A stretch of 64,000 bases of DNA from Octopus vulgaris (taxonomy: Eukaryota). Positions 1-64,000 of the stretch are shown here, one piece after another; position 1 is the first letter of the stretch, and each line of letters opens with the position of its first letter. Below the pieces are notes generated by a model, which was given only the letters and a program-made list of their open reading frames with translations, did no database searches and was not told the DNA's origin. A program made the position numbers and the translations under genes. The stretch covers positions 92,442,001 through 92,506,000 of the forward strand of contig OX597815.1 of the NCBI GenBank assembly GCA_951406725.2, in the 5' to 3' direction.

Positions 1-639
1 TTTATAGGAGCGGCATTGTACAATACGTTATATTTTTGTGGGGAGGGAGGAAATCTGAAGGGCTGCCCCGGGCGGAACACATTCTTGTTACACCGTAGCC
101 TCACTTTTTCGTCGTCATATTGGCATTCTGAGACAATCCTATCTTTACCTATAACAATGTATTCAGGAGTGAGTATGTCCTTCCTTTTCTCAAGATTACA
201 GGGAGTAATTTAAGGGATACTTGTTTGTTTATCTAACATATCGAACGACAATACAGAGTTTCTTTCTTCGACTTCGGTGCATCCAGCATACTTCATGTTA
301 GCACAGTTCCCACCCCTATCAACCTACACAATGAAACAAAAAATATTGAAAATGAAACCAACTGGAAACGCAGGTGGGAAGAAGCAGCTTGTTGTCGCAG
401 GAATTCCAACCATCAGTTCTTGTCCCTACACGTGTTCAACCACCCATAAACACTGACATGTCTATAGCATCAAGCAAACATAAGACAACATATACACTTA
501 AAAGGAGAGCCTCAAATAATGTGCATAGGATGTATACCTCAAATGCAAAAAGCATTTTCTGTGCACCAAGTTCTCTTTACCTATCCCCGCTGTGGCCACA
601 GTCAGAATCAACAAGTGCAAAATAATAGTAATGATAATA

Positions 640-1029
640 TTGGTTTCGAATTTTGGTTCAAGGCCTGTAATTTCAAAGAAGGTGTTAAGTCGATTACATC
701 GACACAAGTGTTCACCTGGTACTTATTTTATCGACCCCAAAAAGATGAAAGGCAAAGTCGACATCGGCGGAATTTGGACTCAGAATGTAGAGATGGACGA
801 AATGCCGCTAAGCAATTTGCCCAGAGAACTAACGGTTCAAGTACCAGTCAATTACAGGGGTCGATGTAATCGATTGTCTCCCTCCCTACAAAAATCCAGG
901 CCTTGTGCATATAGTGGAAAAGGATTATTATTATTATTATAAGTACCAGTTGATCACTGGTGTCGATATAACCGACTTACCCCTCCCCCGAAATTATTGG
1001 CCTTTGTGCCAGAATTTGAAACCATTATT
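640..1029. mobile_element. tRNA-derived SINE family A: one minus copy (~640-838) abutting two plus-strand 3' halves (~839-940, 941-1029)
   Basis: Reverse complement of GTCGACTTTGCCTTTCATC...GGGGTCGATAAAATAAGTACCAG at 715-775, then AAGTACCAG...GGGGTCGATGTAATCGA-like segments with ATT tails twice on +. Confidence 0.75.
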
Positions 1030-1229
1030 TTTTGTTGTTTTCTTTTGGTAAAAGGTAGGTGAATGTAACGCGAATGGCTCGAGTGAACAGGCTTACTCTA
1101 AGAATGCGCCTCTAGATCAAGGGTAGATGAAGTGGAGAGGGCACTTGCCCTAGAGATCAGGACGATCGTGGTTTTGGGGAGTTTCCACGAGTAATCTTTG
1201 GAAGTCTCCCTCTTTTGTGGATTTGTTTG

Positions 1230-2050
1230 GGTTAATGTTGACATTATTACCTGGAAACGAAATCGAAAAAAAAAAGGGAAATGAATATGAAAACAAAAAT
1301 GCCCGGAAAGCAACAGGGGAGTGGGGAGAGACCTTCGAAAATTCACAAGATCCGATGTTTTTCCCTCATAACTTTTAGGAAAATGGGGTTTTTTAAATGA
1401 AATTTCCGTTAATGTTTAAAATCACCTCCCCCCCTAAAAAAAAAATACTGGAAAGGGTATAAAACAATGTATAGGAAACGAATATGAAAAAAAAAATGCG
1501 CGCAAAGCAACGGGAGGTGGGGAGAAGACTTCGGAAAAGTCACAAGATCCAAGCTTTTCCCTCGTAACTTTTAGGAAAATGGGGTTTTTTCAATGAAATT
1601 TTATAGAAATACCTTTCAAACGGTATAGATTACGATTATAAAGAAATTTGTGGGGGAAATCTTTTCCGAGGGGGTGGGGAGAGGACTTCGGAAAATTCAC
1701 AAGATCCGAGTTTTTCCCTCGTAACTTTGGGAGAACTATAATCCTCTTGAAATCATAAATTAGGCTTTTCCTCGGAAACTTAGATGCTAAACATCCCTTT
1801 GAAGGGTTTGGGCCCTTACTTATTGCAGATAGACAGACAGATAGATGTGTGTGTGTGTGCGCGTATTATATATATATATATATAGTAGAAGTAAGGACCC
1901 CAACCCTTCAAAGCGATGTTTAGCATCCAAGTTCCTGAGGAAAGCTTCCCCCCACGCCACGTTGCTTTCCGGGCATTTGTTTCCTACACATTTTTTTAAC
2001 CCGTTGCACCATTCTTTTCGATAAAGTTTTGGGTAATGTCAACATTAACC
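1230..2050. mobile_element. foldback/MITE-like element with nested inverted repeats
   Basis: 17-bp TIR GGTTAATGTTGACATTA at 1230 and its reverse complement ending at 2050; inner ~57-bp IR 1764-1820/1888-1945 around a microsatellite; three direct subrepeats (GAAAATTCACAAGATCC...CCCTCGTAACTTT) at ~1310, 1505, 1670. Confidence 0.6.
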
Positions 2051-2182
2051 TTTATTTGCTATATTTTCATTGTTATTACCTCCTTAAACGATTAAATCCC
2101 ATTCTTTTTGTGTTGTCTGTGCCGTCCCCAATCTTTTATATATACTCTCAGTGGTGAATAAAGAAAGGATTATCATTATTAT

Positions 2183-2320
2183 AAATTCCGCCGAGGTCGA
2201 CTTTGCCTTTCATCCTTTTGGGGTCGACTTTGTCTTTCATTCTTTTGGAGTCGACTTTACCTTCCATTCTTTCGGGGTCGATAAATTAAGTGCCAGTGAA
2301 ACACTGGGTCGATGTAATCA
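2183..2320 (+). mobile_element. SINE family A fragment with triplicated 27-bp internal unit
   Basis: GTCGACTTTGCCTTTCATCCTTTTGGG-like unit three times, then GTCGATAAATTAAGTGCCAG. Confidence 0.75.
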
Positions 2321-2447
2321 AATGTTTCTGTTGTTTTGTTTTATTGAAGATATTGAATAAACGTGCTTTCCCCTCCCCTACTGTTACACCTGTAATATAA
2401 ATTGTGTTGTCATTGTATACTAATTATAGCATTATTATCAGTGAATA

Positions 2448-2640
2448 AAGGCCGGCGAGCTGGCAGAATAGTTGTAGCATGGGGAAAATGTCATGAGTTC
2501 AAATACTGTCGAGACCAACTTGCTTTTCATCCCTTCGAGGTTGATAAAATAAAGTATTAGTCAAGTACTAGAGTCGTTACTATCGAGTAAGCTGCCTCCC
2601 CTTAAGATAGCTGATCTTGCATCAGAATCAGAAACCATTT
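2448..2640 (+). mobile_element. SINE family A
   Basis: GGCGAGCTGGCAGAAT (A box-like), GAGTTCAAAT (B box-like), TTTTCATCCCTTCGAGGTTGATAAAAT core. Confidence 0.7.
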
Positions 2641-3779
2641 ATTATCAGTTAATAAACAACTTAGAATATTCTTGAATTTCCTCTTTTGTTGGTAACATTT
2701 TAATAAAGTGTGATATACTTTATCTCTACAACTTTCCTCCTGGTGACTTTTTACTCTGTCTTTATTTCTCGCCACTGCAAAGCAGACTTGACAGTAGCGG
2801 AAAATCCAGCGTCTCCTAGATGACTGTCAAAACGGAGCTGTCAGGATTTTACCCATGTTTAATAAAATTAAGATAGTTTAAAACTTTTACACGTTTGATA
2901 TCATGAAAGAAAATTTTTTATGAATACAAACGATGTTTGTCTTCTCATTAATTGAGAGAAGAGGGGGCGAAATTTTTATTCTAATAGTTGGAGTGGGGCT
3001 AGTATTTGCCGAGAACCTTTGCACTTATTAACATACCATATAAACCACTACATGCTAAGACTGCACAGTATGATCCTCAATTAGACGGAGACAAGGTATG
3101 CCTTGAACATTGGATCTGTGGATCGTACTTGGTCGATTAATCGATTACCTCCATATCATAGACATGCTAAATCAGAGTTCACCCGAAACTACACAGCAAC
3201 AACCTCGTTTTTAGGCTACACGAATTTTAATGATTCAATATATTGAATTCAAAGAATCGAAATAAAGTACATGTGAACTCTTGGTGAGCCGAATCTGCAA
3301 CTCGGTTTCGATCATTTTGGTTGTACTCAACTCACTTCACTTAAACCATTTGTGCCCTTCGGAAGAGCGTTAAGGTCTCAGAATTTCATCTTCCCCTTCG
3401 AAAAGTGAAGCTTAATGTCTGAATATATCAATATATTAATATGTATATTCAAACGAATGCCAGTAAAAATCAACACTCGTCATTAATGCAGTTCAGTCAT
3501 AACACGTGTCTTATGAGCTTCTTCATCCTCTGTCACTCAATTTTTCTGTCTATTTCTCTCCGGTTTCTTTTATATCTTAACCTCCCTCTCTCTCTCCTTG
3601 TGCATTATCTTTTGCTTTAATTTTGTTTTGCTTTCCCTCACAATAACCATTACTCTCTACCTCTCTAATTCTTTCCTCTTATTCATCTCACCCATCTCTC
3701 TTCTGCTTCTATCCAACCTCACTTCTGTCTCTCATTCTCTCCATTCTATCTTTTCTTTCTCTGTCTCCTTTTCTTTCTC

Positions 3780-4221
3780 CAGAGACGTGCAACCAAACGC
3801 ATACCCTCCATCAGACACCTACCATATTCTGAGCGCCTTGTTTCCCTGGGCATGGATTCACTGAAGCTCCGGCGTTTGGCGACGGACTTGGTAAACACCC
3901 ACAAAGTTATCAACCACCTCACCAACAACAACACTGAACACCTTTTTGATCTCCATGTGTCTAACACACGTGGACATGCCTACAAAGTCAGAAAACAATA
4001 CAGCTCCCATGACTTTCGGAAACATTTTTTCACGCTCAGAGTTGCTGAAGCATGGAATAAACTGCCTGCGTCAGTTGTTGACTGCCATGACACTGCATCT
4101 TTTAAGGCCCTCATGCTTTCCGAAATCCGCCGAAACTACACCTGATTATATATACACTTTAGATGAGTTGTAGTGCACCTGAGCACTGTACACAATTATT
4201 ATTATTATTATTATTATTATT
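3780..4221 (+). mobile_element. 5'-truncated CR1-clade LINE (ORF2 C-terminus, 3' UTR, (ATT)n tail)
   Basis: QRRATKRIP...YSERL...LKLRR...TRGHAYKV...RKHFFTLRVAEAWNKLP, typical CR1 C-terminal motifs; 3' hairpin GTGC-ACCTGA-GCAC then (ATT)n. Confidence 0.85.
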
Positions 4222-4294
4222 TTATCTTCCCTTTCACATACTCCTTGTCTCTTTCTTGAATTACAGATATTTCCTTAGGCTTAGAGTACCAACA

Positions 4295-4430
4295 CATCAT
4301 CATCATCATTTAACAACAGTTGTCCATGCTGGCATGGGTTGGACGGTTTGACCAGGGCTGGCAAGCTGGAAGGTTGCACCAGACTCCAGTCTGATATGGT
4401 GTGGTTTCTACGGCTGGATGTCCTTCCTAT
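4295..4430 (-). mobile_element. RTE-LINE 3' tail fragment with (GAT)n end; other copies at ~7050-7400(-), 33131-33548(+, two), 40050-40220(-), 42270-42530(+), 49960-50225(+), 54565-54900(-), 55905-56080(-), 58480-58695(+)
   Basis: Matches the terminal ~150 bp of the RTE LINE at 27215-27363 (GGAAGGGCATCCAGCTGTA...AACCCATGCCAGCATGGAAA...GATGATGAT). Confidence 0.75.
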
Positions 4431-4905
4431 CATAAAATATTACAGTATGCCACCTCAAGGTAGTGCACCAGCATGGCCACAATCCAATGACTGAAACAAG
4501 TAAAAAAGTTATATAACCAATGCAACATCAGAGCAGGCAGAATAGGCAGTACCAATCTAGGCTAAAACCATAAATATTAATTATTAAATATCAAAAGTAC
4601 ATGATTTCCAAGTATTGATAACACTTTCAATATGAAAAAAATATTTTCCAATTTATCCAACAGGCTTGCGTAGACTTGTGTGAGTGCTGTCTAACACTGG
4701 TGTCTCTTGGCAGGAAAAATAAATCATGTTTACCCTGAAGCATTTTAATTTTGAGAGATTTATTCTAAATTTCTTTAAATTATCTCCCTCATTCCTTTGA
4801 GAGCTACTAATAATTGCCACTAGTTTTTTTTTTTATTGTATTCTTTCTCCTACTGAAGGAAATTTTAATTCATTGAAAACATTTTGCATATTTCATTCAG
4901 TACAA

Positions 4906-5120
4906 AGGCAGCGAGCTGGCAGAATCATTAGCATGCTGGGCAAAATGCTTAGCGGCATTTCACCTGTCTTCACGTTCTGAGTTTAAAATGCCACCAGAGT
5001 CAACTTTGCCGTTCGTCCTGGGGGGGGGGGGATTAAGTACCAGTGAAACACTGGGGTTGATGTAATCGACTAGTCCCCTCCCCCAAAATTACAGGCCTTG
5101 TGCTTTTAACAGAAATGATA
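4906..5120 (+). mobile_element. SINE family A, near full length; further copies ~11880-12065, 14710-15015, 17755-17960 (+) and 10430-10520, 28730-28800, 59060-59160 (-)
   Basis: GGCAGCGAGCTGGCAGAATC...CTGAGTTTAAA...TCAACTTTGCC...AAGTACCAG...GATGTAATCGAC. Confidence 0.75.
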
Positions 5121-5446
5121 TTTCATTCAGTACATCTCTTATTATGCTAATGTCCCATCTGAATTAGATCCGTTAGCTCATCCATCCATCCATCCATCTT
5201 TTCTGCCCACTATTCCTGGGAATATTGTGTAAATCCTCAGGGACCTCCATAAAGTTCAATGAGAAGCATTTGTCATTAAACTTTCCAGCTGGATTCCTAA
5301 GTTTTTACCGACTGAGACTATAGATGTTATCCAACCATCTCATTTTGGGTCTACTCCTGAGTCTCCTACCAGTTACTTGGCTTGAAGAATCCATCATGGG
5401 ACTCTTTTCTGTGACATTCGAATCACATGTCTGTACCTTCATAAAA

Positions 5447-5960
5447 TGAAACCCTCTTCTACACCTGCAGGTAAGAACTTGGCTAGAATTCTCTCTACAG
5501 AGAAGAGCATTCTTAGGAAATGGAAAGAATGTTTTGCTGATCTTCTAAATCTAGTTGCAATAAAATCTTCTGGTGGACACAAGGTGCATCTAAAAGTGAA
5601 GACTAACCTCACAAAAGCTGAAATCATAAAGGCAATTAAAGTGTTCAAATGTTGCAAGGCCACTGGAGAAGATGAAATTTGGCCTGAGATGTTAAAAGCC
5701 TTAAATAGAGAAGATATTTTCTAGCCAGCTTGTGTATGCCAGGTGGCTTGGACCTCTGGAAAGACAGCAAATCAATGGCAATCCGGAGTGATGATCCTTA
5801 TTTTTAAAAAGGACAACTAGAGAGAATGCTCTAATTATAAAGGAATCTCCGTTGAGTCTCCCTGGTAAAGTCTGTGCTGGGTGACTGGAAAAGAGATGTA
5901 GGGAAATTGTTGCACCCAAGCTTGCTGAAGAACTGTGTGATTTCCATCTTGGACACAGCA
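5447..5960 (+). mobile_element. degenerate RTE-clade LINE fragment (pre-RT/RT N-terminal region)
   Basis: WKECFADLLN, KATGEDEIWPEMLKAL, and ECSNYKGIS..SLPGKV-like motif with stops and frameshifts. Confidence 0.7.
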
Positions 5961-6988
5961 CAACCAGAGATACCTTAGCTCATTTCTATAAAAACATTAA
6001 TAGGTGTATAATTTAGTAAATGGCTACTATTTTGATGTTAGACAGGCACTATATCCACTGCTTTTCAACAGTACATGTTGAGTGGTCAGCTCAATAGTAA
6101 AAAAAGATATAGGTGAAATAGAGCCAGAAATTAAACTGCCTCCATATATCTATCGTTAAAGATTGATAATATGTGCATGTGTGTTTGCTTGTGTTGAAAA
6201 AACTTTAAGAGACATGTTTGGTCTTAGACCTTCTCAGCAAAGTATAATCTATAAACTGCTACCAAAATCTTAGTGGGATCTAATAATACTGAAACCTGTT
6301 TGGTATTGTCTCTGTTGACCTAAAAAATTGTGTGTGTATGTGTATATATAAATATGTATGTGCATATATATGTGTGTGTATGTATATATACATGCTTATA
6401 TATATATACATATATACATACATACATACATACATATATATATATATATAAAAATAGATATCATTATTATTAAAAATAATAGCAATAATGAAGTGGACAG
6501 CAAGCTTAACCAAAGTAGGTAAAATATACACAAAAATATACATAAAAAATGTAACAGTTAGAAAGAAGAGTTAACTTTCCAAAGCCACATATTTCTCGCT
6601 ATAAGTAAATACACATGGTTAATGTAGTGAATATAATAAAAGTAGCCCTTAACTTTGCAAAACTACAAAGACAAGTACAAATGTCTCAGTGTCAATTGAT
6701 TTCACCTTTTGTGCTACCAGCATTTAGGATCATCAACTGAGTTTACAGCATAAAGCTATTTTTCAAAATGTATTCACTACACCATGCATGTCTTTATATA
6801 TATAAAGAGAGAAAGAGTAATAATTTTACATTCAAGTTTTCACTGTAGTTTACTAAAGAGATGCATCTGCACCAACAATGCATGACAATTGTACAGCATC
6901 TCACCTGTATGATACAGATGCATGATGAGTTGAAATGATTGTAGTGGTTCTGATAAAGAGTCTCATGAATTCCATTTTCTATCTCCCA

Positions 6989-7030
<42 letters not shown>

Positions 7031-7910
7031 TCATTATCACTACCATTTTCATTTAGTGTCTGTTTTTGATACTGGCATGGGTTAAACAGTTTGACTGAAA
7101 CTGGTAAGCTGGAGAGCTGTATCAGGTTTCAGTTTAGTTTGGTCTTGTTTCTACAGCTGGATGCCTTTCCTAATGCCAACCGCTTCACAAAGTGTAGTGG
7201 CTACCTTTCACGTCATTGGCATGGGTGCCTTTTATGTGCCACCAGCACAGGTGCCTTTTACATGTTACTGGCACTAGCCACAACTATGATTTCACATGGC
7301 TTGCTGTGTCTTCTCAATGATCACTTGCCATTGCCTCTGTAAGCCTCAACATCCAAAGATAATGTTTCACTACCTTGTCTCATGTCTTCCTGTGTCTACC
7401 TCTCTCACAGGTTCCCTCCACACAGACACTGACACAAACACAGTCAAAGTGAATAATCGAACATTAAAAATAACAGTAACAAAACAAGAGGATATACACA
7501 TGGAATGTATTAGTTTGACACTTGGGAAGAAGACAGTTTTTGATGTTTCAAGCATAGCTCCTTGTCAGAAAGGAAAATGGAAAAATCCAGAGTAGGAAAA
7601 ATACCACCAACAGCACATGTAGTTACACACTCACATCTATCCATTCATTCATTCACACATACATACATCCAAACTTACATACATACATATATACATATTT
7701 ATATGTTTACATATATATTATAAAATAAGAGTTGTATATGAAAATATTTTTGGATAGTACACACATATCTTGATATAGAACTCAATATTTCCGAGAGTAT
7801 GTGAAAGAAAGTTAGATGTGGTAGAATTTTTCTTTGTTTAGTTTTGTGCACACGTTCCCTTAGCAGTAAGCCACCGATAGTGATAGAACAGAATAAGAGC
7901 TAGTGAAAGT

Positions 7911-8393
7911 TGTAGGGTCGTGGGATGTTGTCTCGCAGTTGCTGACAGTAAATTTCATTTCTCTCACTGACTATATTTTTTAGTAGCTGCCTTGGTTGTG
8001 ATCATGATTCTAGCAGTCTATTGCCTAACTGATTGAGTTGTCACGAGCCAACTCACTCAGTTGTCAACAAATGACTACTGAAGTGACTAACTGATTTTTG
8101 CTTGGGGTTCTTGCTTCTATAACTATCCAGAAGGATAGACACATAGTTGAGAACAATAAATTTAGTTGGTGGTCTTGTGATATCTCTATTCTAGCTTTTG
8201 GTGAAGTAGAAGAGGTTAGAAAGGGTCAAGTGGTAAAGACATTATTTCAGCCTAGCTAAAGGCACCTGGCATATGTAAAACTGCTGTCACTGAAAAAACC
8301 ATTGTTCCACCGTGAGAAAAGATCTGTTGAACTGTTGATTTAAATTTGGCTATGGTGGATCAAATCAACTTCGTGCTTGCAAGATTCACTACA
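7911..8393 (-). mobile_element. candidate LTR remnant with polypurine tract
   Basis: Termini TGTAG (7911) and CTACA (8393); on - it is immediately preceded by purine-rich GGTGAGGGGAGAGA; no gag/pol seen. Confidence 0.35.
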
Positions 8394-8879
8394 TCTCTCC
8401 CCTCACCAGTGAGGTTCAGAAAAAGGAAACAAATGATTGAAGGAGAGAAAGAAATACATGGCTGAGGAGAAATTTTGTAAATCAGGAGAGAGGATCATTG
8501 AAGTGTATATGGGACAGTTTTCTATTTGGATTAGTTCAAATAGCGCTGTCACTTTGTGTGCCAAAATATGTGCAGTCAGTGACTGAGCAGTACAGCAATT
8601 GAGCACATGTGTGCGCGTGAGGGCGTATACAGGAGTGCAGATGCATGTATCAGAATTCACTGAAAAATAAACTCAGGTGAGATCTTGCAGGGTTGTATTT
8701 CACATGATACTATCTAGTAACTTTATTTGGCTGAACATGTTTCTTAATTTATGATACTGTATTAAAATTATACCCATATTCCTTTATATTGAGTGTGCTT
8801 TTTGCTTTTCTAACTTATGAACCCTCCTTAGACAACTGTATGAATATATATGTATGCATGTGGGTATATGTGTTATTAT

Positions 8880-10420
8880 TCAGTTTATTTCAAGATTTCT
8901 TGCCAATAGAGAAAGAACTGGTTTCTAACCTAGATCCAAGGCTCCTTCATTGGAATTTCAACATCAACAATAGGGTATTTTTATTTATTTGTATGTATGT
9001 ATGTGCAGATTTGTATGTTTTATGAATATTTTCTCATGCATATAGTTGCATATCTAGACATGCTCGTATATATTTAAATGATAAACTTCTGGAAAGTTTT
9101 ACAGATTTTTACATTTCCAGTGATGGATTGGATCTGTAGTCTTCGAATTAGCTTTCTCCTTTCTGGTTTTGAGAAGCCTAATTTCTCAAGATTGGTATTT
9201 AGGCAGTGTGTTACATATCCCAGGGCCCCATTAATTACAGATATAAACCTGAACTTGTAATCTGGATAGAGTAACTGCAGATTTCTCAATAGTTCAGCAT
9301 AAGTGTTCCCTTTTTCACTGATCTTCAGCTTTATGTTAACATCTGCTGGGAAGCTAATTTCCACAACTGTGCACAGTTTCTCTTCTCTATCCCAAACCAT
9401 TATATCAGGTCTGTTGTACTTACATTTTATTGATGTCTTCACTGGTACATTCCACCGTATTCCTTTTTATTATGAATGGCTATGGCTTCTGCCATATTGT
9501 GGGTTCGTATTCCTTTGCCCTCGGGATTATCCCTCTGACGGATTTCATTATAGAGTGTCCTAGCTACAACGTCATGTCTCATCAGTAGATAATACCGTGA
9601 TGACATTTTCAGACAACTGCTTATGATGTGGGTGATATGTTCAGTCTGAACTCCACAGTCTTCACCAGTTGTCACACTTTACAGCTTTACCTGCATCTCT
9701 ATCCCTTTTATGCATCAGGTACTTGGTTGATATTTCTTGTTCCTGGATTGCAAATGCATACCCTTCAAAGTGGGAGGTAGTAATCCGGCTATTGGTCCAT
9801 GATAAACTGCTTTGATGATCAATGTTACTATCATCTTGGAGCTTTCGAATAACATATCCATGCATAGTCTTCTGCTCATATAGGCTCATCCTTTCATCTG
9901 ATGATACATTGTGGTAGAGTCGTGCGACTTCTTTGGACATGTATTCTAGATTATCAGACAAAGAGTACTGCTCAAGGAGCTACATTCCACGTCTTATGAT
10001 GTTATCAGCTTCATGTATGCAAACTTGGTCAAGGTATACACTTTGACACTTGGTTATTAAAAGATGTTGCCGAAGTAATATGATGCGACATTCAAAGGCA
10101 TTTTGGATCAATGTTAAACCTCTACTGCCTTGTTTATGTTTTAGGTAGAGGCAGTCTACATCACTGTTTATGTGGAAATTATGTGTGCTTGTAAGTATTT
10201 TTCGGGATTTCACATTAATGGCTCGGATCTCATCAAGCATCCAATCAAGCAGTCCAAATGTTGGTATGAGTACTGGCACTGCAAGCACATTGTACGTCAG
10301 TTTTATTGAATGCAGAGAGTTCTGAAGTCCAAATTTTCTTTATTCAGCTGTAACATTCTTTAGTGACACATGTTTTGTTACAGGTGCCACTGTAAGATAT
10401 ATTTTCATCCACCCCTAGAC
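8880..10420 (-). mobile_element. degenerate R4/Dong-like non-LTR retrotransposon (post-RT region, CCHC knuckle, restriction-like endonuclease)
   Basis: DVDCLYLKHKQGSRGL, AIQEQEIST, CG..TEHITHIISSC, RHDVVA and NRPDIMVWD...VVEISFP across frameshifted ORFs 9980-10288, 9662-9961, 9439-9675, 9074-9442. Confidence 0.85.
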
Positions 10421-11538
10421 ACTTGGGGGAAACAGTTAATCAATACTGTTGACCTCAGTACTTGACTGGTACTTTATTTTATCAATCCTGAATGGATGAA
10501 AGCGAAGTTGACTTCAGTATATTATAATAACAACAAGAATTATATATTAATACATCAAGGCCAAATGCATTACACTGTCACTTGTAGGCTAAGGGAGCGG
10601 CAAAGAGTGAGACAAAAAGAGGGAGAAAGGAAAAGAGAAAATGGGAAAGGGAAAGTGGAAAGAAATTTTAATGACATGAGGGAGGGGAAATGTAATAGTT
10701 ATTACGCTAAGACACTGTCAAGTTTTGAGTTCAAGGAAGAAACAGAGAGGGCGGAAAGAAAGAGGAAGAGAAAGACAGAGTGTGTGTGTTAGTCCGGAGA
10801 AGTAAGAGAGCAGTATTGCTATTACGTTGAGTGGTTGATTAGTTGAAGAAAGAGGTAGAAAGTAGAAAGAAAGAGAGAGATATAAACATGTTAAATGAAG
10901 GGGTATATGGTGTTGTTGAAGCAAGAGGCAGAAAAGAGAGAGAGAGAGAGAGAGAGAGAGTAATGACTGGAAAGAACGTGGGCGTGGAAAGCAGTTACAT
11001 GGTTTTAAACATTGTATAATAGAACATTGTGACAGACAATAAAAATAAAAGTTTAGTTGTTACAGGTTTTAATGTTTAACCATTTCTTTATCTTCAATCC
11101 AATGAAGTGTCATTGTGAATTCATTAAAGGATAGCAGATAGATGGTTAGATGTATTGACACATAGTTAAATCAAAGTGAATTAACCTTAACAAATATCTA
11201 TGGATGTTCATTTTACTTCTTTGTGTGTAACAACCAAAAGGCTGGGGCACTGCAATTAGTCAGGTCTTTTTTTTTTTTTTCTTCTTAGTTATTTAGTGTA
11301 AATGTTTGTCCATAATGTTAGAGTAAGCAGATACGTAAATTGGCAGAAATGTAAGTAGAATATGATAGATAAGTTTCTTTATTGGCCACACAGGGCTGCA
11401 CACAGATGGGACAAGTTACAAGGTAGAGCTTTTCTTTTGGGGGATGAAAAAAACAAAAAACAAAAGAAACAAAAAAAAAATGGGGTGGCGTAGGTTTTCG
11501 ATCAAGAGGGATCGTAAAAGGGAAGAAAAGAACAAAAA

Positions 11539-11540
<2 letters not shown>

Positions 11541-11597
<57 letters not shown>

Positions 11598-11660
11598 CGA
11601 AGTTGGGTAGGCAGGTAGGTAGGTAGGTAGGTTGATGGGTTGGTCAGTTGGTCAGTCAAT
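11541..11660. repeat. (AGAT)n / (AGGT)n microsatellite
   Basis: Direct inspection. Confidence 0.9.
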
Positions 11661-12354
11661 AGGTAAATTCATTGATTGACTAAGTGTCCCTTCAATACTG
11701 CCTATGTGGATTTTTATACTCTCTCAAAAATTAAATGTTTCAGAAAAATATACAAGTTCATCAATTAACTTTCAAAATAACCATGGAATTTCCACAGGTA
11801 CTGCGAGTAATTATTATTATTTTTTGTTGTTGTTGTTATTTGGGTGGTGAATGAACAAAATCCTTAACATGTCAGACAAAATGCTCTGAAATATTTATTA
11901 TGGCTCTTTACAGACTGGATTCAAGTCCCACCTTGGTCAACTTTGCCTTTCGTCCTTTTGGGGGTTGATAAAATAAAGTACCAGTTAAATACTGTGGTCA
12001 CTGTAATTGAATTATCTACTACCACTAAAATTGCTGGCCTTGTGCCCAAGTTTTGAACCATAATAAATAAAAAATCCTTTTTATTGGCTACAAGGGCTGA
12101 CAAAATCATAATAATAAATAATAATAATTTTCTTTCTTTTTTTTTTACCACTTATGAAAGTGAAAACTAATGATGCCATTTTATCTAAATAGGAACATAG
12201 GATTTCCTTGTTTATATTTTGATTTTTTTGTGTTTCTGCGTTCTTTTTTCCATTTCCCATTTTGAACTTGAAAGTGACAGACGATTTGTTGAAATATTGT
12301 CTAACTGTTAAATAAGCAATCTTTGTTACAAATTGCATCACGCTCTTCTTACTG

Positions 12355-12380
12355 TCTATTATTATTACTACTACTACTAC

Positions 12381-12419
<39 letters not shown>

Positions 12420-12458
12420 CATCATCATCATCATCATTATCATCATTAATAATATTAA
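12355..12458. repeat. compound (ACT)n(ATT)n(ATC)n microsatellite
   Basis: Direct inspection. Confidence 0.9.
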
Positions 12459-12884
12459 TACGTTAACTTGTTCTTTTTGTATGTACGTATCTGTGGTGTG
12501 TGTCATGCTTACTTCAAAGGAAGAAGTGAGTGGCAAAATGAGAGAGAGGAAGTAAGAGAAAAAGAGAAAGAGCGAGAGAGAAAGAGGGTAAGAAAGAAAG
12601 AGTGGGAGAGAGAGTGGAAGAGACAGTGAATGGTGATGGCATTCGTTTTGTGTTTTTAAATGTTTATCACATCACAAGAAAAATAGATACATTGATACAT
12701 ACATGCATTGTTAAATTAAAAGCGGGAGAGAGGAGGGACACAGAGGAAGTGAGAAAGAAAGAGAGAAAGTGAGAGAGACAGTAGATACATAGATCAAAAG
12801 AAAAGTTGATGCATAGACACGTTAAATCAAAGACAAATAGCTACAGCAAATATTGGATGTAATTTTCACTTTACATTACCACAT

Positions 12885-13675
12885 GAGGATAAAATTAACT
12901 TGCAAGTGGCTGAGTACTCCACAGACATGCATACCATAACGTAGTTCTCAGGGAGATTCATCCTCACACAGAATATGACAAGGCTGGCCCCTTTGGATTA
13001 CAGCTACAACTCATTTTTACCAGCTGAGTGGATTGGAGCAAGCTAGACCTCCAAGTGGTTGGAAGAAAACAAATAAGATCCTATGTAGGGTCAGGAAAAT
13101 CTTTTTAGTTGTTAGGATCACTATGGGTGTTAATCCAGTCCTAACAATGACATTTGTGGGTCTCACTGATCTGGAGGTCAAACCCCCAGATAAACACCCA
13201 TGCGCAGGCTGTTGCTATCAAACTGAGCATGAGTCAAGGGCGAATACACAATGGAATAGCAATTATTTTGTCTTCACTTTCACTGATTATACTAAACACA
13301 TGAGATTTTTGCCTTACGATATGGAACATTTCATTTTCATTCACTCTTTTTAAAAAATGGCACTCCATTGGTTACAACAAGGTTTCCGTTTATCTGACAA
13401 ATGGAACAGCCTGCTCGTAAAATTAACGCGCAAGTGGCTGAGTACTCCACAGACATGCATACCATAATGTAGTTCTCAGAGAGATTCAGCCTCACACAGA
13501 ATGTGACAAAGCTGGCTCCTTTGAATTACAGCAACAACTCATTTTTGCCAGCTGAGTGGACTGTAGCAAAGTAAAACAGAGTACTTTGCTCAAGAACACA
13601 GCACGCTGCAGGGAATCGTACTCATGACTTTATGATTGTGGGCTGAATACTTCAAGCCATTGAGCCACACACCTT
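12885..13675 (-). mobile_element. tRNA-derived SINE family C: partial copy ~12885-13042 and near-full copy ~13355-13675
   Basis: GCAAGTGGCTGAGTACTCCACAGACATGCATACC...CAGCTGAGTGGA present twice; on - the head reads GTGGCTCAATGG...GAGTACGATTCC followed by TTCTTGAGCAAAG. Confidence 0.65.
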
Positions 13676-14164
13676 CCCTCTCTTAATCACAGAGAAAAGG
13701 AGTGGAGTGATAGAGACAATTAGACTGAAATATGATTGATCTTTTCTAGCTTCTTTACTTTTAACAATGAAGAAGAGGGAAAGACATTTAGAAATGAATA
13801 GATGGAAAGTTTTTCAGGTGTTTACGTTTTTATTCTGGGAATTTTAGAACGATCGAGTGTTAGTTCTCTTTTCTTTCCCCCACCCCCGGTATTTATTCAC
13901 CTTCTTTGATAGTTCTTCGTGTCTTTTAGTTGACAGGGAACGACCATGTTTTTTTTTCAAACACATTTAACAAACATTTTCTCTACAAACTACAAACAAG
14001 CCCCACTTCTTTCCTTTGTTTCATTACAAAAACTAATGCAAATTTCAAATGAAGTATAGTTGTGAAAAAAGCCCAGAAAATTGGGTAATACCCCTCTACA
14101 AAATAGGTGAGGAAGAAAAGTTGCCAACTAGTGGCTACACAAAATTCAACTCTATACCAAAGCC

Positions 14165-14440
14165 TCATGAGTGAATTTAGTAGATGGAAACTGTAAGAAG
14201 CCTGTCATATATATAATTGTGTGTTGTGTGTGTTTGTGTCTGTGTTTGTTCTCTCACCACCATCGCTTGACAATCAGTGTTGGTGTGTTTGCATACCTGT
14301 AACTTAGCTGCTCAGCAAAAGAAACTGATAGAATAAGCACCAGGCTTACAGGGAATAAGTCCAGGAGTCAATTTCTTCGACTAAAGGGTGGTGCTCCCGT
14401 GTGGACACAGTCAAAAGACTGAAAAAAGTAAAATAATAAA
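14165..14440 (+). mobile_element. 3' part of SINE family B
   Basis: Aligns by eye to 21400-21677 with CpG decay. Confidence 0.75.
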
Positions 14441-14898
14441 AGAATATCAGAAGAATGTTCAGTACCACTAAACCAAGAAGGTTCTTTGAATATGTACGAT
14501 GTATTTTAAGACTAAATAGTAATTCTGTTTACATTTGCATAACTGAAATATTTTGGTTGGATTATAAAGTTATTGGTTTGACACTTCTTTCTGTATTCTG
14601 TAACTGTCACACTATAGAAACATTTCTCATGGCACCAGCACACAGACGCTTACATTTTTTATGTTTTCTGTGAATTTTGCATGAGTCCAGCTACTTATTA
14701 TTATTATGAGTAAACAGCAAACTGGCAGAATTGTAAGCACGCCGAGCTAAATGCTTAGCAGAATTTCATCCATCTTTATGTTCTGAGTTCAAATTCTGCC
14801 AAGGTCAACTTTGCCTTTCATCCTTTCAGGATCAATATATTAAGTACCAGTGAAACACTGGGATAGTGGCCCCATATTCCCCAAGGAATCAAGAGGCC

Positions 14899-14929
<31 letters not shown>

Positions 14930-15019
14930 AAGAAGAAACATTGGGATTAATATAATTGACTAGTCCCTTCCACCAAAATTTGAGGCCTTGTGTTTTAAGT
15001 AGAAAGGATTATTATTATG

Positions 15020-15988
15020 AGTTTTTCTTCTTTCAGTTTTGTTTACATTTCTTCCCTAGTGTTTTCCTGACATCTAGAGCAAAGAATTTCACTGTATACA
15101 TTGATAGACACTTAAAATAAACATACCAAATTGTTCACATATAAAATCAAATAAAGTTGACAATGCTCTTTTTGATATCTGACATACCACTTAAAACAAT
15201 CTTTAGTACTTCTAGCAGGGATGGTAAGCCAGGAATAGTTCTCAAATTATTTTCAGTTTCATTTTGTATCATTCCTAGTCCTTCTACAATCACTGATATT
15301 TTAATTGTCTTGAGATGCCACATTTTTCCGATTTCAATGAGCAAATTTCTGACTATGCCAAATTCTTTTGCCAGAATATTATGATCACAAGGGATACTCA
15401 TGTTAATCAATAAACAGACTTTATTATTTTGACCTTTTACAGCTATATCCAGCTTATTAGCTTTGATGGTTTTGTCTGTATGCATTGGAAAGTTCTAAAA
15501 TATTGTTACAATCTGTCCCTATCTTAGACCCTCAGGGTGATTCTTATACTACTTGTCAACAGTTTTGATTAACCAGCGTAGATATTGGCCAACTCTGTCG
15601 TTTCTCGATTTATACTCGACTGATGTTAAAATGTTACATTGAGAGATTAAGTGATCCAGTTTTGATCTCATCAATGCAGAATCAGCACTTTGGATCTACT
15701 TCATTTTTCTTCACATTGGTTTGGTAGTTTCAGTTCAATAAGCTTCGATCATGAGTAGCTAAGGATGAAGCCTTTGCTCTCTGTCTTTAGCCCTGAGTTT
15801 TGTAGCCACTGATGGGTGTGCTTCCAGACAACACAAGGTTGTTTGGTATGAGGTACATATTTGCTATGCAAAGGCTTCTGCTTCCACCGACCAGCAGATT
15901 GTTCCTGCATTTTCACTTTGCCATTAATTTTACTTTCTTTGCAATAACAATTTCCACACTACCTTCTGGTTATTCAGGCTGGGTGTTA
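15020..15988 (-). mobile_element. R4/Dong-like RLE LINE fragment A
   Basis: TDKTIKANKLDIAV...LINMSIP...EIGKMWHLKT..VIVEGLG (ORF 15147-15485); upstream C..C/H..S/RxD remnants. Confidence 0.75.
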
Positions 15989-15989
15989 C

Positions 15990-16025
<36 letters not shown>

Positions 16026-16027
<2 letters not shown>

Positions 16028-16833
16028 GTTTGACTTTTGCTTTACATTTGCACAAGCTGGCTCCAAGTCTCACCCAGAGACCTCAAGAAACAACAAGTTG
16101 GAAGTTCATGTTGGTGTTATGCCTAGGGTGCCATATATTTGGTTTTGTACTTAGTGTTGTACTAAGGAATGCCTAAAAAACCATGCAAAAATTATGTTTG
16201 TTTTAAAACTTGAGATTACAAAGAAAGTATTTTGTGTAGGATATGAGCAGTTCCCATGAGCACTATCTTTTGAATTTCTGCCATTTTGGGGTTTCCTGGT
16301 ATCTGAGTTAGGTAGCAATCAACCCCTTTTGCTATCATTCCCAGGGCACCTATGACAACAGGTATTGTTCTAGTCTTCAGGTTCCACATTTTGCTGATTT
16401 CTATTTCCAGATCTTTATATTTGCTCAGTTTTTGGTAGGTCTTGACAGATACGTTTATATCGATTGGGACAGTCATATCAATGAGGAGGCATGTTTTTTG
16501 TCTGAAGTCTTTTACTATGATGTCTGGCCTATTCACATCTATCTTTCTGTCAGTTTGAATGGTGAAGTTCCAGAGGAGTGAGATGTGGTCATTTTCAAGC
16601 ACTGGAGGTGGTTTGTGTTCCCACCAGTCCAGGCTTCTGCAAATTACCCAGTGAATATATTGTGCAGCTCTATCATGCCTGTTGAGATACTCTGTAGGCG
16701 CAAGAAGGCTGCACTTGGAGACAACATGATCAATGGTTTCATTTTGTTGTTGACATACACGACATGTTGGGCTACTGCCGTTCTTTAATATGTTGGCCTG
16801 GTAGTTCCTTGTAGGTAGGCATTGATCTTGAGC
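16026..16833 (-). mobile_element. R4/Dong-like RLE LINE fragment B
   Basis: RHDRAA, WNFTIQTDRKIDVNRPDIIV...LIDMTVP...KLSKYKDL..EISKMW...PVVIGALG (ORF 16216-16602). Confidence 0.85.
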
Positions 16834-16854
16834 TTCTTCTTCTTCTTCTTCTTC

Positions 16855-16894
<40 letters not shown>

Positions 16895-16895
<1 letters not shown>

Positions 16896-17415
16896 TTCTC
16901 CTTATAACAGGTTTTGTTGGAGCTCCTGGAGTCTTCCATGTGTAGTAGGCTTACTACCTGCAGCCTACAATACCATACTATTCGTTCTTTTCTGCTATCT
17001 AATACTTTCCTGATTATTCTGGCCATGCCAAGGAGGCAAACCTTTTGTAACAGTTCTGCTGAGCACTCTATTCCAATTTCCTTTATATTCCTCGTAATGC
17101 CTTCTGGCACTGTTCCCAAGGAGCCAACAATAATTGGCACTATCTTCACCTTCTTCATTTTCCATAACCAGGCTATTTCATACTTAAAAGGGTTGTATCT
17201 ATCTATCTTCTTAACTATTCATGGCTCAAAGGGGCATGCAACATCGACTATATAGCATATGTGGTGCATCTTATCCTCCACCACTAGGTCTGGTCTGTTA
17301 TGCTCTAGCACCTGATCTGTTTGGATTGGGAAATCCCAAAAGATTTTGCTAGTATCCAACTCTGCCACTCGCTGCAGCTTGTGCTCATACCACATCTTCC
17401 CTCTCTTTAGCTTCC
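16895..17415 (-). mobile_element. R4/Dong-like RLE LINE fragment C
   Basis: WDFPIQTDQVLEHNRPDLVV...IVDVACP and VPIIVGSLG...LLQKVCLLG..RIIRKVL. Confidence 0.85.
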
Positions 17416-17460
<45 letters not shown>

Positions 17461-17461
<1 letters not shown>

Positions 17462-17745
17462 GGACTGACATGTCAATTAGAAAACACTTTTTTTCTTGAT
17501 GGTACCTAACAACAATATCTGGCCTATTAGCCTTGATCTATCTATTTGTGTGTATTGGCATATCCCAGAATGAGATTACTTTGTCTTTTTCTATAAACTT
17601 TTCTGAAAGATGCCTATACTCTCTTCTTCTTACTTTTATTCTGTAGTGCTGGTATAGCTTCCAGTGCATATAAGTCCAAATTCTGTCATGTATGTGGATA
17701 TATTCCTTCTTACCCAGGACTGTGCAGCCAGAGACAATATGATTT
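17461..17745 (-). mobile_element. R4/Dong-like RLE LINE fragment D (internal piece)
   Basis: Manual translation of -: HDRIWTYMHWKL...FWDMPIHTNR*IKANRPDIVV...CFLIDMSV. Confidence 0.75.
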
Positions 17746-18044
17746 ATTATTCTTAAGGTGGCAAGCTCGCAGAATTGTTAGCACATCAGACGAAATGCTT
17801 ACCAGCATTTCTTCCGGCTGCACATTCTGAGTTCAAATACCACTTAGATTGACTTTGTCCTTGTCATTTTGGGGTTGATAAAGTAAGTACCAGTTGAGCA
17901 CTGGAATTGATGTAATTGATTCACCCACTTCACTTAAATTTACTAGCCTTGTGCAGAACTATGGAAACAGAACAAAGATACTCTCAAACAGCACACTGCA
18001 TGATATAAAACAAACTCTCATTTTTCAGTCTTTGTTGTCATGAC

Positions 18045-18204
18045 CAGTGCTGTCTTAAGGTATGGGCACACTGGGTAGTTGCCTGGGGGCCTCATGGGTC
18101 CATTTCTAATCTATGGAAGTTGTGGTTGCTGTCAATAAGTAAATATTATTGGGCCCAGTGCATTGATTTGCCTGCAGGCCTATAATGCTGCTAAGATGGT
18201 CCTG
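18045..18204. mobile_element. hAT-like MITE
   Basis: Imperfect TIR CAGTGCTGTCTTAAG / CTAAGATGGTCCTG; 8-bp flanks GTCATGAC / ATCATCAC (6/8). Confidence 0.5.
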
Positions 18205-20681
18205 ATCATCACTTAAAATTACTTGAATGTGCACTAAATCTTAACAATAATGCTACTGATATTGAAGTGATTAAATTGAATACGTTTAAAAGAGCTGCAA
18301 TGTATTTAACAGAGTCGTAGAAAGTTTAGATGATAATGATGCTGAACATAGATTCTACTTTCTTAATGGCCTTAGAGGATCAGATAATTTATGTTTGTTC
18401 AATACATAAAAAATTGCAACATATGTAACAAGAATGTGATGTTGTATGATTGATATGTGCCAAATGAACTACCTAAGCCACTGAAATCCTTAATACCAAA
18501 TGCATAGGTGGAGCTACATGTAAATTTCAATGTCCTGCTAATGAACAGAGAATCACTAGTAGTTATTGTAGATGTGACATCAGGGTAGTTTGGAGATGCT
18601 TGTCATGAAATCTTACAAATTGCATACAGAATTTTTTCTGACAATAGTTTATAAGTTGTGGGCTTAGAGTGTTTAGAAAAGTTGGTGCTACTGCAATGAA
18701 GACCTACACCCTGCTATCCTCAAGCAAATACTCTATTTGAAAGATTTTTAACAATAATGAAAATTGTGTTGTTACTATCTTATTACAGTGAAGAAAATGG
18801 GATGTTGTTGAATAAGTGAGAAGAACAGTCTCTACTTTTTAGTTCATCACCTATTTTATTGTTAAAAGTTGAAATAGAATGTGACAATTTGAAGAAAAAA
18901 AAACTAACAAAATAATGATGGAAAAATGAGATTAATGTTGTCATAGCTTGATTCTGTAATTATGTGAGCATACGCAATCAAGGAGCAAAGGAAAATAACA
19001 AACTAACGGAAAATGTGCTTGTGTTAGTGATTTAGCTGAAAAGCTTGATTGTGAGTGTGAGTAGATGAGGGAGAGTTTAAAAGAATGAATGCTTGTGTCC
19101 CCAACTATTTTTAGGTTAGTGGCTGGCTCTGTTGACAATGACAACGGTCTGATGTGTGACATGACTATGCTCAGTTCTTTCTTCTCTCTCTGCTTGATTC
19201 TCTATGACTGTCTTTCTCTCTTGTGTACTAATAATTTGTTGATTACCACTCTTTTTATAAGCTGAGTTTAGCTTAATCAATGTTTGACTGATAAGCAGTT
19301 GACAACCTTTCATTCATCAGTGCTTTTGTTGATGTTAGGCAATGAATTTGATATGTAGTTGTTGGTTAGTTTTATGATATCATCACTTAATTTGAAATAT
19401 CCTGTTTTTTATTTTTTTTATTATTGCTTACTAAAACTTTTTCATTGAACAGAAAAACAGTCTGGGTTCAAAGTCAGGCAGAGACCTGCTACAGATTCGA
19501 TAAAACCATTGTCAAACTAGTCAAGTCATTAATTCACAAGGGTAAGTAGTGGAAGAGAAGTTTGAAAGTTTATATTACTCTACAGGAACACTCCTCATTC
19601 ATAAAGGATAGGACTATCTACTCTGAAGTGATCTTATGCCAGCAACTCTCTTATACATCACTTTCGTCAACTTGTGATAAATAGATAGTCACCACTACTT
19701 TAGTTTCAACATTATCATGTGTGCTATTCTAACCAACTAGTAGCCTGTGAGCCATTTTTAACTATTTACAAGAACACAATTGTCTTACTTGCTTTGCTGT
19801 CATTTCACTGTCTCTCGTGTGAAATTTTCATTCTGCACCAACCATGCACAAACTGTAGCTCAGCAACCATGTGCAATCTGTTACTTTGACAGTTACCATG
19901 TATAAACTACAACTCTGCTCTCTTACTTAGCACTTGCTAGCGGACAATTATAATTCTAATTGTTTAAAAGTATAGCCAGTCATCACTTGCAAGTGTGTGA
20001 GCATGTATGACATAGCAATATATGCCATTCTTTTGCTAATTGTTTTAAATACCTATGTAGTCATGAGCAGACATAGACCCTTTGTCATTCCTTTTCCCTT
20101 TGTCTCACCTAAACATCTAGGATGTGACAGAGGAAATGAGGGTTACACCATTATTGGGTTTGTTCTCATTAAATATGAACAAACTGGAGTAACAGTACCT
20201 TGCTCAAAGGACACTATGCTTGAACCTGCAACTTTATCATATGAGCTGAACATTCTAATCACTTGGTCACACACCTCCATACCAATCTGAAAATTTGTTG
20301 GTTAAATGCAATTTTTTTTTTTGGTCTGTTAACTTCTATCTTTGCTGTTGTTAATTATCTTTTAACTTTACAAGCTAGAAAATGTATTAACACTTTCTAC
20401 ACATCTTATCTAACTAATTTTGTAAACACAAAAAACGTATGTACATTCCACAACACATTTTATACACCTAGCTTTTTATTGGTATACTGAAACCAACTTT
20501 ATTATTTCCCACTTTTGCATTTTCTATATTATATCATGTCTGAGAACCAGGAAAAAAATGAAGGTAATCTTATTTAATCCACCATATTTAATCTTTCAAT
20601 ACTCATAACATTAAAGTTAGCTATCCCTCCCAAGACAACTTTACTTCCAAAATCACACACAACAATCAAACACATCCAGAT

Positions 20682-20761
<80 letters not shown>

Positions 20762-20767
<6 letters not shown>

Positions 20768-21196
20768 TGGAAGATCCTGGAGGGAAGTGTCCTGAACTTT
20801 GGCATCGAGAGTTACGCAAATGCCAGAACTGGGCGCCACTGCGTGGTGCCTAGGACTCCAAACTTGCCATCAAGATGTAGGACAAGATTCTGTGATAGCC
20901 TGGGCTTCCGAGGCCCACAGCTCTTCAATATCCTCCCGAAGAACCTGAGAGACCTGCATGGGGTGGATACAGATGTCTTTAAAATGAAGCTGGATCTCTT
21001 CCTGTCAGGTGTCCCAGATGAACCAACTTCACGGCAGGAGGGGCAGATGAGGGCAGCTGCGTCGAACTCTCTCATGCACCAAATAGCAGCTGCTAGAAAG
21101 CCTCCATGAAGTGAAACCAAGTAGCAACACCAAATGGCGGTGCCCCAGCATGGCCACAGCTCATAAGCTGAAACTGGAAAAATCAAAAATCAAAAT

Positions 21197-21200
<4 letters not shown>
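20762..21200 (+). mobile_element. 5'-truncated CR1-group LINE (second family) inside (TA)n
   Basis: IWKILEG...RGPQLFNILPKNLRD...VFKMKLDLFLSGVPDEP; tail (AAATC)n; (TA)n on both sides. Confidence 0.75.
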
Positions 21201-21245
<45 letters not shown>

Positions 21246-21253
21246 CTATACAA

Positions 21254-21285
<32 letters not shown>

Positions 21286-21288
<3 letters not shown>

Positions 21289-21677
21289 AGTGGCTGTGTG
21301 GTAAGTAGCTTGTCTACCAACCATATGGTTCCGGGTTCAGTCCCACTGCGTGGCACCTTGGGCAAGTGTCTTCTACTATAGCCTCGGGCCGACCAATGCC
21401 TTGTGAGTGGATTTGGTAGACGGAAACTGAAAGAAGCCCGTCGTATATATATATATATGTGTGTGTTTGTGTGTCTGTGTTTGTTCCCTAGCATTGCTTG
21501 ACAACCGATGCTGGTGTGTTTACGTCCCCGTTACTTAGCGGTTCGGCAAAAGAAACTGATAGAATAAGTACTGGGCTTACAAAAGAATAAGTCCCGGGGT
21601 CGAGTTGCTCGATTAAAGGCGGTGCTCCAGCATGGCCGCAGTCAAATGACTGAAACAAGTAAAAGAGTAAAAAGAGT
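21286..21677 (+). mobile_element. tRNA/CORE-like SINE family B, nearly intact
   Basis: A box TGGCTGTGTGG, B box GGTTCAGTCC, CORE-like CACCTTGGGCAAGTG, tail (AAAAGAGT)n; CpGs largely retained. Confidence 0.85.
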
Positions 21678-22038
21678 ATATATATATATATATATATATT
21701 CACCATTTTTGTAGCTTATCAACATTACATACCTGAATCAAACCAGAGATGAATTGAATCACCACTCTATGACTATATATGAATAGTGTAAAAACTATTC
21801 GATGATGTGCCACAGCAATGCACATGTAAGATTAAATTCAATAATGAATTAAAAGCAACATTAGTGATACAATAACATTTCAATACTCATTCAATTTGTC
21901 TCCAGTTCTCCTTATATCATAGTTGTCCAGCCAGCTACATGCTTGACCTGCCACATATTTAGCTACATGTTTTGTTTTGGTCAATAAAAATCAGTCTTTC
22001 TAATGCATCATAAACACAGCCTAATTCACCATAAGTTA

Positions 22039-22600
22039 CGAGGGGCGTTCAATAAGTAATGCCCCTGACCCACTTCCCATAGCAGTAGAGCAACGAAACT
22101 TGGCACAGTTATTAGTCTTTTTCTACATAGGAACCACCCAGAGTTATGCATTTCTCCCATTGTTTGATGCAGCTCTGGAGACCGTTTTTGTAGAAGACCC
22201 CAGCTTGGTCCTCCAACCCGAACGTGACTTCAGAAATCAAGGCTGCATCATCTGGGAAACGCTTTCCTTTCAAAAACAACTTCATGACTGGGAAGAGGTG
22301 AAAATCAGAGGGTGCAAGGTCAGGAAAGTAGGGGGATGGGGGAGGAGTTCATAGCCATACGCCTGTGCTTCTGATCTGGCGACAAGCGAGTTGTGGACCG
22401 GAGCGTTGTCCTGCAGGAGGAGGATGTCTTTGCTGATCTTGCCCCGCTTCTTGATTTTGATAACTTCTCTTAATTTCCTCAAAAGTGAAGCATAATAGGC
22501 TCCTGCAATTGTGGTACCCTTTGCCAGGAAATCTGTCATCACTACTCTAGATCCAACAACTGCAAGTGGGTCAGAGGCATTACTTATTGAACGTCCCTCG
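22039..22600 (-). mobile_element. internally deleted mariner (Tc1/mariner) element
   Basis: 37-bp TIRs CGAGGG(G/A)CGTTCAATAAGTAATGCC(C/T)CTGACCCACTT with 2 mismatches; TA on both flanks; transposase C-terminal half LLLQDNAPVH...LPHPP..PDLAPSDFHLFP. Confidence 0.92.
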
Positions 22601-24509
22601 TACCTTCCTGATTGTGCACATGTAAGTGAAATTCTGAGTAACATGAACAAATCACCAACAGATTTCCAATAAATATATTGCACATGTGTGAATGAGTGCA
22701 TACAAGTGCATGCATGTCTATATTTACATGAGTGTCTGTAAGGGTGCATGGGTACATAGCATGAACATTCAGCAATCACTTCATGTCATGATTCACTAGA
22801 ATGTTATCCACATGATAAAAAAATCTAACCAATCACAACTTTGCCTAAAACTGGCTCCAGTAAAATTCCATCTTTTCATGCCTTTCTCTCTGAGCCTAAA
22901 CAGTATAAATTTGGCACACCATATCTACTTAACCAGAGAGCATTTACAGACACCATAGGAGATGGCCAGTAGAGATGATGGACAGCTACTGACCTGAGCT
23001 GACAACAATCATGATGAACAATCAGTGATACCAACACAATGACCAGCAGCTAACTTTTTGATTGTACTACAATTCCACCAAGAACATAACATTCAAACCC
23101 TCTCAATGTTTTGTCATTTGTAGTAATGACAATATTTGATTTTGTTTGTGAAAAGAATGAAATTCTGTTTATCAAAAAGGATGACAGATTTCATCATCTT
23201 CTTCATAAAAGGTGTGTGTGTGTGTGTGTGTGTGTGTACGCGCGCACATGTGCAGTCCTGGGATTCCAGTTCGGACATGGTTACATGGTTAAGCCATTTA
23301 AAATAAAGAACTCAAAATGCTAAGCCTGAGTGTCAATAAGCTTTATTAAAAACAATTAGTCCAACAAAATATATTTTGTCAGACTCATTAGTTACTAAAA
23401 CACACATATGTATGTGGGATATATGTGTATACACACACATCATCATCATTATTTAACATTCACTTTCCCTACCACATAGATCAGAGAGAATTTGTTGAGG
23501 TGGAATTTCTATGACTGGATACCCTTTTCACCAACCATCACCTGCTTCCAAATAAAGATGTAGCAAGACTAATTTCATAATAGCATGTTTTAAGCTTAAA
23601 TAATCTAAAAAAGGCTCCACATGTAAGTCTCTAATGAGTGGTCATGTGACATTGAAATACTTTGTTGAGTCAGGCATTTGGATTGGCCTAGTTTTATGCA
23701 AGATATGGAGCTTGTATCCAATTGTGTTATGCAATACACCACCAAAGCAGCAAATTAAAAATGCTTGTCTAAACCTCTTTTTGTTAATAAATAGCATAAT
23801 GTTTTTCATTTTAAGCAGAAGGGAGAATTTGTTTTCAGGAAGCTATGTTACATTATTTTTGTTCCTGTTGAAGCACATGTAACCAAGTTCAACTGAGTTG
23901 AAAAGCCAACCATGTATGATTTTCAATATACAGCATTCTTTGTGATGTATTAGTCCGGTTTGCTGTATGATTTTATTTAGCAGAAGAATAAAGTGTTGCT
24001 GTTAATTGAAAGCTCATTTCTGGTATTATTTCTACTGTTTTATATGGATTTGTTATAAGCGGGCCAGAGACACCCTCTTTCAGCTAAAAAGTAATATTTC
24101 CTCATGACCAGGCATGTCTTCAAAGAAAGGAAATAAAGGACATCACTTGAATGATACTGAAACTTGCTTCCAACTATTATATGATGTCAAGGAAAGAGAC
24201 AGTAAAACATACACAATTATAACAAGTTACTTTCAGTTTCTATCTTCAAAATCCACACACCAGGCTTCGGTTGCCCCAGGGCTGTAGTAGAAGCCACTTG
24301 TCCAAGGTACCACCCAGTGAGACTGAACTTGAAACCATGTAGTTAGGAAGCATTTTTTTTCTTTTCTTAGTGAAGGAAGCATGCGGAAACAGATACTGCA
24401 AAACATCTTCAACCAACTCTCTAACATTTTGATAATTTACCATCCTCGATTGATACTTTATAAACGACCCCGAAACAATAAAAGGCAAAGTCAACCTGTG
24501 CAGAATTTA

Positions 24510-27363
24510 AAGCCTGGAAGGGTGGGGGTAGCAGGGAACCATACCAGATAGCCAAACGGGAGGCTGGGCGACAGGTATACATAGCCAAGGGAAAAGCAGA
24601 AAAGAAGAAGTTTGCCAATGTCCAGCGACATGAGAACCAAAGAACTGAAGTATTTCTGGTTGCAAGGCAGTGTGTGAGAGAAAATTGTGATGTCGCAGGA
24701 GAGAAATGTATCCACATGGAAGATGGTGCACTTGCTTTTAATGATTCAGAAAAGAAAGAGACTTGGAGAAGCCATTATGAAAGATTGCTGAACGTGGAGA
24801 ATGAATGGGAGGAGGAGAGCCTGCCAAATGTTGATCCAGTAGAGGGACCAGCTATCTGAATAGACAGCACCCTAGTAGTTAAAGCAATTAAAGGTATGAA
24901 CCCAAGAAAAGTCCCTGACCCATCAGGAATCACCGCTGAGATGCTTAAAACATCTGGTTGTGTGGGCTATGACCTAGTCAACCGCATTGTAAACTAGCTA
25001 GTTCATGATGGAGCCATACCCAACAACTGGCATAGCAGCTCCATAGTCAACTGCTACAAGGGTAAAGGCAATCCTCAAGATAGAAATAACTACAGGGGTA
25101 TCAAACTGCTGGATCAGGTGATGAAGGTCACGGAGAGGGTCATAGCCCATCTCATCAGGGTGAGAGTCTGCTAATTGAGACGCAGTTCAGTTTTGTGCCG
25201 GTTAGAAGCACCACTGATGCCATATTCCTGGTTCGACAACTGCAGGAGAAATACCTAGCTAAAGATAAACCCCTATACTTAGCTTCTGTGGAATTGGAGA
25301 AAGCCTTTGACCGGGTCCCCCGTTCCCTTATCTGGTGGGCAATGCGGAAGCTGGAGTTTGACGAATGGTTAATAAGGGCTATACAGGACCTATACAGAGA
25401 TGTTGTTAGTAGGGTTAGTATTGGCAATGAGTATAGTGAAGAATTCCAGGTATAAGTAGGGGTCCACCAAGGTTCAGCCCTCAGTGCCCTCCTATTCATC
25501 ATAGTCCTCCAATAACAGAGGAATTCAAGACAGGCTGCCCCTGGAAGCTCCTCTAAGCTGATGACCAGGTCCTCATAGCAGAATCACAACCAGAACTAGA
25601 GAAGAAATTTCAGATGTGGAAGCAAGGTCTAAAATTGAAGGGCCTTAGAGTCAATGTCACAAAGACCAAAGTTCTAGTAAGTAGGAAGGTGAACACATCA
25701 CACACCCCTTCAGGTAGGTGGCCCTGCTCGATCTGTCAAGAAGGTGTAGGTAGAAACTCCATAAGATGTACCCAGTGTAGGAGTGGCTGTGTGGTAAATA
25801 GCTTACTTACCAACCACATGGTTCCGGGTTCAGTCCCACTGCGTGGCACCTTGGGTAAGTGTCTTCTACTATAGCCTTGGGCCAACCAAAGCCTTGTGAG
25901 TGGATTTGGTTGACAGAAACTGAAAGAAGCCCGTTGTGTATATGTATGTGTGTGTATATGTTTGTGTGTCTGTGTTTGTCCCCCCAACATCGCTTGACAA
26001 CCAATGCTGGTGTGTTTATGTCCCTGTAACTTAGCAGTTCGGCAAAAGAGACCGAGAGAATAAGTACTAGGCTTACAAAGGATAAGTTCTGGGGACGATT
26101 TGCTCGACTAAAGGAGGTGCTCCAGCATGGCTTTGGTCAAATGACAGAAACAAGTAAAAGAGTATAAGTGCAACAACATCAAAGGAAGATTAACTGGGAA
26201 GATAGCTTTCATGTGTGGCCAATGCACAGGAGCAATAGACACCATAGGTGCTCAGAAAACAGATTCCATCACATGCCAGGGGGAGAAACTAGAAGTAGTT
26301 GATAGCTTCTGCTACCTAAGTGACCAAGTCTGTAGTGGGGGGTGGATGCTCAGTGAGTGTTACCACTAAAATAAGAATAGCCTGGGCAAAGTTCAGAAAG
26401 ATTCTACCACTACTGGTGACAAAGGGCCTCTTGCTTAGAGTGAAAGGTAGATTGTATGATGCATATGTGCAAACTGCCATGCTTCACGGCAGTGAAACAT
26501 GGGCAGTGACTGCTGAAGACATGCATAGGATTGAAAGAAATGAAGCTAGCATGATCCACTGGATGTGTAATGTCAGTATGCACACACAACAGAATGTAAG
26601 CGCCCTGAGAGAAATGTTAGCCATAAAAAGCATTGGATGTGGCTTGCAAGAGAGATGTTTGCATTGGTATGGTCATGTACTGCGGATGGAAGAGGAGGGC
26701 TGTGTGAAGAAGTGCTACTCCCTAACAGTGGAAGGAATCTGGCTAGAGGGAGACCTAGGAAGACATGGGATAAGGTGGTGAAGCATGAACCTTGAACATT
26801 GGGCCTCACAGAGGCAATGACAAAAGACCGAGACCTCTGAAGGTATGCTGTGACTGAGAAGACCCAGTAAATAAAGGGAGTTCACAGCTGTAACCAAACC
26901 AGCATCACATAACCAGCCCACTCAAAAGTACCTTGGATCGCAGGGCAACATACCGTGCTTGAAGAGACCTATTGAGTCAAGTACATCAACATCAACATCA
27001 ATATCAAATCAAATTACAATCAAATAGAAATTGTTGATGTGACTCCCGTGCTAGTGGCACGTGAAAAGCACCATCTGAACATGGCTGATGCCAGTGCCAC
27101 CTTGATTGGCTTCTGTGCCGGTGGCATGTAAAAAGCACCATTTGAACATGGCTTATGCCAGCTCCCCTGGCCCCTGTGCTGGAGGCATGTAAAAAGCACC
27201 CACTACACTCTTGGAGTAGTTGGCATTATGAAGGGCATCCAGCTGTATAAATACTGCCAGATCAGATTGGGGCTTGGTGCAACCTCCTGGCTTCCCAGAC
27301 CCCAGTTGAACTGTCCAACCCATGCCAGCATGGAAAACGGATGTTAAACGATGATGATGATGA
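24510..27363 (+). mobile_element. 5'-truncated RTE-clade LINE (RT, C-terminus, 3' UTR with ~60-bp tandem units, (GAT)n tail), interrupted by a SINE
   Basis: NYRGIKLL, STTDAIF, LEKAFDRVP, GVHQGSALS, L*ADD (25551-25565), NVTKTK, FCYL, MLHGSETW, LHWYGHVLR; multiple stops and frameshifts. Confidence 0.9.
25779..26163 (+). mobile_element. SINE family B nested in the RTE LINE
   Basis: Colinear with 21286-21677; LINE reading frame resumes after it. Confidence 0.9.
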
Positions 27364-29049
27364 ATGTAATGCAGGGAGTCAGAACCACAAAGCACAAATG
27401 ACTCTGGCAGTTTGATGACCACATACACACACATGCACGCACAATGTACATTAATTACATATCTGTAACCTCCAAGCAATTACATATCTGTAACCTCCAT
27501 TTCTTCAACTCTAAGTTGCACATATTATCACCACAACCATTACCACCATTGGCGCAAAGATTAATCTTCTCAAGCTGTCCAATCTATACATATAACTTCA
27601 CCAATCTCTCCAAAAGCTGTTTTTATTAGTTATTTCTAGTATATATTATTGTCTTATCCTTTTCCTAACAATTTATCCAGTGACATACATTGTCAGAGTT
27701 AGAAAAAAATGTTTCCCTTTTCTTCTATTGTTAAGATTCTATAATTGCATTACAGAAAATTTTAGATTAGTGGTTTTAATTCATTCTCTATTTTTGTAAT
27801 TTATGTTAGGTCACTCACGTGTGCTACTAATAACATCTACACCAGTACAACTTGCTGCACGGTTGGCTTGTAGGCAACTAAACTGGCTTCCCACGCCAAG
27901 TTTATCAAAAGAATAGATTAACCCAGTGTAGAGTCAGCAGTTATCGAGCAAGCACCAGGACTTAAAAATTCCGGGTTATTGTCTGGTGTGCTGTTAAACT
28001 ATTGAGAGCGACCAGCAGTATAACTGTATGGGCAATCTATGATGTTTGTACAGCTAGTGATGGTCTGTGTTGGTTACAATTTATCTGTGTGCAAATTTGT
28101 AAAAGAGTTCATTTAATTCAATTGCCATGGGGAGTGAATAACCTGTCTTGAGCTTTCATTTTTCATCTCTCCAGAATTTTACTCTTAGTTTTGTCCTAAT
28201 TCCACTACATCTATCTAAGAGACCAATATAAGTTTTAATGCAATGTGAACAAAAAAATCTCATGTGAAATTTTTTGTTTTTATCACAAAACTATATATAA
28301 TTATCTATTACTTTAGACTTCAAATTTCATGCATTCTAGCAAGCATAATTTCATTTGACTTATACTCCTGGAAGATGAAAAAGCAGTTACCAAATGGTTA
28401 TGTGTTTACAGCTCCCTAATTAGCAGAAACATCATTATCGTCAGCTGTAAGCACAACATCCAAGAAGCTGCCTGCTCTTTCATTTTCTAGAATACTCAAA
28501 TGAAATCATGCCTGCTAAAATGTACTCATGGATTCAAAGGCATAAGTACAGGGACAAATTTGCTGAGGGAGTGCAACCCAGGTTCAAAGTGTTATCATTA
28601 CCCCACAAAAGTTTTAGGGGGTGTGCTTGTACCCTATGTTCCAAAGCCTTTGTTCAAAGGGTTAATCTCTTTTGTGTGCAAGTTGAAAAATGTGTGCGCA
28701 CACAAAACAATTGCAGTACTTGACTGATATCATATTTTATCCATCTCGAGAAAGTGAAAGGTAAAATTGACCTTGATGGAATTTGAACTCAACCAAATAG
28801 GGTCATAACTAAATATGGCATGCATTTGTCTCTTGCTCTACTATCACTGACAGTAGCGTTGAAGTTTGGGTAGTCAACAGCTATCTAGCTGTTTTACACA
28901 GTGAAGTTATATGAAAGCTGTAGGTGGTGAACATTGTAAGATAGAGTAGTATGTTCTTAGCAAATGGAGTTTATGTTTTATTGCATTCACAACACTAATT
29001 CCATCATTTCTCAAACCAGCAATGAAACTTCGGTGCAGTCGTTCATTAG

Positions 29050-29235
29050 AACAATTACTTAGTGGTTGTTAGAAACAGCAACCAAAGTTCTCTAAAATCA
29101 CAACCTACTGTCTTTAAAAAAGCATAAACACATTGGTTTATATAGTTATAGATACTCCCGAAAAAGATGAAATGACCATGACAGCTTTTGATCATAAGTT
29201 TAATCAACTAAGGCAGTCTTGAGGCTAAACAACAG
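29050..29235 (+). repeat. unclassified ~180-bp interspersed repeat; also ~32735-32930, 34915-35090, 48480-48660
   Basis: Shared TAGAAA(T/C)A(A/G)CAGC...CCTAC..TCTT...CACATT...TTTGATCATA...CTAAACAAC backbone. Confidence 0.5.
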
Positions 29236-29619
29236 CATCTCTTGCTAGAAAGCCGAGTTATTTCAAAGTTAGTGGACCGTTTGTTGTTGTTTAGTCCCAG
29301 GTTAGCTTTGATTGAGTATAGCTATAATTGAAGGCTTCTATTTTGGTCTTGTGCTACTTTCACTGAAACACTACCGACTCACTCATCTTTCCTCCTCTCG
29401 TCATCTATCTTGTGTTCAGCCTCCAGCCACCACACCAACCATTACACTCAGTCTTGCCTTGAATTTCCAATCTGTACATCATCTTCCTGCTGCTGACGAC
29501 TTATAAATATTCAAGAGCAATGTTAACTTTGTCAATCTCGCCAGTTTTTGAAAGCTTAATAAAGGCATGAGTATAGTATCTTTTCTCAGAACAAATTAAT
29601 TAAAACTGAAAAAAAAAAT

Positions 29620-31870
29620 AACCTTTCGGTATTAGTCGACGACGTCGTTCACCTTTTTAAGCCTCACTTCTTTATCTGTCATTAGGGAACATTGTGTTGG
29701 TGAATGATGCTGTTAGGCAGCTCATTAAGATTTTTCCAACCGAAAGGTGTTCAATGTATTATACACATTGAGCCCATGACTAAATTATAAGGTCTGTTGT
29801 AAGGAAATCGCACTGCGACTCTAAACGTTTCGACTGACTAGAGTATGGCAGCGTGACTGAAGCTTAGAATCTGGAGCGTATAGCTAGATACAAGCAGTTA
29901 AGACTGAATAGAATATAGCACCACGGAAGTATTAAGTCTGGACAAAGTGTGGTGTTTGGAGTGCAGGCAAAATGTAGTAAACGCGTTTAGCACCAAGTCT
30001 AGGGCACAGTTTGACAGTACTATAAGATTACATGATTTATTCTGTGGGTAAAATACGGAAAAACATTTGGAATAAATATTAATATTAAAGAGGGGAAAGC
30101 GCGAAAAAAATGAACGAAAAACTAACTAGAATCAGTTAAATACTAGAGGAAAATAACTATAATTTAAATATATATGAACAAAAGTTAATTTTAAAATTAC
30201 ATAATATGCTGCAAGAGTTGTGTAGAAATTATACGAAACGACGGCTTTCCGTATTTGCTCTACTAAAGAATCTTGTGATGCTATGACGTCAGAGAATCAT
30301 AGGACTTGTCGCCTTGTTTTATTTCGACTATACATATACTGATGTCACACTGTCTCATTTCTATATATATATTGATGTCACACTGTCTTCGTTCTCTATA
30401 GATTAATGTGATACTGTCTACCATAACCCATTGCTGTCTCCTGGTCTCTTACAAACACAGGCTTCCTGTGGCCCCGGCCTTGGGTCATTCTATTTTCTTA
30501 TCTACTCAACAGAACAGCTGCAAGTCAGCAATCTATAGTAATATCCTAGGGAAGTTTCGACATCAGATACACTCAACATTGCTTCTCTCATCATCGGACA
30601 CATTGACTGACACTTTTTCATTACTGGCAGACACTCACATCCATTCATCTCTCTGGGACCAACTTCTCTGAAGACATTGTAAGACTTTTCACATTTTATC
30701 AACGATCCCTTTCTCTTCTCTCAACTATTAGTTTGTGTGTGTGTGTGTTGTATGCGTTCTCGTTGTTGGTCTTTCTATATTGAAATATCTATATTGTCTT
30801 GAATTATGTGATTTAGTTTCCATTCTCTATGAAGATGTATCTTGTTAGTTGATTAGCTAAACAATTGTGAAATCTGTGGACATCTTGTTAAAGAAACAGC
30901 TGACTGAAAATGTGACCGCACCTGTCCAGCTTGGCTGAAACTTGTCAATAGTTTTGTTATCAATTGAACTCAGTAGCTGGACATTAGATCAGTAGTCTGG
31001 TGATGGCTATGTATGTGTATAGTATTGTGGATTGGAACCGGTCAAATTTGTCGCTGGACCCAGTCGCAGTATTAGTCCACAATGACCCTGAAACTAAACA
31101 ATGTTTCCATTATTATATTCCATGAGACAATCTTTTCACTCGGTTCTATTGCTCTTGCTGGCCTTAGAAACCGTCAGTAATTTCCCCGTAATAATTGCAC
31201 TTACATGCCTGTTTTGTTATCTCGGCCAGCACAAATGGCTTTTTAAATAAATATAAGAAAAATAGTCTGAAAATAACTGTTATAATAATTACAGTTTTAT
31301 AAATATTTTCTTCATATAAAAGTTTATTTATAATATATATATGTATATATTTGTCTAAATGTTTAGAATATCCACTTGACATTTTTGCCCCACCTCTCGT
31401 TTTTTTTATAACTGTATATAACCATGTTTATATATCTCCACACTTCCTGTAAATCTGTTTTTGTATCAATAAATAAGTGTTAGCGTCAAAGAAAGAATTT
31501 TCAGTTTTGTTGCTAATTTGACCCACTTAAGTTAATTTCAGCTGCGAAATAACACGTAATTCGTTACGTTTTATTAAACTAGCCTTCTGTTTTGTTTCAA
31601 TTTTGCGCTGGAAAGGGTATCTGTGTGTGTGAGAGAAAGATAAAATATAACATTTCTTAACCAATTAGTCTCGTTAACAACGCAGTTTTTGTAAGTATGT
31701 TTCTTACTTCTGGAAGTTTTTGTAAGTTCTAAAATTTTATGGATGTTAAGAATAATTACATTCCAGCGTTTATTGTCAATTTCTTATTGCTTCAGTTTAG
31801 CAGGGTTTAAATTAACTTCACCTCTAAATTGCAAGAGATTTGGCCGTTTCTAACGAGTCGTGATCAAACA
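29620..31870. promoter_or_regulatory. CpG-retaining region, likely BRI3 promoter
   Basis: Visibly more CpG than flanks (GTCGACGACGTCG, AACGCGT, GCGCG, CACGTAATTCGTTACG); lies directly upstream of the first BRI3 donor. Confidence 0.45.
31560..31690 (+). other. BRI3: probable non-coding first exon of BRI3 (start uncertain)
   Basis: Donor TTT|GTAAGT at 31690/31691; the ATG exon begins with an acceptor only 4 nt before ATG, so an upstream exon is needed. Confidence 0.5.
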
Positions 31871-32305
31871 CGCCTATAGTTAAAACAACCCACCTGGATG
31901 CAAACAGTTTTTATTTTGTTGTATCCATTATCTAAAGATACTTAACATACTTTAAAAACTGCACACGTCCTCCTCAAACTCCAAATGGAGTTAATTTGAA
32001 ATTAAAGAACCTATGAGGACTTTGAAATTACTTCATTGTTTAAAACTAAAATATAAAATGATTGAGGTATTAATTTTAAAGGTGAAAATGGTTTTAGGAA
32101 TTTAAAACTTTTGTAACTTACTTTTCAAGATAGAATTTTGAGCAAAAAAAAAAAAAATATCGATAGCCGAATACATTTTTAAACTAGTAGTTCTGCATGT
32201 AATTTAATTCTTACAATGTTTTTAATGTTAGAAAATGCTCCTAGTTTTTAAAAATTTTTTAATTTGGTATGTACTAACAGATTTGTTGTTATTTTTGTTA
32301 GCAAC

Positions 32306-32408
32306 ATGTCTGTCCCGTCAGCACCCAACCAACCCGCTGGGTTTATACCAACATATACAGGACCACCACCTAGCTATCAAGAGTCAGAACATTTTAAAAG
32401 TAACACTG
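32306..32408 (+). CDS. BRI3: BRI3 homolog coding exon 1 (MSVPSAPNQPAGFIPTYTGPPPSYQESEHFKSNT)
   Basis: Branch point TACTAAC 32272-32278, acceptor TTTTTGTTAG|CAAC-ATG, donor CTG|GTAAGT; phase 1 matches next exon; PPxY motif. Confidence 0.85.
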
Positions 32409-35400
32409 GTAAGTTCCTCTTGTACAATTTTAATCTTATTTTCTTTACCATAGTTAAATAATATCTCTCTCTTATTCCTTCTGGTTCTACATTTCATTGC
32501 TGTTAATTATATCGTTTTATAGCTGTCAAGGCCAACATTTTCTCTTAATTACTGAGATTCCAAAAATAAACCTACTAGTTTTTTTAGTTTTTTTTAAAGA
32601 GCTTTCATCTTTTTGCTTTGAAAGTCACAAGTTCTTATGAAAAGTAGCAATTTTAAAATGAAGCAATGAATTGAAATTTGCAAAGATGGATGCCTCTAAT
32701 GTTTCCATGATATAAACATGAACTAACTAGGGTAAGTCTCTGTAATTACTCGACTTGCCTGTAATAACAGCCATATCATCCTCGGGCTTCACTCTACTGG
32801 CTTAGAAATGGAAGCTACATTAACTAATGTAGTCCTTGATACCTGTGCCAGAATAAATGATAGGTTGCCTGTGAATGGAACACTGTTGCTAATGTTTGCT
32901 CAGTCAAAGGTAACTTGGAACTAAACAACATGCTAGAAAGGAAACACCAACTTAAAAATATTACATTATTTTAAAGAAAGCTTTGCTAATGAAAATCTCT
33001 ATCAGCATACCTATTTTGTCATTTGAGTATTTCTACTGTAACTTTTACTGACAAAATGTGATTTTGAAAAAAAAAAAAAAAAGCTATAGTTCAATGAATT
33101 TTATTCTCTCTTTGGATGGATATATATATATGGCGTTAGGAAGGGCATCCAGCTGTAGAAACACTGCCAGATCTGACTGGCCTGGTGCAGCCTTCGGGCT
33201 TGCCAGACCCCAGTTGAACCGTCCAACCCATGCTAGCATGGAAAGCGGACGTTAAACGATGATGATGATGATGATGATATATATATATATGTGCTGGTGG
33301 CATGTGTAAAAAGATTCGAGCGAGGCCGTTGCCAGTACCGCTTGACTGGCCCCCGTGCCGGTGGCAAGTAAAAAGCACACACTACACACTCGGAGTGGTT
33401 GGCGTTAGGAAGGGCATCCAGCTGTAGAAACTCTGCCAAAACAAGATTGGAGCCTGGTGCAGCCATCTGGTTCGCCAGCCCTCAGTCAAAATCATCCAAC
33501 CCATGCTAGCATGGAAAGCAGACGTTAAACGATGATGATGATGATGATATACATAATTCATGCTACCAAATTATTACTCAGTTTGAACTGTTTTTGTCCC
33601 AACAAAACTGGTTCCTCTGTGATAATACTGTTCTAATATGCATTCTTGCTCATTTACTAATGTAGAATCCTCAAATAAAGTTCAGTTATTAAAATTAGTG
33701 GAAAGCTAATAACCCACATAGTTGCTGAGCTCTACTTAATTTTAGATTGTTTAAATATTTGAGTTTCAGTTTTTAATGTTACCATGTTACTAATAATACC
33801 TTGGGAGTGGAATTTAACTGATAGAAACTAGGCAAAAGTCTTTAGTGTGCGTGTCTCTATGGCTGTGACTATGTTTACATTGAACTGAAAACTTAGCTTT
33901 GAAAAATAAAACGATAAAATAAGTACTGGAATTGATATGGTCAACTAAAACTCTCAAAACCAGTAACAGACTGGTAAAAACCAATGTTAAAGCAGTGGCT
34001 CAAAACTCATTTTTTATTTTAAATGGTTTCATATTTGATGCAGACTAAAAGCATTTTATATAAACATCAATAACAACAGTTTGTATGAGAACGGCTTGCA
34101 GTATTTGTTCCAGCTCTCTGCATTCTGGGGCCAACTTTACCTTTCGTCTTTTTGGAGTTGATAAAGTATCAGTTCTTGGACTGTTTTTTTTTTTATTTTT
34201 CTCTTCCTGGATTGCAGTTGTCATTCAAAGATCCAACCATGTTATATTGTGTCAGACTGATCCAGCTGGGAGTTGCTTTAAGAGTACATGTATCTGTTTA
34301 CATCTTAATTTCACAACTAAGAATTCAGTTGGTCAAATAACTGAATGTTCCTTGTCTAGACTGGAGAATCCACTACATATAAGACTGATGGCTTTTACAC
34401 AACAAAACATGAAGGAATTGTGAACTTCTAAATGTTTGCAGTTTGAAAAGCAGGGGCATTAATTGTAGGGTGGGATTGTGCTAGCTTGACGGACATTTCA
34501 AAATTTAACATTAGTAAATCGTGTCAAGCTTGAATATAATAATGAACGGATTGTTTGTGTGCTGGCAGACTTTGTATTCAATATTGCATCTAAACAGCTC
34601 AATGTGGTTCAGCCCTTCAACTCTCCAACTCATCCAGTGCTGAATTAAGGTTTTGAATATTGAGACTTGTAAATTGTAGTGCTGGATTACTTACAGCTAA
34701 ATAAACTGGGCTTGAAAACCTGTATCTTGAGCTTGGTTCTAGTAATAAGACTGATGGTACATTGTGATCTACTGATTAAGCCTCCGGTATGGTATGGTAT
34801 GATGACAAAAAGAACTAATTTATGAAACTATGACCAAATAATGTTTAAATGAATAATCACAAATAAAGCTATTAAAGAATAACCGCAAATAAAAAAAAAA
34901 ACTACTACAAATGTGTAAGTCTCGATACAGTCATTTGACTTGCAAGAAATAACAGCTAATTTCTCTCAAGTCCTACCTTACCAGGTGAAAAAGAAAGCAC
35001 ACATTAACTAATGTAATCTTTAATATACAAAAAAGTGGAATGACCTAGGCTGAAATGCCTTTGATCATAGATTTGCTGAATCAGGACTAGTAGTAAATTA
35101 CTTGTATGTTCTAGATTTTTTGCAACATCAAATGCAGGAAGTAGAGCTTCTGTTTATTATAACTCGTGAATATTCAGATAAAAACTAGTCTGCTACTGTG
35201 AATACATCCTGGAGATAAAACTAATTGAAACCTGTAAATGTAGATATTAATAGAGTTCGTTTCTACTGTAGATGAGGTTAATAGCCTGAGAAATGATAAC
35301 CTTGCTAACAACTCTTAGATATTTAATGCTTGTATTTATTTCAACAAAACTCCCTTGTCAATCAACTCTAACCTTTAACCTCTTATTACTATCAAAGATA

Positions 35401-35413
35401 TTCTTAATCAAAA

Positions 35414-35447
<34 letters not shown>

Positions 35448-35489
35448 CACTCACTCACTCAGAAGGGCCATTTCTACAAATCTCTTCTG

Positions 35490-37030
35490 AGGATTAACTT
35501 GACAGTGAAAGATGACAACATTCTCATCATGGCAGGAGACTTCAATGGACATATTGGAAAACACTCTGATGGATTTCAGGGTGTGCATGGTGGCTACAAC
35601 TTTGACTCCAGAAATGAGAAGGAGACAAGGCGGCTAGTAAGGTAGGATAGAGGCTAGTCACCTGCATAGTTAATCAGGTCATTCAGGAAGGTGTAATACC
35701 AAGTGGCTGGCGTAGCAGCATAATTGTTAGCTGGTGCATTAGATAAAAGCACCTATAGGGGGAACACTAACTTCAGAAAACCTGCTAACTATCTGATCAC
35801 TTATCAATATGTGGGGGCAGTGGGGACACCAACCAGATTGATTACATCCTCACCAGATATAGTTAGATATATGCTCATAAATGCAAAATCTTTCCCAGGG
35901 GAAGAATGTACAACTCGGCGTAAGCTAGTGGTTAATAACTTCAGGCTTAGGACCAGAAAGATCCAGAGACACATGCCAATATGGAAAAGGAGGCTGTGGA
36001 AGTTCAAGGATCCTTCGAACGAGTAGAGATTTAGAGATGTCCTCAATGAGGCCTATGTTGAGAAGGAGGGAGCAATAGATAAATGATATAGAGGACAACT
36101 GGATGTTCCTATGGGACAATTTATTAAGGGCAACAGACCAAATTTGTGGGTGGAGCAAAGCTTCTGCCAGACCAAGGGTGACATGGTGATGGAACAGTGA
36201 TGTGGACAGGGCCATAAAAGAGGAAAGACAGGTCTGGAAAGAGTGGAAAAGAGGTGGTAGCAAAGAATCCTATCAGAAGGCTAAAAGGGAGGTGGTAGCA
36301 AAGAGTTCTATCAGAAGGCTAGATGTCGGGCCTATCTAACTAGGGTAGAAGCTGAAAAGATGTTTGCCAATGTCCTACAGCATGAAGGTCAGAGACTTGA
36401 AGTGTTCTAGATTGCTAGACAGTGTGTCAGTGAGAATCCAGATATTGTTGGAGAGAAATATGTGCAGATGGATAATGGTATACTTGCACTTGATGTGGAT
36501 AAGAAAGTGGTGCAGAAAAGTTACTATGTGAGACTGTTGAATGTAGAGAATGGATGGAATAAAGGGAGTCTCCTTCATGTGAATCCAATAGAGGGACCAC
36601 CTATCCTAGTGGACAACAGTATGGTAGATAAGGCAACTAAAAACCTGAAAACTGGGAAAGCTCCTGGTCCCTCTGGAATCGCACCTGAGATGCTTGAGAT
36701 ATCTGGTAGGTTAGGATACAGGCTAGTCACCTGTATGTTAATCAGGTCATTCAGGAAGGTGTGATACCCAGTGACTGGCATAGCAGCATAATTGTTAGCT
36801 GCTACAAGAGTAAATAAGGGTGGTGCATTAGATAAAAGCAACTATAGAGGCATCACTCCTGAACCTGGTGATGAAAATTGCAGAGAGAATTATAGCCCAA
36901 TTAATTAGGAGCAGAATTAGGATAAATGAAATGCAGTTCAGCTTCATCTGGGAAGAATCACTTTTATATGCTATTTTCATAGGCAACTGCAAGAGAAGTT
37001 CTTAGCTAACAATAAACCATTATACTTGAC
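35490..37030 (+). mobile_element. degenerate RTE LINE (AP endonuclease to RT N-terminus) in BRI3 intron
   Basis: MAGDFNGHIG..GVHGG, NTNFRKP, RLLNVEN.W, KAPGPSGIAPEML; related to the 24510-27363 family. Confidence 0.85.
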
Positions 37031-37500
37031 ATACTGATGCAGTAAAAATGTTAAGTTTGAGACCTTAAATTTGATGTTGCAGTAATTCAACACTTTGCTA
37101 TTACAAACTATCTTTCCAAATCATATATAATGTTTGTCTGTACTATTTATTATACATTTCATAAGTGTTTCCTACCTCATTTGAGATAATGGAAAACATT
37201 TTTTATTTAGTTTTTTTTTTTTTCGAGGAAGGTCATTATGTTTCAATAATTTAAAAAATAGTTGCCAGTCCTTAGCAAAAAGAAGAAAGTTGTAAAGTTG
37301 TTTCTTGTACCCAAGTCAGTTTCAGTTACGATTGAGCTGATTGTGATGATGAAAGACATTCCATATTTGATCCTTCCATTTATATTTTGTGAGCAGGAAC
37401 TATATTGTTCAATAGGTCTTTCATCAGGAAGATCATCATTTAATGTATGTTTTTCATGTTAGCATGTGATCCAATACTGAATGTCTTTAAATATAAATAT

Positions 37501-37901
37501 AGGCGTAGGAGTTGCTGTGTGGTAAGTAGCTTGCTAACCAACCACATGGTTCTGGATTCAGTCCCACTGCGTGGCACCTTGGGCAAGTGTCTTCTATTAT
37601 AGCCTTGGGCCTACCAAAGCCTTGTGAGTGGAGTTGGTAGATGGAAACTGAAAGAAACCAGTTGTATATATGTATAAATATGTGTGTATATGTTTGTGTG
37701 TCTGCCCCCCCCCCCCCAACATCTCTTGACAACCAATGCTGGTGTGTTTATGTTCCTGTAACTTAGTTGTTCAGCAAAAGAGACCAATAGAATAAGTACT
37801 AGGCTTACAAAGAATAAGTCCTGGAGTCGATTTGCTTAACTAAAGGCCTTGCTCCAGCATGGCTGCAGTCAAATGACTGAAAGAAGTAAAAGAGTAAAGA
37901 G
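37501..37901 (+). mobile_element. SINE family B, full length
   Basis: Colinear with 21286-21677. Confidence 0.85.
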
Positions 37902-40657
37902 AAAGCTCTGTGGCTGAGAACATCACTTTGCAATCAGTTTCAGATTTAACCCCAAAGCATTCATTGACCATATTTTATGTGTGAAGTTTTAATAGAAACT
38001 TGCAGAAGCTGCTGTGAATATTTGTATAAACTGGTATGTTGAGTTACAGCTTTTGAACCAAAGAAAAGATAAAATTTATTAATTTAATAAAAAGATATCA
38101 ATAAAATATTAAGACTGAAATAAGTACTGGGGTTGATAGGTTAACTAAAACACTTGAAGGCTGTGTTTCAGTATAACTGCAGTTTAATGACCATAACCAG
38201 TAAAAAAATACCTTCAAACATCAAAAGATCAATTATGTGTGTATGGGGATGGTGGAATAGAGCTCAGTTATTTCAAGTTTCCTCCAGGCAAAGCATTTAT
38301 CAGACAGTATATCTGAAATGTATTGAAAGTAATTCTTTATTGATATTCCATCTTATGAATTCCTCTGGAATGAGACCCTTGAAGCAATGAAAAAGCATTT
38401 AACTTGAACAGTAATCTATAAAGAGGCATGTTTTTAAAAAAAATGAGTTTTAGAAAAACCATATCAGTGTTATTGAGAAGAAAGAGAACAGATTAAACAC
38501 AAATAAGGACAAAGTTTGAGATATTTTGGATTATCAATGTTTCATGTCTGTATGTTAGAATAAATTCTAGCTTGTGTATATGTAGATAGTATGATCAGTT
38601 GTATTTTGCATTACATTTGTCAGTTTTTGTATATTGGGAATGGTTACCATAGATATGTGAAACCTCATCATAGAAACTTGAGTGACACTGAAATGACTCT
38701 TCCATTCTCTTTAGTTATGACTAGGGGCCTTTTTGGTCAAAATATCAAGATTATTTTAAAATGAAATTCTTCACTACATTGCCATGCTTTCAAAATCACT
38801 ATATTCATACCTATTTCAATACATAAAATCCATCTTTTTAATAGTGCACACATTTATAGTAAGAATATAGAATTGTCTCTAAGATTTTTCTTTTCCTTCT
38901 CACGTCAGATATGCTAAATTCTAGTACTGATTATTTTAGCTGTTTAACTCCACTCCCTCTGCCCAATTAAGTTCCTGAGCGAAGAAATGCAACAGAACTT
39001 TCTAAAAAGTTTTCAGTCATATTGTTTCCAAGTAGCTTGTATCACTGGTGCTTTGGAGTGTTTAGACTATTTGCTGACATGTTTTTAAGTTGAAAAGGAT
39101 GTTATTTATATATTTATATTTTTTCAATTGACTGCAGGTATGACAAGCTATCAAGTGTGTACTTTGTACTGATATCTCTATGAACCATTGTTTAAATAAT
39201 TCAACACTGTTGCATAATATTTAAGTACTTATCCTAGTTGCAATAAGTCTATAAACTTCAGGGTTGTGTATCTTTGTTAACATGATCCTGTTTTCCAGGA
39301 GAATGGCTACAGGAAGCATATCTCTGAAGACTAAACTTAGCTGTCTTAACGCTTTTAGTTTAACTTTTAAGTAGACAGTGAAATTTTAATAATTATGTTG
39401 ATTCTGTTGAGCAAAATGTCCCTCTATGTTTGCGGAAAGTTTTTTTTTTTGTTTTGTTTCACTTTTGTTACTTTATTCATTTAAAATCTTTTTAGTCTTA
39501 CCTTCATCAATATTGTATTTGGCCACCATTCTATATCACTTTGAATAATAGATGCAGGCATTGCTGTGTGGGAATGAATTGGCAGACAGAAACTGTACAG
39601 AAGCCTATTATGTGTATATCTGTGCATGTGTGAATGTTCGTTACATGTCTTTACTCTGCTATTGTGTGGATAATGGTAATATGTTTATATCTTTAGTGAA
39701 TAATTACCTGTGGCTTGGTAATTTCAATATATGAAGACCTAGGGAATAAAAATACTTTTTAATAAACAGACGGGTTGACAACAGGAGCTTTAGAATATTG
39801 CTTCAATAAATCTTAATGAATCTATGACTGCATAGGAAACACTAAAGTAAAAACAATGCAGATGATAACGAATTTGTTAAAAGCATCCAACTTAAATCTT
39901 CACTTATCAACACATCACTTCCATTGTGATATTAATGTGTTGTATCCTCTTTGTTTCTTGTGCAATGGTTTCTATGTTTCCTTTCAAGGTATCTTTGTAA
40001 TGCCTGTTCCTAATTGTGCTTGATTCTCCTGTTGTTTTCCCCATTGTTTCCCCATCATATGTCCGTTTCCCATACTGGTATGGGTTGAATGGTTTGATAG
40101 GAGCTGGCCTGCCAAACAGCTGTCCAGGCTCCAATTGTCTGTTGTGGTTGGTTTCTACTACTTAATGCCCTTCCTTGTACCAACCACTTTACAGTGTGTG
40201 TGGAGTGCTTTTAACAGGAAACTAGCATGCCTGCAAGACAAAAGAGCTCTCAGTTGGAAAATGGAGTGGTAGAATAGCCAGTTTGTAATGCTCAGGGTGG
40301 TCTTCGAGTTTTCTGTCTCTCACTCGACAAAAGACAATAACCATGCATGATACTCCAAATCATCTAAAGCAGACCTTCACCTCCTTTCATCTGTATCACT
40401 GCTGTACTAAGCACTGTAAATATTCAAGCTTAACATGAGCAGATACCAGTCTGTGACAACCTGCACAGTTTATGGGCACTGTCTATCCCACCCCCAATGA
40501 ATATTTTGTATCATAAATGGCTAGATACTAAAATTAAATTTATTTTCACTACTTTGTCTCTTTTATTATTTTTTCTTTCAAATTATAACAATTGTACAAT
40601 TTTCTGTCAGTTTAAAAACAATTTGAGCAGCTTTTGACATTCCTTTATCTTTTGCAG

Positions 40658-40788
40658 GTTACACTGGAAACTATGGTTCTATGAACCAACAACCAATGCC
40701 TACCTATTATCCCCCACATCAACACACAACTGTTACAGTTCAGCCTCCTCCACAAGTAGTTGTAGTCGGAGGTTGTCCAGCTTGCAGG
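40658..40788 (+). CDS. BRI3: BRI3 homolog coding exon 2 (GYTGNYGSMNQQPMPTYYPPHQHTTVTVQPPPQVVVVGGCPACR)
   Basis: Acceptor TCTTTTGCAG|, donor AGG|GTTAGT; 131 nt, phase 1 to 0; VVVGGCPACR is the BRI3 signature. Confidence 0.92.
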
Positions 40789-41754
40789 GTTAGTGTTCAT
40801 TCATTCATTCTTGCACATTAAGTTAGATCTTACTCATTTAACTAACTGTATAAAGCTACATACAAAATTGATGCATCTTGTTATTTTTCCTTAAATCCCT
40901 TTATACATGTTTGTAAAAAGACTATTTTATTAATTTTATGCAATGCAACTGGCATTGAAGGCTTTTTACTGTGTAATTAATGATCTATTCGAGGAGTCAA
41001 ATATTCTACTGTTCTCTAACACAGTCTCACTCCTTTCTACTCTGCTGGTTTCGTATATGGAGTCAGATGTTCATTACTTTTATTTATTTTTGCTAGAGCT
41101 TTAAAAATAATTTTTTTTTTGTTCTTTACAATTCATGGAGTAACTGTTCCTAACATTGGCACATAGCTATAAATTTCACAGAAGTTTGATTTAACCAGCC
41201 CTCGTACATAAGTATTTTATTGACATTGAAAGCATGAACAGTTTAGATATTCATCTGGATTTGAACTGAGAACCTAAAGGATATAAGTGAATGTTGTAAA
41301 ACATTTACTCTTGAATTGGAGGACATGTAAGATTGTATAAGCTGATATTCCTGTGACAGATTTTGTGATTTACATAAAATACAAATTACATTGTTATGGA
41401 TCAAAAAAACTAATGAGGTTTCTGGAATGTCACACTAACAATTTCTCCCAGATTGGCTCTCTATTGTTTTATGGTCTTGATGGTATCATAAATTAGAAGC
41501 TTTGTAAAATAACGTCATGAGATTAACTATGGTTTGTCTAATAAACCTCTTAGGTCACAATGTGTATTGTAAAGAGAGTAGATAGATACAGTTTTCTCTT
41601 TATTCCATGTATAACACTTACAGTATTATATATAGAATTATAGAGTGTATCATCTTTTGTGTTTGTTGTTACTTCTGCACTATTGTGTCCAAAATCCTGG
41701 AGGCCACTCTGAAACTAAGTTACAGAAGTAATACCAAGCACTAAACGTATGTGT

Positions 41755-42140
41755 GCAAGCATGGCTGTATGGTTAAGAAGCTTGCTTCCCAACCATCTGG
41801 ACCCGGGTTCAGTCCCCACTGCATGGCACCTTGAGAAAATGTCTTTCGGTTAGTCTTGGCTAACCAAAACCTTGTGAGTGGATTTCATGGATGAGATAGA
41901 AACTGAAAGAAGCCCAGTGTGTGTGTGTGTGTGTGTTTGTCTACTCTTGTCTAGATATGTGACGGTTGTGATGTTATTTCCAGTCTCCCATGAAGAACAT
42001 GTCTGGTTATGGAGAAATGTTACCTGGTTTTGAAACAGCTGAGGGTTGGTGAGAGGAAAGGCATCTAGTCATAGAAAAACCTACCTCAACAAATTCTACC
42101 TGATCCATGCAGACATGGAAAAGTGGATATTAAATGATAT
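41755..42140 (+). mobile_element. SINE family B' (family-B head, different body and RTE-like tail); second copy ~51811-52206
   Basis: Head TGGCTGTATGG...GGTTCAGTCC...CACCTTGAG; tail GAAAGGCATC...CCATGCA..CATGGAAAAGTGGATATTAAATGAT. Confidence 0.7.
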
Positions 42141-42757
42141 ATAATCTTTATCAACCATTTGTTTTGCACATATTTTTCCCTGGTAGCATGGTTTTGATGA
42201 ATATATTATTGGAGAATTGTTTTACACCTGAATGTTTTTCCTGTTGCTAACCCTTACATGGTTTTCAAGTACGTCCACACTGTAAAGTTGTTGGTATTCG
42301 GAAGGGCATCCAGCTGTAAAAACCTTGCCAAAATTCACCTTGCCTGTGCTTGTGCCATGTAAGAAGCACTAAGTCCACTCTGCTGAGTGAGTGGTATTAG
42401 GAAGGGCATTCAGCTGTAAAAATCTTGCCAAAACAGTCACAGAAGTTTGGTGCAGGCTTTGGCCTGGCCAGCTTTTGTGTATCTGTCCCACTCAGGGTAG
42501 CATGAAAGATGGATGTTAAATGATGATACATTTTTGAAAGCACAAAACCTGCTTGTAATCAGTTTACAAGGAAACAGTGTCGCTGCTTGTAGCTGAGCAA
42601 TTTGCAAAGCACAAATATAAGCACACACACGTGTGTGTGTGTGTGTGCATGTGTTATCAGTTTCTTTCATTTCATGTCTACTAGATCCTCTTACAAGTCT
42701 TTGGGACTTCAGTAGAAAACATTGTCTCCGAAATTATGTTGAGAAGCAAACTTCTTA

Positions 42758-43527
42758 CAGTTCTATATTTAAGAGAGTAGGAATTATGTACATTATTTAC
42801 ATCCGACGGATATTCATCCTCATCTTGTTTGTTGTTAACACAATGTTTCGGCTGATATACCCTCCAGCCTTCTTCAGGTGTCTTGGCGAAATTTCGAACC
42901 CGTTTTCTCATTCCTAAGGTTTTATTATTATTATTATTGTTGTTGGTGTTCAGGTCACTGCTTGGAATCGAGCTCTTAACCACTACGCCATATGCCCGTG
43001 GGCAATTTTTTTTTTTTTTTTTTTTTTTTTTGTTTCTTCTTTAACCTTGTTTATAATAATAATAATGAAATTATTGTATACAGTGCTCAGGTGCACCACA
43101 ATTATGGAGTGAATTTTTGGGCTTATAAATCTAATATTTCTCTATCCTTGCTTAATACCGATATATATATGTGTGTGTGTATGATATGTATTGTGTGTAC
43201 ATTAATACATGATACACTCTATAATTCTATATATAATATCCAAGGAAGGATAGAAAAATATTAGATTTATAAGCCCTAAAATTCACTCCATGAGTGCCCA
43301 TGGGCATATGGCGTAGTGGTTAAGAGCACGAGCTACTAACTCCAAGATTCTGAGTTCGATTCCAAGCAGTGACCTGAACACTAATAATAATAATAATATC
43401 GAAAAATACCTTACGAATGAGAACCCAGGTTTGAAATTTCCCCTAGACACCTGAAGAAGGCTGGAGGGTATATCAGCTGAAACGTGTTAACAACAAAGAT
43501 GACAAATATCTGTTAAATGTAAATAAC
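42758..43527. mobile_element. composite palindromic insertion: two inverted tRNA-headed elements with hammerhead-like tails, 15-bp TSD
   Basis: GAAGCAAACTTCTTA at 42743-42757 and 43528-43542; arms 42758-43004 (-) and 43295-43527 (+) are reverse complements; A box TGGCGTAGTGG, B box GAGTTCGATTCC. Confidence 0.75.
42837..42882 (-). ncRNA. minimal type I hammerhead ribozyme-like motif (degenerate); sister copy 43446-43488 (+)
   Basis: GACAC-CUGAAGA-A-GGCUG(10-nt loop)CAGCC-GAA-ACAU-U-GUGUU; stems I and II pair. Confidence 0.55.
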
Positions 43528-43705
43528 GAAGCAAACTTCTTAGACATGCAGCCATGTCATTGCCCCCCATAACAAGATCTTTATTAATTGAACTACATTA
43601 GCAATTGTTGTTTATCTACTTCAATTCTCTTTTCAAACTGTTTGCTATCTTCTATCAAATTTTAGTTATGTAGTGTTTTATGTATATTATTTTTTTCTTT
43701 TTCAG

Positions 43706-43837
43706 GTTGGCATTCTTGAAGATGATTTCACATGTCTCGGAGTGCTGTGTGCTCTGTTATTTTTCCCAGTAGGAATTCTTTGCTGTTTAGCCATGCGACA
43801 ACGGAGATGTCCCAATTGTGGTGCCATCTTTGGTTAA
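43706..43837 (+). CDS. BRI3: BRI3 homolog coding exon 3 ([43 protein letters not shown])
   Basis: Acceptor TTTTCTTTTTCAG|, phase 0, TAA at 43835-43837; LEDxFT-hydrophobic-CC..RRCPNCG is the BRI3 family C-terminus. Confidence 0.95.
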
Positions 43838-43999
43838 CTTAATATCATGGTTACTTTTTACAATGGACTAAACTGTTTTGAATTTGAAGCTGACTCATAT
43901 TTGTAAAAATTAACATTGTTTCTGAATGTGTGTGTGTATGGATATATGCACACACATCCAGATACATGCGCACAACTTAAATATATATATAAATATTAG

Positions 44000-44033
<34 letters not shown>

Positions 44034-44061
44034 TATAATATACATGTGAATATGTGATTTA

Positions 44062-44240
44062 CACGTGTGTGGATACATGACATACACGTGTGTGGATACA
44101 TGACATACATGTGTGTGGATACACGACATACACGTGTGTGGATACACGACATACACGTGTGTGGATACACGACATACACGTGTGTGGATACACGACATAC
44201 ACGTGTGTGGATACACGACATACACGTGTGTGGATACATG
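44062..44240. repeat. 23-bp minisatellite (CACGTGTGTGGATACACGACATA), about 8 copies
   Basis: Units at 44131, 44154, etc. Confidence 0.9.
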
Positions 44241-45682
44241 ATGTGTGTATGATATGTATTGTATATTATGTGTGTGTATCGTGTATATATGTATGTGTGT
44301 GTCTATGATATATGTATGTGTGTGTCTATGATATATGTATGTGTGTGTCTATGATATATGTATGTGTGTGTCTATGATATATGTATGTGTGTGTCTATGA
44401 TATATGTATATGTGTGTCTATATGTATATGTGTGTCTATATGATATATGTATATGTGTGTCTATGATATATGTATATATCTGTGTCTATATGATATATAC
44501 ATATATAGACACAGATATATACATATATCATATAGACACATATATATATATCATATAGACACACACATATGTGTCTATATGATATATGTATATATCTGTC
44601 TATAGGATATGTGTGTGTGTATATATATATATATATGCATATGTGTGTATATATATATATGCATATGTATGTGTGTGTGTATATATATATGCATATGTAT
44701 GTGTGTGTGTGTATATATATATATGCATATGTATGTATGTGTGTGTATATATATATGCATATGTATGTGTGTGTGTATATATATATATGCATATGTATGT
44801 ATGTGTGTGTATATATATATGCATATGTATGTGTGTGTATATATATATGCATATGTATGTGTGTGTATATATATATGCATATGTATGTGTGTGTATATAT
44901 ATATGCATATGTATGTGTGTGTGTGTATATGTATATATATATGCATATGTATGTGTGTGTGTGTATATATATATATGTATGTGTATATATGTATGTGTGT
45001 ATATATATATATGTATGTGTATATATGTATGTGTGTATATATATATATGTATATGTGTATATATGTATGTGTGTGTATATATATATGTATGTGTATATAT
45101 GTATGTGTGTATATATATATATGTATGTGTATATATGTATGTGTGTGTATATATATATATGTATGTGTATATATGTATGTGTGTGTATATATATATATGC
45201 ATATGTGTGTGTGTGTGTGTATATATATATATGCATATGTGTGTGTGTGTATATATATATATGCATATATGTGTGTGTGTATATATATATGCATATGTGT
45301 GTATGTGTGTGTATTTATATATATGCATATGTGTATGTGTGTGTGTGTATATATATATATGCATATGTGTGTGTGTGTATATATATATATGCATATGTGT
45401 GTATGTGTGTGTATATATATATATATGTGTGTGTGTATATATATATATGCATATGTGTGTATGTGTGTGTATATATATATATATGCATGTGTGTGTATAT
45501 ATATATATGCATGTATATATATATATATATATATGCATGTGTATGTATGCATTTGTATGTATGTGTGTGTGGATATATGCGTCTATGTATATATATGTAT
45601 ATGATATATATCTGTATGTGTGTGTATATGATATATATATGATATATATATATATATACACCTGTGTGTATGTGTGTATATA
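44240..45682. repeat. compound (TA)n/(TG)n/GCAT microsatellite
   Basis: Direct inspection; accounts for the long low-complexity ORFs. Confidence 0.95.
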
Positions 45683-46844
45683 TCTTGCACACACCAATAC
45701 AATATTAGTATTAGTGTTTGTCAAATCATGGTCATTATCACTGAAATTGTATCATTAATCTTTACTTGACCTCTCGATGCTAACACCAACCAAAATTTTC
45801 TGTAATGTTTTTCAATTTATCATTGGTGGTAGGGACCGACCCTGTTCCTCTTCCCTACTGAAACTGAGTTTAAGACTTTTGGCCTCCCCCAAAAAGCTAA
45901 TGAATGTGATATAAAATTTACTTGTTGGAATAACTAGCTGACATAATTCTTTTATTAGAACTATGGCTATCTTGATTCAGTTGAACTTTTAAGTGCTGAT
46001 TAGGTGAGACGTGAGAGATAAATTACTCAGGTTTGTTGGTGAAAACCTTGCTGATTGGAGTAGTCTCTCATAACATTTAGTTATAATTTAACATTTTTTT
46101 CAAAGAAGTTTATCAAGATTTCAAATTGATATACTAAAAAAAGTGTTTAAAATCCTGGTATAATTTTTTTTCCTTACTAATTTCCTAAAAAATACTTATA
46201 GGTGCCTGAGAACAAGACAGCCTTTTTTACTGATTTTAGGTTTATCTTTTTTCATACATACTTAGTTTGTAACAATTTTTGATTTCTGGCATTTGATTCC
46301 CTGTTAAATCACAAGATGTGTGTGTGTTAATCTGAGAAATGATTGTGTGTTCTGGAACCTGACTTGAATGCTTTATGATGGATTGTTGGTTCAGTCAGTA
46401 TCAGTACTGAATATTTTCTAACCTGTGATAATTGGTGAAAAACAAAAATAAGAAAAGATCTTAATATATGACTTAACTTTATTTCTGGAATTTTGAGTAT
46501 ATGAAAACATTTCAGATAGCTTAAACATCTACTTCAAACTATATTTGTGAATTATTAATCAGTTAATTCACATTTTTCTAGTACCATATGACACTGATAA
46601 TCTGAACATTTGCTCCATCCAAACTTTCTACATTCTACGGACCTATTTAAACCACATTGTATACAGTGAAGAGGAAATGGTTCAAATATAGTGTTTAACT
46701 ATACACAGCTCAGTAAATTTCTCTTCTGGGCAACACTGAAGTAAACCTTAGTTATATATATCCTAATTTGATGTAACATTACATCACTTCAACAAATCGT
46801 ATTCATATTTTTATTTTTATGCTAAATCATTTCCTATTTTAGTT

Positions 46845-46863
46845 AATAAATCTGTAAAATAAA
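46845..46863 (+). promoter_or_regulatory. candidate polyadenylation signals for BRI3 (two AATAAA; another near 48275)
   Basis: First AATAAA hexamers I found after the stop, followed by a T-rich tract. Confidence 0.4.
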
Positions 46864-48744
46864 ATGTATATTTTTTTCCAATTAACCTTAGAAAACAGCT
46901 GCCTAGTGGTTTTACAGGAACTAAGTTGTAGAGGTTGACTTACATATTTGCATCTAGGTTTGGGTCTTCTATAAAATCAGCGAAGATGCTAGGGGTTTTA
47001 AAAAGATACATCCATAAGAACTGTAATTATCATGCTGTTATAAACCCAGAATGAGTTTGGCAAATCTGTGACAGTAAAGGGTATAAAATAAACTGTTGTC
47101 CCTTTTCAAAATTTAATATGTAATGAGACTGACCAGTTAGTGCAACAGTATGGGAAATTGTAGAAGTTTGTAAATTTAAGATAGTATGAGATGAGAATCC
47201 TGATGTTTTAAGAAAACTCCTTTGTTGGAAAGGAGAAAAAGATCTCTCTCCAGTGAAAGACTGAAATATTCTAATCTCAAGAAACTTAGCCAACTATACA
47301 AACTTCCCTCAATTTTTTTTATCAAGACAGACCTTCCACAAGCTCTGGTGTTTTTATTTCCTTCCATTTGTTAAATTCTGTGAGCCATTATTATCAAAGA
47401 TTAGCCTTGCACTAGAATATTCTATCACATTTTAGCATGATTGTATTGGATGGCTCCTATTTCATACTAATGTTGCAAATAACTTCTATATTTCTATTTC
47501 TGTCAATCTAAACAATCGTTGATTGAAAAGTGATGGAGCTGAGTTGTATCTCTAACTCTGTATTGCCCTACCCCTGCACATGTTTCAGTGCAATAACTTC
47601 ATTTTGTACCACATTTAAATGTTGCGTTAAAATCCAAAGTTTAGTTTCGGTATATAAGTTCAGTACTTTTGGCCTTACTAATAATTCTATATAAGTCAAG
47701 AGTGTAAGGGAGATAATCCTTGTGACGGAATTCATTTTTTGTACTTCCTGTGTTTCTTGCCTGGAAACTCACTTCTGAACTTCGCAGTTTTTTTTTTTTT
47801 TTTTCTTTTCTACTAGGTGTATTATTTTAGAAAATTATTTTAACAGAAAATCTTTTTGAATTGACATAAAGCTAGTCAGGGTAATGTAGGTAATGGAATA
47901 GCTAACATAAAAGTTGTTCTCTTGAAACTTGTTTTAAAGGAAATCTGGTGCTGTGTTCTACAGAGATATTATGTGTTGCTAGCAATCTGACTAATTCCAA
48001 AGATTTTTTTTCTCTCTCACAAATTTTGAGTGCTTGAAATGAGTGGTATGACTTTAGAATTCATCCTTGAGCATGATTGGCTTTGTCTGAAAGTCTACTT
48101 TATTAATGATATATATATTAAAAAATTAAATTCTATATTGCGATGTATTCTTTTTCAATTGTAGTATTATTTTCATCAAAATATCTTAATTTCCAATTTA
48201 AAAAATTTTCTGTCTAAGTCTGACAGTAAATTGAACTGGTTTTGTTATTACATTTTAGATTAGAATTTAGTTTGAATAAATGAAATTTTATAAATAGTTT
48301 GTTAATTGTTTCTCTTTTTTGAAGTGCTTCATCTCTAATTTTTACTCTGTGTGTGTGTGTGTGCACGCATACACGTGTGTGCGTGTATATAATATTTATC
48401 TTACAGGAGATTGGATTCTGATTTGCAATAAGTAATTCAATATTAACCCTTTACTATCTCTATTTCTAACTGTATTACCTCTGGTTGCTCAACCTGCTAG
48501 AAATGACATTCTGATTTCCATAAATTCACATCCATCATTTTTAACAAAAAGAACAAAACAATGCAGTCTTATACACTTTTGAAATTGGTGGGGAGAATCA
48601 TGGCTGGAATGTGTTAGATCAAAAATTTATTTAATGAGGGTTGACCCAAGTCTTAAATAATTTTCAAAATAATAATGGGAACATTTAAAATATTATTCAT
48701 TCATATGCTTATTAAGCTGACTATTTTAAGTTAACAAGTTAAAC

Positions 48745-49360
48745 TTTGTATGCAGCAGGAGTTATTTGAAGAATGCCTGGATAAGTTCACAAGTGGTTAA
48801 TAGGTTTTGGCACCTAGCTAACCTAATTAGTATTAGAAATGGCTTTACCAAAAGCATAGTCACCAGAATTAGAACAGTGTGGAGAAAATTCAAGGAACTA
48901 TTATCTCTAGTGGTGACAAAAGGTTTCTCATTGAAAGGTAAAATTATGATGCAAAATGAAATTTATAATGCAAAATGCAAGTGTTGAAAACAGTGTGGTA
49001 GATCTTAAATAGCTGGAAAGAAATGAAGTGAGCATGCTCTGCTGGGTGAGTGATGTTAGTGTACAGGAATGATGAAGTACAAATTAAATGAGAGATGAGC
49101 AAGCCTAAGTGGAATCAGATGTAACATACAAGTGCCAAGACTGGTATGAGCATGGACTGCATGTGGAGGGTGTCAATTGCATAAAGAAATGGTGAGAGCA
49201 TGAAGTAGTGGAACCTGTGGAAAGGCTTGGAATGAAGTGGTAAAGATGGCCTCACGGAGTCAACCTCTCAAAGATGACAAAGAATTGTGGTAATTGGCAG
49301 CATGCAGTGCTCAAGAATGTGCATCCATCTGCACAAGCATAGCAAAACAATCATTAATAT
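48745..49360 (+). mobile_element. old RTE LINE 3' fragment
   Basis: RIRTVWRKFKELLSLVVTKGFSL resembles RIAWAKFRKILPLLVTKGLLL of the 24.5-kb element. Confidence 0.7.
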
Positions 49361-51387
49361 AATGGTGACAGACCCTGGAATACATACCTAGATCACTTGC
49401 TCAGTATATTCCTTATGAGTTTGTCTACTGACAATTTGCTGCCTGTGGCATCTTATCTGTTTATAATAATCCTTCCATTATTACTGTCACCTTACCTCTC
49501 TCCCCACATTATTCCTACCATCATGACACCTATGTAACAAAGGATGGCATTAGATCTATTTATATTCACTATCTTCACTCACCCTCCACTACCAACCATC
49601 ATTCTCCATGTGACTGAGTTGACATCTACCACTCTTATTTTGTATTGCTACCCATGATACATCTTTATTACTATCCTATCACACTGCTTATGCTGTTTTC
49701 TAGTCATTCTTCTACTCTCAAACAATATGTAAGTATCATGGTTTCTCTTATATTAACCCTGCAACTCTTACCTTCTGTTGCTATCTACACTTGCTTTCTT
49801 ATGTCTTTATTGTTATTTGATCAAGCTGCTCATACACTTTTCCTAACTATCATACCATCATTGTTTTTCTGGTTTTGCTCATATGCATATTCTTTTTTTT
49901 CATAGTCCTTGTTTATCACATCCTTTCTATTTGCACTCTTGGTTACATTTTTTGAAAATTATGGAGACTTCATAGGAATCTTTAGACTCACAAGATACAT
50001 AGCAATCTCTCAAATGCTGGTGCCTTGATAAAAATCTACCCAGTGCATTCTGTAAAGTGATTAATGTTAGGAGAAGCATTGTCATAGAAACCATGCCAGA
50101 AATGGCACATATAAATGAGGCATGTTCTTCCAATGTATCTAGGAAGGCAATAATTCCAATTAAGAACTGATTTGAACTGTGACAGCCCATCAAACTCATA
50201 CCAGTATGGAAAATTGATGTAAATGCTGATACTGACAAAATATTCTTTCATAAAACTATGTAAGTTTATCTAAATGGGTTTTATATTATCAATAATGAAA
50301 TATCTGGTGGGACTTTAATTTACATACAGGCATTTTAATACAAGTGGAGTTGGAGATGAATGATCTAAAACTATTATAAATAACTTTCTATCCTTTCCTT
50401 TTTAGCCTAAAATATTTGTCAGTTTTTGACAAAATTTTTTTAAAAATTAAAAATATTTTATGACATGCTTTCAATTACTGCCCTAGTGAAGGTATGGCTT
50501 CTGCCAACTAGAATCAGTTTGAAATTTGAAGAACTTAGATAACCCAGTCTGTGTAATTTCTTCGGTATTTTTAGCCTAAAGATGATAGTAACAAACAACT
50601 GTAACATTTACGAGGTTAACTGATTGAATCCTGAAGAAAAAAAGTGTACTTTGAACATGAGATTAGAGTTAGTTAATTTAAGATGATTAATTACACTTTA
50701 CCTGAGTTTCTTAGATAAGGCTTAGTTATATTGTTTTTGCTTTTTTAGTGATTTCACATATTCTATCCAAATTTGACTTTGATAAAATGTGTTTGTTTTT
50801 CTTGTATCATTCATAGTGTTTCATCAGAAAGCTATCATTCATATAATTCTAGAAATGTCTGATGAAAACAGGCATAAATTAACCATTATTATGCAATGTA
50901 CAGTTAGGTAAATATAATTAAATATGCTACATTTAAACTGACCATATCTAACCAAAATATTTTGCCTGTTTATGCTCAAACTGGCCAGACCTACCCTAAT
51001 TATCAGTCTAAAAATAAATGACATCACCAAAACCTTAAAACTGTGAGATAATGCAAGATTAATTGAAACAATGTGAATAAGTAAGCATTACATGTAACAA
51101 AGTAAACTGAATGCTAAAGGTTTAAGTTCTGGGATTCTATCTTGAATTTACACTGTTGCTGCTACATGAATCCTTAAAATTCAAAATGAATTTTCTCACT
51201 AGAATTGGCCTTGTTCTTAGCATAAAAAAGGCACAAAATATTTGACAATCTTCAGTCTTTCAAAACTTTTGAAACAAACAACTTTTTTCAATAACTTTCA
51301 ATCTTAACTGTTACTAGAATCCCCATCAGTTTACATTTGCTGCTAGCATGGATCGGATAGTTCTATTGTATTTCCTCATCATCAATA

Positions 51388-51617
51388 TCTATAAAGCCGA
51401 AAAGCAAAAAAGTTGTTTGATTTCTTGATTATTTGTCTCATTTTGGGATGGAAACAGCTTAAGGGGCGGTAGATGGGGTCGGATTGGCACCAAAATTTAC
51501 ACTGGTGGGGTAAAATGGGGCAGCCAATGGTGTGAGAAGGGTTGCAAGTCGCTCAGAGAGACTGTTTGGTTGCTATCACCACCAAAACCCGAGCGAAGCA
51601 CAGGTCAAAATAGCTAG
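51388..51617 (+). mobile_element. short non-autonomous Helitron-like element
   Basis: A|TC 5' end, degenerate subterminal hairpin CCCGAGCGAAGCACAGG, CTAG|T 3' end. Confidence 0.45.
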
Positions 51618-53030
51618 TCTGATATAATAAAAAAGAAAATTCCCAATGACTGTAGTGAATGACCTTTTTACAACAATACTAGATACTCTATTGCAATTTA
51701 GAGTTAGTTTGCCTTCGCTGAGTTTAGCGGTGACCACATCTCATCAATTCATGTAATGAAATAAATATATTGCAGATCATGAAACTCAAACATTTGGCTA
51801 TTTAACTTTTAGGCACAAGTATGGTTGTGTGGTAAAAAGTTTGCTTTCCAACCACATGGTTCTGGATTCAGTAACATTTTAGGCAAATATCTTTTATTGT
51901 AGCCTTGGGCTGACTGAAGCCTTCTCAGTGGATTTGTTAACCAGAAACTGAAAGAAGCCCATCACGTGTGTGTTACTGTCTTACCTGGACATAGTGTATT
52001 AGTTGTAAATGAGTGTCACCATAATGAAGGCAGTGTTCTTCATTTTCAATCTTCTAGGAAGACCTGTTTGGTCATAGGGAAGTATTGCCTTATTTGGAAA
52101 CAGGTGAAAGTTGGCAACAAGAAAGTCATCCAGGTATAGAAACTCCACCTCAAGAAATTTCATCTGACCCATGCAAGCATAGAAAAGGGGGTACTAAAAT
52201 GATAATGAACTGAATAATTCTTGATATTTGTGTTGTGTAGGGAAGTTATTTTGCTCTCTAATTCATAAACATACTATTTTACAGCTGATCTTATTGTTGT
52301 TTCTCTATATAAACTCTAGCTTTCGTTTTAACAAGATATCTATTATTTAAAATGTTTGTAGTCAGGTACTGCAAAGTAAATACTAAGTTCTTGACAACTG
52401 AAATCTGTAACTACAATTCTCTGACATTTTGCTTCATATTAATAAAGTCCTTAATGTAAATGTCACAGGAAATCAAACCAAAGCCATTTTCATATGGAGC
52501 CCAGCTATATTTTGAGCTGTTTATTCTAGAGACACATAACAAATTGGAATGATCAATGTGGTTGTTTAACTTCAATTTCAGCTGGTTCAGGTATGGATTA
52601 AAAGGGAGTTACAGATATTTTTGCTTTTCTTTTTAATTGGTTTAGGCAAGAGAATGGTACAGTGTCATAAAACATCAAAGACTAACAAGATTGTAGCTTA
52701 ATCTAAGTTATATATGAGAAATATATTGGCAAGAAGGAAAATGAAGAGAGTTGGTGCTGTATTGGAAGTAGTGGTGATGAGAAGATGGCCTGTGAAGGCC
52801 TTGAGCACAGCCACTTCCTCCAGAACAATCCAATAATTACTTTTCTTGGAAAAAACTAGAGATGATGCATATAATGGAGGTGGCATACAAGTAGCTAGGT
52901 TAGAGGAACAAAAGCCATTGTATTAACAGTAGAATAGGCATAAAGATGATATAATACATTTTTGTGTCAGTTCCAGATGTGTGTTGGTGAGTGAGTCTTT
53001 ACAACTCAGTTAGATGGTCATGTTCTAGAT

Positions 53031-53299
53031 CAGTGGTTTCCAAACTTTTCTGGCTACCACTCCCTTGGCACCCAGGCTATATTCCTAGTCTCCCACCCAC
53101 TCACTGCCACAAACATAGACCATTTCTGCAGCAAATTCAAAACAACAGTATTTCACAAATAAAACTTAACCTAATTAACCCGTTATTTTGTTTGTTTTTA
53201 CATCCATCATCCCCTTTTGGCTACCCTATTGTTGCCCTACTTTTCTTCAATGTCCCCCCAACCCCAGGATCTTTCCACTGCCCACTTTAGGAGCCACTG
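53031..53299. mobile_element. hAT (Charlie-like) MITE
   Basis: TIR CAGTGGTTTCCAAA / TTTAGGAGCCACTG; perfect 8-bp TSD TTCTAGAT at 53023-53030 and 53300-53307. Confidence 0.85.
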
Positions 53300-53479
53300 T
53301 TCTAGATGTTGTCTACAATGTTTGTTGTAGCAGTGGCAATATCTTATATATTCAACTGTATTCTATTGCACATCTTAATCTTCAGCTGAACTATTTTGTA
53401 ACCCAGCAAAGTGGCTAGGATATTGTTAACTCAAAATAGAATGTAGAGTCTAGCATTTCTAATAACTTTGAGGGCCTTT

Positions 53480-54410
53480 AGTTACATGCTGGTCATGATT
53501 ATGAACTGTACAAAAGTGGGCAGCTAAATTTAGGAGGGGAAGGGAGAGTCTTGAAGATGACCCAGGGTCTGGATGTCTTGCAAATGTTACTGGGAAAAAC
53601 ATTGATTGTGTTCACCACGTATTAATAAATGACAGGTGATTGACTATAAATCAAATAGCCAATGCTATTAGCTTATCCCATGAGAATGTTGAGAATATTC
53701 TACACAATGAACTCTGCATGATGAAGGTTTCTGCCTGATCAAAAGTGCACTAGACTGATCACATCACAAAAATCTGACATTGTTTCAGGCAGGTCCAGTT
53801 GGTTTCCTTAAATGTTTCCTAACCCCAGATGAGTGTTGGACTCATCACTTTGAGCCAGAAACACAGAGACAATCTATGTACTCCTCACCTGTCACAAAGA
53901 AGACCAATGCTAGTTTTTTTTTCTTCTTGAGATGCAAAAGACTCTGTGTTTATTGACTATCTTCAGAAGGGCCACACCATCAATGGAGAATATTATCTCA
54001 ACTTGTTGAGGCAGTTACAAAAAGGTATCAAGACCAAACACTCAGGAAAATTGAGGAAAGGGTCTTCTTTCATGAGGACAATGCTCCAGGACTGAAGTCC
54101 TCTGTGTCAATGGCTGTGAGTTTGAACTGGTTGATCACCCTCCCTATTCTGATTTAACCCCATTTGACAATCATGGAAAAAACTTGGCTGGGAACCAGTA
54201 TTGCAATGATGAGGATGTCATATCTGCTGTTAATGACTTAGTTTGACCAACAGCAAGAAAGCTTCTTCACTAATTGGATCCAAGTGCTGCAACACCAATG
54301 AAAGATGCATGAGGACTGCAAGCGGTACTATGTTGTAAAATAAACCTCATTTGGTCACATTTCATGAGGGTATCTTGGTCAACCCATGAACCTTTCATCC
54401 GACCCTCATA
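53480..54410 (+). mobile_element. degenerate mariner transposase with right end
   Basis: T.DECW, IDYLQKGHTINGEYY, HEDNAP, HPPYSDL remnants; ends ...GACCCTCA-TA. Confidence 0.75.
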
Positions 54411-55606
54411 CATTCTACCATCCTTTTGTTATCAACCACCATCTAATAATGTCCCGGACATTGTCTGAGTTATTCTGTTTTCTCCTCTCAAAATCTGCTT
54501 TCATAAAATTTAGTTGACTGAGTATTTGTTTCCTAGTATTTTAGCTCTGGCTATAAGACGCAGGGATCATCATTATCATCCTTTAACGTCCATTTTCCAT
54601 GCTGGCATGGGTTGGACGGTTTGACCAGAGATGGCAAGCTAGAGAGCTGCACAGGTTCTAGACTGGTTTAATGTGGTTTCTACGGCTAGATGCCAACCAC
54701 TTGACGTATGTGCTCATTGCTTTTAACATGGCATTGGTAAGAACACTTCTGCATGACACCAGCATGAGTGCAATTTACAGGGCTCTTACAGGCCAATTCT
54801 CTTCACTAGGGGCTGCAGCCTTAACACTTCTGTGAAGGATGGGTCTTCTTGAGGGCAGCAAGGTGCCAAGTATCTTGGTCTTTTGTCATCTGATCCAAAA
54901 AGTTCAGCATCCTGTACTTTAGTGATTAAAGTGAAATATGAACAGAAAGGAAGTTTTTGTGAGAGAAGGATGCATTTCGATTCTTAGGAAGAAGTCATGG
55001 GGAAGTGTTTAATTCAAGATGTGGGAAATGAGACACATACAGTAGAGTTAACAGGTGTGTGAGAATTGGGTGTATTGAGTCATGGCATGACTTTTTATCA
55101 AATAGAATTTCATCTGCTGCCCTTTTTTTTTTTAATATTATGCCAACTTCTTACTGAAACAACTTTTAATCAAATAATTTTTTAGTGAATCAGTAGAATA
55201 ATGTTAAATAAAAAATAATTTTTAGTATAAAATCAGTGCAACAGATTAGAGATATTCTTTTAAAATATACTATTTTGCAAAATAGTTTACTATAGGACAA
55301 CCAATCAAAACTAGTTTGGTCATTGACTAGTTGAAATTAGTAATAATTTTTTTGTTTGTTTTGCTTTGTAATGTGTAGAACAATCAAGCTGTGATTATTC
55401 TACATTAAAAGTTAATGAATTAAACATTTCATGCACTTTTTCAAATCTGACCCATTCACCCACACATGTAGGCCACACATATTTATGTATATTAACCTTT
55501 ATATCCTTCACAAAATTTAAAGTAGGCTGAATGTTTTTTGTTTTTTTAATTAGATTTTCAAATGGAAATTCTCTGCTTTTATTTGATATTAAAGATTATT
55601 GCATAT

Positions 55607-55826
55607 TTAACTCTTTTGTTATTACATTTCTGTTGAAATACACTGCCTTTGTTTCAATTAATTTTGAAAATGATGGAATATCTAATAAAATAACTTTGTC
55701 CTTACTCAGGCAGAAACATAAATTAACATGAAATTTTGATAAATTTAATTTAGATTACTTTAAAACAGCAAGTTTGTATCATAGAATCGAAGGCAGTCTT
55801 AGGTGGTTAGGTATCAAATGGATTAA
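55607..55826. mobile_element. degenerate TTAA-flanked MITE (piggyBac-like)
   Basis: TTAACTCTTTTGTTA ... TATCAAATGGATTAA imperfect inverted termini. Confidence 0.35.
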
Positions 55827-58800
55827 AACTGTTGTAATCTGTAGAATAATATTTATATAATAAATTAGTCAATATTTAAAATTTGCTTTCAGATTAAATC
55901 GTCATTATGTAATGTCCCCTTTTCCATGCTGGTATGAGTTGGACATTTGACATGAATAAGCCAGAGGGCTCTGCCAATCTCTAATGTCAGCTTTGGCATG
56001 GTTTCTACAGTTGGATGCCATTCTTAATATCAACTGATTCAAAGAGTGTACTAGGTGTTTTTCCTATGGCACTAACACTATAGTATGTTAAAAAATATCT
56101 GCAATCTGTATTCAATAGTCATAATTATTTTGCCAAATAATATTTTTATAAAATTATTCTATGAAATTCACTTCCATAAAAATAAAAGAAAGAGGTCCAA
56201 TGAAAAAGTTCACTATAAAGCAGTTTTGATAAATTGTCATGATACTTTATTACATGTTTAGTTGCAGGAATTGCTGTTTGATTGCACTACATGGTACCTC
56301 AAGTGTCTTCTACTATAGCCTTGAGTTGACCAAATATGCTTTCAATGGAATTTAAAAAAACTGTATAGATGTCCACTGTATGCCCATATGTATGAGTGAG
56401 TGGATGTGTAAATCTTGTTAATATATATCAGTGAGAAAATAGAAAAACTATTGTTCTTTCAGCACTCTTTTGTAATATATGTTCTGCAAACACTCCTTTA
56501 TTATTTTTACCATCAGAAACACAATGAACCAGTAATTAGGATATTGGAACCTTGAACCAATATAGACGGCAATAAAAAATTTTTTTTTAAGTATTACATA
56601 TATAATAAATGTATTTAAGTTAATGCAGGATACAATCATTAATGTAAACATACTTATATATTTTATCTATTTAAAAAAAAATTATTTTAATAAAGTGTAC
56701 AATCTGTCCTTGGTAAAATATTAGACTGCATCTGGTGATGAGGCTCCAGGTTGGGAATTCAGAAGTTTTGGGGAGCATTATTACTTCCAGGATTGCTCTG
56801 GTTCAGGACGGTTGTATTGTCAAGGGCCCTAATTACGGGACAAATAACATGATCCTGTGGCTAAGGCATACACGACTTGGAGAAGACAAGCTCCTAGATA
56901 TGTATCACACAGGCTCACTGATGTATGTGTGGAATGTCTGGATGTTATGTGAACCAGACTCCTAACAAATTGTTAAAATTAGGCCCTACACTTTGATGAT
57001 AAACTCGGAAGAGCAGGAGACTCGTAGAGTAAACTATAAATAAACCAGCAGAAAGCAATGGAAAAAAACACTGCTACATCTATATGTTCCCTACTCATGA
57101 ATTATGATTCAAGGAAAAACAAATCATGAATTTTCAAACTTTGGTAGGAAGGTCCATGATTGCTAATGTCTCTTGATATGGCACTTAGAGAGTGGGGTGG
57201 AGCAGACACAGTAACTTTAGTAGAGCAGAATAAATTCTAGATTCCTTGGAAACTGACATGGGCTTGTATTGGCAACAATAAAGCAAAGAGTTCATTGCAT
57301 GGAGAGTTGAAAATCTAATGTATACAAATCTTGATCTTCACCAAAGAATAGAAGAGATAAATGAGTTGTTAGCATGATTGATAATATATAATTCCTTAAT
57401 GTTATTCTTCATGTGGTTGAAGGGCAAAGCTTGAAATATTAAACTTCCTACTCTTCATGGCAATTAAACTTATTTGGACATTCTCCAAACTCTCTTTATT
57501 TAAAGTAGTGATTGTTGCAATCTCAAGGCAGACAGAACAAATTATAGTTGGTCACGTGGTGAAGAAGTTCATTTTGCAACTATGTGGCTTTTGGTCTATT
57601 CTCACTGCAGAGCACCTTGGGTAAGTATCCTCTACCATAGCCTTAGTCAATGCCACCTGATCAAGCTTTCAACTGATTTGGTACCCTAGTAATTTTCACT
57701 ACTCCTTCTCTTTGCTTTTTCCTCCCACACCATTCTACTCATCATTTTCTACTAAACACACTGTCATTTTTGCTCTCCCCTCCTCTTTGCATCTCTGTTT
57801 TTCAAAACTGGCGTTGACCTTAAAGTGTCAAAAATATTGAATTTTTTATTTCTCATAACAAATTAATCAACTTAAATTTTGATTTGATTTTGCTGTGAAA
57901 TTTTATGAAAAAAATTTCATAGATGAAAGCTATATGGAAGTTTATTGGAGGGATTGTTCCTCTCCTTGCTGGTAGACTTTATCCTGTCACCCAGTTTAAC
58001 ACCGTCATTTTGTCTCTGGCACCTTTAGCAAGTTCACTTTGTTGCAGGCATTTAATCAAAGTTGGTGATGGAAGTAACTCCCTCTTTTCCTCTACCAGTC
58101 CTGAAAAGGTCACAGTTGTTGCTCACCTTCCTCTAAGTCATCAAAAACACAAACAATACTGAAGACCAGTTCTTGAACATTATCAGTAAATGTGTTTTTA
58201 GCAATTAAGTAATCAGTTATTTTTTAAATGCTTGTCTGTGGATTAGTGAATATGTATGGCATACTAATGTATGAGCAGTGCTACAATATTGGTTCATCAT
58301 CATTTTGACAACTTTTCTGTGCTTGTGTTGATCAGATTGAATTTGCTGCAAGGTAATATTTTCCCTTTGCTAAACATGTCATTTTATGGAAGACTGGAAA
58401 TGAAGATCAGTCCATGCATACAAGTATGTCCTCTACATACCTCCCTCAGCCAAGTGATCCTAATCTTGTGAGCTCATGGGTACTGGTGCCATGTAAAAGC
58501 AACTGTGCCAGTGCCACATAAAAGCACCAAGTGCGCTTTGTAAAGTGGTTGGTATTAGGAAGGGTATCCAGCCATAGAAACCATGCCAAAACCGACAAAT
58601 AGAGCCCAGGCAGCCCTCATGCTGGCCAACTCTTGTCAAACAGTCCAACCCATGCCAGCATGAAGAAGGGATGTTAAAAGATGTTGATGATGATGTTTGT
58701 TTACAATCATCACTTAATGGTCAAGACAAACTCTCACACACACACACATACACACACAATATTTTTTTTTTCATTTTATTTTTACCAAATCCACTCCCAA

Positions 58801-59163
58801 GGCTTTGGTTGGCCTGGGGCTTTACTGGAGTAGTAGGTTATTTTTTTAATAGATCAGCACAGAATAAAAATTTAAAAATCAGTACATTTCTTCCCTCTGC
58901 TTTTGTCAGATACATTTCTTACAAAGCAAATAATATCTAGGATTATTGATCCTCAGAAATACTAGCAGAAATTGAGTTTTATTATCCTCATACTCTCTCA
59001 AAGTATAAACTGAATATACATTCAGGATTGTCAGTCAAAGTCTCTTGTTTGAAGAAGCTTGGGAAACCCAGTACCTAACTGGTACTTTTATTTGATTGAC
59101 TCTGAAAGGCTGAAAGTAAAATTAATCTCAATGGAATTTGAATTCAGATTATAAATAGCAGGA

Positions 59164-60438
59164 ACAAGTAGTATCAAAAAGTTTCCAAACTAGTTTTGTA
59201 GCATGCCAACAGATGGCAGTACATGGTTGTATGTGCAGTGAGTGCTAGTAGTGACCTTCATGAGAGAGTGTGTCCAGTGACATCACTGTGTTTATTTCAT
59301 AAGTTGTGAAATTTGTGTTTTTGTGATCATATGTATGTTGTAGTATGTGATTTTGTCATGGACAAGAACAAAGATCCAACGTGAAATTTTGCAATAAATT
59401 TGGAAAGTCGGCTAAAAAGACATTGAGCAAGCTTATGGTGATGACACAATGGGTTGTACACAATATTTTGAGTGGCACATGTCCTTTAAAAGCAGAAGAA
59501 TTTTCCTGGAAGACAATGAGTGATCTGGAAGACCTGCCATGGGTGTCACCCTCAGAAATGTGAAAAAAATTCACCAGCTTGTGCATGAAGATCATTGGAG
59601 GTCAATCAACAACATTGCTGATGTGCAGGCAATCCTAATGTCTGAATTGAACATGCAGTATTTGTCCAAGTTTGTCCTCCATCTGCTGACCACTAAGCAG
59701 AAAGAACATCGTGTTGAAGTCTGTCAAGATCTCCGTCAGCATGCTGCTGATGACCCATCCTTCATGTCAAGGATCATCACCAGTGATGAGAGTTGGATCT
59801 ATGGGTATGACCCTGAGATGAAGCAGCAGTTGTCACAATGGAAGAGGCCTTCATCTCCATGACCAAAGAAGGTACGAGAGAACTGCAGCTCAATGAAGCT
59901 CGTGCTTATCATTTTGTTTTTCACATCTGTGGTATTGTGCATTGAGAATTTGTATCCCAGGGTCAGACTGTCAATCATGAGTTCTACTGTGGTGTTTTGA
60001 AACATCTGAGGGAGGACATTTGGTGAAAGCGACCAGATTTGTGGAGTGCAAAGAACTGGATTCTTCATGACAACAATGCACCCTGTCACCAAGTTCTCCT
60101 CACTCGCAAGTTCCTTGCCAAAAACAACATGGTATCACTTCTACACCCAGCCTATTCACCAGATTTAGCACCTGTGGACTCCCATTTCTTCTCCAAGATG
60201 AAAATGCAGCTCAAAGGTCACTGTTTTAGCTCTGTTGTCAAGATCCAGAGTAAATTGCAAAAGGTATTTGACTCACAGAAAAGAACTTCCAGGCCAGATT
60301 CTAAAAGTGGTAGGAATGCTGGGACTGCTGTGTTACTGCACTAGGTGAGTATTTTGAAGGAGATGATGTTAAAACATAGATAAATAAGTTATTTTTTATT
60401 AAATGTAACTGGTCTGGTAACTTTTGATACTATCTCAT
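59164..60438 (+). mobile_element. near full-length degenerate mariner element
   Basis: TAGTATCAAAAAGTTTCCAAACTAG left and inverted CTGGTCTGGTAACTTTTGATACTA right; IITSDESWIYGYDPE, WILHDNNAPCH, HPAYSPDLAPVD. Confidence 0.88.
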
Positions 60439-60661
60439 ATCTGAAGGCATTTTGTCAGATGCTCCAATCATAGAACTTCCAGGCCAGATTCTAAAAGTGG
60501 TAGGAATGCTGGGACTGCTGTGTTGCTGCACTAGGTGAGTATTTTGAAGGAGATGATGTTAAAACATAGATAAATAAGTTATTTTTTATTAAATGTAACT
60601 AGTCCGGTAACTTTTGATACTATCTCATATCTGAAGGCATTTTGTCAGATGCTCCAATCAT
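60282..60661 (+). repeat. 190-bp tandem duplication covering the mariner 3' end, TIR and flank
   Basis: 60282-60471 vs 60472-60661, 3 substitutions. Confidence 0.92.
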
Positions 60662-61109
60662 CCAGATTATTACCTTACATGCTAGCATATGTAGAGTGAT
60701 GATAGTCATGTAAAACACACATTTGCTATTATATTGACATTTGTTATATTTTTTAACAGTATATATTATTAAGATCAAAAGGTTTTGTTGTACATCTGTA
60801 ATCTAGTTACTGATACCAGCCACTGTATGATTGTGGACACAGTGGAATATTGCCAATGGCCTTATTGTACTATATTATAAAATAAATCAAAAGTGAGTAT
60901 AACAGAATATGTGTGTTCTAAATTAATACTAAGACTCTACTATGGTGCAATGTTGCAGTTTCAACACAATTTCTTTTCAAGTCAATTTCAAAATATTTAT
61001 ACCTTCACTTTGGTATACTAAATGATTTTGTATAAAAAAAAAATGCAAGCATTGCTCATATCAAAACATTGAATTTTACACTTCTTAAACATGTACAGCA
61101 TGCAACTAT

Positions 61110-61560
61110 AGCCTTCAAGATTGCTCCAAATGCTAGAATCTCTCAAGGCACATTCTTAATATAGCTAAAATTGCATCTCAAAGACTGGCCCTTCTCTTCA
61201 GAGACTGAAAATATTCCAGCCATCAACAAACTACAGAGTTTGGATGGTACTGCTTCTACACCAGGGAGAATGCTGCTGCCACACACAGACATTCTAGAGT
61301 ACATCCAGAGAAAGGCCATTCTACTGATTGGTATAAAGTCTGACAGATAGACTTCAGCTTGGATCCACAGACTTGTCTCCTCTCTCTGCCGTTTTTTACT
61401 GTTACTACAATGCCCCTCTGCTTTTCCGAATAGGCTGGGTTCATGCTACTTTCCATTCAGGCACTCCTAAGTCATTTCTGTCTTCTTCTCATCACCTATG
61501 GTGTATTCAGCACTAACAAATATATACTTAGTTCTGTGTCCAAATGTCAGTTCTCTGAGA
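61110..61560 (+). mobile_element. old CR1/L2-group LINE fragment
   Basis: ILEYIQRKAILLIG and RLVSSLCRFYCYYN-like remnants. Confidence 0.45.
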
Positions 61561-63639
61561 TTTACCCCTGTTGCAGTCATTGACATGCTACAATTTAAAC
61601 AGAATGTTAATAGCATCAGTCTAACTTGTCATGGAGGGCTTGCAAAGGCCATGGGCATAGCCTCTTCCTCATAATTTTGGTAGTCTTCCAGATATGCCTG
61701 ATATGAAATAAAATACTGCAAGGATTATTTAATCTCAGTGGAAATTCATCATTGAGTCAGTTATACAACCATGACAACTAATACTGATATTAATATGAAC
61801 TTAAAACTAAAAAACAGAAGGATTTATGTGAAAATTTAACATAATTCTATCAGTTAGTGTAAAGAATACTTTTTTGACTTTTTTGATTTTTTGATGCCCT
61901 TTGAGCTATTGATAATGGCATTTTAAAATTTTTACAGAAGCAATGTTAAGTTTCATATATTTCAAATTGATTTTTTTCTCTTGTATCTTATTTTTATAAT
62001 GGCCACTAAATGGATGTAAGCATGACAATATATTTAATGTTTGATTCACAAATAAGTGGTTTTGATCGCACTGCATGGCATCTTGGGCAAGAGTCTTCTC
62101 CCACAGCTGAAGTCAGCCAAAGCCTAGTAAATGAAATTTTGTAGACAGAAGCTATGTAGAAATCTATCAGAGGGACTAATCTCATTTTAAAGGAGATAAA
62201 TTTAATCTGTTGTCTAATCTAACACCACTCCTTAGTCCTCCAGAGTCTTCAAAAGAGTCCACTTTGTTGTAAGCCTTTGGCCAAGGTCTCTGACTTGAGG
62301 ATAGCATTCTTTTTGCCTGCCTTGCAGACTTTGAAAAAGGTCATAGAAGCTGCTCTTCTTTCTCCAAGTCATTAAAAACCTTACTGAAGACCAGTTCTTT
62401 GACAGTGCTGGTAGATGTTTTTACTTATAAAAAAAAACAAAGAAATTTTTTAATCTCAACATGTCACACTGACATCTCACCTTCAAGGACAGTGTGACAC
62501 GGGATCATATTATATGGTTCTTCGTCATTAATGGAATGGCCATTACTTCATTTTATTTTCCCTTATGATGCTGGTCACTTATAAATATTAAATACTTAAA
62601 AGTAATTGTTTCTAAAGAAATGGCCACATTTCTTTAGAAATCAAGGACTGCCAAGATTATGAGAATTCTTTAAGAGAATACTTGATTTGATGCAAGACAC
62701 TTGTCTAAATGCTAAATCTTCTGCTGGAACTTAGTGAAGTTTTGAACATCTTAGGGACTTCATAATTTTTGCTGAACCTTTGTTGGTGCATACCAAATAT
62801 GGAAACAGGTAACTTTAAAGTTACGATTGGCATGGACTGAACAACTTTGGTCACTAGAAGGATTTAGCGTTTGTACTGTACAGTACAAATATTGTAAGGC
62901 ACCACACTTCATATTTTGTAGATCATTTTTTTACTATTTAGAGCTCAATTCTTAATGAAGAAGACTATTTTTTTAACGATAAGTTAAGGGCCTGTGAAGA
63001 GGCTCTAAACATTATCTTTTCCTCTAGACTACGCAAGTAAAAAGCAAATAGATTCGTCTGACTACCTGTTCGCTATAGGAATTTCCTCGTATCTGGTCTA
63101 AAGAAATCTTTCTCTCAAGCTTCATCTTACGAAATAACAATAAAAATGTAGATGCTATCATTTAATATAAATCTATTTTAAATATCAAATAAACAATTAT
63201 TTAATGAAGAAATATTTTTATTATACGCACAGGGAAGATATTGAGGAGAAACTGCTTATACAATTCAGTTTCCTGTTGAAAATGTCATTCAATGCCCATG
63301 GGAAAAGCATGCACATCATCACCATACATTCCCTATAAACTTGACTTTTATGTCAGCGCAAACAAAGCACATATATATGACCACATATCAGTGGAGGTAT
63401 CATTTTATTTCTTCAATTTAATAATTACCTGTGACCTGACACAAGGCCAATTGTTGCTTGATGGACAAAAGGTATAGACGTTGGATTACGTATAGTCTAC
63501 AGTTAATACATCTTACGTGTACTAATGCAGATTTCTACTACTTGATCATTCCCACTGCTCTATCTTGGATCTACATGGAACTATGCAAGTGGAAGAAAAA
63601 CTCAGTGCAACACATTGAGTTATCTAATGTGTAAAATTA

Positions 63640-63962
63640 CAGACTATTTTGAAAGTAGACATCATGGACATTCAAGAAAACTCCACAAATCTAGAGAGAT
63701 GTAAACATAAGCAAGATTTTTGGGGGTCCACGCAACACTAGTAGATTAGATATCGAGAATAGTATTTTAAGGGCCCATGAAAAACTTTTGCTTACTTCAA
63801 CATACACAAGTTATTGAGTGAATAACAAAATAGGAATTTTGAAAGAAGCTTTTCTAAATGTAGTTTTTAAACATCAAATGGCTACGAGGGTCCATCAGAA
63901 TAAAAATGGTAATCAGAGGGGTCCATAGATAAAATAAATAAATAAACAGTTGAGAACCCCTG
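63640..63962. mobile_element. degenerate hAT-like MITE
   Basis: Right end GTTGAGAACCCCTG, repeated GGGTCCA subterminal motifs; left end unclear. Confidence 0.4.
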
Positions 63963-64000
63963 ATTTAAATAGTAAAGAAAGGGAAAAAAAGGAAAGTTTG

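What the first reader, a model, noticed from the sequence alone, without database searches (positions are those of the whole stretch)
42743..43542. TSD-bounded head-to-head palindrome of two tRNA-headed, hammerhead-tailed elements
Seen: a perfect 15-bp direct repeat (GAAGCAAACTTCTTA, 42743-57 and 43528-42) brackets two ~240-bp copies of one element with their 3' ends pointing outward. The heads meet at TGCCC(G/A)TGGGCA, a self-complementary 12-mer present twice (42993-43004, 43295-43306). Removing the 290-bp middle and one 12-mer gives the palindrome CACTACGCCATATGCCCA|TGGGCATATGGCGTAGTG. Established: ordinary LINE-mobilised SINEs insert as single units with one 3' end at a TSD; Penelope-like elements (PLEs) often show inverted arrangements. 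Inference: the mobile unit is an inverted dimer, made either by priming from both nicks of a staggered cut or by fold-back synthesis on the palindromic head. It would be a PLE-dependent, Pol III-type non-autonomous element with its own insertion mode.
Basis: partly seen in the sequence, partly recalled or inferred. Interest (0 to 1): 0.8.

Follow-up and report, generated by a model that had tools for sequence, protein, structure and literature searches.

The report
Inverted Penelope stub with tRNA-like module
The hairpin-shaped insertion is real and is likely the usual two-armed scar of a Penelope-like jumping gene in an octopus-like genome, but this very abundant family also carries a tRNA-like module inside its end repeat that may launch a short parasite of its own.

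Summary
The 15-bp direct repeat, the two outward-facing arms and the 12-mer are real. Public contigs span both outer junctions without mismatch. The reading of the middle is wrong: it is not an insertion into a head palindrome. Both arms continue 53-62 nt past their tRNA-like heads into a segment that is joined to the head in other family copies. Between them lie an 81-nt filler, part of it copied from DNA about 1.1 kb upstream of the insertion (30/30), and a 91-nt LINE-tail/poly(A) insert in the left arm. The left arm alone has a 35-nt tail, carries a minimal hammerhead, and holds an ORF start. Inverted arms, one-sided tail, TSD and a 5' palindrome are the published Penelope-like element (PLE) insertion pattern, so the insertion mode is known. 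I found no description of the A/B-box tRNA-like module inside the end repeat. In 12 of 15 listed joints from other loci, a truncated inverted arm meets a copy starting at that module, 7 within 2 nt of its +1. That suggests, but does not show, a Pol III (or RNase P) short transcript mobilised by a PLE. No full-length parent was recovered. Verdict: new variant of a known kind.

The parts
42743..42757 (+). Left copy of the 15-bp target-site duplication
   Evidence: D14; junction spanned with 0 differences in X1, X3, X4. Empty site not seen.
42758..42792 (-). 35-nt 'tail', present on the left arm only
   Evidence: Other copies end at 42756-58 (194-227 contigs per run at 42756) or at 42789 (75, 78 contigs), table 7.
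42759..42911 (-). Open frame of 51 codons from an ATG through hammerhead and tail; likely the PLE ORF start inside the pLTR
   Evidence: 103 short relatives, two named from Octopus; none reaches RT or endonuclease.
42837..42882 (-). Minimal type I hammerhead motif, left arm
   Evidence: Only match in 64 kb to the descriptor printed in the PMC4209133 supplement. Activity not tested.
42946..43004 (-). Left tRNA-like head (+1 at 42997, 28-nt internal deletion) and 12-nt palindrome 42993-43004
43008..43098 (-). 91-nt insert in the left arm: 3' end of a LINE-like repeat, about 21 nt of unrelated sequence and a poly(A); CAATT on both sides (43003-07, 43099-103)
   Evidence: 90% over 50 nt to window 4168-4217, the end of an RT-like ORF remnant; separate high-copy family.
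43099..43160 (-). Upstream continuation of the left arm; one frame is open to a stop; likely the end of the PLE ORF
   Evidence: (I2), tables 3 and 7. ORF identity inferred.
43161..43241 (.). 81-nt filler between the arms: TG/TA minisatellite-like part plus a 30-nt inverted copy of 41624-41653
   Evidence: 30/30; about 3e-11 expected within the surrounding 5 kb; 21/21 to 44242-62.
41624..41653 (-). Local template of part of the filler
   Evidence: no other match to its 260-nt context in the window.
43242..43294 (+). Upstream continuation of the right arm, stop codon at 43269-71
   Evidence: 11 of 32 listed contig pieces, from all four runs, cross 43294/5 with 31 or more letters on each side (table 8).
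43295..43378 (+). 12-nt palindrome (43295-43306) and tRNA-like module: +1 at 43302, A box 43309-19, B box 43354-62
   Evidence: family majority letters at 43328, 43331, 43341 complete 3-bp D and anticodon stems (table 3, pairing read by eye).
43446..43488 (+). Right hammerhead motif, damaged by a 3-nt loss behind 43483
   Evidence: table 4.
43379..43527 (+). Rest of the right arm: (AAT)n, ORF start at 43417 (with stops), end without tail
43528..43542 (+). Right copy of the 15-bp target-site duplication
   Evidence: X3 contig 43484-43878 with 0 differences.
43706..43837 (+). Host context: last coding exon of a BRI3-like gene, 163 nt downstream of the insertion
   Evidence: PF10164, E 7e-22. Intron location inferred from the splice acceptor; upstream exon not located.

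Best explanation
The locus is likely one insertion of two 5'-truncated 3' ends of a Penelope-like element, likely copied from both nicks of a 15-bp staggered cut and joined head to head through filler partly copied from neighbouring DNA. Steps: (1) the endonuclease nicks both strands 15 bp apart (inferred from the duplication). (2) Each 3'-OH primes reverse transcription on a PLE RNA, one at the distal and one at the proximal internal start site, which gives a 35-nt tail on one arm only (anatomy shown; biochemistry taken from the Anolis PLE). (3) Both cDNAs stop 53-62 nt upstream of the tRNA-like head, in what is likely the ORF end (extent shown; ORF identity inferred). (4) The two ends are bridged by 81 nt, of which 30 match DNA about 1.1 kb upstream of the insertion (match shown; repair by templated end joining inferred). 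(5) A LINE-tail/poly(A) piece entered the left arm, and small deletions followed (present; timing unknown). At other loci the two cDNAs likely anneal through the 12-nt palindrome, giving a perfect hairpin junction.
For: One-sided 35-nt tail and two family end points about 33 nt apart. Minimal hammerhead. ORF start inside the repeat. All of these, plus TSD, 5' palindrome and head-to-head order, are described for PLEs. The Anolis PLE cuts and extends both strands, starts at two internal sites that bound the tail, and is predicted to be a dimer. The upstream segment is joined to the head in 11 of 32 listed contig pieces. A sister-family protein hit, P0028, is compatible on the opposite strand with a recalled GIY-YIG motif: 1 of 206 proteins, 0 of 2000 shuffles. 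For two templates rather than one: the arms differ at 27 of 254 columns, while the TSD pair and the filler/source pair differ at 0 of 45 (Fisher p 0.01; 0.03 without CpG changes). Truncated inverted arms joined to a head occur at other loci (12 of 15 listed joints).
Against: No full-length PLE protein of this family was found. The ORF-end reading rests on about 20 codons and a recalled resemblance, and the GIY-YIG link is for a sister family. The age argument weakens to p 0.08 when the slippage-prone (AAT)n zone is also removed. Both arms share a minority letter (C at 43381 and its mirror position; about 90% of depth has A) and stop within about 8 nt of each other, which fits one template. No listed contig spans the inner junctions.
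Confidence: 0.7

Rival explanations
1. One cDNA was made, picked up the filler, folded back and copied itself (self-priming), so the arms were identical at insertion and diverged later.
For: The arms stop within about 8 nt of each other. The filler's ends are complementary over 5 nt (43160-64 with 43236-40). One minority letter is shared. PMC3846280 favours self-priming for PLE palindromes.
Against: 27/254 arm differences against 0/45 in the TSD and filler pairs. Junctions elsewhere are asymmetric, with a short inverted arm against a long direct arm (table 5). Fold-back alone does not explain a tail on one arm.
Confidence: 0.15
2. The family is wholly non-autonomous: a retrozyme-like or SINE-like unit of 330 nt or more that borrows PLE enzymes, and the upstream segment is not an ORF end.
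For: No long protein was found. Depth upstream of the head is only 0.06-0.35 of that over the head. Retrozymes are proposed PLE derivatives.
Against: Loose ends before 43242 agree at 0.77-0.82 in 58-73 contigs, so the element goes on further. That stretch is open in the frame that stops at 43269-71. The ATG-started frame stays open through the tail. No tandem array occurs here.
Confidence: 0.1
3. One reading: a fixed palindromic dimer of Pol III elements inserted, and the 290-bp middle entered later and duplicated the 12-mer.
For: Perfect palindromic head junctions exist at other loci (97 and 101 contigs).
Against: About 115 nt of the middle are the arms' own continuation, joined to the head in other copies. 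A self-complementary 12-mer in each arm appears as a direct repeat without any duplication.
Confidence: 0.03
4. Two independent insertions, or recombination between two copies, happen to lie inside a chance 15-mer repeat; or the middle is misassembled.
For: The family is very abundant, and the inner junctions were not seen in contigs.
Against: A given 15-mer at a fixed place has p about 2e-9 and occurs only twice in the window. No other copy of the family's arms was found in the window. Both outer junctions are spanned exactly. Tail asymmetry and filler fit one event.
Confidence: 0.02

Closest known systems
Insertion units of endonuclease-bearing Penelope-like elements (Arkhipova 2013 PMC3846280; Craig 2021 PMC8557442; Frangieh 2024 PMC11167929)
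   Same: Inverted 5'-truncated copy, TSD, 30-40-nt tail on one end, ORF start and hammerhead in the pLTR, palindrome at the pLTR 5' end, head-to-head order, unrelated DNA between pLTRs.
   Different: The TSD is 15 bp here against 8-10 bp in the rotifer examples. The pLTR carries an A/B-box tRNA-like module, not mentioned in the passages read. The filler is traceable to local DNA. The parent ORF was not recovered.
Minimal hammerheads of metazoan PLEs (Cervera and de la Pena 2014, PMC4209133)
   Same: The left arm meets their descriptor. They report pairs 100-700 bp apart on opposite strands in Schistosoma; here the cores are 574 bp apart.
   Different: No octopus entry in the supplementary PDF searched (the second file could not be searched). 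The right motif is damaged.
Schistosoma SINE-like hammerhead elements (Sm-alpha type; seen only through the review PMC6765202)
   Same: Pol III-type promoter followed by a hammerhead in a short, abundant repeat.
   Different: Described as tandem repeats freed by the ribozyme. No PLE-type inverted insertion or tail is given in the passages read.
Animal non-LTR retrozymes (PMC7229834; bioRxiv 10.64898/2026.07.22.740005)
   Same: Short, hammerhead-bearing, related to PLE pLTRs.
   Different: Defined as head-to-tail tandem repeats; this locus is head to head and has a tRNA-like module.
Helenus and Ajax, small-RNA-derived non-autonomous LTR retrotransposons (PMC10886601; abstract start and a term search only)
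   Same: A small-RNA-gene-like sequence inside the terminal repeat of a retroelement that is not LINE-dependent.
   Different: LTR partners; the text has no mention of Penelope.
Octopus tRNA-derived SINEs of Ohshima and Okada 1994 (paper not seen)
   Same: Abundant tRNA-derived repeats of octopus.
   Different: OR2 is listed as a CORE SINE. The other two families could not be compared, so this repeat may already be catalogued under a SINE or Penelope name.

Membership tests
EN+ Penelope-like element | ORF with PLE reverse transcriptase and GIY-YIG endonuclease | tested here: inconclusive
   None found for this family. Opposite-strand compatibility with a recalled GIY-YIG motif in sister-family hit P0028.
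EN+ Penelope-like element | Hammerhead motif in the pLTR | tested here: met
   with the descriptor; left arm only.
EN+ Penelope-like element | 30-40-nt tail at one end; two 3' end points | tested here: met
   table 7 (ends at 42756-58 and 42789).
EN+ Penelope-like element | Inverted 5'-truncated copy within a TSD | tested here: met
   Empty site not seen.
EN+ Penelope-like element | pLTR includes the first codons of the ORF | tested here: inconclusive
   51 open codons from an ATG through the tail; continuation into RT not shown.
tRNA-derived SINE | tRNA-related head with A and B boxes | tested here: inconclusive
   Box pattern met; stems complete with family majority letters; no Rfam or ARAGORN call.
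tRNA-derived SINE | Copies begin at the head | tested here: not met
   Both arms at this locus run 53-62 nt upstream. In the family, 12 of 15 listed joints do start at the head.
tRNA-derived SINE | Pol III transcription | not testable with these tools
   No raw RNA reads were available.
tRNA-derived SINE | Single unit with a LINE-type 3' tail at the TSD | tested here: not met
   Two inverted arms with PLE-type ends.
Non-LTR retrozyme | Head-to-tail tandem units, each with a hammerhead | tested here: not met
   Head-to-head pair at this locus. Not tested genome-wide.
Non-LTR retrozyme | Self-cleavage and circular RNA | not testable with these tools
   Needs RNA data or an assay.

The most novel reading that the evidence does not exclude
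An octopus PLE has a tRNA-derived Pol III promoter built into its pseudo-LTR. It launches an approximately 270-nt RNA (head, hammerhead, both RT start sites) that the element's own enzyme has pasted in at the order of ten thousand copies: a SINE born inside its autonomous partner and mobilised by a PLE rather than a LINE. The 12-nt palindrome at the +1 would let two cDNAs anneal and close the insertion.
Probability: 0.4. Interest if true: 0.6.

Novelty: new variant of a known kind. Interest (0 to 1): 0.35.

Why it matters
The insertion shape is known, so the locus alone is ordinary. Two things are of use. First, if the tRNA-like module drives the short copies, part of what is annotated as SINE in octopus (11.6% SINE and 6.83% PLE in O. 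vulgaris, PMC13282606) would be PLE-mobilised, and PLEs would join LINEs and LTR elements as carriers of tRNA-headed parasites. Second, a family of this size allows a direct genomic test of an open question in PLE biology, two cDNAs versus fold-back, by comparing the two arms of young dimers. The locally templated filler points to host end-joining as the step that closes the insertion.

Tried and rejected
No whole genome is held, so dimers and monomers could not be counted. Exact-pattern scans found nothing in metagenome, viral or genome contigs. Protein-based scans gave one locus each: L001 lies in a bacterial-type ORF and L002 is a 12-residue match; both are taken as chance, L002 not examined further. 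Rfam gave no tRNA or hammerhead call. ARAGORN called nothing at 80% and above on the head, while at 80% it sites across the window, so relaxed calls were not used. Folding z-scores were unremarkable. The phage blastn and ESM Atlas were uninformative. No RNA holder listed; this is no evidence on expression. No empty-site joint is among the 15 of 399 joints shown, no listed piece spans the inner junctions, and the tool skipped 42914-43044: no conclusion drawn. The top share of words was 0.66; not used as evidence of polymorphism. Searches for a long parent protein failed (weak evidence by the tool's own note). Short motifs of this element were not found in the PMC8557442 supplement, whose long protein lines are cut. 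My first idea that this is octopus OR2 was dropped because OR2 is a CORE SINE. Literature searches for a tRNA-bearing PLE pLTR or PLE-mobilised SINE showed none in their listings; most listed papers were not opened. Repbase, Dfam, Ohshima and Okada 1994, Albertin 2015, the SINEBase tables and the bioRxiv supplements were not available and may bear on novelty. Earlier-scan look-ups by sequence and place returned nothing.

Full report
1. Observation. The 15-bp direct repeat is at 42743-57 and 43528-42 and occurs nowhere else in the window. Inside it lie two inverted arms with 3' ends outward. Public contigs of three runs (X1, X3, and X4, which has a different organism label) cross the left junction with no mismatch, and one contig of X3 crosses the right junction (table 8; 32 of about 119,000 pieces listed). 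No listed piece crosses the inner junctions, and part of that region was skipped by the tool. The site lies 163 nt before the last coding exon of a BRI3-like gene. Translations of the repeat are annotated in Octopus sinensis and O. bimaculoides, so the window is likely octopus.

2. It holds a second inverted pair, 43099-43153 and 43242-43296 (I2). One search shows that this is the arms' own continuation. Of 32 listed pieces, 11, from all four runs and each with 13-20 differences (so other loci), run from this segment into the tRNA-like head with 31 or more letters on each side. At 43292 and 43294 about 99% of depth has the letters that make the right segment match the left one. Loose ends before 43242 agree at 0.77-0.82 in 58-73 contigs, so the element continues further upstream. 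One frame of the segment is open to a stop at 43269-71, and the loose-end consensus is open in the same frame (read by eye). It resembles the end of a PLE endonuclease domain, but that resemblance is recalled, not tested. The left arm is interrupted at 43008-43098 by a poly(A)-tailed piece of a LINE-like 3' end, with CAATT on both sides. Between the arms lie 81 nt. Thirty of them are an exact inverted copy of 41624-41653 (about 3e-11 expected), and 21 match the minisatellite at 44242-62 (low complexity, weaker). The 12-mer appears twice because it is self-complementary and each arm has it.

3. Marks of a Penelope-like element. Only the left arm carries a 35-nt extension. Other copies end either at 42756-58 or at 42789 (table 7). 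In a sister family, 97 of 132 protein hits include the matching tail and 35 stop before it (rough pattern count). The left arm meets the minimal-hammerhead descriptor of PMC4209133 (supplement passage): the only match in 64 kb, none in 30 random sequences. The right arm has lost 3 nt and fails. A frame from the ATG at 42911 stays open for 51 codons through hammerhead and tail. It has 103 short relatives, none with an RT or endonuclease family. One, P0028, is compatible on its opposite strand with a recalled GIY-YIG motif (1 of 206 proteins, 0 of 2000 shuffles). That ties the sister family, not yet this one, to a PLE endonuclease. Searches for a long parent failed.

4. What is in print. PMC3846280 (passages) describes inverted pLTRs inside 8-10-bp TSDs, a 31-bp tail on one of them, ORF starts in the pLTR, 18- and 38-bp palindromes at pLTR 5' ends, head-to-head as the commonest order, and unrelated DNA between solo pLTRs. 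PMC8557442 (passages; supplement searches) gives the same as general PLE features. PMC4209133 (parts 1-2 of 4) reports opposite-strand hammerhead pairs 100-700 bp apart. PMC11167929 (parts 1-2 of 4) shows a PLE protein cutting and extending both strands from two internal RNA sites that bound the tail, with a predicted dimer. Also seen: bioRxiv 10.64898/2026.07.22.740005 (parts 1-3 of 5); PMC13282606 (part 1 of 3 and supplement passages); passages of PMC6765202, PMC8969392, PMC7229834, PMC10886601, PMC4758252, PMC5804259, PMC3531059 and PMC8967140. Ohshima and Okada 1994 and Ferbeyre 1998 were not seen, only cited.

5. Mechanism. I favour two cDNAs primed from the two nicks, joined by host repair with locally templated filler. 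The arms differ at 27 of 254 columns, while sequence pairs copied at the moment of insertion (TSD, filler and source) differ at 0 of 45: p 0.01, 0.03 without CpG changes, 0.08 without the (AAT)n zone too. This is a lean towards templates that already differed. Against it, the arms share one minority letter and stop within about 8 nt of each other, which fits one RNA read twice or a fold-back. At other loci the junction is often asymmetric: among the 15 of 399 joints shown, 12 join an inverted arm stopped at one of 10 positions to a copy starting at 43295-43315.

6. What remains unusual. Between stop and ATG sits a module with A and B boxes at tRNA spacing (3 of 60 random windows). Its D and anticodon stems are complete with the family's majority letters at 43328, 43331 and 43341, but Rfam and ARAGORN do not call it. 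Counting from the A box puts +1 at 43302, and 7 of the 15 listed joints start at 43302-43304. Summed depth over the head is roughly 17,000-39,000 times that of the single-copy junction contigs in X1, X3 and X4, and upstream depth is 0.06-0.35 of head depth. The tool warns that summed depth is no copy number, and depth also falls gradually towards the 5' end as ordinary truncation would give. So a Pol III transcript is a lead; RNase P-type cutting or RT stalling at the palindrome would give similar 5' ends. Nine searches listed no paper describing a tRNA-like module in a PLE pLTR, but repeat databases were not available. The nearest cases are the Schistosoma Pol III hammerhead repeats and Helenus/Ajax. 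Unchecked notes of this scan report PLE fold-back stubs and tRNA-bearing PLE-type elements in other animals; they are leads, not support.

7. Verdict. Real feature, known insertion architecture, one undescribed-looking module. New variant of a known kind; interest 0.35. The boldest reading, a SINE built into its PLE partner, has probability about 0.4 and would merit about 0.6.

Noticed in passing
P0104: An annotated Octopus sinensis protein isoform (LOC115224785 X2) begins with about 36 residues of this element's ORF start and then continues as an unrelated cysteine-rich, membrane-type protein; possible use of the pLTR as a first exon, or an annotation artefact.
   Followed up: partly
window 42756-42759 and 42789-42792; table 7: Both family end points finish in the same four letters on the element strand, and the longer end overlaps the last two bases of the TSD, hinting at short homology at the priming site.
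   Followed up: no
P0002-P0007, P0003, P0019, P0029, P0086: A sister family, mostly from ENA assemblies, forms short head-to-tail repeats of the hammerhead-plus-tail unit; 5 hits read antisense then sense, as inverted junctions would.
   Followed up: partly
window 43008-43098: Poly(A)-tailed retrocopy of a LINE-like 3' end with about 21 nt of unrelated sequence before the poly(A) and a 5-nt flanking repeat; possibly a 3' transduction or the end of a host transcript.
   Followed up: partly
window 21267-21675, 25777-26167, 37488-37902, 14155-14444: Another dispersed repeat family of about 390 bp at 77-88% identity, with further partial copies; probably a SINE.
   Followed up: no
window 60282-60661: Tandem duplication of 190 bp at 98% identity.
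   Followed up: no
window 44022-45760: 23-bp minisatellite followed by a long TA/TG-rich array, about 200 nt after the BRI3-like exon; likely source of part of the filler.
   Followed up: partly
window 9074-9466, 15147-15494, 16216-17218, 24482-26781, 3669-4145: Several decayed ORF fragments that look like LINE-type retrotransposon remnants by eye.
   Followed up: no
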